IMG/VR virus record: IMGVR_UViG_3300022661_000054
DNA length: 64,000 nt
From: a virus
Lineage: Duplodnaviria > Heunggongvirae > Uroviricota > Caudoviricetes
Reading direction: 5' to 3' (one strand)
The notes below the pieces were generated by a model. That model searched no databases, was not told the DNA's origin, and was given only the letters and a program-made list of their open reading frames with translations. Both the position numbers and the translations under genes were made by a program. This document shows, piece by piece, positions 1 to 64,000 of this stretch. Position 1 is the stretch's first letter. Each line of letters opens with the position of its first letter.

Positions 1-387
1 AACTATTCGCTCCTTAACAATAAAAGTATTTTCTTTCTCTTCTATAATTTCGTATTTACTATAAACCTCATTGAAAGACGCCGTGTCTTCTACTTTAATT
101 TCATACTGAGTTTCTATGTAATCGGCGGGACAGACTTTACATAAGCAAATAAGTAATACTAAACTAAAGAATCCGCCAACTACAAGAAGCAGTAGTTCTT
201 TTGGATGCCAATGTTCGCAACTAACGACTCCTCTTGCCTGATCTTCCGCAGTACCCTTTTTAAATGCAATATGCTGACGAGTAAAGAAGATTATTGCAGC
301 AACGATAAGCGGTAAAAAGCCTAAAAGAAACTGCCAACCAGCAATCTGATAAATTTCGATAGTATCTAAAATAGTTACTCCAGTCAT
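1..387 (-). CDS. Membrane protein, two predicted TM helices (3' end runs off the window)
   Basis: Not in ORF track. ATG at 387 reads MTGVTILDTIEIYQIAGWQFLLGFLPLIVAAIIFF...ELLLLVVGGFFSLVLLICLC... open to the window edge. Confidence 0.75.
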   Translation of the reverse strand, partial: MTGVTILDTIEIYQIAGWQFLLGFLPLIVAAIIFFTRQHIAFKKGTAEDQARGVVSCEHWHPKELLLLVVGGFFSLVLLICLCKVCPADYIETQYEIKVEDTASFNEVYSKYEIIEEKENTFIVKERIV

Positions 388-389
388 TT

Positions 390-1097
390 TTAGTCCTCCG
401 TTTTAATCATAATTCTAGCTCCAGTAATAGCAGGAACTGTCCAGTCTTCATTGTCAAAAATTCTGATCATAAATTCAACATTGTCGATATAAGGAATATA
501 ATTTCTAGTAAGAGTATCTTTATCCCAGCCTACTCTAAAGAAAGTAGTTTTTCCTGCCTCTATGTGATCTACTGAAAACAAAGGCTTACAGTTTATATTC
601 ATAATAGTAGCGTCATCGATAGTGATTGTTAAAACTTTATTAGTCTTATTTGTTACACGCAGTTCATAAGCAAACTCATACCAAGATTCTTTTTCATAGT
701 AGCCGACGAGCGCAATGTTCACTAGTTCATTATCTAGAATAGTGATACCGTTATTAGTAATTTCTGAATTGTGATAAATCTTTAGAGAAGTATCTACAAT
801 AGGAGTTGTAGTATTATTACATGGTGGGCAATTTTTTTCTTTTTTAATAATAGTAGTTTGTTGGTCGACACAGACCCATTTATTTTTGTAAATATTATAT
901 GTATATTCTCTTAGTATAAGTTCGCCAGTTTCTTCATTATAAAAAGTTTGCTGAAGAACATTGTCATACTGATCTTTTACTTCGTCGACCAGAGTTAGAG
1001 GTGACCATGCTTTTTCCTTAGTCTCTTTAGTAGCGCTGCAGCCAGTACATGATACACAAATAATACACACTAGAACTAAACAAATTAATTTTTTCAT
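390..1097 (-). CDS. Putative lipoprotein
   Basis: MKK + hydrophobic stretch + Cys-containing lipobox-like (VSCTGC) N-terminus; AAGGAG RBS. Confidence 0.65.
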   Translation of the reverse strand: MKKLICLVLVCIICVSCTGCSATKETKEKAWSPLTLVDEVKDQYDNVLQQTFYNEETGELILREYTYNIYKNKWVCVDQQTTIIKKEKNCPPCNNTTTPIVDTSLKIYHNSEITNNGITILDNELVNIALVGYYEKESWYEFAYELRVTNKTNKVLTITIDDATIMNINCKPLFSVDHIEAGKTTFFRVGWDKDTLTRNYIPYIDNVEFMIRIFDNEDWTVPAITGARIMIKTED

Positions 1098-1118
1098 ATT
1101 TAAATAAGCTCCTTACCT

Positions 1119-1174
1119 TAAAATAAAAAATTTAGATAACCCTATCATATTATACTCTAAGGTTATCTAAATTT
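1119..1174 (-). terminator. 14-bp inverted repeat with U-tract ending the tail operon (possible operator)
   Basis: AAATTTAGATAACC (1128-1141) / GGTTATCTAAATTT (1161-1174), followed by a T-run on the minus strand. Confidence 0.55.
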
Positions 1175-1177
1175 CAA
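1149..1177 (-). promoter_or_regulatory. Host sigmaA-type promoter TTGAAA-17bp-TATAAT
   Basis: Minus strand TTGAAA at 1177-1172 and TATAAT at 1154-1149, with a 17 bp spacer, upstream of the lipoprotein gene. Confidence 0.7.
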
Positions 1178-1185
1178 CACTTTTA

Positions 1186-2478
1186 TTAAATTTTATCTAA
1201 ATCGCCTTTAATTCTTGTTAAACTAAGATTTGTTGCATAGCCATTAGGACCTATATTATCTACCTGTTTAGTTACAATATAAAGACCGCTAGATATATGT
1301 TTTTTACCACCTGGGAAAATTACGTTAAGTCTTACATACTGCATTAGAGTGGCAGGTCTTAAAAGTCCTTGTACTTGAATATTGGCATTTATAGGGAATT
1401 GCGTTGCTTTTGTCCACCAAACTTGGTCCGCAGCCTTCGTATCAAATTTATCGGTTCGAGCCATACTTGTAGGAGCAAATACATCTTCCCATAATCCTTC
1501 ACCATTTATACGTCGAGCGTAGTTTTCAGGGTGAGCTAGATTTTGATATTCATAGTATATAGAATAATTTTCATTTTTTTCGATATTAAAAGATCTAACT
1601 ATCGTTGACGTGTTTATACCAATATCAATTTCATAAGCTTCACCATGATCCATTACAGTAGAAACTTTTGAAACTTTAAAATATGGACCGCTTTTACTTT
1701 TTGATCTATCCGCGCTAGTAATTGAGTCGTCAAATATTGAAAGAATATAAATATCCTTAACTAATCCAGGTGCTGACCCTTCTGGAATCATACAACCAGC
1801 CAAGTAGTTAATATAGTCTATTGCAGAAATATTCTGTTTTGACTCTATCTCTACAGCCATGTCATCACCTGCAATAAGTGAATCTAGATCAGAAACCTTC
1901 ATGCCTGTAAAAGTATTTTGTAAACTTTTATTATTTTTAAAGAGTTTTTTAATTTCTTCACTAGGTTTAACTTTATTACCAAAAGTTGTGCCTGGCATTG
2001 TTATGCTACCATCAGTAGATAGAGCCGCGCTAGAAACTGCCTGTACTGTATAAGTAATAGTGCTACCTTGCAAATTAAATGCTTGATTTACATTTGTTAT
2101 AATAGCTTCTTCATTTTTATAAATGTAAGCAGGCGTCTCAGCATCGCCATAAGTAAAAATAATTTTTCTCGAACGGCTTACACTGGAAAAGACCTTTTCA
2201 AAAAAATTTGGGTCATCATACTGAGTAACTGGATAATTTATTTCTAGAGTATATTTATTAACCTGCCCATTTATTTTAGTAACCTGCATAGAAGTTATAT
2301 ATTGCGGATACTGAATTGAATATGAAGTATAGAAACCTGCCTGGTTTTTGCCCCATGATTTTGTTTTTTCATCAAAAATACCAAAGGTATAATCGCCAAT
2401 AGTAACTTTTATCCACGGTACTTGTATTCTAGCTTGGCTTGACAATAAACTTTTATTTTTAATTATTCTACTACTCAT
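1186..2478 (-). CDS. Baseplate hub protein (gp27/gpD-like)
   Basis: Last gene after tape measure and LysM gene. C-terminal SGLYIVTKQVDNIGPNGYATNLSLTR resembles the hub-family terminal beta strands. Confidence 0.55.
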   Translation of the reverse strand: MSSRIIKNKSLLSSQARIQVPWIKVTIGDYTFGIFDEKTKSWGKNQAGFYTSYSIQYPQYITSMQVTKINGQVNKYTLEINYPVTQYDDPNFFEKVFSSVSRSRKIIFTYGDAETPAYIYKNEEAIITNVNQAFNLQGSTITYTVQAVSSAALSTDGSITMPGTTFGNKVKPSEEIKKLFKNNKSLQNTFTGMKVSDLDSLIAGDDMAVEIESKQNISAIDYINYLAGCMIPEGSAPGLVKDIYILSIFDDSITSADRSKSKSGPYFKVSKVSTVMDHGEAYEIDIGINTSTIVRSFNIEKNENYSIYYEYQNLAHPENYARRINGEGLWEDVFAPTSMARTDKFDTKAADQVWWTKATQFPINANIQVQGLLRPATLMQYVRLNVIFPGGKKHISSGLYIVTKQVDNIGPNGYATNLSLTRIKGDLDKI

Positions 2479-2804
2479 TTATTAATCCTTCCAAACTCTA
2501 CACTAGAAATACTAGGAATCTTTAGGGTATTATACTTATCTTTTAGTGGTTTAAATGAATCTTGAATATCATTGAAATACGCAATAACCCACCAGAAAGT
2601 AGGATTATTATAATATTTTAAAGCGAGTGAGTGTAGAGTATCATTGCTTTTTACTTTGTGCGTAACAAATTCCGCGTTTGTTTTTAGATTAGTACCAATA
2701 CCATAAATTTCTTTATCCGTTAAAGTATCGTAGTAGTAGGGGGTGTTTGTATACCTACTTAGATAATCATAGTCAGCGTAAGTTTTCTTTTTTAATGTAT
2801 CCAA
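2475..2804 (-). CDS. LysM-domain baseplate protein (gp53/tail X-like)
   Basis: HKVKSNDTLHSLALKYYNNPTFWWVIAYFN LysM-like signature; tail context. Confidence 0.8.
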   Translation of the reverse strand: MDTLKKKTYADYDYLSRYTNTPYYYDTLTDKEIYGIGTNLKTNAEFVTHKVKSNDTLHSLALKYYNNPTFWWVIAYFNDIQDSFKPLKDKYNTLKIPSISSVEFGRINK

Positions 2805-2819
2805 TACAAATCACCTCTT

Positions 2820-3410
2820 TTAAAAATTCATCCCCTGCCGTAGTGTAGCAGTAAGACCTCTAAAAGAACCGTTCTTAAAAATAGTAGTCGAATCATAAGG
2901 GTCGACTTCTGAAATGGTAAAGTCTATTTTCATTGTGGCATATTTCTCGTTTACTAAAATAGGCTTTCCGTAGGTAACGCGTACTCCACCACTTACTACG
3001 CCTTTTATAAAAACTTCTCTACCGAGTCGGATTGCTACGAGTGGCGGCTCAATAGCTTTATTAGAAAGATTATACTTTGGAACGGCAATAGCCTGGAGCG
3101 CATGAATAAATTGCTCAGCCATATCATCCCCGTCTGAGAATCGTCCATTGCCGTTGACAGCATTAATCTCTTCAAACATGTCTCTATGGAAATTTAAACT
3201 AATTGCAATAGTTCTAGGTCCGGCATTACTAAAAGTATACACAGGGGCAGAACGGCCTAAAGCTGTGCTACTGGCAAAAGAAGAATCCATGTTATCAGTA
3301 ACTTCATCAGGATAGCCTGGTAACATCCAATATTGGTAGTCTTCGTCTAAATGTGAAATATAAATGTAACAATCCGGAAGTATTCTACTTAAAAGATCAT
3401 TATTTGCCAT
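2820..3410 (-). CDS. Tail tube initiator / baseplate tube-like protein
   Basis: LGRSAPVYTFSNAGPRTIAISLNF and PPLVAIRLG motifs typical of contractile-tail tube-initiator proteins; lies between tape measure and LysM gene. Confidence 0.6.
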   Translation of the reverse strand: MANNDLLSRILPDCYIYISHLDEDYQYWMLPGYPDEVTDNMDSSFASSTALGRSAPVYTFSNAGPRTIAISLNFHRDMFEEINAVNGNGRFSDGDDMAEQFIHALQAIAVPKYNLSNKAIEPPLVAIRLGREVFIKGVVSGGVRVTYGKPILVNEKYATMKIDFTISEVDPYDSTTIFKNGSFRGLTATLRQGMNF

Positions 3411-3424
3411 TTTTCTGCCCTCCT

Positions 3425-5098
3425 CTAAATATCAAATATTCCATTATAAATATCAACGTTTTGAATATTGTCTTGCAGTTTAACCTTGTTATCTGAATCT
3501 TTTGTCCAGCTAGCATACCACTTTTCAGCATCTTTATCTACATAACCTAAAATATCATATAAAGTGCTTTTATAATTGTGGCCCAATTTTGGCTGATATC
3601 CATAGTAGGCAGGATTATGGCCGCTATGTCTGTTTATAAGTACGCCATTTTCTATTTTAACCGGGCCGAAATTCATTATATAGTCATATATGATTTTTTG
3701 CATTTTATCTTCCCATAAGCCGTTTATTTTAAAATAATGCTTATTTTGTTTCATTACTTCTTGAGCACGTTTTATATTATCTGGGATTTCATCAAGAGGT
3801 GTAATAGCGCTCTTGCTTAAGTACTCTACTAGTCTATCTGCAAATGGGTATGACTCACCAGTGTTAAATTCTAGTAACTGTACTTTACTTATAGGTTTAA
3901 AAGTACTTATATTTAAATCAATTTCATTACCAAAGTTCATAGCAACATGATTTTGCTTATATTCCCAGAGTTCGTTATCATTCGATGAAGTTATATATCT
4001 AGGATTATCTGCAGTATCACCGAGTTGTTCATCATAGTTTGGATTTAATATTTTAAGTGGTTTAGGCACATATCTAAAATCGTTAAAATAACGATAGTCT
4101 CCCTCGAGAATTACTATAGAAGATTTACAAGATGAAGGTACTCTAATAAATAACTTAAGATCTTGTTCACGTTGAGCAATATCCCAGCGATTAATGATAT
4201 CATTATTAAATAGAGAAGCGCTACCTTCATTAGTCAGACTATTAGTGTCTGTATTCCACTTAGACACATCTAACAAATCATATAAAAAAGGCTGCTTGAA
4301 GTGCGTACTATTTACTTTTTTATAGGTTTTAGTAATTAAGTCTACAGATTTTTTATCGGTGCTTAAAGTAGTATTATAAAAGCCACAAAATAATTCAATA
4401 CCAAATGAGCTGTCTATAGCAATGGTATAATTAGCAAAAAGCTTTACAGGAAAAGCATATATACGATATTTAGAGTCTTGAGAGTTAAATATATTATAAG
4501 TTATTTTATACGTGTCTATATACGGTTTATTAGTATTATCTGTGGGCTTAGTATTATCATAGTTTGGGTTTATCTTTTGAATCGGCTGTCTAGAAATTTC
4601 ATGTCTATAATAAATGTTATTACAAATTTTGTTATTAAAACAATTATATAAAGACATCAAGTTAACACCATATAAGTCTCTTAAAAAGCGAAGATAATTC
4701 CCAAGATATTCATGTGTAACAGTATCATAAGTATTTCCAGGGCTATTTAATACCCTTGTTAGCCCTGGAACGTGCTTATTGTCTTCGTAGAAAACGGAAG
4801 AAGCTTTTTTCCAATGTAAGCTACTATAATTTGATAGTGGCTTACGTGTATCATAATTCCATAAATAGCTATAAAGTTCATTATCTTTCAAGTAAGGAAA
4901 TTGTAAAGCATTTTGTGTTACAAAGCTTTTATGAGTAGAGTTAAATGACTCTAGTACTCTAGGGTCTTCATGTCCAGGATGTTCAGCAGCATATTTTACA
5001 AAATCTCTCGTATAAATACGACATGTAGGTAAGTTAACAGAGGATAATAACTGTTTTAAATATCCTGTAAAAATATGTGTATTATTAAATTTAAACAT
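3425..5098 (-). CDS. Hypothetical tail-region virion protein
   Basis: 557-aa ORF with GGAGG RBS directly after the tape measure gene; no recognised motif. Confidence 0.5.
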   Translation of the reverse strand: MFKFNNTHIFTGYLKQLLSSVNLPTCRIYTRDFVKYAAEHPGHEDPRVLESFNSTHKSFVTQNALQFPYLKDNELYSYLWNYDTRKPLSNYSSLHWKKASSVFYEDNKHVPGLTRVLNSPGNTYDTVTHEYLGNYLRFLRDLYGVNLMSLYNCFNNKICNNIYYRHEISRQPIQKINPNYDNTKPTDNTNKPYIDTYKITYNIFNSQDSKYRIYAFPVKLFANYTIAIDSSFGIELFCGFYNTTLSTDKKSVDLITKTYKKVNSTHFKQPFLYDLLDVSKWNTDTNSLTNEGSASLFNNDIINRWDIAQREQDLKLFIRVPSSCKSSIVILEGDYRYFNDFRYVPKPLKILNPNYDEQLGDTADNPRYITSSNDNELWEYKQNHVAMNFGNEIDLNISTFKPISKVQLLEFNTGESYPFADRLVEYLSKSAITPLDEIPDNIKRAQEVMKQNKHYFKINGLWEDKMQKIIYDYIMNFGPVKIENGVLINRHSGHNPAYYGYQPKLGHNYKSTLYDILGYVDKDAEKWYASWTKDSDNKVKLQDNIQNVDIYNGIFDI

Positions 5099-5112
5099 TT
5101 AAAATATCCTCC

Positions 5113-8097
5113 TTATACTGTTGTGGTCCAGCCACCAAGACTTACATTACCACTAATGCCATTAGATCCACTGTAACTACTTCCAGAAGAACTTGTTCCA
5201 CCAGAGCTGCTATTAGAACCATCTAAGCTAGCAACACCACCCTGCGCACCACTACTATTAGTTTTAGTCAAGCCGTAATCATCAACCTTAACTCTAAAGT
5301 AACTATTTCCATGTGCAACATCATCTAATAATTCATAGATTTTTAAAACAGTTGTATTTAAAACATCTACTTGATTTGCTTCAGCTTCTTCCTGAGCCTC
5401 AATCATTTGTTTTTTATTGGAATCTTTTGTTTCTTGAATAGTGGAATTTTTAATATCACTACTTGAAGCATTTCCAACGTAGCCTGACTCGGAAACGGAA
5501 GACTCGCCACCGCCAGCCATTTTTAGCAGGTTTCCGTCCCCTCTAGGTGTTATAGTTAAACCAGATCCAGATTCAATACCAAGCTGACTAAGCATTTTTT
5601 GGCCACTAAAAGAGTTTCCTAGTCCAGCAATTAGAGAGCCCATGCTAGTAAGCATACCGCCACTCATGGCTGCTACACGCATTATATCTGCGATAGTGGT
5701 ATTTAATGCTACTGTATTACCCATGATGGATATATCAGGGAAAGGTATACCTCCAACAGTGTCGTCTAATAAACCAGCAACTTTGTAAATAGCATAAGCT
5801 ACAGGATTACTAGCAATTCCACTAGCAAGTGTATAATTAGTATTTGACCACATGTTGGTCATCATTTCACCTAAACTAGTACGTTTTCCCATCGTGCCTG
5901 CCATCTCCGATAATTGATATAACATATTATTATATGTCATAGAATTATTAAAGATAGACTCAGTACTGCCTGGAAGTACTAGATTTGTGGCGGCTTTTAG
6001 ATCTGATGCTTTTACACCAAAAACATCTGCTAATTGCTGTTGTACTACTTTATTATCTTTTGCAGAATCAGAAAGCTCTGCTAAGTAATTTACTGCAGCT
6101 TGTAATAATTTATTTGTGTCACTAGAATTAATTCCGTCAGTAAGAATGTCAGCGATAGATAGTCCGGCATCATTAGCCGCCATAATAAGTAGGTTACCAG
6201 CACCACCGCTAGTAAGACCTTCAATTTGACCGGCAGCAATCTGACCTAATGCATTAGAAATGCCTTGTACAGCATTTTGAGACATACCTACTGAATATAG
6301 AGAACCTAACCATTTCTGTACTTGATACTCGACCTCAGTTGCCTCGGCCCCAGACATCAGAGACTGCATCTCTTCTAAGCTTCCACGCACACTATCTGCG
6401 ACGCTTTTTAAATACTCAGTATTCTCATACATATTATTTAAAAATGAATTAAGGGCTGATTCCATACCAAGGCGCCCAGCAGTAGAATCTTCCTGCTGAA
6501 TACGAATTAATCTTAATAGCGTACCATCTGCAACTTCAAAAGTATTTGCAATTTTACTTTGTATCGTCATTAAGAAGGCTCTTTGCTCAAGGTCAAACGC
6601 AATACCTTCATCAACTAAACTTTTAATATTTTTTGAAAAGTCTTCTTGCTTAAAATAAGGGTTGATTGCACCAACACTCATTATGTCTTTTGTAATCTGA
6701 TCCCAATAAGAACCAGATGACGTTTTATTAGAGGAGCCTTGTAATCTAGTGTCAATATCGCTTTTATAAGAAGCAATATCCTCGATGGTGTTTTCTAGGT
6801 TTTTTGCAAAATTGCTCAAAGCTTTAACAGCTACACCGACTACGGCTTTAATGTCTGTTTTACCAGTTTCTGCATTAGTTGTTAAATCTTTAAAAGCATC
6901 TATACGGTCTTTTAAGGTTTGACCTTTACCAGTTAAGGTTCCTAGTAGCTCATCGCCCTTAGCCTGAGCTTGTCGTTTTTCAGCTTTTTCTTTGTCGCGT
7001 AGTTCTTTGTCCTGCTCATACTGCCGAATTTTAGTAAGCTTTTTTAGGGCGTCTTCCTCGAACTTAAACTTTTTGGCAGCCTCACGTTGAATTCTTGTAG
7101 CTTCTTCTTTTTCTAGAATTCCGTTGTTTTTACGTTTAGACTTTAATTCTTGCTCAGCTATCCACTTGAGTCGTTTTTCATTTAGCTCTCGAATGCTTTG
7201 CTCATTTTCATTTGCATTAACTTGTCTAGAACGTGTCTCGCCAGCTTCATTATAACCTAGATCGTTTTTTCCGTCTGTATAATTTTCACTAGTAGCGTAA
7301 TCAATCTCAGTATTAATGTTATTTATAAGGTCTTGCGCAGCGAGCTCTGCACTAGCAGCTTCTTGTTGCTTAGAAAGTCTTAGGTCAGTAAGATGAGCTA
7401 ACTGTAGCTCGCTACCTTTAGCGCGTTCGTATCTAGCTATTTCTAAGTCTTTTAAAGTATTTTCAAGGGCAGTTCTACGTTCTAAATGACTTTCATGTAA
7501 GTCGTCTAGTTGCTTTTGCTTTCTAGCCGCTATATCAACCTGCTTTACAGGACCGCCGTCTTGGTCCGTTACTTCATTTCTACGAGCCTCTTGTTCTTGA
7601 CGGAAGAACTCAGCCACTTGATCAGCAAAGTCTGTTTGAGGTTGTGGTTTGTCCATTTGATCAAGTTTGTCATCGGATACAATGCTTTCCTCAACAACCG
7701 GTTCTTTTTTATTTGCATTATTATTATCATTTTTAGAAGAGTTATTACTACTAGCCTCAGCACTTCTAGAAACACTTTCTCCTGCATCTTTAAAGCTTTC
7801 AGCAATCTTACCGGCCGCTTCTTGAAAGTTATCTGAAGTTTTATCTACAATATCTTCAAGGATTAAAAAGCCATCGGTTAGTGCACTCTGTTTTCTTGCA
7901 ATAAGGTCTAAATTTCTAGAATATACATCAAAAAATTCTTCTAAGTAAGCGATTCTTTGTTTACCGATATCTATTTCACCAGCAAGAACTTTTTCGATAA
8001 TTTCTTCCTGCCGAGCTGGTAAGTTTTTTAAATCTTTTACAGTTTTAGAAAAGGCTTTAATTTGTTCAGGTGATAATTTACCGAAATCTTCTGCCAA
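5113..8097 (-). CDS. Tape measure protein
   Basis: 994 aa; helical charged N-half and Ala/Gly/Leu-rich C-half; follows the tail chaperone; TTG start with AAGGAGG RBS. Confidence 0.7.
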   Translation of the reverse strand: MAEDFGKLSPEQIKAFSKTVKDLKNLPARQEEIIEKVLAGEIDIGKQRIAYLEEFFDVYSRNLDLIARKQSALTDGFLILEDIVDKTSDNFQEAAGKIAESFKDAGESVSRSAEASSNNSSKNDNNNANKKEPVVEESIVSDDKLDQMDKPQPQTDFADQVAEFFRQEQEARRNEVTDQDGGPVKQVDIAARKQKQLDDLHESHLERRTALENTLKDLEIARYERAKGSELQLAHLTDLRLSKQQEAASAELAAQDLINNINTEIDYATSENYTDGKNDLGYNEAGETRSRQVNANENEQSIRELNEKRLKWIAEQELKSKRKNNGILEKEEATRIQREAAKKFKFEEDALKKLTKIRQYEQDKELRDKEKAEKRQAQAKGDELLGTLTGKGQTLKDRIDAFKDLTTNAETGKTDIKAVVGVAVKALSNFAKNLENTIEDIASYKSDIDTRLQGSSNKTSSGSYWDQITKDIMSVGAINPYFKQEDFSKNIKSLVDEGIAFDLEQRAFLMTIQSKIANTFEVADGTLLRLIRIQQEDSTAGRLGMESALNSFLNNMYENTEYLKSVADSVRGSLEEMQSLMSGAEATEVEYQVQKWLGSLYSVGMSQNAVQGISNALGQIAAGQIEGLTSGGAGNLLIMAANDAGLSIADILTDGINSSDTNKLLQAAVNYLAELSDSAKDNKVVQQQLADVFGVKASDLKAATNLVLPGSTESIFNNSMTYNNMLYQLSEMAGTMGKRTSLGEMMTNMWSNTNYTLASGIASNPVAYAIYKVAGLLDDTVGGIPFPDISIMGNTVALNTTIADIMRVAAMSGGMLTSMGSLIAGLGNSFSGQKMLSQLGIESGSGLTITPRGDGNLLKMAGGGESSVSESGYVGNASSSDIKNSTIQETKDSNKKQMIEAQEEAEANQVDVLNTTVLKIYELLDDVAHGNSYFRVKVDDYGLTKTNSSGAQGGVASLDGSNSSSGGTSSSGSSYSGSNGISGNVSLGGWTTTV

Positions 8098-8118
8098 AGT
8101 AATTTCCTCCTTTATCGG

Positions 8119-8343
8119 TTATCTTTTATTATTTTGCTGTGCCTCGACAAAGGCTTGTGCTGTAGCGTCTTTCTTTTCGTTAATACATTCAATTAAATAT
8201 ACTCTGTCTTGATATGCTAAGTTCAACACGTCTGTATAACTAGTATGTAAGTTATCACTTACATACCAACATTCCTTTACGATTTCTTTATATCTCTTAG
8301 GTCCAAAAGGCGTACCGTCATTAGATAGTTGTGGGTCTAAAAA
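8119..8343 (-). CDS. Frameshift-accessed C-terminal extension of tail assembly chaperone (GT-like, 74 aa)
   Basis: The +1 frame FLDPQLSNDGTPFGPKRYKEIVKECWYVSDNLHTSYTDVLNLAYQDRVYLIECINEKK...NNKR* fills the gap before the tape measure gene. It has no ATG or RBS and overlaps two in-frame TTT TTT runs. Confidence 0.65.
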   Translation of the reverse strand, partial: FLDPQLSNDGTPFGPKRYKEIVKECWYVSDNLHTSYTDVLNLAYQDRVYLIECINEKKDATAQAFVEAQQNNKR

Positions 8344-9085
8344 ACTCGGGCCCGAAGCGAAAAAATGTAGTTACTTCTTCACCACACTTTGGACATGTGA
8401 GATATAAAATATTGTCCAAGCCAATCTGTTGATTTAATTTATCTATATTATTTAAAATTTTCTGAAGATCAAGAGCAGGCAAATTTGTAATTATATTTTC
8501 AAGCTCCGTTTCTGATTTTTTCTCGCCATCAATTAAATCGATATTAGTAAGTAGACGAACTAGAGTTTCAAAGTCGATTGTAGCATTTTTATATCTGCGT
8601 TTCATATCTTTTACTTTAACTTCCATCTCTTCAACCATACGTGGTGATAAGAAGTTGAGTGTGATAATACGACCGCTTTTTGGAAGCGAGAAGGTTTGAA
8701 GACCTTTAACGTCATCTTCATTAAATTCTTTTACGTCAAGCTGACCTAGTTTAGCAACAGTTTCAATAGCCTCACCACAGCTGGGGCAGCGCAGAGCAAC
8801 TTTATAGTCCTCACCATATGTCACTATTCTTAGTTTATGAAGTAAGAACTCATAATCACCTAGGCTCATATCATAGACATGAATAGCTGGCTTTTCAATA
8901 CAGCAGCCTTCGATAATATCAGCTAATGTCTTAAGAGGTGTACTAGAAGGTGATAGTCTCTTCATCTCGTCGCGGGCTGTCATGCTACGAAGCTCAATAT
9001 GCGGATTTACGGTTTCATTATAAATCTTACCTTTAGATGGTAGTTCGTAGCCTTCCATAATAGTGTAATCTGTTTGTCTTTCCAT
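8321..9085 (-). CDS. Tail assembly chaperone / T4 gp26-like hub assembly protein
   Basis: ELPSKG, LRIVTYG, two CxxC motifs (CPSC, CPKC), C-terminal GPEFF; start reassigned to MERQ (AAAGGA RBS). Confidence 0.7.
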   Translation of the reverse strand: MERQTDYTIMEGYELPSKGKIYNETVNPHIELRSMTARDEMKRLSPSSTPLKTLADIIEGCCIEKPAIHVYDMSLGDYEFLLHKLRIVTYGEDYKVALRCPSCGEAIETVAKLGQLDVKEFNEDDVKGLQTFSLPKSGRIITLNFLSPRMVEEMEVKVKDMKRRYKNATIDFETLVRLLTNIDLIDGEKKSETELENIITNLPALDLQKILNNIDKLNQQIGLDNILYLTCPKCGEEVTTFFRFGPEFFRPTTI

Positions 9086-9111
9086 AATACTTTGTCCTTT
9101 CATTTTAAATA

Positions 9112-9276
9112 TCACATTTCGCGATTTTCAAAGTAATGTTCTAAAATGTATCTTATAAGTGCAGATACTGTAATGCCACGGGCTTGTGCAGTTTCTTTTA
9201 ATCTATCTATTAAAGGCTTTGACGATTCAAATGTTTGTATAACTTTATCACTTCTATCAACTTTCTTGCGTCCCAT
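9112..9276 (-). CDS. Ribbon-helix-helix DNA-binding protein
   Basis: QTFESSKPLIDRLKETAQARGITVSALIRYILE CopG-like pattern; start at MGRKK with AAAGGA RBS. Confidence 0.7.
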   Translation of the reverse strand: MGRKKVDRSDKVIQTFESSKPLIDRLKETAQARGITVSALIRYILEHYFENREM

Positions 9277-9310
9277 GATATAAGTATCCTTTCTTATTGT
9301 ATAACACATA

Positions 9311-9320
9311 TAATTTAGCA
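9311..9320 (-). promoter_or_regulatory. Putative late promoter TGCTAAATTA
   Basis: One of 11 intergenic copies; upstream of the RHH-chaperone-tape measure operon. Confidence 0.7.
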
Positions 9321-9344
9321 AAAGTATAAATAGATTTATTAAAA

Positions 9345-9375
9345 ATAAAAGACGTTCCTAAATAGGAACGTCTTT
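9345..9375 (-). terminator. Intrinsic terminator after tail tube gene
   Basis: AAAGACGTTCCTA/TAGGAACGTCTTT stem, then T-run. Confidence 0.8.
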
Positions 9376-9390
9376 ATTATAATTATTTAT

Positions 9391-9975
9391 TTAATCTAAG
9401 TTCATTTCAGCGCGGTCATATTCAAGCTTCGCGGTAATTTGTCTCTTACCGTCGTTCTCTTTGTCGAATTCACCTTCTGTAATGCTACTAATCCAGCAGC
9501 CATGAATTGTCCAGCTTCTAACTTGTTCGAAGTCTTGAGTATACTCGATTAAAGTTGCAGTCTTCTTATAGTCTTTCATACGGCCACCCTTACGAGTATA
9601 AACGTTATACGCAAGTGCTTGCCAAGCCATAAGAATAGACTTAGTATCCAAACCAACTACATCATCTACAACGATACTGCCAGTATCAAATTCAGGAGTG
9701 CCTGCAAAAGTAACAGTATCATTACCTCTTTTATACTTGTTAACACCGAGAGTAAAGTGAGGTACAGGTGCTTTAATAACATTAAGTTTTAAAGTTTCCT
9801 GAGCTTTTGAAATCTTGTCACCCTCAGCAGCGCTGTCAGGATCTCCACTATAAGCGGCATTAATAATATTATCAATATCATCAACAATAAGTGAGAAGAA
9901 GCCAGTTCTAGCAGCTTCATAATTAGCAAGATTAGTGCTTATATGTTGAGCAGATAAGCTATTTGACATTTTCAA
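9391..9975 (-). CDS. Tail tube protein (gp19-like)
   Basis: Directly after the sheath; RSWTIHGCWISSI and ITAKLEYD motifs. Probable ATG start at 9969. Confidence 0.8.
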   Translation of the reverse strand: MKMSNSLSAQHISTNLANYEAARTGFFSLIVDDIDNIINAAYSGDPDSAAEGDKISKAQETLKLNVIKAPVPHFTLGVNKYKRGNDTVTFAGTPEFDTGSIVVDDVVGLDTKSILMAWQALAYNVYTRKGGRMKDYKKTATLIEYTQDFEQVRSWTIHGCWISSITEGEFDKENDGKRQITAKLEYDRAEMNLD

Positions 9976-9990
9976 TTATCTCCTTTCAAA

Positions 9991-11787
9991 TTAAATTGAC
10001 TCAGTTGCATTTACTGCAGTTTCGCCGAAGGAATCTTCAAGAGAGACTTCGAGGTCAAAATCTTCTACAGCTTCGATAGGAATAATTCTAATCTTGGCTT
10101 TTAAAGTTGCTTTATTTGGATTCTCTTCGTAAACTTTTATAATTTTATAATCACGAATTCCTTGGTCTGCTTTCATAGACTCGAGAGTCGGTCTAATAGC
10201 GTTTTTAAAGTTTACCCAAAGCTCATCACTATTTGGATCAAAAGTAAAACGACGACATGCTACATAGAGCTGTTTTTTAATAGTTGTACATAATTGTCTG
10301 ATATTTAAGAAATGTCCTGCTTTAAGATTTCCACCACCGTCTTCACTAGGTAGTATAAGTGCTGTTCTGTTTCCCCAAAGATAGTAATTACCTCTAAAGT
10401 TAGCAATTACGTTACAGGCAAATTTTGGTTGCGCTGTTTGTTCTTTAGTAATGAATCTTGGTTCGAGTGCATTTATTGCAATTTCTCCAAGTTTAACAGA
10501 AGTTCTTTCTACTGCATAACTAGAGACACCACGATTATAACCTGCAGCAGCATACCATTCAGCAAAACCCTGTCTTAGTGAGTTCATAAAGCATGCTAGA
10601 TAGTGAAAAGCACCAGGAAACTTATTATTATTAAATTTGTCATCAGAGGACATATCATAATAAACACTTGGCACTGTTAATGCACAGTACGCACCATTAT
10701 CACCGATGCTGCTTGCTACCTCATCGAGTGCTTCTATAATACGTTCTTCAGGTGTCAGGTCTAGATTTTCTGTTGTATAAGAATTTTCAGCTAGTTCTAT
10801 TAGAGCAATGCAATCTCCCCTGCCGCTATTTTTAACTACATCACTATACATAGCTAAATTTGCAATACAACTATTGGCTGCATTAATTAATCCAGTATCT
10901 GATATAATTAGCGTATTAATTTCATTTTCAATATTCGTTATATCATTATCAATTAATGTTTCTATAGTTGTTTTGTTATTAATATGATAAGCAGCTGGCA
11001 CGGTATATGTAGTTACTTCATCATTATTATCATTAAATCGAGTATCAAGCCTTACAAAACCTCTATAGTCACCATTGTCACCTTTATCTAAACTTTCATA
11101 ATTCGTTGCTGAAATGGTAAATACACCATTTTCAATATCAGATTCTTCAGGGTCTAGATCCATACTGGTTAAAATTCTTCCATACGCTTTCTGAAGTTCA
11201 TCGTCAAGAGCATCTTCAAAACTTATTGGATTATCGTTTGTTTCATCTTCAGCCTCATCTCTGACTCGTCTATTCGCAAGCTTGACAGCCTCTTCTTTTG
11301 CTTTAGCCCATATATTTAAGGCGCCATCAGCAATAGCAAGTTTGCTTTCAAGAGCAGTTTTTTGTGCGCGGATATCATCACCAGTAGAGGACTCCAGAAG
11401 TCCATGAGCAATAAATCTAAAATCATAGCTAACTTTATCCTTAAAAGGTGCCCAAAAGCTTTCTTGTCCCAGTTCTGAGATATTTTCTATTGGCTTAAAT
11501 ACAATAGGATAACCAAGATTCAATAGTTCATACGCCATCTGATTGCCATAGTGATATACTATAGTACCGTCATCCATTTTATGCTCTGGTGCATCTTTAC
11601 CAATAGCTGCGTCAAAATCCTGTTTAGAACTTAATTCATATACTCCATATGAATCAGGCTGTACTTTAGTTGTTCCTTGTACGTTTGCATTATTGCGAAA
11701 TCCTGCAATCAATACCGCATAATTGGCATACTGACCAGTTACCCCAGGATTGGTATAATCTTTTTCATTAATAAGTATTTTTGGCAT
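9991..11787 (-). CDS. Tail sheath protein (gp18-like)
   Basis: MPKILINEKD N-terminus; WYAAAGYNRG, YLWGNRT, LNIRQL and FTFDPN sheath C-terminal motifs. Confidence 0.9.
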   Translation of the reverse strand: MPKILINEKDYTNPGVTGQYANYAVLIAGFRNNANVQGTTKVQPDSYGVYELSSKQDFDAAIGKDAPEHKMDDGTIVYHYGNQMAYELLNLGYPIVFKPIENISELGQESFWAPFKDKVSYDFRFIAHGLLESSTGDDIRAQKTALESKLAIADGALNIWAKAKEEAVKLANRRVRDEAEDETNDNPISFEDALDDELQKAYGRILTSMDLDPEESDIENGVFTISATNYESLDKGDNGDYRGFVRLDTRFNDNNDEVTTYTVPAAYHINNKTTIETLIDNDITNIENEINTLIISDTGLINAANSCIANLAMYSDVVKNSGRGDCIALIELAENSYTTENLDLTPEERIIEALDEVASSIGDNGAYCALTVPSVYYDMSSDDKFNNNKFPGAFHYLACFMNSLRQGFAEWYAAAGYNRGVSSYAVERTSVKLGEIAINALEPRFITKEQTAQPKFACNVIANFRGNYYLWGNRTALILPSEDGGGNLKAGHFLNIRQLCTTIKKQLYVACRRFTFDPNSDELWVNFKNAIRPTLESMKADQGIRDYKIIKVYEENPNKATLKAKIRIIPIEAVEDFDLEVSLEDSFGETAVNATESI

Positions 11788-11862
11788 ACCAAATATATCT
11801 CCTTATTTTAATTTATTTATACAAATAATAAACTGAACTTTGTATTTGTTCAGAACTTCAAT

Positions 11863-11872
11863 TAATTTAGCA
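11863..11872 (-). promoter_or_regulatory. Putative late promoter TGCTAAATTA
   Basis: Motif copy upstream of the sheath gene. Confidence 0.7.
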
Positions 11873-11874
11873 AA

Positions 11875-12531
11875 TTATTTTAATTCATATTCAAATAAAA
11901 TCTCTTCCTCCTGTGGGTCTTGAATTTTATCTGCAGTAGTAACTTCTACGCCGATTAGTTTCCATCCACGTTTTTGAGGAATACTAAATAAAAACCCATC
12001 TTGTAATTCTAATTGAATAGTCCACTTATAAAATTGACCTGCAAAAAGATGAGTAGCAATGTCACTAGTATCAGATACCGTACTGAGTACTCTTAGATTG
12101 GCTGTATGTCTTACAGCGTACTTATCGTTGTAAGGAACCTCTATAATAATTTGTGGGTTATTAATCAACTTAAATAAATATTGACGTATATATTCGTCAG
12201 CTTCTATACGTTTCTTTGTATAAATATCTAGCTGATATGTAGTTTTTATTGGAATGACATTTAAATGTACTGCAGTAGCCGTATCAGAATCTGAATCTAA
12301 GACCAAGCCATCGAAAGATTTATTTTGTTTTATAGCTGATTCAATTTCAATATCTTTATTTCTAGATATAGCAATCAAAGGAAGTTTTAATGGCTTATCG
12401 TTCGTATCTTCAGCATTGAGTTGAATAAGCCTATTGGACTCATCTGGTGACAGAACTCTAAGTTTTGAAGAATCTGCTAGCCAGCCTTTTATTTTCTGAG
12501 TAATAGCTTCATCATAATAACTTATTGCCAT
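11875..12531 (-). CDS. Tail terminator / sheath stabiliser (gp15-like)
   Basis: LPLIAISR and PIKTTYQLDIYTK patterns; position just upstream of the sheath. Confidence 0.55.
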   Translation of the reverse strand: MAISYYDEAITQKIKGWLADSSKLRVLSPDESNRLIQLNAEDTNDKPLKLPLIAISRNKDIEIESAIKQNKSFDGLVLDSDSDTATAVHLNVIPIKTTYQLDIYTKKRIEADEYIRQYLFKLINNPQIIIEVPYNDKYAVRHTANLRVLSTVSDTSDIATHLFAGQFYKWTIQLELQDGFLFSIPQKRGWKLIGVEVTTADKIQDPQEEEILFEYELK

Positions 12532-12547
12532 AAGTAAACACCACCTA

Positions 12548-12874
12548 TTAATATTTTAGTGCGCTTTGTAGAATTTTGCTTCCTGGTATAGCGCCATTTC
12601 CATATGTAATTAGTCGAGCAATTTTATCCAACTTAGGATCTTTGAACATTAATATTATATTTCCTGAATCATCGTTATAGTGAGTTAAATTTAGTAAAAG
12701 TTTAACGCACATATCTTTTAAAGATATTTTATATTGTTGTTGGATATATCTTTCCATTAAAATTTCCGTCGCGTGAAATGGATAACTTCTAACTATATAG
12801 TAAGCATCTAGCATTGTGTTGCGGTAAAGGTAATCTTGCGGGACATGTTGGTTATTATTAACAGTAAAAAACAT
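12548..12874 (-). CDS. Hypothetical head-tail region protein
   Basis: ORF in the neck operon; ARLITYGNGAIPGS motif. Confidence 0.5.
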   Translation of the reverse strand: MFFTVNNNQHVPQDYLYRNTMLDAYYIVRSYPFHATEILMERYIQQQYKISLKDMCVKLLLNLTHYNDDSGNIILMFKDPKLDKIARLITYGNGAIPGSKILQSALKY

Positions 12875-12875
12875 A

Positions 12876-13949
12876 TTATTTAAATCTTGATACTAGAATA
12901 CTAACTAGCTCTTTCGCTTCCTCATTAGATAAAGTCTCATTTGAAAAAATAGTAGATACTAAAGCGGTAGCCTCTTTTAAATTGGCTGCGGATATGTTTG
13001 AAAAACCTTTATGAGAAAGTGCCGCGCGCGCCTCTTTAATGCCATTAGCTATACTTAAATACTGAATAGTGGCAAAAGCATGCTCAGGTGTTTTTAGCTT
13101 TGATGCTAAAGTATTTATACATACAGAGGTCTTTCCTTGGTTTTTGATAGGTGCTGTATTATCGCCTATAAGCTTATGAACTAAACTAATATCATTTAGC
13201 AGCACAGAGGCACTTTTAGTTGATACTGAGGCTAACTTACTCTCTGGAATGCTATTTATTTTTTCAATAGACGCGTTTTTCAGAATCTGTAAAAAAATAC
13301 GTTTATTCTTATTTTGTGTTTCTACAGTATACTTACCATCAGTAGCAACTAAAACTTTTTTTTGGTAGTCAAGGTAAGTGCTTATCTCGGTTACTGATTT
13401 GGTGTATAAATCTTTGCAGTAAATAATATTATAATTAGAAACTCTAAAGAATTCACTGTGTGCTATTTGTTTTTTAGCAATAGCATTATGTATCGCTTTA
13501 TAGGTATTTGAATTTAGTAACTTAGTTTGCAGTAGTTCTTTTTGTACATATGGTAACGATAAAAAGGCAAGAATCGGATTTCCAGCTTTTTTGAATCCTA
13601 GTACAGTAATATCATTTTGAAGCTGATCACCTAACTGTTTCAATAGTTCTGCATTAGCACTTCCAAAAACAGCATTAAAATATTCATTCCAAAATTGTTT
13701 TTTAATCGTATATTCTGATTCACGAGACTCTTGGTCTAAATTACGATTTGCATCAAGCCGCGCCTTAAGGTCTTTTGCCCAATCGTAATTTGCAGGGTAT
13801 TTCTTAGCGGCTTCTGTTGATTTAGCTGGTTGTTCAGACTTTGTAGCTTCATTTTTATCAACAGTGTTATTACTAGCAACTTTTGCATTATTTAAAATCG
13901 ACTGCAGGTTTACGGTCAAAAAATCTGATTCAAATAATTTTTCTGACAT
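12876..13949 (-). CDS. Hypothetical protein, possible internal head protein
   Basis: 357 aa; N-terminal KLFES candidate prohead-protease site. Confidence 0.45.
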   Translation of the reverse strand: MSEKLFESDFLTVNLQSILNNAKVASNNTVDKNEATKSEQPAKSTEAAKKYPANYDWAKDLKARLDANRNLDQESRESEYTIKKQFWNEYFNAVFGSANAELLKQLGDQLQNDITVLGFKKAGNPILAFLSLPYVQKELLQTKLLNSNTYKAIHNAIAKKQIAHSEFFRVSNYNIIYCKDLYTKSVTEISTYLDYQKKVLVATDGKYTVETQNKNKRIFLQILKNASIEKINSIPESKLASVSTKSASVLLNDISLVHKLIGDNTAPIKNQGKTSVCINTLASKLKTPEHAFATIQYLSIANGIKEARAALSHKGFSNISAANLKEATALVSTIFSNETLSNEEAKELVSILVSRFK

Positions 13950-14461
13950 TAATCATCGTCCTCTCTATCTATGAGTAATGGCATATCTTCTTTTTCATGT
14001 GCCGTAGTTATAAGATGCTGCTCATCTACTGATTCGTATTCTAGAGCAATTTCACATGCTATAGAAGCAGGGTAAATCATAATATTAGACATACTTATTA
14101 CACGGAAAGTTCTGCCTTCACCATCGTCAAGTCCGCTTGGAACTTCAAATAAAGCACCGACCTGAAGGTCTGGTAGATCATAAGGAACATGAATAACAGA
14201 AGAACCTTCTTGTAGTTCTGCCACCCACCCAGCTTTTCTTAAGGACTTCTGATCAGGGTGTTCTTCGAATAAACAACCAACTAATATTTCTGGTTTATAT
14301 CCTGTTTGAATGTCAGCATACATGTCATACTCTTTATTTTTAAGTGGAGCTTTATATTTACAGTTAATACCATGCAATGCCGTCATCTGCTTAAACCACG
14401 ACCTATGAAGTTTTATATCTTTATTAAGCAAGATGCCATAGTTTGTTTTAATATCTGACAT
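13949..14461 (-). CDS. Neck / head closure protein (gp14-like)
   Basis: Size, position after the gp13-like gene, and beta-rich LQVGALFEV...FRVISM pattern. Confidence 0.45.
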   Translation of the reverse strand: MSDIKTNYGILLNKDIKLHRSWFKQMTALHGINCKYKAPLKNKEYDMYADIQTGYKPEILVGCLFEEHPDQKSLRKAGWVAELQEGSSVIHVPYDLPDLQVGALFEVPSGLDDGEGRTFRVISMSNIMIYPASIACEIALEYESVDEQHLITTAHEKEDMPLLIDREDDD

Positions 14462-14483
14462 AAAAGCTCCTTTCAAAGAATCT

Positions 14484-14521
14484 TAGAAAGAATGCTTGAA
14501 ATATTTCAAGCATTCTTTCTA
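14484..14521. repeat. Perfect 38-bp palindrome
   Basis: TAGAAAGAATGCTTGAAAT|ATTTCAAGCATTCTTTCTA, intergenic. Confidence 0.9.
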
Positions 14522-14527
14522 TATAAA

Positions 14528-16537
14528 TTACTTACGAGTAAAATTAAAAGACTCAGCAATAAAAGTCTTATTTAATGTTTTAGTATCACCAGTGAGAACG
14601 AATTGCTTATCAAGCCCAAGCTTTTCATTTAAGCCATGTAGTACTGCTTTGCCTTCTTCGTTAGTGTATGCTTCGTTAAAAGTATAAGAAATATTTCTAG
14701 TATTACCTGAAGTGAAAAATACTTTACCATTTACTGAGAGTTTTTCATCTAAATAAGAGCATTCAGTAAGTCTAAAGCCGGCAACATTTCCGTAAGCTTC
14801 TACTAGTGAATCTGAGATTAGCTTTTCTAAAGCGGTTTCTTGTAGCTCTTCTACACCAGACATTAAGGTAGTTAATCCTTCTGTTGTAGCCTCTTCGTTT
14901 GAAGTAGCTTCTTCTGATTGACTTTCTTCTTCAGTTTGATTCATACCGCCTTTAGCCATAAGTTTAGCGCCCTTCATGGCTTTTTTAACAACATTAAAAT
15001 ACTTTTCTAGCTGATCATTTTCAAGCTCACCTTTAAAGTATTCACATAAAAATACAGCATCAGTGCCATTTTCATCCTTAGCTAGGTAAACAAATGCAGG
15101 CCCATTACCAGGTTGGGTACTCCAACCCTTTGCAATATTGTCAGCATCCTTGTAATTTTTCTTAATTTGTTTTCCGTTCTTACCAAGTACCAAGTCTTTA
15201 TTATTAAAAGACGGCGCCATTGTAATAAGCTTACCATTAGAATACTTTTCAGTAAAGCCTAAAACAATGAATGTGTGGAATCTTTGATTTTTCTCATCAG
15301 GAATAAGTTTGCCAGAATTATCTACTTTAACAGTACCGTAATCTTCCATAGCGTTTTCACGAACCCAGTCAGCCTTAGCTTCGCGAGATTTTAACTTACT
15401 AGATATTTTATCTATGGTGTCTGCAAACTTATCTTTTACTTTATCAAAAATACCTTCTTCTAATTCTTCTGAAGTCTCGTTTAGCTCTACAATTACTCTG
15501 CCTTCTTTTTGTGCAGCGAGCTCACGTGCTTCTTCTTTAGAAGTACATGGTACTCCGGCATAAGTCCCATCTGAATTTATTACAGCATATTTTAAAGTTT
15601 CATTATTTACATTTACAGATTCAGTAAGTTCATCATTTTGTTTACCAGCATCTTCAGAGATAATGCCAAGAGGATCTAACACTTTATCTAGAAGACCTTC
15701 TTCTACTTTTTCATCCTCATTAAATTCATCCATCATTGCTCTTGCTTCGCCGTCAGTTATAGGTTTTTTAAATTCAGGTGAATTAATAAGCTTTTCAAAG
15801 TCTTCTGCCGAGGTTTCAAGTTCAGTATCTTCTGTTAAGTCTTCTGTTAAGCTTACAGCATCAGCAGAGCTAGCATTGAAAGACTCATTAGCTTCAGACT
15901 CATCATCTTCAATATCTAAATCAAGTTCTTCTAAATCACCGCCAAGGTCGAGGTCTGCTAAATCTTCTTCAGATCCGTCTTCATTAGGCTCTTCAACAGA
16001 TTCATCATCAACAGGAATATCCTCACCGTCGGTCATCTCAAGTTCAGTGTCGTCAGTAGCTTCTTCAGGCTCAGCCTCACCAACTTTACCAATCAAAGTA
16101 TAGCCAGATTCATTACCACAGTGCTGACAAACTTCATTTACATTTACAGTTGTTGGATCATCTTCAGATTCTACAATGTCTTCTTTGTCTTTATAAAATA
16201 AAGTCATACATTGAGGACACTGCATAATATATTTACCGACATATGAAGTTAATAAGTCTTCAGGTGAGTCTGCGTCTAAGTCAACAATTTTCTCAATACG
16301 GGCTAATTTAGCTTTAGCTACTTCAGCCTCTCTTGCCTCTTTTGCATTATCTAGACCATCAGTAGTACCAATATCATAATATTCTTCAAAAAGTGCATCA
16401 AATTTAGATTTGCGTGAGAATATTTCAGTCAGTGCTGGCTTGTTAGCCTTTACACCTTTTTCAGCTACTGGTACGTCTATTTCATCTAAAGCTTTAAATG
16501 CGGCTTCTAAGTCAAACTTTGTAATAGATTCTTTCAT
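14528..16537 (-). CDS. Large acidic Zn-ribbon protein, probable head core/internal protein
   Basis: CPQC...CQHC, long D/E-rich region, many L-x-E-S/A sites; head operon. Confidence 0.5.
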   Translation of the reverse strand: MKESITKFDLEAAFKALDEIDVPVAEKGVKANKPALTEIFSRKSKFDALFEEYYDIGTTDGLDNAKEAREAEVAKAKLARIEKIVDLDADSPEDLLTSYVGKYIMQCPQCMTLFYKDKEDIVESEDDPTTVNVNEVCQHCGNESGYTLIGKVGEAEPEEATDDTELEMTDGEDIPVDDESVEEPNEDGSEEDLADLDLGGDLEELDLDIEDDESEANESFNASSADAVSLTEDLTEDTELETSAEDFEKLINSPEFKKPITDGEARAMMDEFNEDEKVEEGLLDKVLDPLGIISEDAGKQNDELTESVNVNNETLKYAVINSDGTYAGVPCTSKEEARELAAQKEGRVIVELNETSEELEEGIFDKVKDKFADTIDKISSKLKSREAKADWVRENAMEDYGTVKVDNSGKLIPDEKNQRFHTFIVLGFTEKYSNGKLITMAPSFNNKDLVLGKNGKQIKKNYKDADNIAKGWSTQPGNGPAFVYLAKDENGTDAVFLCEYFKGELENDQLEKYFNVVKKAMKGAKLMAKGGMNQTEEESQSEEATSNEEATTEGLTTLMSGVEELQETALEKLISDSLVEAYGNVAGFRLTECSYLDEKLSVNGKVFFTSGNTRNISYTFNEAYTNEEGKAVLHGLNEKLGLDKQFVLTGDTKTLNKTFIAESFNFTRK

Positions 16538-16551
16538 TTATAATAGTCTCC

Positions 16552-17271
16552 TTAATCAATTAAGTATGTCATATTAGAATTTAATCGAAGAAGTTCACGA
16601 AGCTCTTTTAGCTCTGTATTGCCTTCTTCTAAAATTTTATCACCATCTTGTGTCCAAAGGGCATTGGACTGTGCAAAGCGTGTTCTAATTCTTCCTAAAA
16701 CTACTTTAGTCAGCGCGACACAATATTTAATTAAAATATCAATCCAATAATCACTTTTAATATCTTCAACACTGGTTAATTTTGGTATATATTCAATAGT
16801 AACCATGCTAGGTGCAGAGTTAGCTCTATTAATATATAATTTTTTATTATGGCGGTCTTCTTTAAAAGACATGTCTGTTGACATCGTATTTTTCATTTGA
16901 TACATAGACATCCATGAAGCATAATTCATAACATAGTCTTGTAGATTATACATTGTTCCACCATTGCTGAATATTGCAAACTGGGCCATTTGAATTGGGT
17001 CATTAGTAACTGAAATACCGTTAGCATCTCCAAGGCCTTCTGTTCTGTACACTTTAATAATAGAACTAACTTTTTCTTTAAAAAATTCTCCGTCTAAGTC
17101 TATACAGCTTGCAAATGGCACTGTTATCATTGTGCTTTCATCAAAAAATCTTTCAAGCTCTCTTAATGCTTTTTTAACAACAGAGACAAGAGTTTCATCA
17201 TTTATTTCCATTTCTAATATATGGCCTGTTAACTCAAGCTTAATTTCATCTAAAATGTCTTCAAGTTTCAC
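16552..17271 (-). CDS. Neck / head-tail adaptor (gp13-like)
   Basis: WIDILIKYCVALTKVVLGRIRTRF...QDGDKILEEG resembles the T4-like gp13 C-terminus. Confidence 0.7.
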   Translation of the reverse strand: MKLEDILDEIKLELTGHILEMEINDETLVSVVKKALRELERFFDESTMITVPFASCIDLDGEFFKEKVSSIIKVYRTEGLGDANGISVTNDPIQMAQFAIFSNGGTMYNLQDYVMNYASWMSMYQMKNTMSTDMSFKEDRHNKKLYINRANSAPSMVTIEYIPKLTSVEDIKSDYWIDILIKYCVALTKVVLGRIRTRFAQSNALWTQDGDKILEEGNTELKELRELLRLNSNMTYLID

Positions 17272-17299
17272 TTTTTCATCTCCTTGCTAACATATCAAT

Positions 17300-17309
17300 T
17301 AATTTAGCA
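17300..17309 (-). promoter_or_regulatory. Putative late promoter TGCTAAATTA
   Basis: Motif copy upstream of the neck operon. Confidence 0.7.
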
Positions 17310-17339
17310 AATAATTTATAATACATGAACGTTAATAAT

Positions 17340-17369
17340 AAAAAGAGACTTCGTGCGAAGTCTCTTTTT
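17340..17369 (-). terminator. Intrinsic terminator
   Basis: AAAAGAGACTTCG-TG-CGAAGTCTCTTTT hairpin. Confidence 0.8.
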
Positions 17370-17379
17370 ATTATTAAAT

Positions 17380-18363
17380 TTAGGCGGTTAAGTCGATTAC
17401 AGCTTTGCTAAGTTTATCAGTAGAGCCAGCTGCTTGGTCTGTTTGTGGCATAACACTTCTTGGAGCAGCACCACTTACCGGCTGGCTGCTTGAACGCATT
17501 TCACCTACATTATTAGCTATAGTATTTGCAACAGCTTCTTTAGAATCGCCTCTACCTTTGGCCTGCATAGCTTTTACTACTTCGTCACAGATATTATCCA
17601 TAACGAATTTTTTAATTTCTTCATTAGAGGTTGTTAGCATATTGTCATTACCAACTTCATTTACAAGTTTAGCGGCTGGGTTGGAGGCAACAATAGCTAA
17701 CTGCGTAGCTTTTAACATATCTTCCCAAGTAACACCATCAATAGCAGGAAAGTTCATTACTTTAATAGTACAGTCACCACCATTAAGGGCATAAGCTTTA
17801 GACCATCTATGGTGACCATCAATAATATACTTACCAGCATAAGTAATAGTTGGGTCATTAAATGCTTCTGTTGGTTTATTAATAATGTCAACTGCCCAAC
17901 CTGGTTTATTAATCATACCTAAAGATTTAGATAAAGAAATATTTTGTTGTGTTGGAATAAGCTTTGAGCACTTAATACCTCCAACTTCTACACCAGATTT
18001 TTTAACTGTTTTAATAGCATCATCACCAAGTTTATAGTGTTGTTTGAGATAATTTAAAAATGCTTCAGATTTACCGTCACTTTGAAGAATTTTAACAAAC
18101 TGTTCATAGTCACTGTTCTTAAGCTTATTTAATACTGCTGTAGCTTCTTGGCTATTACCTGAAGCTGTGTTTTGTTCTGTTTTTTCAACTTCAGTATTTT
18201 TTTCTTCAGTAGCTGTTTCAGTGTTATTTGTAACTTCATCAGCTTCATATAGACGGTTTAGTTCACTAAATGCTTCTTCAAGTGAGTAAAGAGTATCCGC
18301 ATCTGCATGATTCGAAAAACCTTCAGTAAGACTTTTATCATTAAAAAACCTACGTCTATCCAT
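17380..18363 (-). CDS. ParB/Srx-fold protein with N-terminal leader
   Basis: KLIPTQ and YIIDGHHRW ParB-like motifs; stand-alone unit with its own late motif and terminator. Confidence 0.65.
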   Translation of the reverse strand: MDRRRFFNDKSLTEGFSNHADADTLYSLEEAFSELNRLYEADEVTNNTETATEEKNTEVEKTEQNTASGNSQEATAVLNKLKNSDYEQFVKILQSDGKSEAFLNYLKQHYKLGDDAIKTVKKSGVEVGGIKCSKLIPTQQNISLSKSLGMINKPGWAVDIINKPTEAFNDPTITYAGKYIIDGHHRWSKAYALNGGDCTIKVMNFPAIDGVTWEDMLKATQLAIVASNPAAKLVNEVGNDNMLTTSNEEIKKFVMDNICDEVVKAMQAKGRGDSKEAVANTIANNVGEMRSSSQPVSGAAPRSVMPQTDQAAGSTDKLSKAVIDLTA

Positions 18364-18406
18364 AGTGTAAAAACTCCTTGTAAACTATTATAATTTTAAT
18401 TCTAAA

Positions 18407-18416
18407 TAATTTAGCT
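18407..18416 (-). promoter_or_regulatory. Putative late promoter AGCTAAATTA
   Basis: Motif variant upstream of the ParB-like gene. Confidence 0.6.
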
Positions 18417-18440
18417 AATTTTATGCTTATAAAAGGTAAT

Positions 18441-18470
18441 AAAAAAGAGGCTTCTTCGGAAGCCTCTTTT
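18441..18470 (-). terminator. Intrinsic terminator after major capsid gene
   Basis: AAAAGAGGCTTC-TTCG-GAAGCCTCTTTT hairpin. Confidence 0.85.
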
Positions 18471-18485
18471 AAAAATGTTTAATAA

Positions 18486-19826
18486 TTAGTCTACGATACG
18501 GCCTGCAACAAGGAGAGAATCGTTAAGAAGAGCTTTAGCATACCAAGTACTGAAGCCCTGAGCAAGACCGCCATCAGGAGTACCAAGAAGCTGAGTAGGA
18601 ACGATTGCCATGTAAGGTGCATAAACACCAGCAGAACTCATCATATCGTTACCATTCAAGCCAAGGAAGAACTCACCAGACTTAAGCATAGGAGAAACAT
18701 AAACGTTTAGACCGTCAAGCTCACCAACTTTATAAGGACCATTCATCTTAGCATTCTTAACAGCAGTGAAGCCGTTTACGAAGCGAAGAACAGGAAGAAC
18801 ATCAGAAGCAATTACCATATAGTTAGGATGGAATTTCTTAGTTCTGTTGTAGATGATAGCCTTACCCATTTCAATAACCTCTAAGAAGCCATTGTAATGC
18901 TCGAACTTAGAAACACCAGCAGGAAGGGTCTTAGACCAATCAGCTAGATTATCATCATGTGCGAAAGCAGCGGTGTAGAGCATGTCAACGATCTCAGTAT
19001 CGATTTCATAAGCTAACTCGCCACAAGCCTGCTCAGCAATCTGCTTGTCGAGAGAGAAACCGTAATCAGTCTTAGCCTGGAAAGCAGTAATCTGATCATA
19101 ACGAACAGCAATTCTGCGAGGCTCAGCAACTAGAGGAATATGCTTCATTCTAGGACCGATTGCAGGAATTTCAGTAGCAGGAACTTGTTCCATCTGGAAT
19201 CTATCAATGATATAGGCAACCTTATCGCCTTCTTTAATGCCAGAAATATCATTTGTATATTTACCATTTACTTTATAAGTAGCGGTCATAGGAGCATGGC
19301 TGTCTTCTGCTAAATATTTAAAGCCATCAGCTTTAATAGTAAGGCCAGTGCCCTCTTCACCCTCTTCGAAAGCAAGCTTGCCTTCCGCACCGATAGTCTC
19401 AACAACAACCTGAGAAGTGAAGTTCATACGGGCGTCGTCCATCTTACCATGGCCGAATACGCTGTTGAACATATCATTCTTCTTAACGCCGCCCTTATCA
19501 GTAAGAGAAACGTACTCAAGATAAGCAACAGAACCGCTATAAGAAGTCATAGGATGAACGATAACAAGGTCATTAGCAATAAGAGAAGGAACTGCAATGT
19601 TAGTTAAGTTGAGGCAGAACTTCTTCCAAGCGCCCATGCTATCACGGCTAGTAGCACCGATTTCAGTGTTTAAGGACTCAGTGATCCAACGATTAGTATT
19701 GTCTAAAAGAACAGCAGTAGTAAGAGCTGTATTGCTAGACATAGTTTTGCCTTCAAAGTTCTTAGCAACATAAGCTTCAGCAACTTTGAGCTGGCGAGAA
19801 TAAGTCTCTAAAAGATTTTGTCTCAT
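18486..19826 (-). CDS. Major capsid protein (T4 gp23-like)
   Basis: LIANDLVIVHPMTSYSG, ELAYEIDTEI and AGVYAPY motifs; WITE-S candidate maturation site; strong codon bias. Confidence 0.9.
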   Translation of the reverse strand: MRQNLLETYSRQLKVAEAYVAKNFEGKTMSSNTALTTAVLLDNTNRWITESLNTEIGATSRDSMGAWKKFCLNLTNIAVPSLIANDLVIVHPMTSYSGSVAYLEYVSLTDKGGVKKNDMFNSVFGHGKMDDARMNFTSQVVVETIGAEGKLAFEEGEEGTGLTIKADGFKYLAEDSHAPMTATYKVNGKYTNDISGIKEGDKVAYIIDRFQMEQVPATEIPAIGPRMKHIPLVAEPRRIAVRYDQITAFQAKTDYGFSLDKQIAEQACGELAYEIDTEIVDMLYTAAFAHDDNLADWSKTLPAGVSKFEHYNGFLEVIEMGKAIIYNRTKKFHPNYMVIASDVLPVLRFVNGFTAVKNAKMNGPYKVGELDGLNVYVSPMLKSGEFFLGLNGNDMMSSAGVYAPYMAIVPTQLLGTPDGGLAQGFSTWYAKALLNDSLLVAGRIVD

Positions 19827-19887
19827 GATTATACCTCTTTCTAAAAGTTAATAATTGTAATTTAATAATTTTATATGAGCTTATGTA

Positions 19888-21852
19888 TTACTTCAATCCG
19901 GCAAGCTCTAGAAGGTCATCATCAACCTCATATCCATATTCTGGGCTTCTGTTTACCTGTTTAGAAACAGATTCAGCAATACGGGCTGAAGTTTTTGTTC
20001 TTCCGCCGAATGGAAGTCTACTGAAACTTACAGTAGAATCAAGGATTTGGTCACAAACAGCATCAACATCTGCTAGAGTGTAGTTTTCATTGAGGCGGCT
20101 TGTAATTTCAGAAGGCTGAACACCTAACATGCTTGCTTTAGATTCAACATATCTAGTAAGTGTTTCAATAAAGCGAGCTTTATATGATTTAGCTAAGTTT
20201 GTTCTTTCCTGAAGTTTTTCAGTATAAACTTTAGTCTGACCTTCTAATTTAGCTTCAAGAGCCTCTGACTTTTTAGTAAGCTTTGAAAGTTCTTCATTAA
20301 GACGTCTCTCAGCAGCTTTACTTGTGTTCATACTCTCTTTTAGCTGTTGTGCGTTATTAACCTTTTCAGTTAATGTTTCAATAGTTTTGCTTGATTGTGT
20401 TAACTTTTCTGTGAGCTCTTTTACTTTAGATTGTAGCTCAGGAACTTTTGCAGCTTCTGCACTAGTATTTCTAAATGCAGTTCTGTACCGTGTTAATTTT
20501 TCTTGTAACTCTTGTTCTTTGGCATCGCCAACTGTCTTAGCCTTACGCAAATCTTTAACTTCGGTTTCCAAAGCTTCCTTCTGACGAATCATCTCTTTTA
20601 AGCTTTCAATTACTTCAACATCTCCGTCATCATCGGCTGTGTCTTCGTCCTCGCCAACTTCTTCGATAGTTTCAACAGGGGTTTCTTCATCTTCAGTTGT
20701 CTCTATATTTGAATCTGCCTCAACTGATTCTTCATCAGTCTCTTTGCAGTGAACACCTAGAACTAAAACAGGCTCTTCACCATCTTCATCTACAAAAGAT
20801 GTGAAGCCGTCTAACTCATGCTCTTCGCCATTGATTTCAACAGGCTCAAGTTCAACTTTAGTGTCATCATCGAACTCCTGGAGAAGCTCAATAGCATCTT
20901 TAACAGTATCAAGATTTTCTGTTTCTGTGTTATCAATATCTACAAATACTTCTGCAGCGGCTTCTTCAGAATCTTCTAAGGGTTCCTCTTCTGTAGCTTC
21001 GTCAGCAATATCCTCAGCAGACTCTTCAGTAGACTCTTCAGTTACTTCCTCAGAAGATTCTTCAGTCACTTCATCGGCTTTATCATCAGAATCTTCATCT
21101 GCAGGCATTTCTTCTACAAGAACTTCTTCTTCAGCATCTGGGTCCATTGGAATATCCTCAGCAGTTAAAACTTTTTTTTCTGCTTTAACTTCTTCATAAG
21201 CCTCAGTAAGTTCTTCTTTAATATCTATATTTAAATTTTCTAAAGCTTTTTTCATAGCATCTTTATCCTCTTCTTTTGCAGCTTTGTAAGACTCTGCAAG
21301 AGCTTTCTTAAGCTTCATACCATTAGAGTCTAAAGATTCACAAACATTAAGTCTTGCTTTTTTAACTGCAGGTAGTTGAACAATATCCCAAGTTTCGAGA
21401 AAAAATGTTTCTGGATCTACTTGATTATTATCCATAACGTCTCCGGAGCCTCGTGAGCTAATTCCGGGAACGAATCCGTAATCTACAAGCGTTTTTAGCA
21501 ATCTACCATTAGGAGTATCTAAAATATCAACATAGGCAACTAAGTCATCACCGACAATTTTAGGAACTTCTGGAATGCAGGCACAAGCTTGCTTCATATC
21601 AGTTTCTTCTCTATCAGCAGGATGCCCTAATTCCAAGAAAAGTGCTTTAGTGGCCACTTTTTCTAAGAAAATGTCATCTTCAAGAGCTTTCTCCCAAAGA
21701 GGTTTATTATATAGTCTTCCGTTTCTAGTACTCTCAACACAAGTAGCGATAGGACCATATAATCTACCTAATATATGCCTAGCTGTCATTTCTTCCTGCG
21801 ATAATGGCTGCATTTGTAACGCTTCAAGAATTCTTTTATTCTTTATATCCAT
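19888..21852 (-). CDS. Prohead protease (gp21-like) fused to acidic/coiled-coil scaffold
   Basis: TRNGRLY, ELGHP, ILDTPNG, GISSRGSG and WDIVQLP protease motifs, then an acidic region and long coiled coil. Confidence 0.88.
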   Translation of the reverse strand: MDIKNKRILEALQMQPLSQEEMTARHILGRLYGPIATCVESTRNGRLYNKPLWEKALEDDIFLEKVATKALFLELGHPADREETDMKQACACIPEVPKIVGDDLVAYVDILDTPNGRLLKTLVDYGFVPGISSRGSGDVMDNNQVDPETFFLETWDIVQLPAVKKARLNVCESLDSNGMKLKKALAESYKAAKEEDKDAMKKALENLNIDIKEELTEAYEEVKAEKKVLTAEDIPMDPDAEEEVLVEEMPADEDSDDKADEVTEESSEEVTEESTEESAEDIADEATEEEPLEDSEEAAAEVFVDIDNTETENLDTVKDAIELLQEFDDDTKVELEPVEINGEEHELDGFTSFVDEDGEEPVLVLGVHCKETDEESVEADSNIETTEDEETPVETIEEVGEDEDTADDDGDVEVIESLKEMIRQKEALETEVKDLRKAKTVGDAKEQELQEKLTRYRTAFRNTSAEAAKVPELQSKVKELTEKLTQSSKTIETLTEKVNNAQQLKESMNTSKAAERRLNEELSKLTKKSEALEAKLEGQTKVYTEKLQERTNLAKSYKARFIETLTRYVESKASMLGVQPSEITSRLNENYTLADVDAVCDQILDSTVSFSRLPFGGRTKTSARIAESVSKQVNRSPEYGYEVDDDLLELAGLK

Positions 21853-21882
21853 AATCGTCCTCTTTAATTACAGCATTCTAAA

Positions 21883-21892
21883 TAATTTAGCA
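21883..21892 (-). promoter_or_regulatory. Putative late promoter TGCTAAATTA
   Basis: Motif copy upstream of the protease-capsid operon. Confidence 0.7.
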
Positions 21893-21926
21893 ATTTATTA
21901 AATTATAAACTTAATAAATTATTAAA

Positions 21927-22319
21927 TTATTCTACATCTTCCTGTTCGTCAGAAGTGCCTTCGCCACTGTTGACCTCAGGATCTTTTTCAGGCTCACTTG
22001 CTACAGGAGCTTTAGGCTCTTCAATGTTTGCAGGTGCAGGTTCATTGGTATCTGTGTCCTCTACTAAGATTTTTTCAAAGCCTTCAATTTTGCTACCAGT
22101 AGGTTTGCCCTCTTTGTCAAATTTAGCAGCAGTAGTGTCAGCTACATAGAACTCGCCTTCATATTCATAAATAGTTTTGCCTGCATACTCAGCATCTTTA
22201 AAAGAAGCTAATTTTGTGTCATCAGCATTTGGATAGATGCTAGACTTAGAAGCATAGAAAGTTCTTTCTCCGCCAGCAGCAACATCATAAACTACTTTAT
22301 AACCGTTCTTATAATTCAT
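21927..22319 (-). CDS. Hypothetical late protein with acidic tail
   Basis: 130 aa, own late motif, AAGGAG RBS. Confidence 0.55.
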   Translation of the reverse strand: MNYKNGYKVVYDVAAGGERTFYASKSSIYPNADDTKLASFKDAEYAGKTIYEYEGEFYVADTTAAKFDKEGKPTGSKIEGFEKILVEDTDTNEPAPANIEEPKAPVASEPEKDPEVNSGEGTSDEQEDVE

Positions 22320-22380
22320 TATAAATGTCTCCTTATATGAATAGTAATTTTTAAATATTTAGACTTACTGTCTAATCAAT

Positions 22381-22390
22381 TAATTTAGCG
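22381..22390 (-). promoter_or_regulatory. Putative late promoter CGCTAAATTA
   Basis: Motif variant directly after a terminator. Confidence 0.6.
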
Positions 22391-22406
22391 AATTTTTTTG
22401 TAATAA

Positions 22407-22439
22407 AATAAAAACCATAGCTTAGCTATGGTTTTTATT
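22407..22439 (-). terminator. Intrinsic terminator
   Basis: AATAAAAACCATAGC-TTA-GCTATGGTTTTTATT. Confidence 0.8.
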
Positions 22440-22444
22440 AAAAA

Positions 22445-22918
22445 TTAATTTAAAGCTTCTCTACGCCCACTGATATGCTCAAGAACAATTAAGTCTGTTT
22501 TTAGCAGTTTGATTAAAGCTAGACAGTGTTCAAGCGCACCAGTAGCATAGTAGTTATTTAATACTCTAGTTATTTCTTCTGCTCTTACTTCCCGCTGAAA
22601 AATTTCTTTGTTAGAAGTCAACTTTTTTGCGTATAAATTAATCTGAACAAGTAGACAAGATAAAGTTGTAATTATTTCGTCAGGATCTTCAATTTCTTTT
22701 ACAATATTATGATATAGCGGAGATTTTTTTTGATTGTGCTTTTTACGCAGCATCTCATAAAAGTTGGCTACCTCAATACCACGATTATCTAAGATAAACT
22801 TTAATACGTCCATTGGGATATCTTTTGTAGTGATAAGCTTTTTCATAGGGTTATCAATATTGATACCCTTATCTTCTAGCGAGACTAAAATAGTTAAACA
22901 ATCGTTTTTTGTAATCAT
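22445..22918 (-). CDS. Hypothetical helical protein after portal
   Basis: 157-aa ORF with AAAGG RBS. Confidence 0.55.
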   Translation of the reverse strand: MITKNDCLTILVSLEDKGINIDNPMKKLITTKDIPMDVLKFILDNRGIEVANFYEMLRKKHNQKKSPLYHNIVKEIEDPDEIITTLSCLLVQINLYAKKLTSNKEIFQREVRAEEITRVLNNYYATGALEHCLALIKLLKTDLIVLEHISGRREALN

Positions 22919-22943
22919 TTTTTAAATGCCTTTCTAATCAACT

Positions 22944-24890
22944 TTAGTTATTTTCTGAAAAATCTTTTTCTGAGTCCAAGTCAGCAGGGGAAGGAAGATC
23001 ATCTTCTGTTAAGATATTACTAGTAAGTTCTTGTTCCTCAAGAAGAATGTCGCCTGTTCCTGTATTAAACGCTTCTAACGCATCAAGTGAACCGAGGTCC
23101 ATGTCTTCTTCTGCAGATGATTCTGTTTCAGCGCTGTCCATATCTGCGGCCTCCGATGCAGTGTCTACTTCCTCGCCTTCCTCTTCAGCTTCAAGAGCAG
23201 CTTTTTCGATAGCCTCAATTTCAGCATCAATTTCAGTGTTAAGAGCATCACCATAATTGAGCGCCGATAGTAAGGCTTTTAGAATACGTAGACGACGTGG
23301 CTTGTCTTCGATATCAGTAAATAGACCTTGCATACTGCTAATAGCATTAATCTTATTTGTTAATTCATTACGATAATCAATTTCTTCTTGAGTTACTGGT
23401 GCTTTCATTTTTAAAGTGAAGTTATTTAGATAACTCTTAAGTCCTTTGTTTAACAGGAATAGATTAATAGCATCAGTAATAGCTTGAATCATTGCATTTT
23501 GTACACTTTTAACACCTTTAGCATAAACACTAGATAAAATAGATAGCGAAGTACCACCATTAAACCCGGCCCCATCGTCTGTCCAGCCAAAGTACTGTTT
23601 AGGAATGCCGTAAGAAGAATAAAATTTATTATTCCACCAATCAAGGTCTGCTAGATTTTTTACTTCAACATCCCCGCCAACAGCTTCAACAGTAATCTGC
23701 CCTTGCCCGCCATGAGTAGCAAAATAAATATTATTTTCAACAGGACCTGGATTATTATATTCTGACATAGAGTTTCCAACATTGATCGCACTCTTCTGCT
23801 CCATCATATCTTTAACTCTACGTAGTACTTGTTGTACTTGTTCTTTCGGCATATCACCGACTTCAACACCTACTTTACGAACGATGCTAGAACGTGTAAT
23901 TCTATTTAAGAGCGCCGCATTCTCAAGTAGTGCTTTTTCACGCCAAATTTTATATGAATCATATAATAGTGACTTGCCACGACGAACACTATAAGACTGG
24001 CTCTTCTTCCCGTCTTCACCTATGAAAAGCTCAACTTTCTCAGGAAATCTTGTAAAGTTATCTTCTAGACAGGCGTGTACAAAGTCGTCTGCTTGATACA
24101 CATTTACATCAGCTGACTTCATTCTAAAGTTATATGTACCTGTCATAGATGACCCAGAAAAAGCTGAAGTAGCATCTAAAGCAGACTCATTATTAGGCAC
24201 TTCTATATAGCCATATGTTTTACCAAATTTAGTTAGCTCAAACATTGTGCCTGGGTCATCAACAGGTTCTACATAAAAACTGTACGGGTCTGTATCAGAA
24301 TGTAAGTTTAAATTAACCGCTTCGTCAAGTTTATCTGCATGTGAATTTTTATTTAAATCGTCATATGCTTCATTTAGAGTGCTACGAGCAGAGTTAGCGA
24401 TATTAACGTTATCAGGCGTAAATAGCTCATCTGCATAATCCGATTCTCTATACAGACGTAGGTATAGGTCACCATATTTTAACAGTGCGTATGTCCAGCC
24501 GTACATGTTTTTATCGGCATTCATTATATTTAGTATATAGTTAACAAATTTGCTAATCTGTGGATCATTAGCTTCACACCAAATAACATGTCCATTATCG
24601 GCCGGTTCACAAACATCTTCTGCATAGGTTCTTAGAATAGCAGAAACAGAAGAATCTTGTGCCATGGTGTCAATAAGTTGATATACTTGATCTCTTGCGT
24701 TTGAGATGCTGGTGAAGTTCTCTAATGAGGACATATCCAGTCTGCTGGTTAAACCAGCCTCGATAATATTATCAACTAGAGTTTTTTGAACATCAATATC
24801 TAAAGTTGTGGTATTGTCCAGTGTCACAGGCTGTGTTTGACTACCGACTAGTGGATGTGATGTTTTCTTTTTTGTTTTATTTTCAGCCAT
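22944..24890 (-). CDS. Portal protein (T4 gp20-like)
   Basis: LLKYGD, LLENAALLNRITRS, VEVGDMP and YGIPKQYF motifs; follows the terminase. Confidence 0.88.
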   Translation of the reverse strand: MAENKTKKKTSHPLVGSQTQPVTLDNTTTLDIDVQKTLVDNIIEAGLTSRLDMSSLENFTSISNARDQVYQLIDTMAQDSSVSAILRTYAEDVCEPADNGHVIWCEANDPQISKFVNYILNIMNADKNMYGWTYALLKYGDLYLRLYRESDYADELFTPDNVNIANSARSTLNEAYDDLNKNSHADKLDEAVNLNLHSDTDPYSFYVEPVDDPGTMFELTKFGKTYGYIEVPNNESALDATSAFSGSSMTGTYNFRMKSADVNVYQADDFVHACLEDNFTRFPEKVELFIGEDGKKSQSYSVRRGKSLLYDSYKIWREKALLENAALLNRITRSSIVRKVGVEVGDMPKEQVQQVLRRVKDMMEQKSAINVGNSMSEYNNPGPVENNIYFATHGGQGQITVEAVGGDVEVKNLADLDWWNNKFYSSYGIPKQYFGWTDDGAGFNGGTSLSILSSVYAKGVKSVQNAMIQAITDAINLFLLNKGLKSYLNNFTLKMKAPVTQEEIDYRNELTNKINAISSMQGLFTDIEDKPRRLRILKALLSALNYGDALNTEIDAEIEAIEKAALEAEEEGEEVDTASEAADMDSAETESSAEEDMDLGSLDALEAFNTGTGDILLEEQELTSNILTEDDLPSPADLDSEKDFSENN

Positions 24891-24906
24891 AATCTACGGT
24901 CTCCTC

Positions 24907-26958
24907 TTATAAAATAATAATACCGTTCATAATATCTTGGTATGTTTCATATTCTTGTTTTTTCTGTTGAGCTACTACAGCATCAGCTGCAGACATATCA
25001 AAATAAATTTTAGTTAATTCTTCTTCAAAGGAAGCAATCATTTGATGCTTTTTGTAGTCATCAGAGTCAGCTACATTAACATCTAAAGACGTTTCTAGAT
25101 TTTCTCCATAATCATAAGCATATTCTTCTGCAAACTCACTTGCTAAAAATAGTGAACCGCAGACTGCGTCAGCCTGGTCTTTTGAGAAATTTTGTGGGTG
25201 GTCTATATGGCCATCTGAAAGCCTCTCTAAACTGACTATTTCTTCAGTAAGCAATGTACAATCCTTATACATTTGTATATGACGTTCATATATAGCAGAT
25301 TTAAAAAAAGCATATGGTAAACACGTTTTTGTAGAGTTATCTACACGGTCAACAGAAAGTATTTTAGTTTTAAATCCATCACTTTTTAACTGCTGCTGAA
25401 TTTGAGCGCTTTGATAGGTATCCGAGCTGACTCCTTTTATAGCAAAACCTCGGTCTCTTAACCAACGTATAAAGTTTCTATTTTTTTCAAAACTTACTTG
25501 AAATCCTTTAGGGGCTTTGACTGACACAGAAAAAGCTAATTTAAACTCAAGTTCTTTACTCGGGTCACTACTACCTGCTTGCTGAGGGCGTTTTCCGGTT
25601 ATCCAAACACCAGCAATACCAGTTTTGTCTCCAGATAAAGACATATCAAGATGTATAAATAACGGTCTAGCCATGTCCCTAGGATTAACACGTGATAAAT
25701 CAAAGAAGTTAGAGTATTGCATCACATCATCTGGACTATTACCAACTTCAATAACGTCTTTAGTAAATGGATTTCTATAAGTATCTGTCTTTATCTGGTT
25801 TAGACGGACACCTGAGATATATTTAGTCGTACTTGAAGTTGAAATACCTGCATTATCAGTGAGGGCAAGGTCCATGTTATCTTCAAAAGCTTCTCTATAA
25901 ATAGGAGGAACTTTTAGCATAAAGTAACCTTTTTCTCTATAAGCGTTTACTTCTTCTTCAGTAGCATCTATAGGTAGAAGTTCATGCGCTAAGAATTTAT
26001 TACCGACTGCAACATAAAAACTTCCAGGGTCATCTGGAGATCCTTTATCATTTCTCACTACCCACTGTGGTTCATCTACAATTAGAGTTGTCTTACTCTC
26101 ATTTTGTCGCTTCATTTCTATGTACGATTCCATAAAAGCTTGTTCAGAATCTTTTGATGAAGCAATAATATTCATCGTTGGAAGATAGGTGCCTTTACCA
26201 AAACGAGAAATCATACGAGCATCAATCTGAGAAATCATCTTTTTTAATTTTGCTTTTTGTTTTTCTACATTATTACCAACGCCGAAGTTAACTTCATCAG
26301 AAAAGTTTGAAAATAGGGCACGACCAACAACGTGACGATTGCTAGAACCAAATACAAGCTCAATTCCCTTTGGAGGTTGCCACTGTGGGTTTGTTCTACT
26401 AGCGTTCATATTACCGCGTTCCATAAACCAGTCGGAACTTTGTAATAATTGTTGCATTTTATCCCAACCAACACCTTGAGCAGCCTCTAATGTGACGTTT
26501 AGCATTGAGAATGTGATCTTGTCTATTGGCTGCATACCGTAGTATGTATAAGGGTCTTTTAGACACAACATTCTATATAATAAATATAGCTGACATACTA
26601 CTGCGATAAAAGATTTACCAAGACCGATAGAGCCGGTTAAAATTACAGTATTGTATCTTGTAGTTAAGTTATCGGGAAATATCTCTTTTAACTTTTCAAC
26701 CCAATATGGGAATACTGTGCACTTTCGCTCTCCAGTAAACTCATCTTTAATATAGAGTCCACGCCCAAGATAGCGTTCATCCGAAATAAACGTCATTATG
26801 TCTACTGGTACTTCTTCAAAGTCGGAATATTTTAGGTCTTCTAACGTGTTTGAAAAACCTTCTTGCGAGTACTCTTTTAAAATTTCAAGTGCAAGCGCAC
26901 GCTCTTCAGGAGACAGGCTATTTAGTTGTTCTAAACTTATTTCGTTTGATATCATCAA
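24907..26958 (-). CDS. terL: Terminase large subunit
   Basis: Walker A TGSIGLGKS, Walker B FSDE, nuclease HLDMS...KDQADA; adjacent to the portal. Confidence 0.88.
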   Translation of the reverse strand: MMISNEISLEQLNSLSPEERALALEILKEYSQEGFSNTLEDLKYSDFEEVPVDIMTFISDERYLGRGLYIKDEFTGERKCTVFPYWVEKLKEIFPDNLTTRYNTVILTGSIGLGKSFIAVVCQLYLLYRMLCLKDPYTYYGMQPIDKITFSMLNVTLEAAQGVGWDKMQQLLQSSDWFMERGNMNASRTNPQWQPPKGIELVFGSSNRHVVGRALFSNFSDEVNFGVGNNVEKQKAKLKKMISQIDARMISRFGKGTYLPTMNIIASSKDSEQAFMESYIEMKRQNESKTTLIVDEPQWVVRNDKGSPDDPGSFYVAVGNKFLAHELLPIDATEEEVNAYREKGYFMLKVPPIYREAFEDNMDLALTDNAGISTSSTTKYISGVRLNQIKTDTYRNPFTKDVIEVGNSPDDVMQYSNFFDLSRVNPRDMARPLFIHLDMSLSGDKTGIAGVWITGKRPQQAGSSDPSKELEFKLAFSVSVKAPKGFQVSFEKNRNFIRWLRDRGFAIKGVSSDTYQSAQIQQQLKSDGFKTKILSVDRVDNSTKTCLPYAFFKSAIYERHIQMYKDCTLLTEEIVSLERLSDGHIDHPQNFSKDQADAVCGSLFLASEFAEEYAYDYGENLETSLDVNVADSDDYKKHQMIASFEEELTKIYFDMSAADAVVAQQKKQEYETYQDIMNGIIIL

Positions 26959-26982
26959 GTCGAAAATTCTCCTTTTTACTAT

Positions 26983-26993
26983 ATATTATACAA
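26983..26993 (-). promoter_or_regulatory. TGTATAATAT-class promoter (-10 only)
   Basis: TTGTATAATAT upstream of terL; same element precedes replication genes. Confidence 0.55.
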
Positions 26994-26995
26994 TA

Positions 26996-27919
26996 TTACT
27001 TTTTATCTTCCGTTTCTTCGTGTGATGCCTCTGTTGCTTTGGTAGCAGAGGCCTTATTGTCAGAAGTTTCTTTAGTTTCTTTATCCTGTTCTTTAGAAAG
27101 TTTATCAGCATAAACTGGGTTAATATTAGAACCTTTTTTAAACTTTCCACGATTTTTTGCCCAGTCATTAATAACATCGATAAGGTCTTTTCCAGTTTCT
27201 AAGTCTTCATTATCAGCTACTATTTCATTCTCAGCTGCTTCATCGGCAGGCACTCCATAAAGCTTTGGAAATACCAATTTTAGGAAAGCTTCTGGTTTTT
27301 TCTCAGATAAGAAATGACAATAGTTATTAATTACAGAGCTGACACGCATCATCCAGTCACCATTAGCTAATACTAATAATGAGTGTTTACAACCTCTACC
27401 TTTATCATCGTTGGGGTTTGCAATACCTTTGCCGGGTCCTGGGTCTTTAGAAGAATCATCAACAGACACATTTTTTAAGATATTCCAGTGAGCAAAGCGA
27501 TATTTAAAATCTGGACAAGTACATTTTATATAAACATCTGTAGTATTAAATACTTTTGTCAATGCTTGAACAATTGTTCTATATTCAAGTTTATTGCCGT
27601 TATTTTTTATATTCTTATTAATTTCAGCAACAACGCCCTCAAGTTTAATAGTAACAGTATACTCATCGCTTTCTCCGACGACAGGAATATTCACTAATAA
27701 AATATCCTGTTTAAAAAGTGAGTTCATGTCTATCTTATTATAGCTTTTAACAGCATTAGCAAGTTTAGAGTACTTCTTTCTTTGGAATCTATTAGCGCCT
27801 CTTTCTTTGTTTTTATACACACCAACGTTTCTAGACTGTGCTATGAGAGAAGTACGATTAGCTTCTGTTAGTTTAAGTAATTCAGTTAAGCATTGTTCCT
27901 GAAGAGTTTGTTTTCTCAT
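26996..27919 (-). CDS. SWIM zinc-finger protein
   Basis: IKCTCPDF...GCKH SWIM signature; own late motif; N-terminal L-x-E cluster. Confidence 0.7.
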   Translation of the reverse strand: MRKQTLQEQCLTELLKLTEANRTSLIAQSRNVGVYKNKERGANRFQRKKYSKLANAVKSYNKIDMNSLFKQDILLVNIPVVGESDEYTVTIKLEGVVAEINKNIKNNGNKLEYRTIVQALTKVFNTTDVYIKCTCPDFKYRFAHWNILKNVSVDDSSKDPGPGKGIANPNDDKGRGCKHSLLVLANGDWMMRVSSVINNYCHFLSEKKPEAFLKLVFPKLYGVPADEAAENEIVADNEDLETGKDLIDVINDWAKNRGKFKKGSNINPVYADKLSKEQDKETKETSDNKASATKATEASHEETEDKK

Positions 27920-27952
27920 TACTATTTAAGTCCTTTCAAATGAATTACTGTA

Positions 27953-27962
27953 TAATTTAGCA
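27953..27962 (-). promoter_or_regulatory. Putative late promoter TGCTAAATTA
   Basis: Motif copy upstream of the SWIM gene. Confidence 0.7.
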
Positions 27963-27976
27963 AATTATTTAGAGAT

Positions 27977-28012
27977 AAAAAATAAAGAGTGCCTACTTCA
28001 GCACTCTTTATT
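27977..28012 (-). terminator. Intrinsic terminator
   Basis: AATAAAGAGTGC...GCACTCTTTATT. Confidence 0.75.
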
Positions 28013-28016
28013 AATT

Positions 28017-29483
28017 TTACATATTTACGTCAATAGTTCCACGAATATCATAGTGTTTAGTAGGTAACTGTGTAGTTGCCATTTGGCTAAAATCATACTT
28101 ACCATTTTCATGCGTACTAGCTTCAATAACAAAAGGTAAACTTCTGACAGCTCTAAGTACTGAGCTTATTTCTGAGGCCTTTAGGTTATAGATATAAAAC
28201 ATTCCATTATCTTGAATTACAGGCGGATGTTGATTTGCCATTTTAGTAATTTGATTATATATATCAAGACGTTTTTTATTGTCTAAGCGTTCTTCTAAAG
28301 AAAGTCGTTTAGATACAAGTTCATTTCGATATTCTTTAAACTTATCTAGATAACCTTTATTACGAAGCTCTTTAAAAGCTAAATTTTCTATTGAATATTC
28401 ACCTTTTGATATTCCTTTTTTACGAAGTTTTTCATAAATATCTTCAAGTATCTTTACAACCTTTTTTTCGTCATCTAGCTTATCTGATTTTATATCATCG
28501 ATAAGTTTTTTACAGTCAGCTTCCCATTCAGCTACAAGCTCATCAAGTGCCTTAGTATCATATTCTGGAATATCTTCAGCTACAGGCTTTTTAATCCATT
28601 TGTTTTTCTTTACTGAATATACACCATTGCTAACTCTAGCACTGTCCTCAGTCTCAACAAAGATCTCTAATGGAATATCATAAAGCTTTATATCAAGTTG
28701 TTTATTAAAAATAGTTCTATAAGCGCCATATAAAGCTGCTGCGATCTCTTTGTCATATTTGGCAGCTTTTGCATTAGCTAGTACATGTAGGTCTATATCA
28801 CTATCTTTTGTGTAGTTATAACTAGCATTAGAACCAATAAATATTATATCTTCAACTTTTATTCTAATATCTTGCTCTTTTAAATCGGCTAAAAATTCAT
28901 CTACAATTTCTAGCATTTTATCTCTAACACGATCTTTTAAAAGTTCTTCTTTTGTAAATAATTTTGAATTTAAAGTATTATGCTTTTCTACTGCTTCATT
29001 AAGGTTTGCTACATCTTTTTGTGAAATTTGTTCTATAAGTTCTGTAACAGAAACTTGATCACATAAACTTGCAATATACTGTGCGTCGTTTAGCCAAACA
29101 TTATTAGCAACATTTTTAAGATCATTTGATGTATAGCCCCAGTTTTTAATTGCACGCTTTAGCTGGTCAATAAGTTCCTGCCAATCAATTGCTATTGCGA
29201 CTATTAAATACTTTAAAGCTATATCAAGCTTAGGTTGAGGTGCTTTTCTTCTAACTTTAGTATTAGCAGCCTTATTATAAGAAGCCATTGATTTATTATA
29301 TTTACCAATACTTACATTATATGAAATTCCCCAAGGAGTTTCATTAAAATGCGCTTTGTTCCATGCATCTCTGTCTGGTGTTCCTTGTTTAGCCTCATAA
29401 CTTAGTTTGGCAGTTAAGAGTTTTTCAAAGTCCTCTCTACTAGGTATTACTAATTTAGGGTCTGTTATTTGTGGTACTGCCAT
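28017..29483 (-). CDS. Pol-beta superfamily nucleotidyltransferase with extra N- and C-terminal domains
   Basis: IFIGSNASYNYTKDSDIDLHV (GS...DxD) plus LEIFVE; start at MAVPQ with AAGGAGG RBS. Confidence 0.8.
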   Translation of the reverse strand: MAVPQITDPKLVIPSREDFEKLLTAKLSYEAKQGTPDRDAWNKAHFNETPWGISYNVSIGKYNKSMASYNKAANTKVRRKAPQPKLDIALKYLIVAIAIDWQELIDQLKRAIKNWGYTSNDLKNVANNVWLNDAQYIASLCDQVSVTELIEQISQKDVANLNEAVEKHNTLNSKLFTKEELLKDRVRDKMLEIVDEFLADLKEQDIRIKVEDIIFIGSNASYNYTKDSDIDLHVLANAKAAKYDKEIAAALYGAYRTIFNKQLDIKLYDIPLEIFVETEDSARVSNGVYSVKKNKWIKKPVAEDIPEYDTKALDELVAEWEADCKKLIDDIKSDKLDDEKKVVKILEDIYEKLRKKGISKGEYSIENLAFKELRNKGYLDKFKEYRNELVSKRLSLEERLDNKKRLDIYNQITKMANQHPPVIQDNGMFYIYNLKASEISSVLRAVRSLPFVIEASTHENGKYDFSQMATTQLPTKHYDIRGTIDVNM

Positions 29484-29484
29484 A

Positions 29485-30237
29485 TTAATCCTCCTTAACA
29501 GCTCGCATAGGAACAACAAATTTTAAGTTACAACCGTCGCAACAGCGCCCGTCAGCTGATGACATAAAAGGCTCAGGATTATTTCCATGACCTTCAACAG
29601 GTTCTCCGCAGATACAACAGAAATTTTCTTTAGCTTCTGTTAGCTTTTCACCGTATACATTATAATCATCAAAATCTAAGTTAAAGAAGCTTTCTTCTAA
29701 CTCTGTAGCATCAGTCATACGGTCGGAGTACTCTGCTTTGAATTCTTTTTCAGGCGCTTTAGCAACATTTGCAAAATGTTTACGATCTTCTTCTTTTTTG
29801 ATAGAAAGATCGTAATCCATGACTTTTACTTTATTTTTATCGTAAAGAATTCCATCGTCATAGTAATAAATAATATCACTATTCATAAGCTTTGAAACGT
29901 CTTTATCGTCGCCTAGATTATTTAAGGTATAAATAGAGCAGTTAGCATTACCAATTTCAATTAGAGCTTTAATAATTTCTGCTTTATTGCTGCAGAATAA
30001 ATTCTGTGGGCGGATGTAGTAACGACGTACATATCTTTTTGCTTCAGTAAGTGCGCCTCCTTCTGATACAGCAGCATCTATGGTTGCACCTTGGTCAAAA
30101 TCTGTACCCATAGCTTTATTAAATCTATCAATATTTAACCCAATACTACCGGTGGTATAACCTATAGAGTCACATACTTTTTTAGTTCTGCGTCTTCTCT
30201 TTTTGGCTTCAGCCATAGCTTCTTTATTTGTAGTCAT
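29485..30237 (-). CDS. Hypothetical protein with C-terminal Cys-rich Zn finger
   Basis: CCICGE...GNNPEPF...CCDGCN; basic N-terminus; LTEA sites. Confidence 0.6.
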   Translation of the reverse strand: MTTNKEAMAEAKKRRRRTKKVCDSIGYTTGSIGLNIDRFNKAMGTDFDQGATIDAAVSEGGALTEAKRYVRRYYIRPQNLFCSNKAEIIKALIEIGNANCSIYTLNNLGDDKDVSKLMNSDIIYYYDDGILYDKNKVKVMDYDLSIKKEEDRKHFANVAKAPEKEFKAEYSDRMTDATELEESFFNLDFDDYNVYGEKLTEAKENFCCICGEPVEGHGNNPEPFMSSADGRCCDGCNLKFVVPMRAVKED

Positions 30238-30268
30238 TAGAAGTATTCTCCTTATGAAAAGTATATTT

Positions 30269-30324
30269 AAAAGAAAGACGGAACGCAGCGGTGGTGAAAG
30301 GCTAAGTCCACCGCCACGACCATC
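30269..30324 (-). ncRNA. Candidate small structured RNA / attenuator hairpin
   Basis: GC-rich long hairpin plus U-tract starting 3 nt after a late motif. Confidence 0.45.
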
Positions 30325-30327
30325 GTA

Positions 30328-30337
30328 TAATTTAGCA
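30328..30337 (-). promoter_or_regulatory. Putative late promoter TGCTAAATTA
   Basis: Motif copy abutting the upstream terminator. Confidence 0.7.
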
Positions 30338-30340
30338 AAA

Positions 30341-30376
30341 AATAAAACACCTTAAAAAATATTAAGGTGTTTTATT
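30341..30376 (-). terminator. Intrinsic terminator
   Basis: AATAAAACACCTTAA...TTAAGGTGTTTTATT. Confidence 0.8.
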
Positions 30377-30380
30377 ATAT

Positions 30381-30833
30381 TTAGTTACCATAAAGGTCTT
30401 CATCAGAAATAGGCTCACCAGAAGGCTCATCGAAATCTACAAAATATTCGAAAGGCTCAAAGTCAGTACTGTGTATTTTAGTGTTATCTGGAACTTCGTC
30501 GTAAGAAGCTTCATAATTTAGTTCAATGTCTGCAGTAACTTTAGGTTCTACTGCTACTTCTACTTCTGGGGTTTCTACAGGTGCATTAGGTACAGCACAG
30601 TCTTCAGCCGCTAAACTAGCATCGCTAGTTAAATTTTCCAAACCGCCTATAAAAACATAATAACTAGTAAGTAGGTTTTTAAGTAGTTGAACTAAAGCAA
30701 TATTTTCTTTAGTTGTTTCTATGTTTTCAATCTGATGCTGTAGATGTTCAATATCTTGCCAACTTTTAACTTCTAAGTCATTTAGAAAGTCTTTAGTAAT
30801 TTTTATTTTATCTTTTAATTCGTATGTACTCAT
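30381..30833 (-). CDS. Hypothetical acidic protein
   Basis: 150 aa, last gene of the AAA/zincin/vWA operon. Confidence 0.55.
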   Translation of the reverse strand: MSTYELKDKIKITKDFLNDLEVKSWQDIEHLQHQIENIETTKENIALVQLLKNLLTSYYVFIGGLENLTSDASLAAEDCAVPNAPVETPEVEVAVEPKVTADIELNYEASYDEVPDNTKIHSTDFEPFEYFVDFDEPSGEPISDEDLYGN

Positions 30834-30842
30834 TTAGTCTCC

Positions 30843-32642
30843 TTAAGCGTCAGCAGTACTGAACGAGAATTGCTGTGTACCTCCACGTCCTTTAAGATCG
30901 CGTGGCAGTCTAGGTGCATTTATACCATCACGCCATAGGTACCAAACATAACCTGGAACAATATATGATAAAGCTTTTGGACCATTCCACCAATTTTCCA
31001 TATCAGCGTCAGTCATGATAATAACATTTGTTGCTTGCGTACTAATAACATTTTTAACAATTTCATTCCAACCAGAGGTACCGCCAGAAGCACGAGCGTC
31101 TCCTGCATCCGTATAAACATCATCAGAAAAGTAAAATATATTTATTTTAATTTGTCCATTTTCTTCCATTTCAACTAGTTGTTGAACAGCTTTTTGTCCT
31201 ACAGCAATATCACTCTCATCCCAAGAACCAGACTGGTCAAAATAAAAGTCAATAACTGGAATTTTCTTGTTTGATAACTCATTTATTTTTTTACCAGGCT
31301 GAAGTACGCCAGCGCCCATGTTACGTCTACTAATAGCACCCCAAGAGTCATCACGAGTTTCTTCTACGTGAACTTGTAGTGCTATGGCTCTATACAAACT
31401 ACTTAAAAAGTCTTGGAAGCCTTTAAAAGAGCTTCTAGCACGAGCTTTATATTTATTTGCTTCTTTTTCGCGTGCTTGAACTGCTTGGGTCTCAGCACGA
31501 ATTTGTGCTATATCTTCTGCAGATAATTCTTGCTGTGTTCTAGTACTAGCTATATCATCTTTGATTTCTTGTGCTTGAAGTGCACGATCTTCATCAGACG
31601 TAAATGTAAGGTCAGAGTCACCTAGAGCTTCTATCGCATCAAATACTCTGTTAATCAATAAATTGAATTCATCATCAGAAATATCTTTTAAACTTTTTGA
31701 AACTGCTTCAGTAAGCGATTCCAGAGCTTCTATGGCTTTTTCTAGCTCACGTACTAGACTAGCTGAAGCTTTTTTAGTTTTTGCTTTATCTAAAGCAACT
31801 TTAGCAGCCTGTAGTGTACGTTCACGCTTTATTTTACGGGCTTCCTGTTTTGTTTTGGCAGTTTCATCATCAAAAGTATCTCTTAGATTATCATCTAATA
31901 AGTCATCTTCATCAAAGTCTTCGATGTCATCGTCATCAGATAGCTCATTATCATCATAGCCGTCTGACGCAGCAGCATCATCTGATTCATCGCCGTTTAG
32001 CTCACCGGTATCATCGCTGAGTTCATCTGTATCTGTAGAAGACTCAGTACCATCAGCTGCTTCAGAATTGTCGTCAACATCAGAGTCGTCCTCTGTGCTA
32101 TCTCCGTCAGCATCTGCTGAGGTTTCGTCACTTGTAGAATCGTCTGTTTCTGCATCAGTAGGTGTTTGTTCATCATCCGACTTTTCAGCATCTTTAGAAG
32201 TACCATCCCCTATGCTATCATCATCAGAAGCAGTGTCAGTGGTATCGTTTGAGCCGTCAGTATCACCGCTATCATCTGTACTATCGGTTGTATCACTATC
32301 AGCACCAGAGCTTGATGAATTACTAGATGAATCAGAATTGTTACTAGAATCATCTTCAGGGTCGTTATATTGTACCTGATCAAGGATATTATCTTCATCC
32401 TCAATTTCTACATCATCATTACTGCCAGGTGCTTGGTGTTTTCTCGATGGCTGAAGTAGATCAGGGTCTATCTCAACGTCTTCAGCACCACCGCCACCAC
32501 CAGCTACTCCAGCTCCACCTCCAAAATTAGGTGGTGGAGTTCTTGAATCTAAAATAGCTTCGATTGCCTCTAAAGCTCCTCGTTTTGCTTCTGGATTTGT
32601 TAAGTCTAAACCAAGACTATCTAAAATATCTTTAATATCCAT
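30843..32642 (-). CDS. vWA (MIDAS) domain protein with long acidic linker
   Basis: VIDFYFDQSGS (DxSxS), GGT and VIIMTD; a long D/S/T-rich segment in the N-half. Confidence 0.8.
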   Translation of the reverse strand: MDIKDILDSLGLDLTNPEAKRGALEAIEAILDSRTPPPNFGGGAGVAGGGGGAEDVEIDPDLLQPSRKHQAPGSNDDVEIEDEDNILDQVQYNDPEDDSSNNSDSSSNSSSSGADSDTTDSTDDSGDTDGSNDTTDTASDDDSIGDGTSKDAEKSDDEQTPTDAETDDSTSDETSADADGDSTEDDSDVDDNSEAADGTESSTDTDELSDDTGELNGDESDDAAASDGYDDNELSDDDDIEDFDEDDLLDDNLRDTFDDETAKTKQEARKIKRERTLQAAKVALDKAKTKKASASLVRELEKAIEALESLTEAVSKSLKDISDDEFNLLINRVFDAIEALGDSDLTFTSDEDRALQAQEIKDDIASTRTQQELSAEDIAQIRAETQAVQAREKEANKYKARARSSFKGFQDFLSSLYRAIALQVHVEETRDDSWGAISRRNMGAGVLQPGKKINELSNKKIPVIDFYFDQSGSWDESDIAVGQKAVQQLVEMEENGQIKINIFYFSDDVYTDAGDARASGGTSGWNEIVKNVISTQATNVIIMTDADMENWWNGPKALSYIVPGYVWYLWRDGINAPRLPRDLKGRGGTQQFSFSTADA

Positions 32643-32662
32643 TTGTTATAACTCACCTTTCT

Positions 32663-33820
32663 TTATACGTCTTTTATAGCATCTCGTATTTGAGTTAGAA
32701 CATCATCATCAAATTTACTTGAGTCCAAAGTTTTAACTACTTTATTCCAAGCATCTTTATATTCTTGCGAATTTGCCTTTTTCTTTATATTAAATTTTTG
32801 TGGATTATAGTTAATATTATCACCCATATTTTTTAAAACGTCAGAAGCCAACATTTTATCTTCAGGCGTGTACAATGAGCAAATAACTTCGCCTGTTTTT
32901 GGGTGCGTTATATCAAAAACTTCTTGCGGATCTGTTAAAGAAATTTCTTTAACGATGTCTAAAAGTTCTTGCTTTTCTGCATCTGACTCCATGTCTTTTA
33001 AAGCTTCATAGACAGTGATAACTAGCTTTTTATAGATATCAGCATAGTTGTTAAAAGCCTTTGATTTAATAAATATGTCCATAGGTGCACGAATGCCAGA
33101 AGGACGCATAAAGTCGCTATATCTAGTAATAAGCTCGGCACCTTCCATTTTCATCATATCAACTTCATTATAAGTACCATCTTTAATTGGTTTCCAATTT
33201 GGGTCACTTCTGATCTCACTATTGATTTTAATTAATTCTTTAGACAGTTCATCATACATAGCCTCAAGAGTCATGTTTGCCCAATTGCCTCTATGGTCTT
33301 CAGTCACTAATCCACCAATAACTTTACCATTTAGTTGCATAGCACGTACGATTTTTTTATCTGTAGAAGTATATCTTTTATTAGATATTTCAAAGTCCTC
33401 GATGCAGTTTAAAATCCTATGAAGACTTGAACTATAACGAATATGTTCATAGGCTTCATCAGGGTCATTTGCATGAAGCTTCTTAAAAACATACATCAAT
33501 CTAATTTGATGCATCATTAAGTTATGAGCTAGCTCATGACGTAATAATACATCTAATTGATTAAAAATGCCTTGACCGCTACCTAAAAAGCCATCACTAA
33601 TAAACACAGTTGCTTCATCAAAAGAAATAGCAGCTGTAAAGTCAGGATGCTTTTTAGAATCAATAATATTAAAGTCCAATTTCCAAAATCGCTCTGCATA
33701 CTTTCTATGACCTTTATCTATTAAAAGCTGACAGAGAGCTTTTTTTGTGCGGCGCTCTCTGTCAGTCATAAAGTGTCTTGTAATTGCAGAAGATTCTAAC
33801 AATGCTTTATTTATGTGCAT
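32663..33820 (-). CDS. Zincin-like metallopeptidase (DUF2201 N-terminal-like)
   Basis: LRHELAHNLMMH HExxH and NCIEDFEISN; lies between the AAA and vWA genes. Confidence 0.7.
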   Translation of the reverse strand: MHINKALLESSAITRHFMTDRERRTKKALCQLLIDKGHRKYAERFWKLDFNIIDSKKHPDFTAAISFDEATVFISDGFLGSGQGIFNQLDVLLRHELAHNLMMHQIRLMYVFKKLHANDPDEAYEHIRYSSSLHRILNCIEDFEISNKRYTSTDKKIVRAMQLNGKVIGGLVTEDHRGNWANMTLEAMYDELSKELIKINSEIRSDPNWKPIKDGTYNEVDMMKMEGAELITRYSDFMRPSGIRAPMDIFIKSKAFNNYADIYKKLVITVYEALKDMESDAEKQELLDIVKEISLTDPQEVFDITHPKTGEVICSLYTPEDKMLASDVLKNMGDNINYNPQKFNIKKKANSQEYKDAWNKVVKTLDSSKFDDDVLTQIRDAIKDV

Positions 33821-33850
33821 GCTATATTCTCCTTTAAACAGAGTGTTGAA

Positions 33851-35287
33851 TTATAGTGAGAAGTCAAAACTCTTAATACGATTTAAAGCATCTGAAGCGC
33901 TAACTTTTGCTGAACTGCCCGCAGCGGAAGCAGTCGAGCCGAATAAGTCAGAGTCAGTTTCTTCACCGGCATCACCAAATACACTATCAAAATCACTATC
34001 ATCTATATTAGAGTTAGACTGTTGAGCAGTATTATTTGCAGCAGGAGCTGCTTTAGTAGGCTCTGAGCCATCAGGTAATGCAACATCAAGTTCTACCCAA
34101 GGATCTAGTATTTCATGAATCATCTCTTTATCCTTATCTAAGAACTTTGAGTACTTATCAACCCAATTTAAGAACTTATCTTTATTATAACCATGTGACA
34201 TGAGAGCATCTGTAATAGCACGTTGGTTTAGCATTTTAGCCTTATCATTAAATAGATCAAGTAAGTCATCACGGCTATCAAACTCAAAACGTGGGTCGTT
34301 AATTAACGCATTAGCTAAATTCATAATTTTATTATAGCGAATATAGAAGAAGTTATAATTTTCATCTTTAGGATCTAATGCTTCTAATAGTTTATTTAAA
34401 TGGAAAACAATATATCTGATTGCATCGTCAGGCTTTGAGTCCCAATCCATAGTATCTACAAAACGTGACATTTCAGCATCATTTAAATCCATAGCACCAG
34501 GGTCTGTTGGAACCGATGGGTTTATACATGCAACGGTAAAAAGTAAATTTTTGAATTCTCTCGTACCGTCTTTATTAGGACCCTCAACAGTATGCTCATT
34601 AATAAGTGTAAGAAGTGACGCACGAAGCTTTGGAGCTGCACGGTTAAACTCATCTAAGAATAGAACAGAATTTGGTTCTTCTAATCCATCAAGAGCAGTA
34701 GAGAATGAACGTTTTACTTTATGAACCTCATTACCATCTGCATCTGTTTCAACAGAATCAACAGGGAAGCCATTTAGAATTGCTCCAAGATCATCGTTCT
34801 TAGCGTTTAGATAGAAAAGATTTACACCTCTATCCTTTGCCCATTGCTTAGTAATACCAGTCTTACCAGAACCAGGCAATCCACATACTAGCAAGTCGAC
34901 ACCGTCTTTAGCCCCAGATGCATGTGCAGCCATAGCGTTAGCTAGGCAGTCATCTAGTTTGTCAGTTAATTCACTCGGTACATCAAGCGGTGCCCAAGCT
35001 GTAACGTCTAGTCCTTTTGCATGTGTTTTAATTTCTTTTGCAATAGTTTCTGCTTTTTCGTCTGAGTAGGTCTCCTTACCATCAGAAGCAGCTTCTGCAG
35101 CATCTTGAACAACATCTGCAATTTCATCGACAGAAGCTGTTGATACATCATCAATAGTTAAGTCATCTACAGTGGAGTCTTCCGCAGTCATTTCATCCTC
35201 AGTAAGCTCAGCAGCCTCAGCTATTTTCTCTAATTCTTCAACTGCTTTAGCAGTGCTTTCTACCAACTTTTGTTTAAGTATTCTCAT
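33851..35287 (-). CDS. MoxR-family AAA+ ATPase
   Basis: GLPGSGKT, LFLDEFNRA, ACINP and AEMSRF; start at MRILK with AAGGAGG RBS; acidic N-terminal extension. Confidence 0.85.
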   Translation of the reverse strand: MRILKQKLVESTAKAVEELEKIAEAAELTEDEMTAEDSTVDDLTIDDVSTASVDEIADVVQDAAEAASDGKETYSDEKAETIAKEIKTHAKGLDVTAWAPLDVPSELTDKLDDCLANAMAAHASGAKDGVDLLVCGLPGSGKTGITKQWAKDRGVNLFYLNAKNDDLGAILNGFPVDSVETDADGNEVHKVKRSFSTALDGLEEPNSVLFLDEFNRAAPKLRASLLTLINEHTVEGPNKDGTREFKNLLFTVACINPSVPTDPGAMDLNDAEMSRFVDTMDWDSKPDDAIRYIVFHLNKLLEALDPKDENYNFFYIRYNKIMNLANALINDPRFEFDSRDDLLDLFNDKAKMLNQRAITDALMSHGYNKDKFLNWVDKYSKFLDKDKEMIHEILDPWVELDVALPDGSEPTKAAPAANNTAQQSNSNIDDSDFDSVFGDAGEETDSDLFGSTASAAGSSAKVSASDALNRIKSFDFSL

Positions 35288-35303
35288 TAGTATTACCTCC
35301 TTA

Positions 35304-36356
35304 TTAATCTCTACGCATCCAAGTGTGAAGTTCATCAAGTTCTTCTTTGCTGTAGCCTTCAGTTGCTTTTTCCCAGCTTACAGCGCGTTCTACAGCTTCT
35401 TCAATATCTTCAAAAGATTCATTTAATGTGGCGGCCTTAATAACACATGGACCGAACTCAGTTCCAACCATAAAGTATCCGCCAGTCTGATTACCATTTT
35501 CATCTGTTTGAATTTTATCAGCTTTATTTTTAACGACCTGTAAACCAGATACATTCACAGGAATAGCATTAGCATTAATAATAGCATCTAAAAATGCTTG
35601 TGCGTCATTCGGGTCATCGAAGAAACATGTACAGTCGGTATAACCATTACCACTACTGATACAAACTTTATTAGTATTACCAACAATATATTTAGGATTA
35701 GTGGCTAAAGGTTTTACATGTACTATTGCTGCATTTTTAGAATTATCTAATTTACCTTTAATATAGTAAATCCACTCAGTGTCCGCCTGAAGTCTGGTAC
35801 CGGCAGTTCCAGGATTTCCAGGAAGATCAATAAGGTCTCTAACTTTGCTGAGCTGCGAACCAGATTGTTTATAGCCATTTTTAGGTGCCTGACCTGAAAT
35901 TCTCGCAGAAGCTGCCCTAGGAGCTCTATTTGATATAGCTGAAATATATCTACCGTATTTATAAACAGCATCACCTAACAATGTCTTTTTAAACTCATCT
36001 ATCTCATATGGTGTTCTAACAGTGTCATCCCAGTAGAGTTGTAACGCATCAGCTAACCAAACAATAGCTTTTGCAACTACTTCTGGTTTAAATGATTTAT
36101 TTTTGCCGCTACCGTCATAATTTACTCTATAGTAATAACGAGACATTTCTCTAAGCTGATTATCTAGATCTGCAAAATCTCTATTTACTAACTCATTACA
36201 GATCTCTTGAGCGGCAGTAACATAGCTTGGACGTGAAAAAGTACCTGGTGTATTAGTTCGTAGGTTTTTTTGATTTATACCGCCGGCAACAGTAATATCA
36301 TGCATAAGTGATTTTGCTGCTTGTTCTGCCTCTGGCGTAGTAAAAATACGAGCCAT
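35304..36356 (-). CDS. Hypothetical late protein, first gene of the AAA operon
   Basis: 350 aa, AAGGAG RBS, late motif upstream, TLNES near the C-terminus. Confidence 0.55.
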   Translation of the reverse strand: MARIFTTPEAEQAAKSLMHDITVAGGINQKNLRTNTPGTFSRPSYVTAAQEICNELVNRDFADLDNQLREMSRYYYRVNYDGSGKNKSFKPEVVAKAIVWLADALQLYWDDTVRTPYEIDEFKKTLLGDAVYKYGRYISAISNRAPRAASARISGQAPKNGYKQSGSQLSKVRDLIDLPGNPGTAGTRLQADTEWIYYIKGKLDNSKNAAIVHVKPLATNPKYIVGNTNKVCISSGNGYTDCTCFFDDPNDAQAFLDAIINANAIPVNVSGLQVVKNKADKIQTDENGNQTGGYFMVGTEFGPCVIKAATLNESFEDIEEAVERAVSWEKATEGYSKEELDELHTWMRRD

Positions 36357-36395
36357 ATTAACTCTCCTTTATTTTAATAATATTTTTAAATCAAT

Positions 36396-36405
36396 TAATT
36401 TAGCA
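36396..36405 (-). promoter_or_regulatory. Putative late promoter TGCTAAATTA
   Basis: Motif copy heading the AAA/zincin/vWA operon. Confidence 0.7.
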
Positions 36406-36433
36406 AATTAAAATGTTAACCATGTTTCATTTG

Positions 36434-38287
36434 CTAATCAATACTAATAATACCTCTACATTTTGGAAATGTGGAGCACCCATAAAACAACTTTCCGAAT
36501 CTGCTTCGTCTAACTATCATTGGCTCACCACAATTTGGACAAGTTTTTTCAGGCATCTCTGGTGCTATGCCAGTTTCATTAGTATCTTTAATAACTCCTT
36601 GTAAATTTTTATAGAAGATTTCCATATAGTCCAGCATAGCAACTTTACCAGCTGCAATTTTGTCTAACCGTTCTTCCATTTCTTTTGTATAGTTTACATT
36701 AACCAACGTTGGGAAAGATCGATCACAATAATCTGCTAGTTGAAGGCCTCTGTCGGTTGGAACTATGTGTTTTTCTTCCAGTTTGGCATATCCGCGTGAT
36801 GGACTTAGGATAGTTTCTACTATACTAGCATAAGTAGACGGTCTCCCAATCTCTCTCGCTTGAAGTTCTTTAACCAAACTTGCTTCTGTAAATCGTGCTT
36901 TTGGTTGAGTAAATTTTTGTATAGTTTCTAATTCAGTATCTTGTAATACTTCACCTACAATAAACGATTCTGGACAACCAAAAATTTGATTATCTTCAAA
37001 TTCATAAGCTGCTTTATATCCAGTATCCAATAACTCCTTAGAACTTAAACTAAACTTATGATCATTATTATTTATTGTATAAACAGTTTCTGCTATGGTA
37101 GCAGCAGGCATTACAGAAGCAATAGTACGTTGCCAAATTAATTTATATACTTTTGTAAGAAGTGGATTATTTATATGTGTGGACAGTATTTCAGGTGTCA
37201 TATTAGGGTCTACCACCCTTAGCGCTTCGTGTCCGTCTTGGTCTGTAGACTTCTTTTTACTCTTTCTAGGACCAACGTATTTTTTACTACCATAAGTGCT
37301 TTCTATAAAAGTTTTAAGTTCTGGTAAAAATTCAGCTGTAATCTCTGTTGAATCTGTCCTCATGTATGTAATTAGCCCGACGTGTTCTCCATTTACTTTA
37401 ATACCTTCAAAAAGTTTTTGAGCACAGCTCATTGCATCTTTAACTCTTAAACCAAGTCTGGTAGCAGCTTCTTGCTGAAAAGTTGCGGTACAAAAAGGTT
37501 GTTTTGGAGATTCCTTGTGTTTAGTTGTTGCTGTATTTTCTACAGTATATAGAGAATTTTTACAATCAGCCACCACGGCGTCTACATCAGTCTGCTTATT
37601 AAATTTATTAATAATTTCTTGTTTATATCCGGAGTATTTTGCTTTAAATGCATTACCACATTTAGTAAAATTTAGATATAGGTTAAAATATATTTCAGGA
37701 ATAAATTCACTTATTTCCTTTTCGCGTTCTGATACTAGTTTAAGTCCGACAGACTGACAACGGCCCACCGACTTTGCACCAATATACTTTTTTACAATTG
37801 GTGAAAGCGAGTAGCCAATAAGTTTATCTGTCATTATTCTAGCTAATCCTGCATCTACTAAGTTATTATCAAAAGGCACAGGATTTTCTATTGCACTGAC
37901 AACAGCTTTTGGTGTAATTTCGTGCATTACAACCCTAAAAGTTTTTTCTATTGGTAAGTTGCAAAATTTTACTAGACTCCAAGAAATTATTTCTCCTTCT
38001 CTATCATTGTCAGATGCAACATAAATTCTATCTACAGAAGTAGCTTTAGTAGCAATCTCATCTACTATTTTTTTCTTGTCGTCGGCAACAACTAAATTCA
38101 TATTAAAGTTCTTTTTTGGGTAAATGCCTGAGTTGTATGCGGGACCACCGTCTGCTAGCTTCATAATATGTCCAACTGAAGCCATCACTACTGCTTTTGT
38201 ATATCCAGCTCTCTTCAGAATTCCTGATATAGTTTTTAATTTATTTGGCGACTCAACAATTACTAATATTTTATCTGTTTTATTCAC
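36434..38287 (-). CDS. topA: DNA topoisomerase IA
   Basis: IVESPNK, ASDNDREGE, SVGRCQS, LITYMRTDS, GIGRPSTY-like motif and a C-terminal Zn ribbon. Confidence 0.93.
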   Translation of the reverse strand: MNKTDKILVIVESPNKLKTISGILKRAGYTKAVVMASVGHIMKLADGGPAYNSGIYPKKNFNMNLVVADDKKKIVDEIATKATSVDRIYVASDNDREGEIISWSLVKFCNLPIEKTFRVVMHEITPKAVVSAIENPVPFDNNLVDAGLARIMTDKLIGYSLSPIVKKYIGAKSVGRCQSVGLKLVSEREKEISEFIPEIYFNLYLNFTKCGNAFKAKYSGYKQEIINKFNKQTDVDAVVADCKNSLYTVENTATTKHKESPKQPFCTATFQQEAATRLGLRVKDAMSCAQKLFEGIKVNGEHVGLITYMRTDSTEITAEFLPELKTFIESTYGSKKYVGPRKSKKKSTDQDGHEALRVVDPNMTPEILSTHINNPLLTKVYKLIWQRTIASVMPAATIAETVYTINNNDHKFSLSSKELLDTGYKAAYEFEDNQIFGCPESFIVGEVLQDTELETIQKFTQPKARFTEASLVKELQAREIGRPSTYASIVETILSPSRGYAKLEEKHIVPTDRGLQLADYCDRSFPTLVNVNYTKEMEERLDKIAAGKVAMLDYMEIFYKNLQGVIKDTNETGIAPEMPEKTCPNCGEPMIVRRSRFGKLFYGCSTFPKCRGIISID

Positions 38288-38441
38288 CTGTATATTGCTC
38301 CTTGTCTAAAGACTGTTCTAAAGACTTTTCGAGCAATTGTCGAATTAAAGCAGAAATACTTAATGAGCGTTTAAAGGCTTCTACCCGCAAGGCTTCTCTC
38401 AGCTCATCAGATATTTCTAGGCTTATCATCTTTTTTGCCAT
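38280..38441 (-). CDS. Ribbon-helix-helix DNA-binding protein (53 aa)
   Basis: Not in ORF track: MAKKMISLEISDELREALRVEAFKRSLSISALIRQLLEKSLEQSLDKEQYTGE*; GGAGG RBS. Confidence 0.75.
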   Translation of the reverse strand: MAKKMISLEISDELREALRVEAFKRSLSISALIRQLLEKSLEQSLDKEQYTGE

Positions 38442-38452
38442 AAAAACCTCCA

Positions 38453-39241
38453 TTATTTATGTGATTTTTTCTTTAGACTTTTTACATAGTTATTAAAGTC
38501 TCTTTTTTGTGCTGCTTTTTCAGCACGATTCATTCCAATAATTGCTTTATTTGCTGCTTTTTTAGCTTTTGCTCTTTTAGCTGTCTCTTCCTCATTTTCG
38601 ATAACAGCAATACGACCATTAATAACACTTTCAGTAAACTTTAGATGCTGAAAAGCTGTAGCTGCCTCCTCGTCTGCTTCAATAGCACTATTTAAACTTG
38701 CTAACTTGCGCGGCAAAAAAGTATCTTTGTAGAAAGGAATGATTTCAGTTAAGTCCGAGTCTTCAATTTTACCGTCTTCTTCTATGTCAGACACAAGGCC
38801 TAGCTCATTTGGCAGTACTCCATCTAAAATTTGTGCTTGCTGATCAAATAAACTTGCTGCAATGCCGATAAGTTTATTATCTTCATACTTAAAATCTTCA
38901 TTATAATAAACTACTGTGATTTCTTCAGGTCTACCAATAACAATTTCTTTGCCTGGCATTGACGCACAAGTTTCAATAGTAATTTTTAAGCCTTTTTTCT
39001 TTGTAATAATTGGATTAATAAAGGTTTTAATTTGGTCATTAAAACGCAGACAAAAAATACGCTTATTAATTCCAATTTGTGGTGCTGAAAGAGCTAGTAA
39101 GCTATTATCATTTTCCATGACAGCTTTAATTTTAGCAATAATATCAGTGCCTTCTTCAGTTTTAGCACCTTCTTCTGTTAGAAAGGTAAGCGGTTCAGCA
39201 GGTTGTGCTAACTTTTCTAAGTCAAAAATAATTGTTTCCAT
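38453..39241 (-). CDS. Peptide deformylase-like protein, catalytic motifs degenerate
   Basis: LALSAPQIG, ETCAS and DQQAQILDG align with GxGLAAPQIG, EGCLS and QHEIDHLxG; basic C-terminal extension. Confidence 0.75.
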   Translation of the reverse strand: METIIFDLEKLAQPAEPLTFLTEEGAKTEEGTDIIAKIKAVMENDNSLLALSAPQIGINKRIFCLRFNDQIKTFINPIITKKKGLKITIETCASMPGKEIVIGRPEEITVVYYNEDFKYEDNKLIGIAASLFDQQAQILDGVLPNELGLVSDIEEDGKIEDSDLTEIIPFYKDTFLPRKLASLNSAIEADEEAATAFQHLKFTESVINGRIAVIENEEETAKRAKAKKAANKAIIGMNRAEKAAQKRDFNNYVKSLKKKSHK

Positions 39242-39284
39242 AAATGTTCTCGCTTTCTATATTAAATTTAGCCAATGCTACTTT

Positions 39285-39295
39285 ATATTATACAA
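39285..39295 (-). promoter_or_regulatory. TGTATAATAT-class promoter
   Basis: TTGTATAATAT upstream of the deformylase-like gene. Confidence 0.55.
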
Positions 39296-39326
39296 CAAAT
39301 TAATAAATTAATAAATTAATAATTTT

Positions 39327-39357
39327 AAAAAAGACGAGTTTATTACTCGTCTTTTTT
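39327..39357 (-). terminator. Intrinsic terminator
   Basis: AAAAAAGACGAGT-TTATT-ACTCGTCTTTTTT, overlapping the stop codon. Confidence 0.75.
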
Positions 39358-39708
39358 ACTTAAAGCTCTTAAAGCTGCTTTAAAATGTATAAGTGCATCA
39401 GAATTCTCTTCTTTAACGGAGTCAATATCTGCACCGAGCTTTTGCAACTCTTCTAAAATTTGATTATGCTGTTTTACATAGCCTATTTTCTTGGATTCCC
39501 TGTTCGGCATATCGAGAAGATACATAATATAAGCCAATCTATGGTAATTTGCCTCAAGACTTGCTACAGTATCGGTTGCTTCTTGCATTTGTTCTTCTGT
39601 AATAAGACCTTCTTTAAGAGCTTCTTCAAAATCAGCTAAATTTTGTTTTTCTTCTAGATACTGCGAAAGCATAGTATAGAAGTAGTGTCTTACATCTTTT
39701 ACTGCCAT
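39343..39708 (-). CDS. Hypothetical protein
   Basis: 121 aa, AAGGAG RBS. Confidence 0.6.
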   Translation of the reverse strand: MAVKDVRHYFYTMLSQYLEEKQNLADFEEALKEGLITEEQMQEATDTVASLEANYHRLAYIMYLLDMPNRESKKIGYVKQHNQILEELQKLGADIDSVKEENSDALIHFKAALRALSKKDE

Positions 39709-39720
39709 AATATATTCTCC

Positions 39721-40080
39721 TTAAACATTTTCAAACCACTGCTGGATTGGCGGAAAATCTTTCCATGCCTCATAGTCAGTAATTTCTTCTACTGTTTTAA
39801 TGTCTTTTTTAAAGTCATTAATAAATTTATCAATTTCTCTACATATAACCGGCTCTTTGTAGTCTATCTTTTTATAGCTCACTGAAAAATCATTTAATAA
39901 TGTTTCAAGATCAGGGCAGATAGGACCGAATTTTAATATAGAGGTCTTTCCAAGGACGGTTTTAATTATAATATAATAATTATCTAATTGATTATTTGTG
40001 CATCGCAGAGCAGTATTACCGATATCAACAACGTCAATAGATTCATTAAATGTTCTTTGTACTGAAAATTCAAAAATCAT
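39721..40080 (-). CDS. Hypothetical protein
   Basis: 119 aa in a tightly packed operon. Confidence 0.55.
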   Translation of the reverse strand: MIFEFSVQRTFNESIDVVDIGNTALRCTNNQLDNYYIIIKTVLGKTSILKFGPICPDLETLLNDFSVSYKKIDYKEPVICREIDKFINDFKKDIKTVEEITDYEAWKDFPPIQQWFENV

Positions 40081-40087
40081 TTAGAAC

Positions 40088-40387
40088 TTACACGCCTCCG
40101 ATTTTTAAATAATATTCATCTTTATCGAAATCGGCGATTAAGAATAGTAGATACTTATTGTTATCTTCTTCTAACTCAAAATAGTTAGTTACCTTAACCG
40201 TAGAATTACTGGTATTAGTGCCAAATGTAGGAAATTCAGTATTAATTGCATTTTTACTTAATTTTGTATAAATTTTAGCATACTCATCACTATTTTCAAA
40301 TTCAATTTTATAGAAGTGATTATCGTAATTACCTGTTTGTTCTATTTCAAGTCGATCCAAAATTCTTTGTATATTATTGTCCGCCAT
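40088..40387 (-). CDS. Hypothetical protein
   Basis: 99 aa, GAGG RBS. Confidence 0.55.
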   Translation of the reverse strand: MADNNIQRILDRLEIEQTGNYDNHFYKIEFENSDEYAKIYTKLSKNAINTEFPTFGTNTSNSTVKVTNYFELEEDNNKYLLFLIADFDKDEYYLKIGGV

Positions 40388-40937
40388 CCTCGTTCTCCTC
40401 TATAATTTCTTCTGATTCTACTGCAACAGCTTCAATAGCCTGCTTTGCTGTTAAATTGTCAAGAAGATTCATTACTGCTGATTTAACACGTTCTCTAGAA
40501 TCTCTGCTAAGGTTGCTGGGTGATCCACCAATGTTAACTTCATTTGTTTGGTTGTTTACTTGAATAAGAGGCATTTCACCTGCACCTGACACCTGCTTTT
40601 GTCCTCGCTCAATAAGATCCTGAACGACTTTCAGACCGTCAAACAGTTCTTTGTTTGAGATTTCATCTGGCCGTGCAGTAAATCTAGTAAGTGCTTGATC
40701 CGTTATAGCGTCTAAAAGGTCACTTAGTTTATTAACTCTAACCATTGTTTTCTTATTTTGATTAGCGTTGAATAAATAGGTTAGGTCTTTAGCTTTTTGC
40801 TCATCTGTTTCAGAAATAATTTGCTCGATTAAAGCTAAAGATTCTTCATTTAAATTAGGCACTGTTAAGTCTGTAACTGTGTCAGCATTTTCGTCAGTCA
40901 CAGGCAAATTAGTAAAATCTTTAGTTTCATCAATCAT
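40374..40937 (-). CDS. Hypothetical protein, possible terminase small subunit
   Basis: Acidic N-terminus, helical core and IQVNNQTNEVNIG strand, reminiscent of gp16-like TerS; weak. Confidence 0.3.
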   Translation of the reverse strand: MIDETKDFTNLPVTDENADTVTDLTVPNLNEESLALIEQIISETDEQKAKDLTYLFNANQNKKTMVRVNKLSDLLDAITDQALTRFTARPDEISNKELFDGLKVVQDLIERGQKQVSGAGEMPLIQVNNQTNEVNIGGSPSNLSRDSRERVKSAVMNLLDNLTAKQAIEAVAVESEEIIEENEDGGQ

Positions 40938-40939
40938 TA

Positions 40940-41269
40940 TTAAATTACCTCTTCACAAATAGCTAATAGTTTATCTGCAAAAGCCTGTTCAAGTGCTAAT
41001 TCCAGTGGGTTAATATCAGAATTTAACGCAGATTTAATAGAAGCTTTAAGGTTCTTACCTGGCACAAATTTACACTGCATATCGAGTAGATTTACACTAA
41101 GAGAGCCTATACCGATATTAACTACTACCTGCTCCTCTCCTCTACGCTTTGCATCATTGATAATGCTACCTATACTTAAGCATGCTTTTTCTACTAATTC
41201 ATTTGATACTTTTGTAGGTAGTCTAAGCAGAGTACCTACATCATTAATAATACTTACTTGTGTTGCCAT
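40940..41269 (-). CDS. HU/IHF-like protein (arm shortened)
   Basis: Two helices then GEEQVVVNIGIGSLSV...CKFVPGKNLKASI, similar to the HU body. Confidence 0.4.
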   Translation of the reverse strand: MATQVSIINDVGTLLRLPTKVSNELVEKACLSIGSIINDAKRRGEEQVVVNIGIGSLSVNLLDMQCKFVPGKNLKASIKSALNSDINPLELALEQAFADKLLAICEEVI

Positions 41270-41271
41270 AA

Positions 41272-41505
41272 CTAAATTTCCTTTCCGTCACTATCTACTC
41301 GTTTTAAAATTTTCATTGGGTCTTGACCGTTTAAGTTCCAGATACTTTTTAAAATATCTTTTACATATACTTCATATGACTTATCTAGCTTATACTGAAT
41401 ACAGTGTGCCATTATTTCAATAGGTTTATACTTATTAGTAAAAATATCACGTATAAAGGATACACGTGTTTCAAACGTTCTTGCATCTCTGTTAAACTTT
41501 GCCAT
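41272..41505 (-). CDS. Hypothetical protein
   Basis: 77 aa, translationally coupled (TAATG). Confidence 0.5.
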   Translation of the reverse strand: MAKFNRDARTFETRVSFIRDIFTNKYKPIEIMAHCIQYKLDKSYEVYVKDILKSIWNLNGQDPMKILKRVDSDGKEI

Positions 41506-41900
41506 TACTGTTTCTGAATTTGACTCCTATCAATATTATATTGTTTCATAATAGGCAGCAACTGTACATATAGTTCAGTTACTCTATCTTTTTCTTTTTT
41601 AGTAAGTTTACCTAGCTTATTCTGCGCCGCTGTAAAAGTTTCACCATCGATATTTATATATTGATACATTAGCAAAGCATTTGTTACTACTGCCATTTCA
41701 GCTTCTGTCGGAAAGGTAACAGTTCTACCGGCAAAATATGTAAGCAGTCTAGTCATATTTGCGCCGTCTAATAAATAGCATAATTCACTGGTAACGGCAT
41801 ATTCAGGTATATCTTGTACTTTAAACAATATGAAAAGCATTAAAGAATAAATGTCTGATAAATGTAGTGAATTAAGATTTTTTTTAATATTATTCTTCAT
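41505..41900 (-). CDS. Mor/C-like transcription activator
   Basis: LLDGANMTRLLTYFAGRTVTFP resembles the Mor-family LxxxxGGxxxYxP motif. Confidence 0.45.
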   Translation of the reverse strand: MKNNIKKNLNSLHLSDIYSLMLFILFKVQDIPEYAVTSELCYLLDGANMTRLLTYFAGRTVTFPTEAEMAVVTNALLMYQYINIDGETFTAAQNKLGKLTKKEKDRVTELYVQLLPIMKQYNIDRSQIQKQ

Positions 41901-42705
41901 TATATACTGCCTCCGTTGCGGATGATAAAATATTTTTTAAGTCTGCTTCACTAATATCAGATGTTTTATAGCAGTCCATAATTTCTAGTTTAATAGCCAT
42001 AAAAAATTCTTTTAATAAAACTTTTGTGTAATTAGACATGCTCTTCGGTAGGTGCCATAGAATCACGCTCTGTGGGGTAGCATCTAATTTTTTCTTATTC
42101 TTTAAGATTTGAATACTGGTTAAGAGTATTGAAATCTTTAAATTTTGATATTCTGGTGTTGACTCGTTAAAAGGCGACTTTTGTAGAATTTTATCTAATA
42201 GATTACTACTTTTAGATAGAGCTTCGTAAAGATACTCTTTAAACTGCAAAGTCACTCCTGCACTCTCTCGTGCGCTACTCTTTAATTGTTCTTCATAGGC
42301 GAAGGCATCAAATTTCTTAGATACAAACTCTTCTTCAATAACTTCTCTAAAGCTCTCTCGTTGATACTCAATTTTCATTGGGTATAATAAAGCTTTAGTG
42401 TAATTCAGACACGACTTTATCGGTCTGATTAATTTACCTTTAATAGTTTTTCCTTGATTTATTTGGTTTTTGCGTAGTGCAAAAAATAAACGATTTGCTG
42501 CATAAAAAGAGTACATATCATAGTCTTGAAAGTCTTTAAACATACACTTCTTAATAGCTAAGGCTTTTACTAGTAACCATAAATAATTATAAATGGTATT
42601 TTCTAATTCAGGGTTTTCGCCTGGATTAACTATTTTTGGTACGTTTTCGTCAATATACATACAAAGCTCCGTATATCGAAGATTTGCAGGCTTTTTCCAA
42701 AGCAT
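41890..42705 (-). CDS. Hypothetical protein, candidate divergent phage sigma factor
   Basis: 271-aa helical protein beside sbcCD and a Mor-like gene; positional inference only. Confidence 0.25.
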   Translation of the reverse strand: MLWKKPANLRYTELCMYIDENVPKIVNPGENPELENTIYNYLWLLVKALAIKKCMFKDFQDYDMYSFYAANRLFFALRKNQINQGKTIKGKLIRPIKSCLNYTKALLYPMKIEYQRESFREVIEEEFVSKKFDAFAYEEQLKSSARESAGVTLQFKEYLYEALSKSSNLLDKILQKSPFNESTPEYQNLKISILLTSIQILKNKKKLDATPQSVILWHLPKSMSNYTKVLLKEFFMAIKLEIMDCYKTSDISEADLKNILSSATEAVYNEE

Positions 42706-42725
42706 TCTATAGTTACCTCATTTCT

Positions 42726-44588
42726 TTAGTATAGTTCGCTGATACCATGCTCATTTTTAATGACTCTGATCTCAGAGTCCACAGGAAGTTCAAGTTCCTC
42801 GGCATGATGTGAAATTATAAAAACAGATTCAACAGTTTGCAATTCTTTTTCAAGAAGCTGCATAACAGCCTGACAACTCTTTTTGTCTAAGAAGTCAGTA
42901 ACCTCATCTAAGACTAAAATATTTGCACTTAAACCTAAATATGAGGTTAATAGATCTCTGATAGCTAATTGCAAAATTAAATCAACTCTCTGTTTTTCAC
43001 CACCAGATAGCCCGTCAAAAAGCTTACCACAATAAGTGATATCTAAAGCGTTGCCATTTAAGCTTAGTGAAAGTTCTCTAGTACCAAAAACAGTATTACA
43101 GTAATCTTTTGCTCGATTATCTATATAATTTATAATATTAGTTAATAAATACCCACGAAAATCTCTTCTGATTAGCTGGTCCATTTTCTTAACAATGGAA
43201 ATACGCTGATCAAAGTCTTCTTTGGATAAGCTAGTTATGGCAATTAAATTAGTAAGACTGGCTACTTTAGCTTCTAACTGAGTAATGTTCTCTTGCTGCT
43301 TTTTAATATAACTATCCCAGTTTTGTTTATCATAAACAAGCTTATTATAAGTATTTTTTTCTAGTTCGAGATTAGCTAAACAGCTAGCTTGACTAGCTTT
43401 ATTTAAACTTATATTTTGTCTAGTCTCTGCTATAGCTTTATTTACAAGAGCTAGTTCATCTTTAAAAGCGTTATCGATTTGTGTTATGTACTCTTGATGC
43501 TGTGCATTACACTTTACGATATCATCATTGGTAGCGCTAAAAGCAGCTTGAGTGATAGCTAATCTAGCTTCCTGTTCACCTGTATCAGGTTTACTTACAT
43601 TTGGAATATGTTGCCCGCAAGTAGGGCATGTATCTACAATAGCCTTAAGTTTTTTGATTTCTTCTGTTAAATTTGAGATTTCAAAACTTAACCTGGTTTT
43701 TTCTTCAGAAAGTTTTGTATAAGAAGCAGTATAAGCAGAAAGTTCTTCTGTACTAACTTTAGCTTTTTCATCAGTGATTGATAGTAACTTTGTATTTAGC
43801 TCTTCAACCTGATTTTCTAGAGAGATAATTATGCTAGCATACTGATCTAGTTGATGTTGTATTTGAGCAATTTTAGTGGCCTGTTCTTCTATTAACAAAT
43901 CAAAATTAGGCTGTTGTCTGTTTGCAGTTTCTGTTCGCAAATGCTCAAGTGAAGCTAAATGACCATTTAATTGCGTTTTGTTTGTAAGTAAGCTATCTTC
44001 AAATTCTCTTATTTTGCTACTTAGTTCTTGTTGTCTAGCTACTATTCTAGCTTTTAAGTCTTCAATCATAAAATCTGACTTAGTAAGCTTTTCTAGTAAA
44101 TCTTTTCTACCACTAGGACTAAATGAGGAGAATTTGTTTGGCATCCCCTGCCCGATAATAATAGTGGAAGCGATAAGATCTTTTGTTAACTCAGGAATAA
44201 GCTCTTGTAGCTTTTTATCAGATTCACGAATACCTTTACCGCTTAGATCAATATCATTTTTAAATATTTTTAATTCTGATTTTGGAGTTACACTACGATG
44301 TAAACTAAATAAATCTTTATTATATAAGAAGTCCAACTGCACCCAGCAGTCAGGTTCTTCAGTATTAATATTTTTTAAATTTGTTTTAATACCATTAATA
44401 GTTTCACCCGTCAAGGCATAACAGATAGCACCCCACAGAAAGCTTTTACCGGAACCGTTAGATAAGGCATTGTCTTTAATATAATTATTTTGTCCTGAAA
44501 CTAGACAAAAACCTTTATTCTGCAATTCTAATTCAGCGTGGCCGTAGCTTCCAAAGTTATGCACTATTACTTTTTTAAATTGAATCAT
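42726..44588 (-). CDS. sbcC: SbcC/Rad50/gp46-like ATPase
   Basis: NGSGKS, CPTCG zinc hook, LSGGEKQR, VLDE and ISH. Confidence 0.92.
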   Translation of the reverse strand: MIQFKKVIVHNFGSYGHAELELQNKGFCLVSGQNNYIKDNALSNGSGKSFLWGAICYALTGETINGIKTNLKNINTEEPDCWVQLDFLYNKDLFSLHRSVTPKSELKIFKNDIDLSGKGIRESDKKLQELIPELTKDLIASTIIIGQGMPNKFSSFSPSGRKDLLEKLTKSDFMIEDLKARIVARQQELSSKIREFEDSLLTNKTQLNGHLASLEHLRTETANRQQPNFDLLIEEQATKIAQIQHQLDQYASIIISLENQVEELNTKLLSITDEKAKVSTEELSAYTASYTKLSEEKTRLSFEISNLTEEIKKLKAIVDTCPTCGQHIPNVSKPDTGEQEARLAITQAAFSATNDDIVKCNAQHQEYITQIDNAFKDELALVNKAIAETRQNISLNKASQASCLANLELEKNTYNKLVYDKQNWDSYIKKQQENITQLEAKVASLTNLIAITSLSKEDFDQRISIVKKMDQLIRRDFRGYLLTNIINYIDNRAKDYCNTVFGTRELSLSLNGNALDITYCGKLFDGLSGGEKQRVDLILQLAIRDLLTSYLGLSANILVLDEVTDFLDKKSCQAVMQLLEKELQTVESVFIISHHAEELELPVDSEIRVIKNEHGISELY

Positions 44589-44901
44589 TAGGCTTCAACC
44601 ACTCCTTCATATTTAACTTAATAAATTCACAAAAATTATTCCAATGAAATTCTTTTTTGTCTATATCTGTGCTTTTTTGATATGCTTCAAATTCTGCTAT
44701 CGTAGCAGCAAGCGTAGCAACATTTGTTTTTATCGGTTCTTCTAATTCTGCCTCAGAAGTAATTACTAGCGTATCTCTAATATATTTAAGATATTCCACA
44801 AATAAAATTAAACCTGAATCTATTTTTGTAGGTAATTGTTTAATCAGATTGTTAAAGCTTTTTAAATAAGCTCTATTTAGATGTTTATTTGCTTTTTCCA
44901 T
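44575..44901 (-). CDS. Hypothetical protein
   Basis: 108 aa between sbcD and sbcC. Confidence 0.55.
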   Translation of the reverse strand: MEKANKHLNRAYLKSFNNLIKQLPTKIDSGLILFVEYLKYIRDTLVITSEAELEEPIKTNVATLAATIAEFEAYQKSTDIDKKEFHWNNFCEFIKLNMKEWLKPNDSI

Positions 44902-44934
44902 ATGTTCTATAGAACCTCTTCCTAATTCCTAATA

Positions 44935-44945
44935 ATATTATACAA
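44935..44945 (-). promoter_or_regulatory. TGTATAATAT-class promoter
   Basis: TTGTATAATAT in the intergenic gap. Confidence 0.55.
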
Positions 44946-44980
44946 TAATTTTAAATAAGTAAGTATTTTGTAAAATGAGC

Positions 44981-46012
44981 TTATTTACAAACTTCACCTA
45001 GCTCTTCGTCCAGCAAGGAAGAGTTTTCAATATTTGTTTTGCAGCATTCTATAAAACGAGCTAAATGATCAACTGATAGGTCTAATTCAACAGTATTATC
45101 AGAATATGTTTCAAATTTTTTTACTAAGATAATTCTTGACTCAATAATAGTATCTTTTAATTCTGTTAAACGTTGCTTAACTTTTTCTACTAAAACACTA
45201 TCACATTTTATAGAAACTATTGCATTATTTTTTAAAGTACTCAGAAGCTTAATATCTTGTTCTGTATCAATTTGGATTTTATAAAAATTATATGCATAAG
45301 GATTTTCAATGAATGTGAGCTGCAAAGTTTCAGTATCTAAAACAGCAATATTATGGCTATGCTTGAAAGCATCCTCACCAAAATCTTTACCAGTTAAATT
45401 ACCTAAATTGATTATTTTTTTAGAAACTGCCTGCCCATTATGAAGATGCCCGTTAACAAAAAGTGAGCAGTTAGCCTCAATCTCATCAATAGAAAAACCA
45501 GTTCTTGACATAACAGGCCCAAGCTGAACACCACTAATATCATTATGTGAAAGTATGACAACCGGTCTATCTTCTTTTAGCTTGTAGAAATATTCTTTTA
45601 GAGGTCGTCTGTCACACTCTACTACGTAAGGTAAAAAACAGATAAAACAGTCATCAAGAGGTAAAACAGAAGGTTCTGTCACGATTTTGTGTCTATCTCC
45701 TAAAAAACTATTTACAGAGTTAAACAACAAACTGCTTGTAGATGCGTCATGATTGCCTACGAGGCTATAATGCATTATATCTGACCAGTTAATTTCATTA
45801 CAAGCAGTTATAGTTTCGCTTGCTAGGTCTGGTTTATCAAAAAAATCTCCTAAACTTATAATATAGTCACAGTTTAGCTCTTCCGCTTTTCGCTCCAGCC
45901 AATTTACAGAAGCAATACAATTTTCAAGTCTGCTCGGGTATTTTGTGCCCCATTTATTTATGATGCTCGCTCTAGGACACATGTGCAAATCAGTAAAAAG
46001 TAAAATTTTCAT
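44981..46012 (-). CDS. sbcD: SbcD/Mre11/gp47-like nuclease
   Basis: TDLH, GDFFD, GNHD, SH and GHLH calcineurin-like motifs. Confidence 0.9.
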   Translation of the reverse strand: MKILLFTDLHMCPRASIINKWGTKYPSRLENCIASVNWLERKAEELNCDYIISLGDFFDKPDLASETITACNEINWSDIMHYSLVGNHDASTSSLLFNSVNSFLGDRHKIVTEPSVLPLDDCFICFLPYVVECDRRPLKEYFYKLKEDRPVVILSHNDISGVQLGPVMSRTGFSIDEIEANCSLFVNGHLHNGQAVSKKIINLGNLTGKDFGEDAFKHSHNIAVLDTETLQLTFIENPYAYNFYKIQIDTEQDIKLLSTLKNNAIVSIKCDSVLVEKVKQRLTELKDTIIESRIILVKKFETYSDNTVELDLSVDHLARFIECCKTNIENSSLLDEELGEVCK

Positions 46013-46050
46013 TTAATCTTTCCTTTGTTATTTTTATCTACAACTACCTT

Positions 46051-46099
46051 ATATTATACAGTATATAAAAAGTAAAAGCGGTCATAAAAAGACCGCTTT
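46051..46099 (-). terminator. Terminator followed by TGTATAATAT-class promoter
   Basis: AAAGCGGTC/GACCGCTTT stem (46075-46099); CTGTATAATAT at 46061-46051. Confidence 0.7.
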
Positions 46100-46105
46100 A
46101 TATAA

Positions 46106-46678
46106 TTAATTAATATAGTTAGCTGCCATTTCAGCCATTCTTGTTAGAGTAACTAAAGGATAAGCTCTACAAATATCATGAATATCCGGTGCAAAGTCGG
46201 TTGGGCGTGAGTGTATAATAGCTTCAATTTGCTCATCTGTTAGTGGTACCAGGTTTTTAATCTGCATATACGAACTAAAGCCTAAATCACCATAAACAGG
46301 ACGATTGGTACCTTCACGAGTTTTATATGCAGGAACCGCCTCCCATTGTCCGGTTTCTTCATTCTTTACGTTTTTCATATAAGCTTCATACATAGTTGCT
46401 TTGTAGATATCTTTAAAAAACGCTACTTTAATAACATCTTCTTCAGAGTATCTGCCTGGGAAATAAGCATTACACAATACACCAAGTTCATGAGCAGTTC
46501 TTAAAGCACGCTCACATAAACCGCCAGGATAAGCTCCGGTATACTGAGCCGAAGCAGGAGCATTAAAGTAATTGACTTGGTCAAGTAGCTTATTAATCTC
46601 TGTTAGATCAATATTTAGTTTAGAGAGCAACTCCACAAATCTAATTTCATTATTATTTTTTTGTTCTAGTGTTAACAT
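46106..46678 (-). CDS. HD-domain-like protein, metal ligands lost
   Basis: YFNAPAS..YTGAYPGGLCERAL...AFFKDIYK matches the phage HD family pattern with H>T, H>R and HD>KD. Confidence 0.65.
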   Translation of the reverse strand: MLTLEQKNNNEIRFVELLSKLNIDLTEINKLLDQVNYFNAPASAQYTGAYPGGLCERALRTAHELGVLCNAYFPGRYSEEDVIKVAFFKDIYKATMYEAYMKNVKNEETGQWEAVPAYKTREGTNRPVYGDLGFSSYMQIKNLVPLTDEQIEAIIHSRPTDFAPDIHDICRAYPLVTLTRMAEMAANYIN

Positions 46679-46690
46679 AAAACCCTCCGA

Positions 46691-47494
46691 TTAAAAATCT
46701 TTTAATACTTCTTCTATGATAAACTGACTCATTCTTTTTGTACTTTTACAAGCACAATTTCCAACGGCAAAACAGTTAGGTACAAGTAATGACTGTCCTA
46801 CGTTTGTAGTTTTAAGGTAGCCAGCCTCTTTTGATATGAACTTATCAGATACAAAGTCAGTTTCAGGTGTAGCAGCAGTTTTTATAAATATGGCAGAACA
46901 TGTTACGGTAGAATAATTGCTAAGCTCAACGTTACTAAGAAGGTCGTCCTGCAAAATGGCTTTTACAATCGTCGTATTCGGTAAAGCAACAATGTTTTTT
47001 GTTTCAGTGAGTTTTTTAACGTTTGCAGGTGTAATATTTTCAATAGTAAGATTTTCAGTACATAAATAAACGTGCTTATATTTTTTTGCTACAGCCAATG
47101 CAAATTTTACATCGCTATTGCTTTGCCCTACAACAATAGCAGGCTGATTTTTTGCCGCTTTAGGGATATCTAAGGTATTATTAAATACACAAGGTACCTG
47201 TTTATTGTTAAGTACTAAAGGCTCATATTTGAGTCCTGACGCTATAATTAAGTGAGTGCAATATACACGGTCTCCATTTTTAAGATAACAACCGAACAGT
47301 CTATTTTTATAGTCTGTAAAAATGACTTCTTCTTTAATATATTCCACATTTAAGAAGTCATGAGTAGTAGTACTTCTAAACTCACGACTAATAAAAGCTA
47401 TTTTAATAGTTGGCTTACCGTATGCAATCTTTTTTATAATATTATTGCCTTCAAGGCTATCGCCAATAATAACTATATCTACTTGGTAGTTCAT
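46691..47494 (-). CDS. Thioredoxin reductase-like protein, degenerate
   Basis: DIVIIGD, LIIASG, IVVGQSNS and VPNCFAVGN follow the TrxB layout, but GxGxxG and CxxC are absent. Confidence 0.6.
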   Translation of the reverse strand: MNYQVDIVIIGDSLEGNNIIKKIAYGKPTIKIAFISREFRSTTTHDFLNVEYIKEEVIFTDYKNRLFGCYLKNGDRVYCTHLIIASGLKYEPLVLNNKQVPCVFNNTLDIPKAAKNQPAIVVGQSNSDVKFALAVAKKYKHVYLCTENLTIENITPANVKKLTETKNIVALPNTTIVKAILQDDLLSNVELSNYSTVTCSAIFIKTAATPETDFVSDKFISKEAGYLKTTNVGQSLLVPNCFAVGNCACKSTKRMSQFIIEEVLKDF

Positions 47495-48459
47495 TTAGTC
47501 TCTCCTACAGAATTACTTAATTTTTGTTGTTTTAATTGACTAATACAGAGTTGTCTATCTACTGGTACAGATTCTAGATTTTGCCAAGTAATAAGAGTAT
47601 CTCGTACATTATCACCTGACTGTTGCCAAGTGCTAAAATATGGACAAACAGCATCCGGTCTTGTCTCTAAAATATCTGGATTTGTTAGAGGATTATATTC
47701 ACACCAATGACATAGAGCTGTTACAGTAGGCTTAAAGTCTTCTTTCTGAATACCGCTAAAAAGCTTGTCTAAAACATCACGGCCTTCCCCAACAATATCG
47801 TCAGATAAAGCTCGCTGTCGAATATTACACAAAGGCAGATCATATTCACATTTAATTTTATTTAATGGGATATTCCACAGCTTTTCTGCTGCCATCATAT
47901 AAACGGCAAACTGTAAAGGCGCTTTTAATTCGCTATTTTGTGCTTCTACAGCCCAAGTTTTAATATCTTGTATTAGTATTTCATTTGTTTCAGTATCTAA
48001 GAACGCACGGTCGATAGACCCATTAAAAGAGTGCACATTATCATAATTATATTCAAATTTTTGCTCAATACCTATAATTTTTAAATTAGGGTTTTCTTGC
48101 ATAAATTTCTCAAGTCTATAAATAGCTGAGTCGAGATACAAATACATTTTTTCTTGATAAGTGCGTCCTGATTTATCCTTAGAGTAAAATTCAGTTGGAT
48201 ATTTCAATGCAATCTTTCTGCATTCAATAATAAATTTATTTTTTAATTCTATATAATTAATACTCTGTCCGACTTGAAGTATTTTTGCAATTTCTTCTTC
48301 TATGGAATGTACGAGTGACCCGAAGTCAGTCGCAATATTTGCATTAAAGATAAAATTTTTATCTAAATACTTTATCTTAAACTTGAATCGGCATTGCTTA
48401 TAACAAGAGATTTTAGAGTAAGAGTATCTATCAAGAGTTTTAAGATTAATTTCCTGCAT
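47491..48459 (-). CDS. PD-(D/E)xK exonuclease (Cas4/RecB-like, Fe-S cysteines)
   Basis: YSYSKI...C, GSIDR, QDIKT, QFAVY and CHWC...CP. Confidence 0.8.
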   Translation of the reverse strand: MQEINLKTLDRYSYSKISCYKQCRFKFKIKYLDKNFIFNANIATDFGSLVHSIEEEIAKILQVGQSINYIELKNKFIIECRKIALKYPTEFYSKDKSGRTYQEKMYLYLDSAIYRLEKFMQENPNLKIIGIEQKFEYNYDNVHSFNGSIDRAFLDTETNEILIQDIKTWAVEAQNSELKAPLQFAVYMMAAEKLWNIPLNKIKCEYDLPLCNIRQRALSDDIVGEGRDVLDKLFSGIQKEDFKPTVTALCHWCEYNPLTNPDILETRPDAVCPYFSTWQQSGDNVRDTLITWQNLESVPVDRQLCISQLKQQKLSNSVGETK

Positions 48460-48468
48460 TAGCCCTCC

Positions 48469-49386
48469 TTATAAAGTAATTTTATAAGCTAGATTATTAG
48501 CTAAGTAATTAAACATTTCACGCTTATCTAATTCAAGCTTAGACGTTTTTAATTTCAAATCAAAATTTGTTAAAAATTTTATTTTTTGTTTTATAGCCTC
48601 TATATTAAGACTACGATAATTATTCATTAGATGTTTATAATAACCAGCCGAAATTCCGCAGTTTTCAGCATTTAGCAGTGGATTTTGTGTAACAATAATA
48701 ATGTTTTTTAATTTTGATAAAGCTCTATTAGCTAATACAACAGGCTCTAAGTCATTATAACCACTATATTTCAAGAATTCACGTAATACTAAAATATTAC
48801 CATCAACTAAAGCATCCGCAACAGTAAATAAATCAGCCTTATAAAGATCTAGCTGTGGATCAAACCTGATAGAACTAAAAATAACTTTCTGCTCTTCTTT
48901 GCTGAATAAAGATACTTTATCAAGCTCGTTTAAAATACGTTCAATATTATTGTTTGTTGCCTTAATTAGCCACAAAAGGTCTTCTTCAGCTACACTTGGA
49001 CAAAGCATTTTTGCATAGTCTAAAATTTGCCATTCTTCGAGCTCTGGAAACTTTATGATAAAACTTTCAACACTGTTAGCAATACTTTTATCAACTTGGT
49101 CACATACTACAATAGTATTTTCAAACTGATTATAATTCTCAGCTCTTTCATCAAAAGTTTCTACTGTTAAAATATTAAGAGTTCCTTCTTGTGCTGTGAG
49201 TAATGCAAGGGACGATTGCTGAGGTTCATAAATACTACTTATTTTAGTAATACCGCCTTCAGCTAATTTACATAGTGCTTGCACGTACTGACTTGCTAAA
49301 AAATTATTATCTTTACGAATAAAAATCATAAAGTCAGACGGTACGACATTATTAGTAACGCAGTCTTTAAGTTCTTTTAGAGTCAT
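48469..49386 (-). CDS. holA: Clamp loader delta subunit-like
   Basis: NNIERILNELDKVSL and FDLKLKTS patterns; follows dnaX and holB. Confidence 0.6.
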   Translation of the reverse strand: MTLKELKDCVTNNVVPSDFMIFIRKDNNFLASQYVQALCKLAEGGITKISSIYEPQQSSLALLTAQEGTLNILTVETFDERAENYNQFENTIVVCDQVDKSIANSVESFIIKFPELEEWQILDYAKMLCPSVAEEDLLWLIKATNNNIERILNELDKVSLFSKEEQKVIFSSIRFDPQLDLYKADLFTVADALVDGNILVLREFLKYSGYNDLEPVVLANRALSKLKNIIIVTQNPLLNAENCGISAGYYKHLMNNYRSLNIEAIKQKIKFLTNFDLKLKTSKLELDKREMFNYLANNLAYKITL

Positions 49387-50180
49387 TACTGTACCGCCTC
49401 CCATAAAGTAGTAAGATAGTTTAACATTAAGGCTTCTTTTAGTAAATTTTGCTGTGTAGCATACTGTTTAAACTTATTTGTTACATTAAAAATAATTAAG
49501 CTTTTAACATTATTATTGTTTTTAAAGTCCTCAAAAGCCAGATATTCAACCACATCAAAAAATAGATTAAAATCTATCTTATTATACAAGTCCTTGTAGT
49601 TTATTTTAGTAGAAATAACCAGAGTATTTGCGTAAGACGCACTAGATATATTATTAACAACATTTTTACCTAATGCAATAACTTCAGCAAAACTGCTTTC
49701 TGTCAAGTTTAGTAGTTTGCCAGGTGTTTTAAATATTTTAAATGCAAGGTCGTTAATATTTGCATTAGTAATCTGCTCAAGTTGTTCTTTTGTATAAGGT
49801 TCAAAACTATATTTTATGCATCTATTTAGTACAGTTGGAAGTACATTAACTTCAGAATTTGCAATTAAAATAATATAAACAGATTTAGAAGGTTCTTCTA
49901 GAGTTTTCAGAATAATGTTTTGCTGCTTCTCTGAAAATTTATTTAAATTGATAAGATAAAGAGTATCAATCGTCTTAAATAAAAACTCATCTAAATCCGT
50001 GGATGCAGCTGTATCTTCAAGCTCCACAAAATCTAATTCAAATTTTTCAGCTACATGCTTTGCAACAGTATGCTTTCCACAACCTTGCGGACCTACAAAC
50101 ATCAAAGTTTTAGGTAAAGTTTGTTTTGTATAAGAATCAATAATTGAGGTTAGTTTAGCTTGGCCAATAATACTAGTCAT
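49386..50180 (-). CDS. holB: Clamp loader delta-prime subunit-like
   Basis: IIGQ, GPQGCGK, QNIILKTLEEP and LPTVLNRC. Confidence 0.75.
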   Translation of the reverse strand: MTSIIGQAKLTSIIDSYTKQTLPKTLMFVGPQGCGKHTVAKHVAEKFELDFVELEDTAASTDLDEFLFKTIDTLYLINLNKFSEKQQNIILKTLEEPSKSVYIILIANSEVNVLPTVLNRCIKYSFEPYTKEQLEQITNANINDLAFKIFKTPGKLLNLTESSFAEVIALGKNVVNNISSASYANTLVISTKINYKDLYNKIDFNLFFDVVEYLAFEDFKNNNNVKSLIIFNVTNKFKQYATQQNLLKEALMLNYLTTLWEAVQ

Positions 50181-50199
50181 AGATTAACACCTCCTATTA

Positions 50200-51234
50200 T
50201 TAAATCTTACGACATATCTGAAGCATATAGGCCTCCACAACAGCCTTTACAGAAGTATCATATTTAATAGTATTTTTAGCTTCTAACAGCTTATCTGTTA
50301 AATAGTTAAACCAATCAAGGGCCCCTTCAAAAGAGGTCGTATAAGCAATATTTGTCATGCTATCGGCTGAGTTTTCTAGATAGGCAGGAATATTTGTTAA
50401 AGCTATGTTTTTAAATAAAATATATTTTGTCAGCTCCAAAATAAAGCTTAAATATTCATTAACAAATTGTTTAAGGTCTTTACCTTCATTATCTAACGTT
50501 TCAATAGCCGCAAGAGTGAATTGCTCATTTCCTCCAATAAGGCAGTTAGTTAACTTAAGCATTCGCTCAAAAGGCGCTTCACCAAGTACCAACTTAGTAT
50601 TTTCCAGGCTAAGGTCGGTTGAAAGATCCGCGCACTGATCTAACTTTGTAATAGCTTCACGCATGCATCCGTTACAAAGTTTGCTAATTAGCTCACAAGT
50701 ATCTTCATAGTTAGTGAAGCCTTCCTGTTGACAAATATAAGCTAATCGTGCTTTAATATCTTGAGAATTAATTTTTGCAACGTTAAAACGTTGCATTCTA
50801 TTTTGAACAGTTGTAGGAATTTTATTAGGTTCTGTAGTGCAGAAAATAAAAATAGTATACTCAGGGCATTCTTCTAAGCACTTCAAAAATACCTGCCACC
50901 CGGCAGTTGAAATAGCATGGCACTCGTCAATAATATAAATTTTATAAGTACCGGTAAGGCTTCTCTGATTTGCTGCATCTACGATAGATCTAATCTGATC
51001 AATATTACCATTAGAAGCTGCGTCTAACTCCTCAGGCTCGTAACTGCTACCGTTAATAGCTTTAGCAAGGCATCTTGCAATAGTGGTTTTGCCATCTCCT
51101 GACGGACCAGCAAAAAGATATGCATGCTTATAAGCCTGTTTTTCAATTACTTTAGTAAGAATTTTTGTGATAGTGTCTTGTCCAATTACTTCGGAAAGCA
51201 TTTGCGGGCGATATTTTACAGCTAAACTTTTCAT
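50200..51234 (-). CDS. dnaX: Clamp loader gamma/tau subunit
   Basis: LAVKYRP, GPSGDGKTT, ELDAAS, IIDECH, LKCLEE and GCMREA. Confidence 0.9.
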   Translation of the reverse strand: MKSLAVKYRPQMLSEVIGQDTITKILTKVIEKQAYKHAYLFAGPSGDGKTTIARCLAKAINGSSYEPEELDAASNGNIDQIRSIVDAANQRSLTGTYKIYIIDECHAISTAGWQVFLKCLEECPEYTIFIFCTTEPNKIPTTVQNRMQRFNVAKINSQDIKARLAYICQQEGFTNYEDTCELISKLCNGCMREAITKLDQCADLSTDLSLENTKLVLGEAPFERMLKLTNCLIGGNEQFTLAAIETLDNEGKDLKQFVNEYLSFILELTKYILFKNIALTNIPAYLENSADSMTNIAYTTSFEGALDWFNYLTDKLLEAKNTIKYDTSVKAVVEAYMLQICRKI

Positions 51235-51254
51235 TGTATCATTTCCTTTTTAGA

Positions 51255-51308
51255 TATTTTTACATATTATATAATACAACAAAAAAGGACCTATTTTCAT
51301 AGGTCCTT
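51255..51308 (-). terminator. Terminator abutting TGTATTATATAATAT promoter
   Basis: AAGGACCTAT/ATAGGTCCTT stem (51285-51308); 25-bp element at 51255-51279 is identical to 55038-55062. Confidence 0.75.
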
Positions 51309-51318
51309 GAGTATAATT

Positions 51319-51684
51319 TTATAAAGCTGCAATTTGCATAAGTTGTGCACTATCTAACCAACCACTCCACATTAAATTTAAATCCTGTTTAGTTTCAAAA
51401 TCAAAACCAATACTATCTACGTAGATCATATTGCCGAGTGCTTTAGAAATATAAATTTTAAGATATTGAATTTTTGGACAGGTTCCGTTATTCCAGTTGA
51501 CAGCAAGCACTGAATCTTGAGTATTAACAATATTTAGTGGCAATCTAACTAAATAACAATGATTTACTTCATAAGTCGGTTTACAGTACTTTCTAATATA
51601 AAAAGTATTAGTGCCTGGATCATAGTTATTTAAATCTGCAAATTGACATTTTTCAAGCTGTTCTTTTATAATTGGTCTTATCAT
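51319..51684 (-). CDS. Hypothetical protein
   Basis: 121 aa, GGAGG RBS. Confidence 0.6.
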   Translation of the reverse strand: MIRPIIKEQLEKCQFADLNNYDPGTNTFYIRKYCKPTYEVNHCYLVRLPLNIVNTQDSVLAVNWNNGTCPKIQYLKIYISKALGNMIYVDSIGFDFETKQDLNLMWSGWLDSAQLMQIAAL

Positions 51685-52037
51685 TAGTCATAATCCTCCA
51701 CTGTAATGATAAGTTCCATTAAGTGCTTTTGTTCAGCTAAAGCATTATATAGAGTATCAAAATCAGAATACTGCTTGCCACACCACCAATACTCAACATG
51801 TTTTGTTTTCTTATTTCTATGACTATATGCTTGATAAATTTCTTTTTTAGCTTTTTCTTGATCTGGATAATTTAATAGAGCATAATCTTTAAATTCTACT
51901 TTAGCTGTCGAAATAAACTTAACCTGTTGAAGTTGCAAGCTTCTCATCCACATAAAAAGTAGACTATCCTGTGCTTGTTGTTTACTGTATTCAACATTAT
52001 CAAATTCATGATAGATAGTTAAAAATTTAATTTGCAT
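51684..52037 (-). CDS. Hypothetical protein
   Basis: Start likely MQIKF (AAGGTG RBS). Confidence 0.5.
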   Translation of the reverse strand: MQIKFLTIYHEFDNVEYSKQQAQDSLLFMWMRSLQLQQVKFISTAKVEFKDYALLNYPDQEKAKKEIYQAYSHRNKKTKHVEYWWCGKQYSDFDTLYNALAEQKHLMELIITVEDYD

Positions 52038-52056
52038 ATTACACCTTATAACCTTT

Positions 52057-52392
52057 TTATATATAGAAATACTCAATGTCTGAATTTTCAAAATCTTTAA
52101 ACAAAAGGTCAGTATCATTACAAACTAATCTTATTTTATCTTTTTGATTTCTGCATAAACTATTAACTGCTGAAACATAGTTAGTAACATCATCATCATC
52201 AAAGCTTCTATTATAAAGAATACTCAAGATCTGCTCGTTACCTACAAGTTTTCTTTCACTCTGTAAGTGTTTTGCATAAGCGTCTATAATATAAAAAACT
52301 TGTTCATTAAGTGGGATATCGGCATAATCGGGGTCACTCTGGTCAGTAGTGATACTATAATGCTTATTTTTATTATTAATAAGAACTATCAT
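52057..52392 (-). CDS. Hypothetical protein behind a late motif
   Basis: 111 aa, AAGGAG RBS. Confidence 0.55.
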   Translation of the reverse strand: MIVLINNKNKHYSITTDQSDPDYADIPLNEQVFYIIDAYAKHLQSERKLVGNEQILSILYNRSFDDDDVTNYVSAVNSLCRNQKDKIRLVCNDTDLLFKDFENSDIEYFYI

Positions 52393-52425
52393 TTATAAAA
52401 TCTCCTTAAATTTTATATTTGTATA

Positions 52426-52435
52426 TAATTTAGCA
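52426..52435 (-). promoter_or_regulatory. Putative late promoter TGCTAAATTA
   Basis: Motif copy inside the replication region. Confidence 0.65.
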
Positions 52436-52436
52436 A

Positions 52437-52829
52437 TTAAATATTTTCCTCTAGACTATTAAGATGATTAAGGAGCTCTAAAAACAAATATTCATCAATA
52501 ATATAAAAGTTTTCTTCTCCAGGACCAAAGTTGAAAACAACAGCTTGGTGAGGAGTTCCTGTAAGTAAGCATTCCTGACGATTTTTTTCGAACCACTCTT
52601 TTTTAATAGAAATAGAAGCTGATGGAGAAGTTTTTGTTTTACACTCGAGAAGGAATGAATTCTTACCTGATGTAATAACATCACCTTTTGCAAAATCCGT
52701 GGCACCAGAATTTTTTTGAACTTTTCCGCCTACTGCTTTTGATACAGTCTTTTCCTGTTTAGTGGAGTAATGACGAGTAGGAAGGGGTTTAGCCCCTTCC
52801 TTATTTCTTTTTGCAGTACCTATAATCAT
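52437..52829 (-). CDS. Hjc-like PD-(D/E)xK resolvase/endonuclease
   Basis: QEKTV...NSGA...KGDV...LLECKT. Confidence 0.7.
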   Translation of the reverse strand: MIIGTAKRNKEGAKPLPTRHYSTKQEKTVSKAVGGKVQKNSGATDFAKGDVITSGKNSFLLECKTKTSPSASISIKKEWFEKNRQECLLTGTPHQAVVFNFGPGEENFYIIDEYLFLELLNHLNSLEENI

Positions 52830-54028
52830 TAAGCATCCTCAAGTAGAATCTTGCGCTTTGCTTCGTCTTCCTGTGGACGTTCGATAGCATCTTCTTCAGC
52901 TTCAATGGCTTTTAGAGATTCCTTATCAAGAACGGACTTATCGTTGGATGCAGAAATAAATTCCTTAATCATTGCAAGATACTTTTCACGGAAAGAATCA
53001 TGGGTGTGAAGATACTCAATGAGGTAAGCTTTCTTGCCCTGCAAAGTTTCACCTGTTTCAGAGTCAGTGATTACTTCACCTGTAGAGAGATTTACAAGAG
53101 CATAAGTTACATTATTAAGTCTCTTAATAAAGTCAAACTGAAGAGCAACGTCAATAAGGTCATTTACAGTATCAGCGCCAGTTTCATACTTGTAGGTAAT
53201 GAAACCGCCTCCACGATTGCAAGCGCAAGTCTTGTTCTTAGTAATTTTAAACTTAAGTCTAAAACCATCTGCACCTTCACCGTCGTCACCCTTGATCTCA
53301 TCGCCGTCCTTCATAAATACTCTCTTACCGAAACGAACCTTAACGGAAGCATAATAACGAGGTGCGTCTCCGCCCGGCTCTTTGTAGATAGCTGCACCTG
53401 TAAAAGTGGTACCAGCAACACGAACCTGATTAATCATAATCATGATGTTACCCTTACGAGCGAGTTTATCACACATAGTAGGGCAGAACTTGTGAAGACC
53501 TTTGGCCATATTGCCACGCATACCCATGTCTTTGGTAAACTCATTTTCCATAATAGACTGAGGTACAAGAGCTGGAATAGAGTCAAGAACAATAAGACCA
53601 ATATCGTCGGTTTCTTCAAGCTCAAGAATCATTTCAAGAATCTGTTCACCTGACATACCTTCAGGACTGATATAATAAAGACGTTCAAGGTCGATACCGT
53701 TCATCATTGCTTGGAACTGAAGATCAAGAGAGTGCTCGACGTCAACATAAACACAAATCTTGTTAGGATTTTCACGTTGATATGCAGCAAGTTCCGCACA
53801 GGCAGCCGTAGTCTTACCAGAGTGCTCAAGGCCTGCATATACCATCAAACGTCCATATGGAAGGCCTCCATAAAGAGGATAGTCCATACCCATCATACCA
53901 GAAGAAAGACGCTGGTATACTGGTACAACATTTGACTTGATAATCAAGTTATTATTCGAATATTCTTTATTTAGTTTTTTTGCGAAATCTTCCATTGTAA
54001 AAGATTTCTTTTCTGTTTCTTTTGCCAT
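52829..54028 (-). CDS. recA: RecA/UvsX recombinase
   Basis: YGGLPYGR, AGLEHSGKTT, YVDVEHSLD, IVLDSIPAL, INQVR, PGG and KNK. Confidence 0.93.
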   Translation of the reverse strand: MAKETEKKSFTMEDFAKKLNKEYSNNNLIIKSNVVPVYQRLSSGMMGMDYPLYGGLPYGRLMVYAGLEHSGKTTAACAELAAYQRENPNKICVYVDVEHSLDLQFQAMMNGIDLERLYYISPEGMSGEQILEMILELEETDDIGLIVLDSIPALVPQSIMENEFTKDMGMRGNMAKGLHKFCPTMCDKLARKGNIMIMINQVRVAGTTFTGAAIYKEPGGDAPRYYASVKVRFGKRVFMKDGDEIKGDDGEGADGFRLKFKITKNKTCACNRGGGFITYKYETGADTVNDLIDVALQFDFIKRLNNVTYALVNLSTGEVITDSETGETLQGKKAYLIEYLHTHDSFREKYLAMIKEFISASNDKSVLDKESLKAIEAEEDAIERPQEDEAKRKILLEDA

Positions 54029-54042
54029 AAAATCTACCTTTC

Positions 54043-54528
54043 TTAATCAAGTGTACTATTTGCAAGCTTTAATTCCTGCATCCTGCTCATTAAAATACTC
54101 TTAAGAGAGTCGATCATTCTGTGTATCTGGTCAACTTTAGTTTTAACTAGGCTTGCCACGAGATCATAAAGACACTGAGCTACAATATTTTCAGAAATAG
54201 CAAGAGTAGTATTAGAATCCTTTACGCCAGCAGTACCTTCCTGTCCAATATAATTTGCTGCATAAGCTTCTTTTTTAATAGCTTCAGCACAAATTGCTTT
54301 AATACCAGAACGGTCTCTTAGCTCGCTTAAAGAATATACTGCAAGCTGTAGACGCAGAATAGAATCTCTAAGTAAGTCAATAGACATAGACTCTATATTA
54401 AATTGAATAGTTTCAATAATACGATTAGGCTCTTCAAACGGCACGGCCAACATACTGTCAGCAATGTCTTTAATTTGTCCGTAAGTCATTTCCACTGCCT
54501 CAAGAGCTTTGTTTAAATCTTTAGCCAT
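54043..54528 (-). CDS. Helical protein, possible UvsY-like recombination mediator
   Basis: All-helical 161 aa adjacent to recA; function inferred from position. Confidence 0.3.
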   Translation of the reverse strand: MAKDLNKALEAVEMTYGQIKDIADSMLAVPFEEPNRIIETIQFNIESMSIDLLRDSILRLQLAVYSLSELRDRSGIKAICAEAIKKEAYAANYIGQEGTAGVKDSNTTLAISENIVAQCLYDLVASLVKTKVDQIHRMIDSLKSILMSRMQELKLANSTLD

Positions 54529-55024
54529 TTAAAACCTCCACTAAATAATTAAGGTCTGCTTCCATAAAAGTTCTAAGTTTTTTAGCAGGAACCTTAATAA
54601 TATTATACGACTTTGGATAAGGTTTTTTATCATCAATCATTCTTAGACCAATCGACTTCTCACCATCAAGGACCATTTTTTCCATTTCTTCAATAGACAC
54701 CCAAATGATTATATCTTTTTCATAAAACCATATAAGAACCCCAGGAAAAGTTTTATATTTACCTTTATAATCTAGTAATCGGTCATATTGCGGAATAGCT
54801 GCAAAAGGTATGCTAGCTTTAGCATGTGCTTTACATTCGACCATTAAAACGCAATCACCTGAGTAACATAGGAAGTCACAAGGATTTGTAGAACCTCCAC
54901 CAGCATAACCACTTTGTTGGTCTGGTAGACGGTAAATCAAAGTATTTGGAAACTGCGCTTCCCATGTAGACTTATACTTACTTTCCCACTTCTTGCCAAT
55001 ATCCTGGTTTGCGATATGTCTCAC
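54521..55024 (-). CDS. recU: RecU-like Holliday junction resolvase
   Basis: GKKWE, YRLPD, NPCDF, VECKAH and IPQYDRL. Confidence 0.65.
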   Translation of the reverse strand: MRHIANQDIGKKWESKYKSTWEAQFPNTLIYRLPDQQSGYAGGGSTNPCDFLCYSGDCVLMVECKAHAKASIPFAAIPQYDRLLDYKGKYKTFPGVLIWFYEKDIIIWVSIEEMEKMVLDGEKSIGLRMIDDKKPYPKSYNIIKVPAKKLRTFMEADLNYLVEVLNG

Positions 55025-55037
55025 TCCTTTATTTAAT

Positions 55038-55095
55038 TATTTTTACATATTATATAATACAATAAAAAAGAACCTGATTTTTAGTCAGGTTCTTT
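55038..55095 (-). terminator. Terminator abutting TGTATTATATAATAT promoter
   Basis: AAAGAACCTGA/TCAGGTTCTTT stem (55067-55095); 25-bp repeat element at 55038-55062. Confidence 0.75.
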
Positions 55096-55106
55096 ACATT
55101 TAAGTA

Positions 55107-55547
55107 CTAGCTTGCTATTGTTTTATTTTCAAGGTCTTCCACATCAGGCTCTGTCTGTTTTGCATTTAAGTACTTTAAGCGCTGTTCGATAAACTCGCCA
55201 ATTGGAAAATATCGGTAAGGTCGTCCTTTACGTGCTTTTGGGTCAATTAATTTAGCCTTAAGAGCTTTTTGGTACTTTGCTGAGTCTTTTCCGCCATGTT
55301 TACCTGCACGTATTGAAGCATGCAGCGACCTATGGTCACTAGGTTCTATAAATACAATATTATCAAATTTATCATTATTTTTATGCTGACCATCCCGGTG
55401 ATGTAAATCCCACTTAAGATAATCTTCAGGCATTTGTATATCTAGAAATCTTGCTAATGCTATTAAAAATTGTTTATATGTATACTGACCTCCATTACTT
55501 TCCTCTGTTAGTAAAGTAAGTTCATTAAAGGCTTCAGAAAAGTTCAT
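55107..55547 (-). CDS. HNH-motif protein with EAFxELxxLxE leader
   Basis: DLHHRDGQHKNNDKFDNIVFIEPSDHRSLH HNH signature. Confidence 0.75.
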   Translation of the reverse strand: MNFSEAFNELTLLTEESNGGQYTYKQFLIALARFLDIQMPEDYLKWDLHHRDGQHKNNDKFDNIVFIEPSDHRSLHASIRAGKHGGKDSAKYQKALKAKLIDPKARKGRPYRYFPIGEFIEQRLKYLNAKQTEPDVEDLENKTIAS

Positions 55548-55576
55548 TTTAGCACTCCTTAAATTTTTACTTTATA

Positions 55577-55586
55577 TAATTTAGCA
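55577..55586 (-). promoter_or_regulatory. Putative late promoter TGCTAAATTA
   Basis: Motif copy upstream of the HNH gene. Confidence 0.7.
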
Positions 55587-55627
55587 AAAAAAAACGAAAA
55601 GCAAGTTTTCTAGGCTCGCTTTTCGTT
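55587..55627 (-). terminator. Intrinsic terminator after clamp gene
   Basis: AACGAAAAGC...GCTTTTCGTT plus a long T-run. Confidence 0.75.
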
Positions 55628-55635
55628 ATTACAAT

Positions 55636-56775
55636 TTATTCTTTAGTCCGCGTCTCAGCAATAACATTACTAATAGTGCCGCGATTTATAATAATAGATT
55701 TCTTATTGCCACAGTTCATAGTAATATGTTCATTTTTACAAGAGTCTAGAACAGCTTTAAGGTCAATCAGATTTACTCCCATAGAGTAACTTCCAGGAGT
55801 TGAGCTTCCGTTTTCAACTGTAATAACTTCTTTATTATCACCAGAAACATCTGAAATAGTAAGGTCAGTATCAGTAAACTCTACAACAGCCGGTACAAAA
55901 GAAAGGTCTGCTTTTGTACTACTATTCTTATAGAACATTAAAAGACGTCCAATAGCAGCAGAAAGGTCAGAAGCAGAGAGCACAAGATTGTGGTCATATA
56001 CTTCTTTAATAAGATTCTTCATTGCATCACAAGGTGCCTTAATCTTCTGAATACAAGTTTCATCATTAAGCAATCTAGAAGCCACATAAACGTCTTCATT
56101 TTGGAAAGTTACAATTGGCTGAAGAGAATTATCAGAATTTACTAAATGACCATAAGACATTAATACATCGGAGCCAAACAACTTAAATAACTTTACAACT
56201 TTATCTGTTAAAAGCAATTTAATAGGTTTTTCTAGTGTAAATGAGTTTACGCAAGCACCGGTAGTGAAAGTAAAACAACCTGTTTCATCAATATAATAAT
56301 AACGCTGAAGCTCATTTACATCAAGTCTTTTTGCCTTCTGAATTTCTTTACCGTTTACATTAAGAATACTCATCATAATATCATGAGCAATAGGCATTGA
56401 AACAGTTACCTGTTCAGGATCAAGCTTGATGACAGGAAGTTTCATAAGCTGGTCATTTTCATAAATCATAGCAAGCTTATAGGTACTTTTACCCGCTTTT
56501 ACGGCTACACTAGTGTCATTAATAGTAAGCTCAAATTCTTCTGTGTTAATACCTGAAATGAGATTTAGGAAGAGGTTGGCATCTACTACTGCACGAAAAT
56601 CTGTTGCTTCTTCAAGGTCAAATTTTACCGCAGCATAATATTCGCGATTAGTTACACGAAGAAAAAGAGTCGTGTCCTTTGCTGCGAGCTCGAGATTAGC
56701 CGCTGCACGGTCAAGACCGACGGCAACAAGAATTTTATTAGCAGCTTCTTGGAAAGTTTTTGTTTTTAAAATCAT
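55636..56775 (-). CDS. dnaN: DNA sliding clamp (beta/DnaN-like)
   Basis: 379 aa; LRVTNREY, VDANLFLNLI and GVNLIDLKAVL match the three-domain beta-clamp pattern; clamp loader nearby. Confidence 0.7.
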   Translation of the reverse strand: MILKTKTFQEAANKILVAVGLDRAAANLELAAKDTTLFLRVTNREYYAAVKFDLEEATDFRAVVDANLFLNLISGINTEEFELTINDTSVAVKAGKSTYKLAMIYENDQLMKLPVIKLDPEQVTVSMPIAHDIMMSILNVNGKEIQKAKRLDVNELQRYYYIDETGCFTFTTGACVNSFTLEKPIKLLLTDKVVKLFKLFGSDVLMSYGHLVNSDNSLQPIVTFQNEDVYVASRLLNDETCIQKIKAPCDAMKNLIKEVYDHNLVLSASDLSAAIGRLLMFYKNSSTKADLSFVPAVVEFTDTDLTISDVSGDNKEVITVENGSSTPGSYSMGVNLIDLKAVLDSCKNEHITMNCGNKKSIIINRGTISNVIAETRTKE

Positions 56776-56799
56776 ATGGTTACTCCTTTATTATTTTTT

Positions 56800-56810
56800 A
56801 TATTATACAG
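56800..56810 (-). promoter_or_regulatory. TGTATAATAT-class promoter
   Basis: CTGTATAATAT upstream of the clamp gene. Confidence 0.55.
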
Positions 56811-56818
56811 TTTTGTTT

Positions 56819-57517
56819 TTAAGGATTCCACACAAAACCTTCTTTAGCTAATCGTGCCTCTACAGCTTCAATTAACTCACCGCTCCAAAGCTGATTCATT
56901 ATGAACTCTTCAATAGTGTTTGTTGTTGTAATTAACTTCTCATTTAAAAAACCATTAAAACGACCAAGTGGGTAGTGTTCTAAGTCTACGTTATTATCAT
57001 TAATTTTACGGATTTCAATAGTAGTATTTTTACAATCAATTAAAAAATCAGCTTTATGTAGACTAGCTCGCGAACCGCCTCTGAAATTTCGCTTAACCTC
57101 ATAAGTGTTACCTTCAGAATCTACTAAGTCTGGTCTAGCATTACCAGAACCTGACTTAAAAACATAGTGAGAGTCATCACCAAACATAAGTTTTGGTAGC
57201 GTAAAACCAGAAAGAATATCTGTCCATTCCTTCTCATTACTATTATAAACAATCTCAAGCTCAGCTTTATTTGCATTATAAAAAGTAATTACGTCTTTAA
57301 GGCATTCGTCTAGGTTTCTTATTAATCTTTGATTATTAACATAATAAGGAATATTATGACAAATTACAGATAATGCCAGTAAGTCGCAAGCTGTTTCGTG
57401 TGAGACAGCTCCACGACCAACTAGTATTTCTCCAACATCATAATAATTAAATTCGCCTTTATTTACTATAATTCTTTGTGCAGCGCCATAAATCAACGCT
57501 TCACTATTGTGATACAT
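56819..57517 (-). CDS. Putative PD-(D/E)xK nuclease-fold protein
   Basis: RPDLVDSEGNTYEVKR. Confidence 0.45.
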   Translation of the reverse strand: MYHNSEALIYGAAQRIIVNKGEFNYYDVGEILVGRGAVSHETACDLLALSVICHNIPYYVNNQRLIRNLDECLKDVITFYNANKAELEIVYNSNEKEWTDILSGFTLPKLMFGDDSHYVFKSGSGNARPDLVDSEGNTYEVKRNFRGGSRASLHKADFLIDCKNTTIEIRKINDNNVDLEHYPLGRFNGFLNEKLITTTNTIEEFIMNQLWSGELIEAVEARLAKEGFVWNP

Positions 57518-57528
57518 ATAATTCTCCT

Positions 57529-58680
57529 TTAAAACTCTAAATCAATACCCTCAGTAATTGTCTTATAAATAGCATCTTCAGGAAGCTCAGGATGCTTAGC
57601 GTATAGCTTAGTGAAGGCTTCATCACGGTCTAGACCTTTGTCTGTTAACTTTTTAAATTCTTCTTGTACAGCAACAGCATACTCAGAAGTATACCAACGA
57701 GACTCGATAGCAGGGTCACACTTCATAGGAACATCAATATAAGGAGCTGCAGCATCAATCATAATTCTAGGAAGAATCTCTGAAGCCTGTTCAGCATAAA
57801 GTGCAGGACATTCAAGCATAACTTCATCGTGAATAGTCATAACAAGTTTAGCGTTGAGTTCTTTAAGCTCTTGACTGTTGTGAATCTGAATCATAGCTAA
57901 CTTAGTAAGTGAAGCTGCACTGCCTTGAATTCTAGCGTTAAGACACTGACGCTCTGCCTGAGCGATACGGCCTGTATTAGCAGACAGGATTACACCCTGC
58001 TTCATAGCTTCTTGAGCTAGCTGCTCAAAGTCTTTATTATTACGAGTCATTTTTGCTCTATTTACCCAAGAAGTTAGGGTAGCATCAATTAAAGGACGAT
58101 TTTCACATCCCAAAATAGGGTTAAAGGTCTTAGCTTCTACAGTAGCCTCATCTTTATAAGTAGCCTCGTAAGGATTTAAGAAGTAATCTGTAAGATGTCT
58201 TCTTCTGCCGGCCCAGTCTTCCACATAGCCATGAGTTCTTAAAAACTCTTTAGAGCTGTTAATAAGCTCTTCTACCTTAGGAAAGCTTTTAAAGAAGTTA
58301 TCAAAAATCTCCTGAGCTTCTGCCTTGGTTTTACCTGTTCTAGCAGCAAGCGTGCCGGTACCCATACCATAAGTAAGAGCAAGAAGTACCATTTTAGCAA
58401 CAGAACGGCGCTCTTTACCAGCTTTATTTAGGTGTGTTTTATGGCCGCACACAGTCTGTTTGCCGTCAAGCTCGATCACAGTACCTTCAGGATAGTGTTC
58501 GAGGTTATCTTCATAGTTATTATTGTAAATATTGGCTGCGATAACACAATAAAGGTCCTTACCTTCAAGATAGGCCTGTCTCATTGCAGGGTCTCCGCCA
58601 AGGAATGTAGTAATACGAGGTTCCTGAGCCGAATAGTCAGAACCTACAAGTTTATATAAAGTTCTAGTTTTTACTTTCAT
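57529..58680 (-). CDS. polA: Family A DNA polymerase, C-terminal part (motifs A, B, C)
   Basis: GSDYSAQEPR, RSVAKMVLLALTYG, NARIQGSAA and MTIHDE. Confidence 0.92.
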   Translation of the reverse strand: MKVKTRTLYKLVGSDYSAQEPRITTFLGGDPAMRQAYLEGKDLYCVIAANIYNNNYEDNLEHYPEGTVIELDGKQTVCGHKTHLNKAGKERRSVAKMVLLALTYGMGTGTLAARTGKTKAEAQEIFDNFFKSFPKVEELINSSKEFLRTHGYVEDWAGRRRHLTDYFLNPYEATYKDEATVEAKTFNPILGCENRPLIDATLTSWVNRAKMTRNNKDFEQLAQEAMKQGVILSANTGRIAQAERQCLNARIQGSAASLTKLAMIQIHNSQELKELNAKLVMTIHDEVMLECPALYAEQASEILPRIMIDAAAPYIDVPMKCDPAIESRWYTSEYAVAVQEEFKKLTDKGLDRDEAFTKLYAKHPELPEDAIYKTITEGIDLEF

Positions 58681-60545
58681 TAAAGTTTCCTCACAATCAA
58701 TTCATATTCCTTCTTCACAACATCATAATGAATAACCTCAAGGACCACAGGACCTTCATCTGTTAAGATCTGGTCAAGTGCTTTTAAGTCTTTTCCGTAC
58801 TTCCAACCGTCAACGGTTTCGATTTCAGAAACCTCTGGAATGGTAATACTATCTGCCTCAACTTCTACTTCATTAAATTCTTTCTTAGCAGTAAACAACA
58901 TACGCGTAATTTTACCATCACCGCGAGAAGGAATATTCTGAGAGTTAATACCTGAGATTTCAACAGGCGTATCACCATCAAGGAATTTAAACTCACCACC
59001 AGAAGAGAAACGACCAGTGTCAGTACCAACAGAGTTGAGCTTATAACGAATACGTCCGTCAGGCCAATGCTGTGCAAGTGCAGGAATTACGTCGATATAG
59101 GTTGAAATCAGCTTAACAATACCTCTACGCTCAAGAATCAGCTTACACAATGCAATATCAGTACGCTCAGCCAAAGCTTCCATTTCGTCTTTACCGGTAC
59201 CTCTTGGAGACTTCTTACTAACCGTTGGACACTCAAGAATGTCATAGAATAAAATTGCAAGCTGAGTAGGCGAAGCTAGATTAATAGGATCACCTAACTG
59301 TTCAATAGGTGCTTTGCCTACTTTATAACGTTTACCAGTTTTTTTATCTATAAATGGATATTTTTCCTCAAGTTTCGCTTGAGATAACTTAGATTTTTTT
59401 GGCTCGAACTGCTTAGCTTTTTCAGTTGCACCACTTTTTGGATCAGTTTTCCATTTATTAATCTTAGGTTTTAGTGCTTCTAATTCTTGATCAATTTTTG
59501 CATCAATATCTTCCAAGTTCTGATTAAATTTTGTTCTAAGTCTTTCGCCAAACTCCTGGTCAATACAGACACCAATAAGCTCAATATCACCGGCTACCTT
59601 AACGATAGGCATTTCAATATTAGTAAACAACCAATAAAGACGTTCATTACCAGGAGCCGTCAAAATAGCAACCTGATATACATAAAGTTTATCAGTCATC
59701 ATAGAGTCAGTAGCTGCATAAAGAGCGAAAATTTCAGGATCTACATACTTATATGGAACTATAAACAAATGTTCAATATCATATTTAGCTTGTGTTGGGT
59801 CGATTTTATCAATATACTGCCATTTCAAACCCATTTTTTCATTCTCATTGATGGTATGGGCACCGATCATGGTGTCCCAGTCAGGCTCAATTTCAATGTT
59901 ACAAGTACACTTAATAACCTCATAGTCGAACTTGCCGTTGTGCATTACAATGAAGGTACCGGCATCTTTAATACGCTGGAGCTGCTCTCGACAATCTTCT
60001 TCAGTAAGCTGCCATGCCAAACGTTCTCCAGTTTCAGGGTCAACATGATTGACAGGAATATATGCCTGCTTACCACCTTCATAATATAAACATAAACCCA
60101 TTAACTGACACGTCATTGGGTCGGTAGAGTTATTGGTCTCAGTATCTATCGCTACTCGGCCAAATTCAATGCACTTAGAAACATAGTCTTCAAATTCTTC
60201 TTTAGTTTTAATAACAACTACATTTTTTCGCTGCTTACCCAACACTTCAAGAACTTTAATTTTAATTAGTGCAAGCTTTTCAGCAAGTGTTACTTTCTTA
60301 GACTTTAGAATCTTGGTTGGGTCAGTTTCAGTTTCCTCTGGCTTAGAGATCTTTTTAACTAGTGCTTCTGGCTTTGGCTTATTGAGTTCGATATTAAAGT
60401 CTTCTAAGCCTTCACCTACAAAAAGGCTTTGATTAGTCAAGCTCTTATCAACAGTTTGTAACTTTTGCTTTTTTACTGGTGCTTCAGTACTAGCTTTAGG
60501 CACCGTATTAACTGTTAAATCAAAGCTATCAAACAGATTGTTCAT
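58680..60545 (-). CDS. polA: Family A DNA polymerase, N-terminal part (3'-5' exonuclease, thumb) with Hint-like tail
   Basis: IDTET, HNGKFD, YAATD, NLASPTQL, TGRFSS and SQNIP; start at MNNLF (GAGG RBS). Confidence 0.9.
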   Translation of the reverse strand: MNNLFDSFDLTVNTVPKASTEAPVKKQKLQTVDKSLTNQSLFVGEGLEDFNIELNKPKPEALVKKISKPEETETDPTKILKSKKVTLAEKLALIKIKVLEVLGKQRKNVVVIKTKEEFEDYVSKCIEFGRVAIDTETNNSTDPMTCQLMGLCLYYEGGKQAYIPVNHVDPETGERLAWQLTEEDCREQLQRIKDAGTFIVMHNGKFDYEVIKCTCNIEIEPDWDTMIGAHTINENEKMGLKWQYIDKIDPTQAKYDIEHLFIVPYKYVDPEIFALYAATDSMMTDKLYVYQVAILTAPGNERLYWLFTNIEMPIVKVAGDIELIGVCIDQEFGERLRTKFNQNLEDIDAKIDQELEALKPKINKWKTDPKSGATEKAKQFEPKKSKLSQAKLEEKYPFIDKKTGKRYKVGKAPIEQLGDPINLASPTQLAILFYDILECPTVSKKSPRGTGKDEMEALAERTDIALCKLILERRGIVKLISTYIDVIPALAQHWPDGRIRYKLNSVGTDTGRFSSGGEFKFLDGDTPVEISGINSQNIPSRGDGKITRMLFTAKKEFNEVEVEADSITIPEVSEIETVDGWKYGKDLKALDQILTDEGPVVLEVIHYDVVKKEYELIVRKL

Positions 60546-60572
60546 ACAAAACCTCACTTTAAAAATATTTAT

Positions 60573-60620
60573 ATATTATACTATACAATAAAAGCGTGCT
60601 CAAAATCAAGCACGCTTTTA
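60573..60620 (-). terminator. Terminator abutting TGTATAGTATAATAT promoter
   Basis: TAAAAGCGTGCT/AGCACGCTTTTA stem (60589-60620); promoter element at 60588-60573. Confidence 0.75.
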
Positions 60621-60636
60621 TATTTATTTAATATAA

Positions 60637-61542
60637 TTAGAAGCTAAAGCCACTAAAATTTCTAGTTGGTGCTGCATTGGTAACTTCAGAAGCTGCATTT
60701 ACAGGTCCTGCATTAAAAGGCGCAGTATTAGCAGCAGTGGTATTGATAGTAGGATTAGCAATAGTAGCTGCAGCTGCCGGCTGGGTCGGTGCTACATAAG
60801 GCTGCTGAGTAACGGTAGCTCCATAAGAACTTGCAACAGCTGCTGCACTGCTAGCAGTCTGCTGTGCGTTAGCCTGCACTCTTTCAGGAAACTGACCAGT
60901 GGTAAGGAAAGCATTAATTTCCTCAGGAGTCTTTTCCCAATAAGAATGGCGAGCAATATTAAAATTATTAAAAGCACTAAAATCAGCAGGAATCATATCA
61001 GGTTTAAATACAGGATGGTCTGCAGGAAGAATATCCATAGAATACGTGGTCTGCATATCACCGGCCTTACCATTACGAGTGATAAGTACAAGAGTGTTAC
61101 GAAGGTCACCAGCAATCATAAGCTTATTAGCAAGCTCACGAGAGAAGGCCGCAGGACGATCCCAGATTACAGGAGCTGGAGCTGTATAACCAGTCGCTGC
61201 ATTAGGGTCACGATAAGACACCATCATAGGAATAAACATCTTTTTAGCAGCCTTGCTAATAGAACCCTTAGGATTAGCATTGTGCGCTGAACAAAGGCCA
61301 CAGCCACCGGCGTTTACACCAAGAGGATTGAGGCAACTAACCTTCATCCACTTACCATTAATTCCAATAGTATGAACAGCTGCAAAGCTGAACTCATCTG
61401 TAGAGCTAAGATTGATACGAGCAATAGCAATATCACCATCGTCTTTTAGCTTAAAATAACCTACCTTAGTTCCATCACCATTGGCATTTGCCTGTGCCTG
61501 TGCTACTACATCCTGATACTGTGCATACGAAAATTGACTCAT
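60637..61542 (-). CDS. Single-stranded DNA-binding protein (gp32-like)
   Basis: YFKLKDDGD, H..C...CGLC, ITRNGKAGDMQTTY and a low-complexity tail; lies between primase and polymerase. Confidence 0.7.
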   Translation of the reverse strand: MSQFSYAQYQDVVAQAQANANGDGTKVGYFKLKDDGDIAIARINLSSTDEFSFAAVHTIGINGKWMKVSCLNPLGVNAGGCGLCSAHNANPKGSISKAAKKMFIPMMVSYRDPNAATGYTAPAPVIWDRPAAFSRELANKLMIAGDLRNTLVLITRNGKAGDMQTTYSMDILPADHPVFKPDMIPADFSAFNNFNIARHSYWEKTPEEINAFLTTGQFPERVQANAQQTASSAAAVASSYGATVTQQPYVAPTQPAAAATIANPTINTTAANTAPFNAGPVNAASEVTNAAPTRNFSGFSF

Positions 61543-61630
61543 TTTTAAATTTCTCCTTTAGTATTGTTTTTTTATTTTTTATTTATCATAAATACCGAAG
61601 ATCTCGGCATAATATAATACAGTTTAGCTA

Positions 61631-62602
61631 TTATGAATTTTTAGCATTCATCATAACTTTTTGAAATTCTTCATATGAAAGCTCATTCGGGTCTTTTTTA
61701 CCTATACCCCAATTAACTTCTTTTATAATAATTCGTTGGTCTAACCCTGCTCGAATAACATTAGCCATCCGTCGGCCGGCGCTGTCATTATCCATTGCAA
61801 GATAAAGAACTTTAATGGGTGATTTATTGATTGCAGCTATCTGACTTGGTGAAGGATTTCCAAAAGTTCCAATCGCAGGATAACCATAAGTATAACAAGT
61901 TAAAACATCAAATGGCCCTTCACAAATCATAGCTGTTTTAATATTATTTTTTATAATAAAATCTAGACAGTAAACAGGTTTTTCTTGGTCATCATCTAGA
62001 TAAAAGTTTTTATAAACAATTGACCTTCTTGGTGCCATAATAATGTTTCCGGCCACGTCAAAACAAGGAAATACTATTTGACTTGTCACTGGGTCATATT
62101 TAACTTTAAAAAGCTCACAAACTTCACGAGATAGTTTACGTTCGGCTAAGTACGGATGCCAGCTTTGAAGATTATCTAAATATGAAGCAGGTAATCGTGC
62201 AGAAGCTCGCTTAGGTTTGATTACTATATCATTTTCAGTTAAAATCTTAGCTTCAGAAAAAATGCCAAACTTATCTATAAGCCATTTTTTAGCAAAATCT
62301 TCTGAGCATTCAAAACACTCTGCAACAAAGTAAGTAAAAGAACACTTGAAATCGCAAGACCAGCATTTACAAAGACCGTATGGAATCTTAGAACTATCTC
62401 CTACATAGATATTCATAGAAGCGGCGGTTTCTCGACCACCTTTGTGGTGTCTGTTTGGGCAGGTTACAACTATGTTGTCGTCACCATCAGTCCAAGATTT
62501 TACTTCACGAAGCTTACCATTTGTTAACGCCATTTTTAACTGATTAATGACTTCATATAATGGAGTATCTATAATATAATTATCTACTCTAAGCACTCTC
62601 AT
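61631..62602 (-). CDS. dnaG: DNA primase (Zn finger + Toprim)
   Basis: CPNRHH...CWSC, ICEGPFD, MDNDSAG and KDPNE. Confidence 0.88.
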   Translation of the reverse strand: MRVLRVDNYIIDTPLYEVINQLKMALTNGKLREVKSWTDGDDNIVVTCPNRHHKGGRETAASMNIYVGDSSKIPYGLCKCWSCDFKCSFTYFVAECFECSEDFAKKWLIDKFGIFSEAKILTENDIVIKPKRASARLPASYLDNLQSWHPYLAERKLSREVCELFKVKYDPVTSQIVFPCFDVAGNIIMAPRRSIVYKNFYLDDDQEKPVYCLDFIIKNNIKTAMICEGPFDVLTCYTYGYPAIGTFGNPSPSQIAAINKSPIKVLYLAMDNDSAGRRMANVIRAGLDQRIIIKEVNWGIGKKDPNELSYEEFQKVMMNAKNS

Positions 62603-62620
62603 GTATTTTAGTAACCTTTC

Positions 62621-63940
62621 TTAAAACGGCGAGCTGTCATCAACAGGATAAGGTGAATCCATTGCATAGCTATTTTCAAGCTCTTCAAAGTCTTCCTCAG
62701 AAGTAACACCATCATCACCATTTGAAATATACCTATAAATACCAGTATTAAAATCCCATAAATAATCAAGCTTTCTTCCGTCGCCACCATCACGGGACTT
62801 GACAATATTAAGAGTTACCTTAAAAGACCCTTTATGATTATTGTCCTCTGTTTCTTGTTTATCCAACATAATAATAACGGTAGCATCTTGACCGATACGG
62901 TCAGATAAGGCAATCTGTGTGGTATCTTGTGTCTTATCTTCATTTTTAGTACGGTTCATCTGAGATACAGAAATAATTGGAATTTGCTTAAGTACTTGAA
63001 GATTTTTAATAGATTTTGAAATATTAGCTACCTTTTCATGCATTACTTTAGCTCTACTATTATCTTCAAGCAAAGAATATTGGTCAATGAAAAGTATATC
63101 TAAATGCTCTTTTTCTACGAATGCCTGAAGCGCGTCTACCGTAGCAGGACCTGCAATATCATTCGGTGTTAGCACTTTAATGGCTCCATAACCAGAGCAT
63201 TTTAAGCTATCTAAATAGTTTTTATAGTGGTCTTTATAGTATAGGTCGCCTCTAGAAATTTTTCTGTTATCAATCTTACCTAATAAAGTATCGACACGAT
63301 AAGCCACTTTATCTACAGACATTTCACCAGAGTAGAGTCCAACTGTCAAGCCCTGCTTTGCAGCAGCGACAAGCATAGCTAGTAGACACCAAGTTTTACC
63401 AACGCCACTTCTTGCTGCAATTACCATATTTTCATTTCTGCGGTCTATGCCTGTAATAATTCTATCTAGTTCTGGAAAGCCAGTAGAAATAAAATATTTA
63501 GACTGGTTAGCAATCATGTCAAGATAACGGTCATATCTAGAGGTATCTGACATGATATCAGTACACTGCAGTGCTGAACCTATATGAAGCTTTTCAGTTG
63601 ACTCTAGAAAATACTTCATAGCTCCAGCCGTGTCATCAGCTTCCAATAGTTTTTTTACCCCATTAAAACGAGATGCCAAGTAACTTTGATTGTAATCATT
63701 ATATAACTGTTCAATAAGATAATTATCAGGCTCATTGACATCCTGAATAACAAAATCAGGAAAACTATTCAAAAACGTCAGACGATCTGGCACGGTGTGA
63801 TAAGTGTCATAATGAGCTTTAATAAACTCGTACTCTGCCTTATAACTGAAGAAGTGCTCAACAGTTAAGTTATTTAAGGTAATAAAAGAGTAATCTTTAT
63901 TTTGAAGAATTTTATTTATAATCTGAAACTGTGATGTCAT
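62621..63940 (-). CDS. dnaB: Replicative DnaB-family helicase
   Basis: STGFPELD, AARSGVGKT, SGEM, FIDQY, SQMNR and KSRDG. Confidence 0.92.
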   Translation of the reverse strand: MTSQFQIINKILQNKDYSFITLNNLTVEHFFSYKAEYEFIKAHYDTYHTVPDRLTFLNSFPDFVIQDVNEPDNYLIEQLYNDYNQSYLASRFNGVKKLLEADDTAGAMKYFLESTEKLHIGSALQCTDIMSDTSRYDRYLDMIANQSKYFISTGFPELDRIITGIDRRNENMVIAARSGVGKTWCLLAMLVAAAKQGLTVGLYSGEMSVDKVAYRVDTLLGKIDNRKISRGDLYYKDHYKNYLDSLKCSGYGAIKVLTPNDIAGPATVDALQAFVEKEHLDILFIDQYSLLEDNSRAKVMHEKVANISKSIKNLQVLKQIPIISVSQMNRTKNEDKTQDTTQIALSDRIGQDATVIIMLDKQETEDNNHKGSFKVTLNIVKSRDGGDGRKLDYLWDFNTGIYRYISNGDDGVTSEEDFEELENSYAMDSPYPVDDSSPF

Positions 63941-64000
63941 TTGTTATCCTCCAATTTTTTCAAAACTCTTTTATCAGCGCCGAATAATTCAATATCAATT
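63937..64000 (-). CDS. C-terminal end of upstream gene, DnaC/IstB-like helicase loader (partial)
   Basis: ...IDIELFGADKRVLKKLEDNK*; GxDxR tail typical of the family; ATGA overlap with dnaB. Confidence 0.45.
   Translation of the reverse strand, partial: IDIELFGADKRVLKKLEDNK

Follow-up and report, generated by a model that had tools for sequence, protein, structure and literature searches.

Head genes and the prohead protease

The eight genes that precede terL in an uncultivated large phage raise the question of whether enzymes made late in infection are loaded into its capsid, as an earlier note on this DNA had proposed. The internal proteins of phage T4 and its Alt protein enter the prohead by such a route, in which a leader is trimmed by gp21. 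The leaders of the T4 internal proteins are 10-19 residues long, and their processing depends on positions 8 and 10; Alt loses a piece at either end, and an N-terminal LIE-9 site is present on gp21 itself (PMC9026906). In the T-even internal proteins the targeting sequence is the only shared part (PMC3012670).

The window, that is the whole 64,000-nucleotide stretch analysed, belongs to a myovirus carrying T4-type head genes, with a portal protein of the gp20 family (Pfam Portal_T4, 2.7e-35) and a capsid protein of the gp23 family (Pfam Gp23, 2.2e-28). The gp21-type protease presumed in the earlier note was borne out by Pfam: the gene at 19888-21852 (minus strand) encodes a prohead protease of the Peptidase_S77/gp21 family (PF03420, 3.2e-13, 50.1 bits against a cut-off of 27) fused to the scaffold, which also matches phrog_207. 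Its GHP and GISSRG motifs, containing the catalytic His and Ser, are conserved in the relatives, L047 included. The protease starts with MDIKNKRILEA, which is built like the leaders of the block proteins described below; ILEA is encoded at 21820-21831 (minus strand). As a reference, the capsid protein contains the site ITES (residues 48-51; 19674-19685, minus strand; predicted cut after E50), and [ILM]-[TS]-E-[SA] followed by a variable linker is present in all relatives, even in L047 at 41% identity. The replication genes of the phage are of bacterial type, and the window showed no virion RNA polymerase.

Organisation and transcription of the block

The block (26996-36356) consists of eight minus-strand ORFs followed by terL (24907-26958). 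In order, they encode a protein with no assigned function (B1), a MoxR-type AAA+ ATPase (B2), an HExxH zincin (B3), a vWA protein (B4), a small acidic protein (B5), a Zn-finger protein (B6), a pol-beta-type nucleotidyltransferase (NTase, B7) and a SWIM-motif protein (B8). Some 30 IMG/VR relatives, with identities as low as 25-35%, share the block, its gene order and its promoter positions, and purifying selection has kept the catalytic motifs of each of the four enzyme types intact. The MoxR module directly follows the capsid gene in L047 and lies about 7 kb from it in L045.

The motif GCTAAATTA, common to the block, head and tail genes, has 14 matches in the window, all on the minus (coding) strand, against 2.6 expected; none of 100 shuffles gave 14. 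Eleven of the matches are intergenic, including two copies in the replication region. Unit 1 (B1, MoxR, zincin, vWA and B5) is headed by this late-type promoter motif at 36396-36404, which lies 47-86 nt 5′ of the B1 orthologue in relatives, L040-L042 included, and the unit ends in a terminator-like hairpin with a T-run at 30337-30372. Unit 2 (Zn-finger protein and NTase) begins with the motif at 30328-30336 and a leader of about 95 nt with a GC-rich hairpin, and ends in a hairpin with a T-run at 27975-28007; the spacing from motif to Zn-finger gene is +88 to +100 in most relatives, with L040 (+12) as the one exception. The third copy, at 27953-27961, heads the SWIM gene at a spacing of +39 to +43 in relatives, L040 and L042 included. 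All these elements are on the minus strand. The three transcription units of the earlier note are thus each headed by the motif, but the third is not separate from the packaging genes, because the terL-portal operon begins with the SWIM gene, and no copy of GCTAAATTA is found between this gene and terL. Among relatives in which the given stretch was covered, the B1, Zn-finger and SWIM genes are preceded by the motif down to 25-35% protein identity; in close relatives it also stands ahead of the protease, g130 and adaptor genes, and ahead of the protease in L047 as well.

Candidate processing sites in the unit 1 products

All the sites quoted in the earlier note were found in the proteins. All genes and sites given here and below are on the minus strand.

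B1 (350 aa; 35304-36356) is an ORF product whose helical N-terminal domain is accompanied by a beta-rich one; it has no match in Pfam or PHROG, and its AF2 model gave no fold match. The model (pLDDT 66.8) has a disordered stretch at residues 312-335 and a C-terminal helix at 337-348. The candidate C-terminal processing site LNES (L311-S314; 35415-35426) thus stands at the end of the predicted fold, before the disordered stretch. [LI]-N-E-[AS] is kept in 11 of 12 sequences and in all four distant lineages, and the 25 columns after it have a conservation of 0.26 and a gap fraction of 0.50.

B2 (478 aa; 33851-35287) matches Pfam AAA_3 (33.6 bits, cut-off 27) and AAA_5 (28.7 bits, cut-off 22), and its Walker A (GLPGSGKT) and Walker B (LFLDEFN) motifs are present in all lineages. 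With the start MRILKQ, picked by its RBS, the leader ends in LVES (residues 8-11; 35255-35266) with a predicted cut after E10. The leader pattern M-K-I-x-K...[LI]-x-E-[SAD] is found in 12 of 13 distinct N-termini, those at 33% identity included; the acidic linker after it is hypervariable (conservation 0.17, gap fraction 0.79).

B3 (385 aa; 32663-33820) was identified by its motif RHExxHxxxxH, present in all nine lineages. The protein itself has no Pfam match; a fused homologue in L043, tied to B3 by BLAST at 32% identity, matches DUF2201_N (PF13203; 24.2 bits, cut-off 23.2). The leader ends in LLES (residues 7-10, with E9; 33791-33802), and the site reads LLES, LTEA, LEEA, LREA or LQEA across all five lineages, with P2 free; this conservation is not diagnostic, since the leader runs directly into a well-conserved region.

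B4 (599 aa; 30843-32642) starts with a conserved region, continues into some 200 aa of low-complexity acidic sequence and a coiled coil, and ends in a putative vWA domain, recognised by a MIDAS motif (DxSGS, here DQSGS) that is conserved in eight lineages; no Pfam vWA model was matched. In L043 and L047 the vWA domain is fused to the zincin. The internal site LTEA (310-313; 31704-31715) is present in 10 of 12 sequences, with LQEA nearby in L039 and IHEA in L040. The last ORF of the unit, B5 (150 aa; 30381-30833), has a conserved acidic C-terminal peptide and no site in the window; its orthologue in L039 begins MKINKNIKLNES, a leader resembling that of the L039 MoxR protein.

Candidate processing sites in the Zn-finger, NTase and SWIM proteins

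B6 (250 aa; 29485-30237) contains the Zn-finger motif CCICG...CCDGCN, read from the sequence. Its core is 54-63% identical in distant relatives, and its N-terminal region varies from 60 to 480 aa. The leader end MAEA (8-11, with E10; 30205-30216) is a weak candidate, the leader being found in 5 of 11 to 5 of 12 distinct N-termini. The site LTEA at 63-66 (30040-30051) lies just before the conserved KRYVRRYY core, with a conservation of 0.12 and a gap fraction of 0.73 upstream and a conservation of 0.91 downstream; P2 is T, C or K, and distant lineages carry [LIM]xE[SA] inside the linker. A further LTEA at 199-202 (29632-29643), before the Zn-finger, reads L-[TV]-E-[AGS] in all 11 sequences and is preceded by an insertion-prone linker.

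B7 (488 aa; 28017-29483) matches phrog_36119 and, at a borderline score, Pfam NTP_transf_2 (21.3 bits, cut-off 21); the catalytic core GS-x10-DxD is kept in all lineages. Its N-terminal domain of 160 aa is lineage-specific, and homology to cyanophage, Lak and Maribacter phage proteins begins at about residue 135-169. The site LNEA (161-164; 28992-29003), on the border of the two domains, reads L-x-E-[AD]-[VI]-EKH, with conservation of 0.33 upstream and 0.79 downstream; it may belong to the NTase fold, since the L039 ORF starts 14 aa before it.

B8 (307 aa; 26996-27919) was identified by its conserved signature CTCPDF...GCKH and has no Pfam match at E<0.01; its AF2 model (pLDDT 60) gave no fold match. 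Its homologues SP15_038, HSE3 gp067 and LIS04_65 are all found in neck modules, of Bacillus phages SP-15 and HSE3 and Listeria phage LIS04, respectively. B8 residues 25-198 align with the SP15_038 family at 26-31% identity with CxC...CxH conserved, whereas B8 precedes terL instead of lying within a neck module and has acquired a leader of about 20 residues at its N-terminus and about 110 additional residues at its C-terminus. It looks like a relocated neck-module protein. The earlier description of the block enzymes as non-structural is therefore doubtful for B8. The leader ends in LTEA (17-20, with E19; 27860-27871), in which L and E do not vary, P2 can be T, N, D, E, L or Y (conservation 0.20) and P1′ is A, or D in distant lineages.

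Leaders and site statistics

The MoxR, zincin, Zn-finger and SWIM proteins thus have leaders of 9-19 residues ending in [LIM]-x-E, with the pattern M-x-I-x-K...[LI]-x-E-[SA]. Among distinct N-termini the leader was found in 12 of 13 for MoxR, 10 of 12 for the zincin, 8 of 10 for SWIM and 5 of 11 for the Zn-finger protein, and its rate in the block overall was 43%, against 11% both in replication and in neck/tail proteins. When families were counted, the difference (3 of 8 block families against 2 of 18 others) was not significant (P=0.28). In the window, no N-terminal leader heads B1, B5, the NTase or the vWA protein; elsewhere leaders occur on B5 and vWA in L039, on vWA and NTase in L040 and on NTase in L042, and similar leaders are found on ORFs near the MoxR module in L045.

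Within-protein shuffles gave 15 [LIV]xE[SA] sites in the block against 6.8 (P=0.004), 30 against 20.7 in terL and the structural genes (P=0.03), and 15 against 19.7, that is no enrichment, in the replication genes. Enrichment over the replication genes after correction for composition, as proposed earlier, therefore holds for the block, but an unbiased scan of all a-x-b-c patterns (8000) was not significant: LxEA, with 11 occurrences in block and head against 3.2 (P=5e-4), ranked 4th and fails multiple testing, AxEA is enriched to a similar degree, and LxEA is about 2-fold over expectation in replication proteins too. Distant relatives with the full block had 11 sites against 6.1, 11 against 7.0 and 12 against 6.5. 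The MoxR/zincin-vWA/NTase proteins of the most distant L043, L045, L046 and L047 showed no enrichment (1 vs 1.6, 1 vs 1.6, 1 vs 2.6 and 5 vs 4.1, respectively).

The block and its [LIV]xE[SA]-type sites persist in related phages, where the earlier note had suggested checking their conservation. Counting a site as kept if present in at least 75% of sequences, [LIVM]xE[SA] was kept at 8 of 16 block sites against 12 of 87 for twelve decoy motifs (Fisher P=0.0026), and [LIM]xE at 22 of 36 against 107 of 471 (P=2.6e-6), values which overstate significance because the relatives are not independent samples. For [LIM]xE in replication proteins no difference from decoys was found (11 of 37 against 114 of 336, P=0.71). 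Conservation of P3 and P1 was 0.83-1.0 at the internal linker-border sites and 0.42-0.92 at the MoxR, zincin and Zn-finger leader sites. At most sites P2 is variable, one flank is hypervariable or gapped, and P1′ drifts to Asp in distant relatives.

Comparison with known systems

The phage shares with the T4 capsid-targeting system (IPI-III, Alt and gp21) the Peptidase_S77 protease family, the T4-type capsid and portal families, leaders of 9-19 residues ending in [L/I]-x-E, an N-terminal site on the protease itself and, for the candidate cargo, diversity with only the leader in common and an enzymatic class, as Alt. Unlike in T4, the candidates are large multi-domain enzymes (AAA+ ATPase, zincin, vWA, NTase) and not small basic proteins, they lack sequence homology to T4 internal proteins or Alt, several of their sites are internal, at domain borders, and the block is a fixed syntenic set before terL and not a hyperplastic locus.

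In phiKZ-like phages, N-terminal propeptides of 20-24 or 111-254 residues are cut after Glu on many head-internal proteins, some of them enzymatic (virion RNA polymerase) (PMC10052503). These are likewise large phages with a gp21-related protease (SPN3US gp245, phiKZ gp175), but their motif is A-x-E or S/A/G-x-E, in contrast to L/I-x-E here, and no homologous proteins were found. Virions of the archaeal virus ATV contain a MoxR ATPase (p618) as a major component, and it binds the vWA protein p892 (PMC4124505). As in this pair and in the MoxR/vWA chaperone pairs of the DUF2201_N type, the MoxR gene of the window stands beside that of a putative vWA protein with an intact MIDAS motif, and the zincin-vWA fusion of L043 and L047 resembles DUF2201-type proteins. 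The differences are that zincin and vWA are separate genes in the window, that the vWA protein has a long acidic low-complexity region, and that the proteins bear protease-type leaders in a module fixed beside the head genes of a tailed phage.

Interpretation

From these sequence comparisons, the chances appear evenly balanced that the block is a late, head-linked set, several products of which are recruited to the prohead core by their leaders and trimmed by the gp21-family protease. It is doubtful, yet deserves weight, that the block is instead a late chaperone module for morphogenesis that is not packaged, in which MoxR and the (zincin-)vWA protein are a cytoplasmic assembly factor for a large head or neck, SWIM is a neck or head-completion protein, and the L-x-E motifs serve other ends, such as helix/linker structure or the capture of acidic peptides at the MIDAS site of the vWA protein. 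MoxR-vWA couples are known assembly chaperones, archaeal virus tail development included (PMC7159879, PMC4124505), and the non-structural genes of phage 0305phi8-36 include a MoxR pair (PMC2147016); in L047 and L045 the module accompanies head genes, the SWIM homologues belong to neck modules, and the core MoxR/zincin-vWA proteins of distant lineages are without site enrichment. A chaperone role leaves unexplained the leader common to non-homologous block proteins and the protease-scaffold, its presence on different members in different lineages and the same motif at the capsid maturation site, and the NTase and the Zn-finger protein have no part in it. It is also compatible with packaging, as a chaperone could act inside the prohead.

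That the products are late enzymes acting in the producing cell, in host manipulation, anti-defence or nucleotide/RNA modification by the NTase, neither packaged nor involved in assembly and with incidental sites, seems improbable. The purifying selection on all four enzyme types would fit, as would the NTase homologues that T4-like cyanophages and Lak phages carry away from any block of this kind, but the tight and ancient linkage of the block to terL and head genes, the selective conservation of L-x-E sites at linkers and the leaders in common with the protease argue otherwise. There is slightly less reason still to attribute the pattern to chance and composition (Leu, Glu and Ala being common in helical acidic proteins) and to a motif picked after the fact. 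The rank of LxEA in the scan, the behaviour of AxEA, the excess of LxEA in replication proteins and the family-level leader test all point that way; the shuffles, however, correct for composition and still gave enrichment, the decoy-controlled conservation was positive in the block and negative in the replication genes, and the known cleavage specificity of gp21-family proteases had already dictated the motif.

Returning to recruitment into the prohead, the leaders would bind the scaffold core and be cut by the protease after Glu in [L/I]-x-E; the mature MoxR/zincin/vWA machine, the NTase and the Zn-finger protein would stay in the head and exit with the DNA. By analogy with other MoxR-vWA pairs, the machine may use ATP to remodel a protein complex, be it in the virion or in the cell that has just been infected. 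The host-takeover or anti-defence role assigned to these enzymes in the earlier note is purely conjectural. The leaders suggest capsid loading of several of the block enzymes, as a hint and not as proof, and it is plausible, at about even odds, that the block represents a variant of T4-style capsid targeting.

Genome Organization and Relatives

All the genes of the window are carried by the minus strand. In the direction of transcription, a replication and recombination set (DnaB, primase, a split family-A polymerase, clamp, RecA, clamp loader, PD-(D/E)XK nuclease, SbcCD and topoisomerase, the last at 36434–38287 (−)) is followed by a block of eight genes at 26996–36356 and then by terL (24907–26958, (−)), portal, protease-scaffold, capsid and tail genes. 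The block encodes B1, B2 (MoxR), B3 (zincin), B4 (vWA), B5, B6 (Zn-finger), B7 (NTase) and B8 (SWIM), and domain searches and motif checks showed the gene calls of the earlier note to be correct. The portal downstream of terL is of the T4 type (Pfam Portal_T4, 2.7e-35). The 654-aa protease-scaffold has an N-terminal Peptidase_S77 part (T4 gp21 family, 3.2e-13) fused to a scaffold-like acidic and coiled-coil region, and the capsid protein, of the Gp23 family (2.2e-28), is followed by adaptor, sheath, tube and baseplate hub. Two adjacent ORFs (57529–60557) encode the family-A DNA polymerase, one of 625 aa (exonuclease and start of the polymerase domain) and one of 383 aa (remaining polymerase domain).

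The terL of the nearest isolated phages showed only 29–35% identity. Megablast of the block against isolated phages gave no match, and thus no isolate relative at the DNA level; tblastn with the zincin gave no match, the search with MoxR gave weak AAA+ matches only, and the stretch upstream of terL in Bacillus phage HSE3 showed no synteny to the block. A terL scan of IMG/VR yielded 22 loci (terL identity 85–92%, contigs up to 233 kb), and every locus reaching far enough carried this block in the same order at 50–85% identity. A scan with the MoxR alignment added four lineages (L039–L042) at 25–60% identity, in which the order topoisomerase, B1, MoxR, zincin, vWA, B5, Zn-finger, NTase, SWIM, terL was found as far as each reaches, the series being complete in L040. 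The same scan detected more distant phages having only MoxR, zincin-vWA and sometimes NTase; in one of them, L047, the MoxR module lies directly after the capsid gene. Some of these relatives appear to use recoded stop codons: the tblastn-aligned block genes contained in-frame TGA in L040 (28 in 2981 codons), L039 (6) and L042 (3), and 12 in-frame TAG in the more distant L045. Full-length ORFs were restored by code 4 and code 15, respectively, and the window reads cleanly under code 11.

A Promoter Motif Common to the Block and the Virion Genes

The late-type promoter motif GCTAAATTA occurs 14 times in the window, always on the coding strand (2.6 copies expected). Eleven copies are intergenic, usually just past a hairpin and T-run and 35–100 nt ahead of a start codon. 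As the earlier note had claimed, each of the three transcription units of the block starts with the motif, at 36396 (−) for B1, MoxR, zincin, vWA and B5, at 30328 (−) for the Zn-finger and NTase genes, which follow a hairpin-containing leader of about 95 nt, and at 27953 (−) for SWIM, this unit continuing into terL and the portal gene without a further motif. The position before the B1, Zn-finger and SWIM genes is kept in the close and distant relatives scanned, as is that before g130, protease and adaptor in close relatives (before the protease also in L047); the motif is therefore a real, conserved signal common to block and virion genes. It is not exclusive to virion genes, since two intergenic copies (52426–52434 and 55577–55585) precede small ORFs in the replication region.

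The hairpin in the untranslated leader between the 30328 promoter and the Zn-finger gene (30240–30327) is GC-rich, and the spacing from promoter to start codon is +88 to +100 in most relatives, with the exception of L040 (+12), which suggests a conserved regulatory leader or a small RNA.

Density and Conservation of the Predicted Processing Sites

The sites have the form [LIV]-x-E-[SA], with predicted cleavage by a gp21-family protease after the Glu (P1), and the peptides quoted in the earlier note are all present. When counted against within-protein shuffling, the block contained 15 sites versus 6.8 expected (P = 0.004), terL and the structural proteins 30 versus 20.7 (P = 0.03), and the 34 replication-side proteins 15 versus 19.7, without enrichment. 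In an unbiased scan of 8000 a-x-b-c patterns, LxEA in block and head proteins (11 versus 3.2) ranked fourth and was not significant after correction; the same pattern was also about 2-fold above expectation in replication proteins.

The capsid protein provided a reference. Its site [ILM]-[TS]-E-[SA] (residues 48–51), followed by a variable linker, is kept even at 41% identity and fits a T4-like delta-domain cut, and the protease-scaffold has conserved [VIM]-x-E-S sites where the protease domain ends and again close to the C-terminus. Block alignments including the distant lineages were then compared with twelve decoy motifs, a site being scored as kept when present in at least 75% of the sequences. 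For [LIVM]xE[SA], 8 of the 16 window block sites were kept versus 12 of 87 decoy sites (P = 0.0026), and for [LIM]xE tripeptides 22/36 versus 107/471 (P = 2.6e-6), values that are optimistic because the sequences are related. The replication proteins of the same loci gave 11/37 versus 114/336 (P = 0.71), so that the gene classes differ within one and the same data set. Conservation in related phages, which the earlier note had proposed to check, thus exceeded that of decoys in the block and not in the replication proteins.

P3 and P1 of the retained sites are conserved in most cases, with values of 0.83–1.0 where a site borders an internal linker and lower values in the leaders of MoxR, zincin and Zn-finger protein. 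P2 is variable at most of the sites (0.20 for SWIM), and one of the two flanks is hypervariable or gap-rich. Upstream and downstream conservation was 0.12 and 0.91 for the Zn-finger site (residues 63–66) and 0.33 and 0.79 for the NTase site (161–164), and downstream conservation was 0.26 for the B1 site (311–314) and 0.17 for the MoxR site (8–11). In the AF2 model of B1 the site lies at the very end of the fold, ahead of a disordered stretch and a terminal helix, a position reminiscent of how T4 Alt and gp21 are processed at the C-terminus (PMC9026906). Together the capsid reference, the decoy test and the position of the sites indicate, as comparative evidence, that they stand above chance.

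Insertions of about 70 residues directly behind the MoxR N-terminal leader (L011:529–2163 and L015:121–1761) and of about 90 residues between the two internal sites of the Zn-finger protein (L023) were also observed, and the proposed cut points seem to be precisely where insertions are tolerated.

The block's own zincin was considered as the cutting enzyme; this reading is the less economical one, since the motif is shared with sites in the capsid protein and protease-scaffold, which belong to a gp21-family system.

N-Terminal Leaders

The comparison extended the earlier observation to N-terminal leaders, peptides of 9–19 residues ending in [LIM]-x-E. MoxR starts with M-K-I-x-K...[LI]-x-E-[SAD] in 12 of 13 distinct N-termini, down to 33% identity, followed by a hypervariable acidic linker. 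This conservation is not a by-product of overlap with the B1 stop region, an explanation rejected because only codons 1–6 overlap and L-x-E-S is encoded beyond them. In the zincin, L-x-E-[SA] falls within the first 20 residues in 5/5 lineages (P2 being L, T, E, R or Q), the L and E of the SWIM leader are invariant with six different P2 residues, and the Zn-finger protein carries a weaker version. Leaders were found on other block members elsewhere (B5 and vWA in L039, vWA and NTase in L040, NTase in L042), and the protease-scaffold itself begins with MDIKNKRILEA. The leader motif was present in 43% of the distinct N-termini of the block versus 11% for replication and 11% for neck and tail proteins; a conservative count per family gave 3/8 for the block versus 2/18 for the others (P = 0.28), which is not significant.

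In the T4 capsid-targeting sequence (CTS) residues 8 and 10 govern processing, and gp21 has an N-terminal LIE-9; the block leaders match the CTS in length and in the P3/P1 rule (PMC9026906). T-even internal proteins have only the targeting leader in common (PMC3012670).

Several ORFs around the MoxR module of L045 also bear leaders, those at 5992–7959, 11707–12771, 14280–15821 and 15829–16188 including several that start with [IL]-x-E-[AG]-F leaders. Enrichment for [LIV]xE[SA] was strong in the ORFs around this module (21 versus 6.9 expected) and in non-block ORFs of L043 (19 versus 8.4); such ORFs may encode head-internal proteins in these phages. In the window, a 327-aa protein encoded after the capsid gene (17380–18363) has a leader-like N-terminus, MDRRRFFNDKSLTEG, and a GCTAAATTA promoter of its own at 18407, which makes it a further candidate for a processed head protein.

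The Block Proteins

All four enzyme types keep their catalytic motifs throughout the relatives. Zincin and vWA, two genes in the window clade (30843–33820), form one protein of 562–582 aa in L043 (10955–12643) and L047 (11032–12780), and the L043 fusion matches Pfam DUF2201_N; the metallopeptidase-vWA partner of MoxR ATPases is therefore present in the window in divided form, as B3 and B4. This phage MoxR partner has undergone a gene fission or fusion, and the window B4 has acquired about 200 aa of acidic low-complexity sequence. Homologous proteins of cyanophages, Lak phages and a Maribacter phage align with the NTase from about residue 135–169 onward, around the site at 161–164.

B8 is homologous to a 184-aa protein encoded between neck protein and sheath in Bacillus phages SP-15 and HSE3 and Listeria phage LIS04, and is better seen as a relocated virion or morphogenesis protein than as an enzyme. 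Thornevirus-like Bacillus and Listeria phages carry the family in their neck module (L024:14995–15549, L001:34143–34688, L059:8893–9447). The window gene (26996–27919), placed before terL and first in the terL-portal operon, has added N- and C-terminal extensions. A small terminase assignment for B8 was rejected, since its homologues are located in neck modules. No structure convincingly matched the AF2 models of B8 (pLDDT 60) and B1 (pLDDT 66.8) (Foldseek against PDB, best E 0.25–0.54; VIA wide search with B8, best Z 3.2), which says nothing on fold novelty, and ESM Atlas gave no usable match for the Zn-finger protein.

Proposed Prohead Targeting and Its Alternatives

The sites and promoters described in the earlier note are confirmed and strengthened. 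Its interpretation is supported in part, and the injected host-takeover or anti-defence module is speculation. N-terminal leaders would route several block proteins into the prohead, where processing would be T4-style; such targeting and processing is the best single explanation for them, with about an even chance of being right. Half of the window block proteins have no leader, that of the zincin runs contiguous with conserved sequence, and the NTase site may be part of the NTase fold because in L039 the ORF begins 14 residues upstream of this site. In the most distant lineages the MoxR, zincin-vWA and NTase proteins showed no site enrichment, which was found in neighbouring, probably head-internal ORFs.

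A serious alternative is that the MoxR-vWA pair acts in head building. MoxR-vWA pairs are classic assembly chaperones (PMC7159879), and in the archaeal virus ATV a MoxR protein is a virion component and proposed tail-assembly factor (PMC4124505). Such a role would be compatible with residence in the prohead. The fuller form of the targeting proposal, which we hold tentatively and with some doubt, is that in an uncultivated clade of 130–230 kb phages T4-style leaders load a complete, ATP-driven remodelling machine of MoxR AAA+ and split zincin/vWA, an NTase and a Zn-finger protein into the capsid, for ready-made delivery with the DNA.

Capsid targeting by a short leader and gp21 cleavage is established in T4, and phiKZ-like phages process many of their head proteins. 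The mechanism is known in kind (T4 CTS, phiKZ-type head proteolysis), and the candidate cargo is unprecedented; to our knowledge, head cargo beyond these models is almost unknown, and the very common phage MoxR-vWA (CobS/CobT-like) modules are unexplained. If the proposal is true, the block would represent a class of injected cargo not met before, and capsid cargo of phages with T4-type heads could be predicted by the leader rule from the sequence alone. If the leaders work, internal and ejected proteins would become predictable in many metagenomic phages of this kind, and phage MoxR-vWA modules would gain a concrete role, in the virion or at the first moments of infection.

Follow-up and report, generated by a model that had tools for sequence, protein, structure and literature searches.

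The 64-kb window analysed here, meaning the whole stretch of DNA from an uncultured large phage, encodes its family A DNA polymerase (PolA) in two adjacent minus-strand ORFs, at 58680-60545/60557 and 57529-58680. This locus raises three questions: how the enzyme came to be divided, what the additional residues at the break are, and how the two halves might come together. An initial annotation had proposed that these residues are the remains of a split intein that lost splicing and was retained as a clasp between two subunits.

A polymerase divided between two reading frames

The main features of the locus, excluding the residues added at the break, are as follows.

58680..60557, minus strand: PolA N-part ORF, 625 aa from GTG 60557, comprising in order a Lys-rich leader, the 3'-5' exonuclease, the thumb, the start of the fingers/palm and the N-portion of an insert
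59685..60218, minus strand: 3'-5' exonuclease domain, P0001 residues 114-291 (Pfam PF01612, E 1.2e-10)
58878..59309, minus strand: initial section of the family A polymerase domain, spanning residues 417-560 (positions 22-150 of the Pfam PF00476 profile)
58689..58692, minus strand: GAGG Shine-Dalgarno-like motif, within the final N-part codons and 8 nt upstream of the C-part ATG
58678..58682, minus strand: TAATG stop/start overlap, indicative of translational coupling and identical in the related locus L001
57529..58680, minus strand: PolA C-part ORF, 383 aa, running from the last strand of the insert through motifs A, B and C to the C-terminus
58615..58656, minus strand: motif A (YKLVGSDYSAQEPR), with catalytic Asp15
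58366..58419, minus strand: motif B region, residues 88-105, with invariant R92, K96, Y104 and G105
57823..57831, minus strand: motif C HDE, residues 284-286, with H284, D285 and E286 invariant in the C-part alignment (A3)

Together, the two ORFs carry the exonuclease and motifs A (DYSxxE), B (RxxxKxxxxxxxYG) and C (HDE) of a Pol I-type enzyme. The Pfam DNA_pol_A domain is divided between them: the N-part has the 3'-5' exonuclease and the first section, which closes with the QNIP helix and the ..MLFTAK palm strand in alignment with the polymerases of phages CS15 and Dp-1, and the C-part has the remainder. In motif A, columns D15, Y16, S17, Q19, E20, P21 and R22 are invariant in A3. An alternative N-part start at ATG 60545 gives a protein of 621 aa, which is the form on record as P0003.

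At the junction, one base is common to the stop codon TAA (58682-58680) and the start codon ATG (58680-58678). Scanning 57300-60800 for sigma-70 promoters and terminators returned no more sites than in shuffled sequences, with no internal promoter at the junction. Coupled through TAATG and provided with its own Shine-Dalgarno motif, the C-part would be translated alongside the N-part to form a two-subunit enzyme. The N-part would supply the exonuclease, the thumb and the palm strand preceding motif A, and the C-part everything from motif A onward.

The split far exceeds chance or an assembly slip and is not an error, because it is shared by over 100 clusters of each half, N-part and C-part, that come from independent metagenomes and show several junction layouts. 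Among the matches listed there are at least 120 N-part clusters (78-100% identity, all ~620 aa) and at least 120 C-part clusters (77-100% identity), drawn from JGI, ENA, Logan and NCBI assemblies; the same genes occur on contigs of up to ~220-235 kb. Searches of GenBank phages found no close relative: at the DNA level the best match covers 53 nt, and at the protein level fused PolAs from phages of Clostridium, Streptococcus and Bacillus match best, at ~30% identity. Junction layouts vary among related split loci, from TAATG in L001 and a 29-nt overlap in another frame in L002 to spacers of 9 nt (L006), 63 nt (L005) and ~90-115 nt (L007/L008). Each locus has its own start codon and Shine-Dalgarno-like motif, with AGGAG/GAGG preceding every C-part start in L001, L002, L005, L006, L007 and L008. 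The initial annotation had placed the break between the ..RMLFTAK strand and motif A, had described coupling by TAATG with a GAGG ribosome-binding site, and had judged that the split looks evolved; all three statements agree with the ORFs, domain matches, alignments and relatives described above.

Two accounts in which the enzyme is not genuinely bipartite can be set aside on the same evidence. No point was found in favor of an assembly error or a decaying pseudogene, the chance of which is practically negligible: the halves are separate ORFs with their own start signals, intact in hundreds of independent assemblies and under strong purifying selection, as befits a two-subunit enzyme. Production of one full-length polymerase by programmed frameshifting is highly improbable. 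The C-part does lie in the -1 frame with respect to the N-part, and the 7 codons preceding its ATG are free of stops, but no slippery heptamer occurs within them, and the junctions of relatives differ in frame offset, overlap or spacer length (9 to ~115 nt), each with its own Shine-Dalgarno motif and start. Programmed frameshifting was therefore rejected.

A reduced and inactive Hint domain at the break

Compared with the fused PolAs of Clostridium phage CS15 and Streptococcus phage Dp-1, the window polymerase has ~73 extra residues by alignment, located after the ..FTAK strand and before the motif A strand YKLVGSDYS. This insert is lineage-specific and sits at the tip of the palm hairpin, directly upstream of motif A. 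It is shared between the ORFs, with ~65-67 residues on the N-part (67 had been counted in the initial annotation) and 8 on the C-part (MKVKTRTL); the breakpoint is 8 residues upstream of its end. Three segments can be distinguished.

58845..58877, minus strand: insert leader strand, residues ~561-571, upstream of the Hint-like core and missing from insert-less PolAs
58683..58844, minus strand: N-portion of the Hint-like core (mini-Hint), residues 572-625, with Thr572 aligned to intein position 1
58657..58680, minus strand: MKVKTRTL, the last beta-strand of the mini-Hint, carried on the C-part; its equivalent is confidently modelled in the fused polymerase P0126

The N-portion of the core contains a conserved E-I-E-T-x-D-G-W-K-Y-G-K-D motif that resembles intein block A, and the K-T-R-T strand of the C-part is highly conserved. 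A profile of the insert (A1) was searched against all PDB sequences with hmmsearch, giving four matches, all of them Hint domains or inteins. The best was the gp41-1 intein (E 0.0057, 52 columns, chain residues 9-60), and the others included a bacterial intein-like domain (BIL) and the DnaX mini-intein. Against 1.84 billion protein representatives, the same profile gave 158 matches at E<=0.001. When matches outside the family of split and fused PolA inserts were tested, Pfam intein or Hint domains were present in 22 of 23, in unrelated hosts that include terminase, RNR, RecA/UvsX, dUTPase, methylase and SNF2 helicase. One of the 22, P0311, is a fragment of a PolA in which the insert has a true intein next to it.

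Structure searches point the same way. An AlphaFold2 model of the fused insert from P0126 reached pLDDT 91 on a shallow alignment of 33 rows. In VIA-align comparison with 48,161 chains, the top 16 rows were all Hint/intein, including PI-SceI domain I (Z 6.6, rmsd 1.8 A, 61 aligned), gp41-1 (Z 6.5, 1.6 A, 60 aligned) and MchDnaB-1 (Z 6.5, 2.2 A, 60 aligned); these matches are consistent in kind and middling in strength, 6.6 being the best Z. Structural alignment equates model residue 20 with intein residue 1 and model residues 77-80 with the intein end. Foldseek, which the initial annotation had proposed as a check, ranked inteins/Hint first on both PDB and BFVD, weakly (E about 0.05), with no match to either at E<=0.001. 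A Pfam scan of the N-part tail and two fused inserts found no Hint family at E<=0.1-1; its matches to P2_C, Barstar and HAS-barrel were at chance level and were discarded. This miss is not counted against a Hint origin, which the profile and fold searches later recovered.

The sequence-profile relationship stands although Pfam Hint models miss the insert, and it is directly supported that the insert is Hint-related. The insert is best explained as a shrunken intein remnant, consisting of the N-terminal Hint pattern from block A onward (~60 residues) and a closing strand. That the insert is instead an unrelated small beta-barrel, resembling Hint by convergence, is very unlikely. The Z scores are within reach of common beta arrangements, and the Pfam result fits such a reading. 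Against it, sequence-only profiles find inteins specifically (4 of 4 in PDB and 22 of the 23 tested outside-family library matches), Hint ranks first in three structure libraries, and the domain starts at intein residue 1 in sequence and in structure alike. In addition, the insertion site adjoins a catalytic motif, which is where inteins typically insert.

The remnant is equally informative in what it has lost. At the position-1 column, the 121 split N-parts have T in 93, I in 14, V in 12, and S and D in one each; fused forms mostly have K/I/E/V/D, with Thr in one. A conserved Cys/Ser/Thr nucleophile is thus absent. The block B TxxH pattern was sought in the same regions, and T..H was found in 1/121 split tails and 1/18 fused inserts, at no conserved position. 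At the C-terminal end, Leu8 of the C-part occupies the terminal-Asn position of inteins and Tyr9 that of the +1 nucleophile. Among 100 C-parts, the last residue is L in 84, Q in 6, R in 4, and V, P and M in 2 each, never Asn, and position +1 is Tyr in all 100; the C-terminal (H)N followed by Cys, Ser or Thr is thus missing. The Hint fold is also incomplete, the core of ~60 residues aligning with ~60 of the 127-217 residues of intein chains. The smallest known inteins have ~125 aa and both Hint lobes.

Real inteins in the same gene family serve as an internal positive control: those between NARIQG and SAAS show Cys1, ..THN and Ser+1. The real inteins found in this polymerase family sit at that site or just upstream of QNIP (P0177, P0311), and a full-size catalytic intein at exactly the mini-Hint site was found in no relative. 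The absence of catalytic positions predicts that the halves are incompetent for trans-splicing. It is directly supported, as read from these columns, that the insert is non-catalytic and that everything required for splicing appears to be gone.

Joining of the halves by trans-splicing through an atypical minimal intein is consequently extremely improbable. The frequent Thr in the position-1 column would favor it, but this residue is replaced by I or V in 26/121 N-parts, and TxxH, a terminal Asn/Gln/Asp pattern and a suitable +1 residue are all wanting. Moreover, half of the fold is missing, and the real inteins of the same family retain Cys1, HN and Ser+1.

These results match two further statements of the initial annotation, that the N-part extension is Hint-like (by profile searches and three structure searches) and that Cys/Ser1, TxxH and a terminal HN are absent (across 121 N-parts and 100 C-parts). 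Its comparison of MKVKTRTL with the start of a split C-intein stands in part: in the model, the peptide supplies the strand that the domain lacks, but the likeness is only to the last strand of the fold. The intein counterpart of this strand differs between methods, the sequence alignment pointing to the N-terminal half of gp41-1 and the structural alignments running from the first to the last intein residue.

Order of shrinkage and fission

The history of the insert can be read from fused relatives. In at least 19 fused polymerases, the dead mini-domain is contiguous and has ~75 residues; other fused relatives lack the insert and have 24-26 residues from QNIP to DYS. Since fused and split inserts share their reduced size and layout, the shrinkage predates the fused/split divergence. 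A tree of the C-part region rooted on Dp-1/CS15 nests the split clade of the window (support 100) within a larger clade (99) otherwise made up of fused forms with the insert. Deeper fused-with-insert lineages are also present, and a second split lineage (P0125/P0130) occurs elsewhere in the tree. A single split clade is rejected by the AU test (p 0.00125). The tree is derived from the C-part only with a 'quick' method, and phage recombination could blur the order of events. As inferred from this tree, at least two separate breaks of the gene fell in the same loop. The mini-Hint would predate the break, because it is contiguous in fused sisters and outgroups and the split arose at least twice; the gene was thus broken within a mini-Hint that was already dead and until then contiguous.

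This order bears on the history implied by the initial annotation, in which a working split intein broke the polymerase, lost splicing and shrank, and which would make the fused forms later re-fusions. Each of two adjacent ORFs of a single host gene does carry part of a Hint domain; gp41-1, which gives the closest sequence match in the PDB, is itself a split intein found naturally in phage replication genes (PMC2677866); and the loop in which the gene is broken separates the closing strand from the N-terminal strands of the Hint domain. Split inteins, however, are canonically divided at a different position. Both split lineages have fused-with-insert forms as sisters and as outgroups, the split forms do not group in a single clade, the shrinkage is older than the fused/split divergence, and many independent in-frame re-fusions would be required. 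A decayed split intein is thus not upheld, and we consider this history quite unlikely. The survey of homologues that the initial annotation had suggested recovered split and fused-with-insert states, but no intact catalytic intein at the site.

The account that we consider likely overall is a two-subunit PolA that was broken inside a dead, previously contiguous mini-Hint and whose halves are held together non-covalently. The tree suggests three steps. An intein would have invaded a highly conserved site; it would then have lost splicing, been tolerated as a surface insert and been cut down to the mini-domain; finally, on two or more occasions, the gene would have broken in the loop that leads into the last strand of the mini-domain. 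The break itself may have followed a transient invasion by an endonuclease gene, as in the 'fractured gene' model (PMC2677866), with no such gene left here. No free-standing homing endonuclease gene lies between the halves in the window, where the ORFs overlap by one base, and the spacers of L001, L002, L005, L006, L007 and L008 contain no ORFs, leaving no endonuclease gene at these six loci.

Several known systems share features with this locus. Fractured genes with natural split inteins are known from phage replication genes (gp41-1, NrdJ-1 and IMPDH-1; Dassa et al. 2009, PMC2677866). Their inteins are complete (~125 aa), catalytic and trans-splicing, with the endonuclease gene still present at most loci; in the gene-breaking model drawn from them, such a gene enters the host gene, contributes a stop and a start, and subsequently disappears (PMC2677866). 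This model would fit the clean junction of the window, which likewise has adjacent ORFs of a phage replication enzyme, each with part of a Hint domain. In contrast to the fractured genes, the window has ~60 residues left, lost catalytic positions and no endonuclease gene, its break precedes the last strand, and the domain appears to have been dead and contiguous first. Cyanobacterial DnaE and Nanoarchaeum equitans PolB are also replicative polymerases encoded by a pair of genes whose broken ends carry pieces of Hint, but their halves are ligated covalently by trans-splicing (PMC2677866, PMC4760082) and they belong to other polymerase families, whereas the window enzyme is of family A and is predicted to be incapable of splicing.

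Canonical LAGLIDADG inteins (P0123, P0125, P0128, P0130, P0169) occur in the same host gene and phage group and share the block-A-like N-terminal pattern of the mini-Hint. They differ in having ~358 aa, an endonuclease domain, Cys1, ..THN and Ser+1, and they lie between NARIQG and SAAS, ~245 residues downstream of the mini-Hint. Engineered split inteins with a 6-residue C-fragment ('S11' type) are catalytic and have their fold completed by a short final strand. The window is similar in that the second chain supplies a short final strand, with sequence and structural alignments differing on its equivalence to block G. The thioredoxin-binding loop of T7 gp5 is a thumb insert of a family A polymerase that binds a host processivity factor; it too is an extra module in a surface loop of the polymerase domain, but it is not Hint-derived and the window insert lies elsewhere.

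Assembly of the halves and significance

The initial annotation had also suggested a two-chain prediction of strand complementation by MKVKTRTL, and this was performed with ESMFold2 on the C-part and N-part residues 530-625. The pair scored 0.77, compared with 0.00 for the best of 3 controls. This mark is reached by 58/80 solved complexes and 2/110 mismatched pairs, a calibration that is only approximate here because the alignments were custom-made; in addition, halves of split genes tend to pass through their likeness to solved polymerases. At least 75% of contacts agreed between runs, with partner pLDDT of at least 74. The lowest expected errors link C-part residues 1-11, the predicted main interface, with N-part residues 553-566 and 573-580, and C-part residues 276-295 and 326-334 are also placed in contact. 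In the model, the first strand of the C-part sits between two strands of the N-part insert and pairs with the insert leader strand.

On this model, the first 8-11 residues of the C-part would insert post-translationally as a beta-strand between two strands of the N-part insert, closing the mini-Hint and zipping up the split palm hairpin. Together with ordinary palm/fingers contacts, this insertion may yield a non-covalent complex, in which no peptide bond would join the halves. The mini-Hint thus probably helps to clip the polymerase halves together.

The need for such a clip can be questioned. Non-intein splits are known from the 'DNA polymerase part I/II' of LUZ24-like phages (PMC3890496) and the PolA of a marine cyanophage lineage (bioRxiv 10.1101/325100), and DNAP-N and DNAP-C of PhiKZ form a stable 1:1 complex, showing that such complexes can be stable and active (bioRxiv 10.64898/2026.09.30.755723). 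As in the window, the polymerase is made as two polypeptides and requires non-covalent assembly; an intein-derived domain at the break is reported for none of them, and PhiKZ has a family B enzyme. It is accordingly conceivable, if fairly unlikely, that the mini-Hint is a tolerated relic, that the ordinary core interface holds the halves and that strand exchange adds little. The stability of the PhiKZ complex favors this reading, as do the many active-looking fused relatives that lack the insert and the modelled contacts at C-part residues 276-295 and 326-334. The insert also evolves 3-5 times faster than the core, and its contribution to assembly may therefore be small. On the other side, it remains under purifying selection, looser than that of the core (dN ~0.27-0.49 vs 0.08-0.12; dN/dS ~0.14-0.40, with dS saturated), and its K-T-R-T strand is conserved. 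Both independent fissions fell in the same loop of the mini-Hint, and the strongest modelled contacts are those of the first 11 C-part residues with the insert.

We tentatively propose, as a possibility somewhat short of probable, that a dead, half-sized intein was re-used as a non-covalent strand-exchange joint, and that its presence at the motif A hairpin made the gene breakable, with two lineages independently splitting it in the same loop of the relic. In theory, inteins that lose splicing are lethal or quickly deleted, and clear 'fossil' inteins are rare. No comparable case of a degenerate, relic, domesticated or non-splicing intein was found in the open-access full-text literature. Here, in a large group of uncultured phages, an essential enzyme retains a Hint remnant of ~60 residues beside its catalytic motif, in some cases within a single chain and in others divided between two.

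These findings have consequences for annotation and beyond. Such a polymerase is annotated as a pair of 'DNA polymerase I-like' genes, which could be mistaken for pseudogenes. The mini-Hint represents a natural minimal Hint scaffold and, through strand complementation, a possible small natural heterodimerisation tag. The split PolA provides a test case for tolerated gene fission in an essential enzyme. If the proposed re-use is correct, these phages would hold a natural record of the whole path from an intein, through a non-splicing insert, to the docking module of a two-subunit enzyme.

The polymerase genes and their break

One family A DNA polymerase (PolA) is encoded in the window by two minus-strand ORFs, the N-part and the C-part. 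The following features define the locus:

60557 (GTG) or 60545 (ATG) to 58680, minus strand: N-part; the ATG form, of 621 aa, is recorded as P0003
60218-60557, minus strand: N-part residues 1-113, a Lys-rich extension of ~110 residues ahead of the exonuclease, with no Pfam match
58682-58680, minus strand: N-part stop codon TAA
58680-58678, minus strand: C-part start codon ATG, sharing one base with the stop
58680 to 57529, minus strand: C-part
60575-60621: hairpin with a 13-bp stem and T runs on either side, separating the upstream gene (60637-61542) from the polymerase and overlapping a promoter-like TTGAGC-17-TATAAT (minus strand)

Such promoter-like sites are no commoner in the region than in its shuffles. 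A GAGG is located 8 nt upstream of the C-part ATG. Pfam assigns the 3'-5' exonuclease and DNA_pol_A profile positions 22-150 to the N-part, with the remainder of DNA_pol_A in the C-part. The C-part retains motif A (D15), motif B (R92, K96, Y104, G105) and motif C (H284-D285-E286), and these residues do not vary in an alignment of 36 relatives. In GenBank, the fused phage enzymes closest to it (~30% identity) are those of Streptococcus phage Dp-1 and Clostridium phage CS15, and both were aligned with the two parts. Relative to these, ~73 additional residues follow the palm strand ..FTAK and precede the YKLVGSDYS strand of motif A, and the gene breaks 8 residues short of the end of this insert. 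The initial annotation had thus described the split and the extra residues before motif A accurately.

The split is a genuine, long-standing feature. With the final 156 N-part residues as query, 784 proteins were retrieved; the 120 matches listed are 78-100% identical, share a common end position and are mostly 614-658 aa long, a few being truncated fragments of 382-542 aa. The C-part search retrieved 837 proteins, with 77-100% identity among the 120 matches listed, most of which open with a short K-T-R-T strand. The sources span many independent assemblies (JGI, ENA, Logan, NCBI) and contigs of up to ~220-235 kb. Junctions at related loci are as follows:

L001: TAATG
L002: 29-nt overlap, in the other frame
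L006: 9-nt spacer
L005: 63-nt spacer containing TTGACA-17-TATAAT
L007 and L008: spacers of ~90-115 nt

Each of these six loci has an AGGAG/GAGG-like motif and a separate start codon. An assembly error is excluded because related loci from independent assemblies retain the split with different junctions, and the initial view that the split had evolved is upheld. Frameshifting is disfavored, since the junctions vary between loci and have their own starts, and no slippery site was found at the window junction. At L005 (3937-4001), the spacer holds a perfect TTGACA-17-TATAAT and a AGAGGTGA motif ahead of a TTG start, and the C-part there may have its own promoter.

A sub-clade of relatives outside the window encodes the polymerase in three ORFs (L007:3884-4060, L008:3354-3520): the N-part, an ORF of 26-29 aa ending ..YKLVGSDYSAQE-stop, and a C-part beginning MTEPRITTF. 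Motif A in this form holds eight additional bases (ATGACTGA), which produce GAA-TGA together with an ATG that overlaps it. If the Glu-tRNA hopped 8 nt from GAA onto the downstream GAG, exactly the normal SDYSAQEPR would result. The three-ORF form occurs in at least 20 clusters among those listed, some with 18-51 member sequences, and their C-parts start with MTEPRITTF, MRQAYLEG or MTRAYL. Some C-parts starting MSKSIKTRT.. or MSKSVRTRT.. have a 4-residue insertion within motif A (SDYS-QRKS-AQE), where the three-ORF forms have their eight extra bases.

Hint ancestry and loss of splicing residues

The Pfam Hint models do not match the insert. A profile built from 33 inserts (A1), searched against all PDB sequences, gave four matches, every one a Hint domain: two gp41-1 intein entries (E 0.0057, 0.0079), a bacterial intein-like domain and the DnaX mini-intein. 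The gp41-1 alignment has 52 columns spanning intein chain residues 9-60. Against 1.84 billion cluster representatives, A1 gave 158 matches at E<=0.001, among them split and fused polymerases as well as long proteins with several matched stretches. Among 23 matches tested outside the PolA insert family, 22 carry Pfam Intein_splicing, Hint, PT-HINT or Hom_end_hint domains; their hosts include terminase, ribonucleotide reductase, RecA/UvsX, dUTPase, methylase, SNF2 helicase and glycosyltransferases. P0311, which belongs to these 22, is a PolA fragment in which a true intein adjoins the dead mini-Hint insert.

Structure searches gave the same assignment. The insert of the fused polymerase P0126 is modeled by AlphaFold2 as an all-beta domain of eight strands (mean pLDDT 91). 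When aligned with 48,161 representative chains using VIA-align, its top 16 rows are Hint domains, including PI-SceI domain I (Z 6.6, rmsd 1.8 A, 61 aligned), MchDnaB-1 (Z 6.5, 2.2 A, 60 aligned) and gp41-1 (Z 6.5, 1.6 A, 60 aligned). Prp8, VMA1, the AceL NrdHF split intein, BIL domains and Vint also match, with Hedgehog lower down. The intein's first residue aligns with model residue 20 and its end with model residues 77-80. Foldseek (PDB and viral models), run on the insert model, also ranked inteins/Hint first, weakly (E about 0.05). The absolute scores are middling, and the weight comes from convergence: because sequence-only and structure-only searches of four libraries agree on superfamily and register, we are convinced that the insert represents a shrunken intein. 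The Hint-like character first proposed for the N-part extension is therefore borne out.

The insert is predicted to be unable to splice, as initially suggested. The intein position-1 column in 121 split N-parts is Thr (93), Ile (14) or Val (12), and in fused forms mostly K/I/E/V/D, with Thr in one. A conserved TxxH is absent from the split and fused inserts checked. Where the terminal Asn would align, 100 C-parts have Leu (84), Gln, Arg, Val, Pro or Met, and their +1 residue is always Tyr. What remains is ~60 core residues and a 12-residue leader strand, half the size of gp41-1.

Real inteins in C-parts of the same family serve as an internal control; they are ~358 aa long with LAGLIDADG, Cys1, ..THN and Ser+1. 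They interrupt NARIQG/SAAS in the related split polymerases P0123, P0125, P0128, P0130 and P0169; the window has no intein at the matching position, between 57921 and 57922 (C-part residues 253/254). Inteins also occupy a third site, immediately ahead of the QNIP helix and ~30 residues upstream of the mini-Hint site, in P0177 (residues ~449-775, with an HNH domain) and P0311 (residues 13-147).

Previous work describes 'fractured genes' and split inteins in phage replication genes (PMC2677866), DnaE and PolB with split inteins (PMC2677866, PMC4760082) and phage polymerases split without inteins (PMC3890496; 10.1101/325100; PhiKZ, 10.64898/2026.09.30.755723). Our search of the open-access literature turned up neither a family A polymerase containing a contiguous dead mini-Hint nor a gene broken within a remnant of this kind.

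Probable joining of the halves and order of events

The initial annotation raised the possibility of strand complementation by MKVKTRTL, which opens the C-part. In the fused model, its counterpart is the last strand and a confident part of the sheet. The window C-part and N-part residues 530-625 were modeled as two chains with ESMFold2, using author-built alignments (A3, A2). The score was 0.77, compared with 0.00 for the best of three controls; 58 of 80 solved complexes attained the two-chain mark, as did 2 of 110 mismatched pairs. Contact agreement between runs was at least 75%, with partner pLDDT of at least 74. The lowest-error contacts join C-part residues 4-9 to N-part residues 557-562 and 576-580, and the C-part N-terminal strand is probably flanked by the leader strand of the insert on one side and its first core strands on the other. 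Resemblance to solved polymerases can let the halves of a split gene pass this test; the insert, however, is without counterpart in these. The model supports strand complementation by the first strand of the C-part. Nonsynonymous change is faster in the insert (dN 0.27-0.49) than in the core (0.08-0.12), but the insert remains constrained, at dN/dS ~0.14-0.40 with dS saturated.

Derivation of this clasp from a split intein, as originally proposed, is not supported. Nineteen fused polymerases (880-1150 aa) among the longer C-part relatives have the same ~75-residue insert in a single chain; P0124 and P0126, for example, share the G-W-K-Y..K-D motif and the closing K-x-R-T-R-Y strand. Other relatives have just 24-26 residues from QNIP to DYS. 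The C-part region was also placed in a maximum-likelihood tree of 70 rows with Dp-1/CS15 as the root. There, the split clade of the window (support 100) falls within a clade (support 99) that otherwise contains fused polymerases carrying the insert, and deeper branches include more such lineages. A second split lineage (P0125, P0130; loci L005, L006) is placed in a different subclade. An AU test rejects placing every split form in one clade (log-likelihood difference 83.3, p 0.00125). On the basis of this topology and test, the dead insert appears to have preceded the split, with the gene breaking at least twice in the same loop. The distribution of the insert is patchy, with at least six changes forced by well-supported branches. 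This would fit an element that was mobile in the past, or recombination that removed the insert repeatedly.
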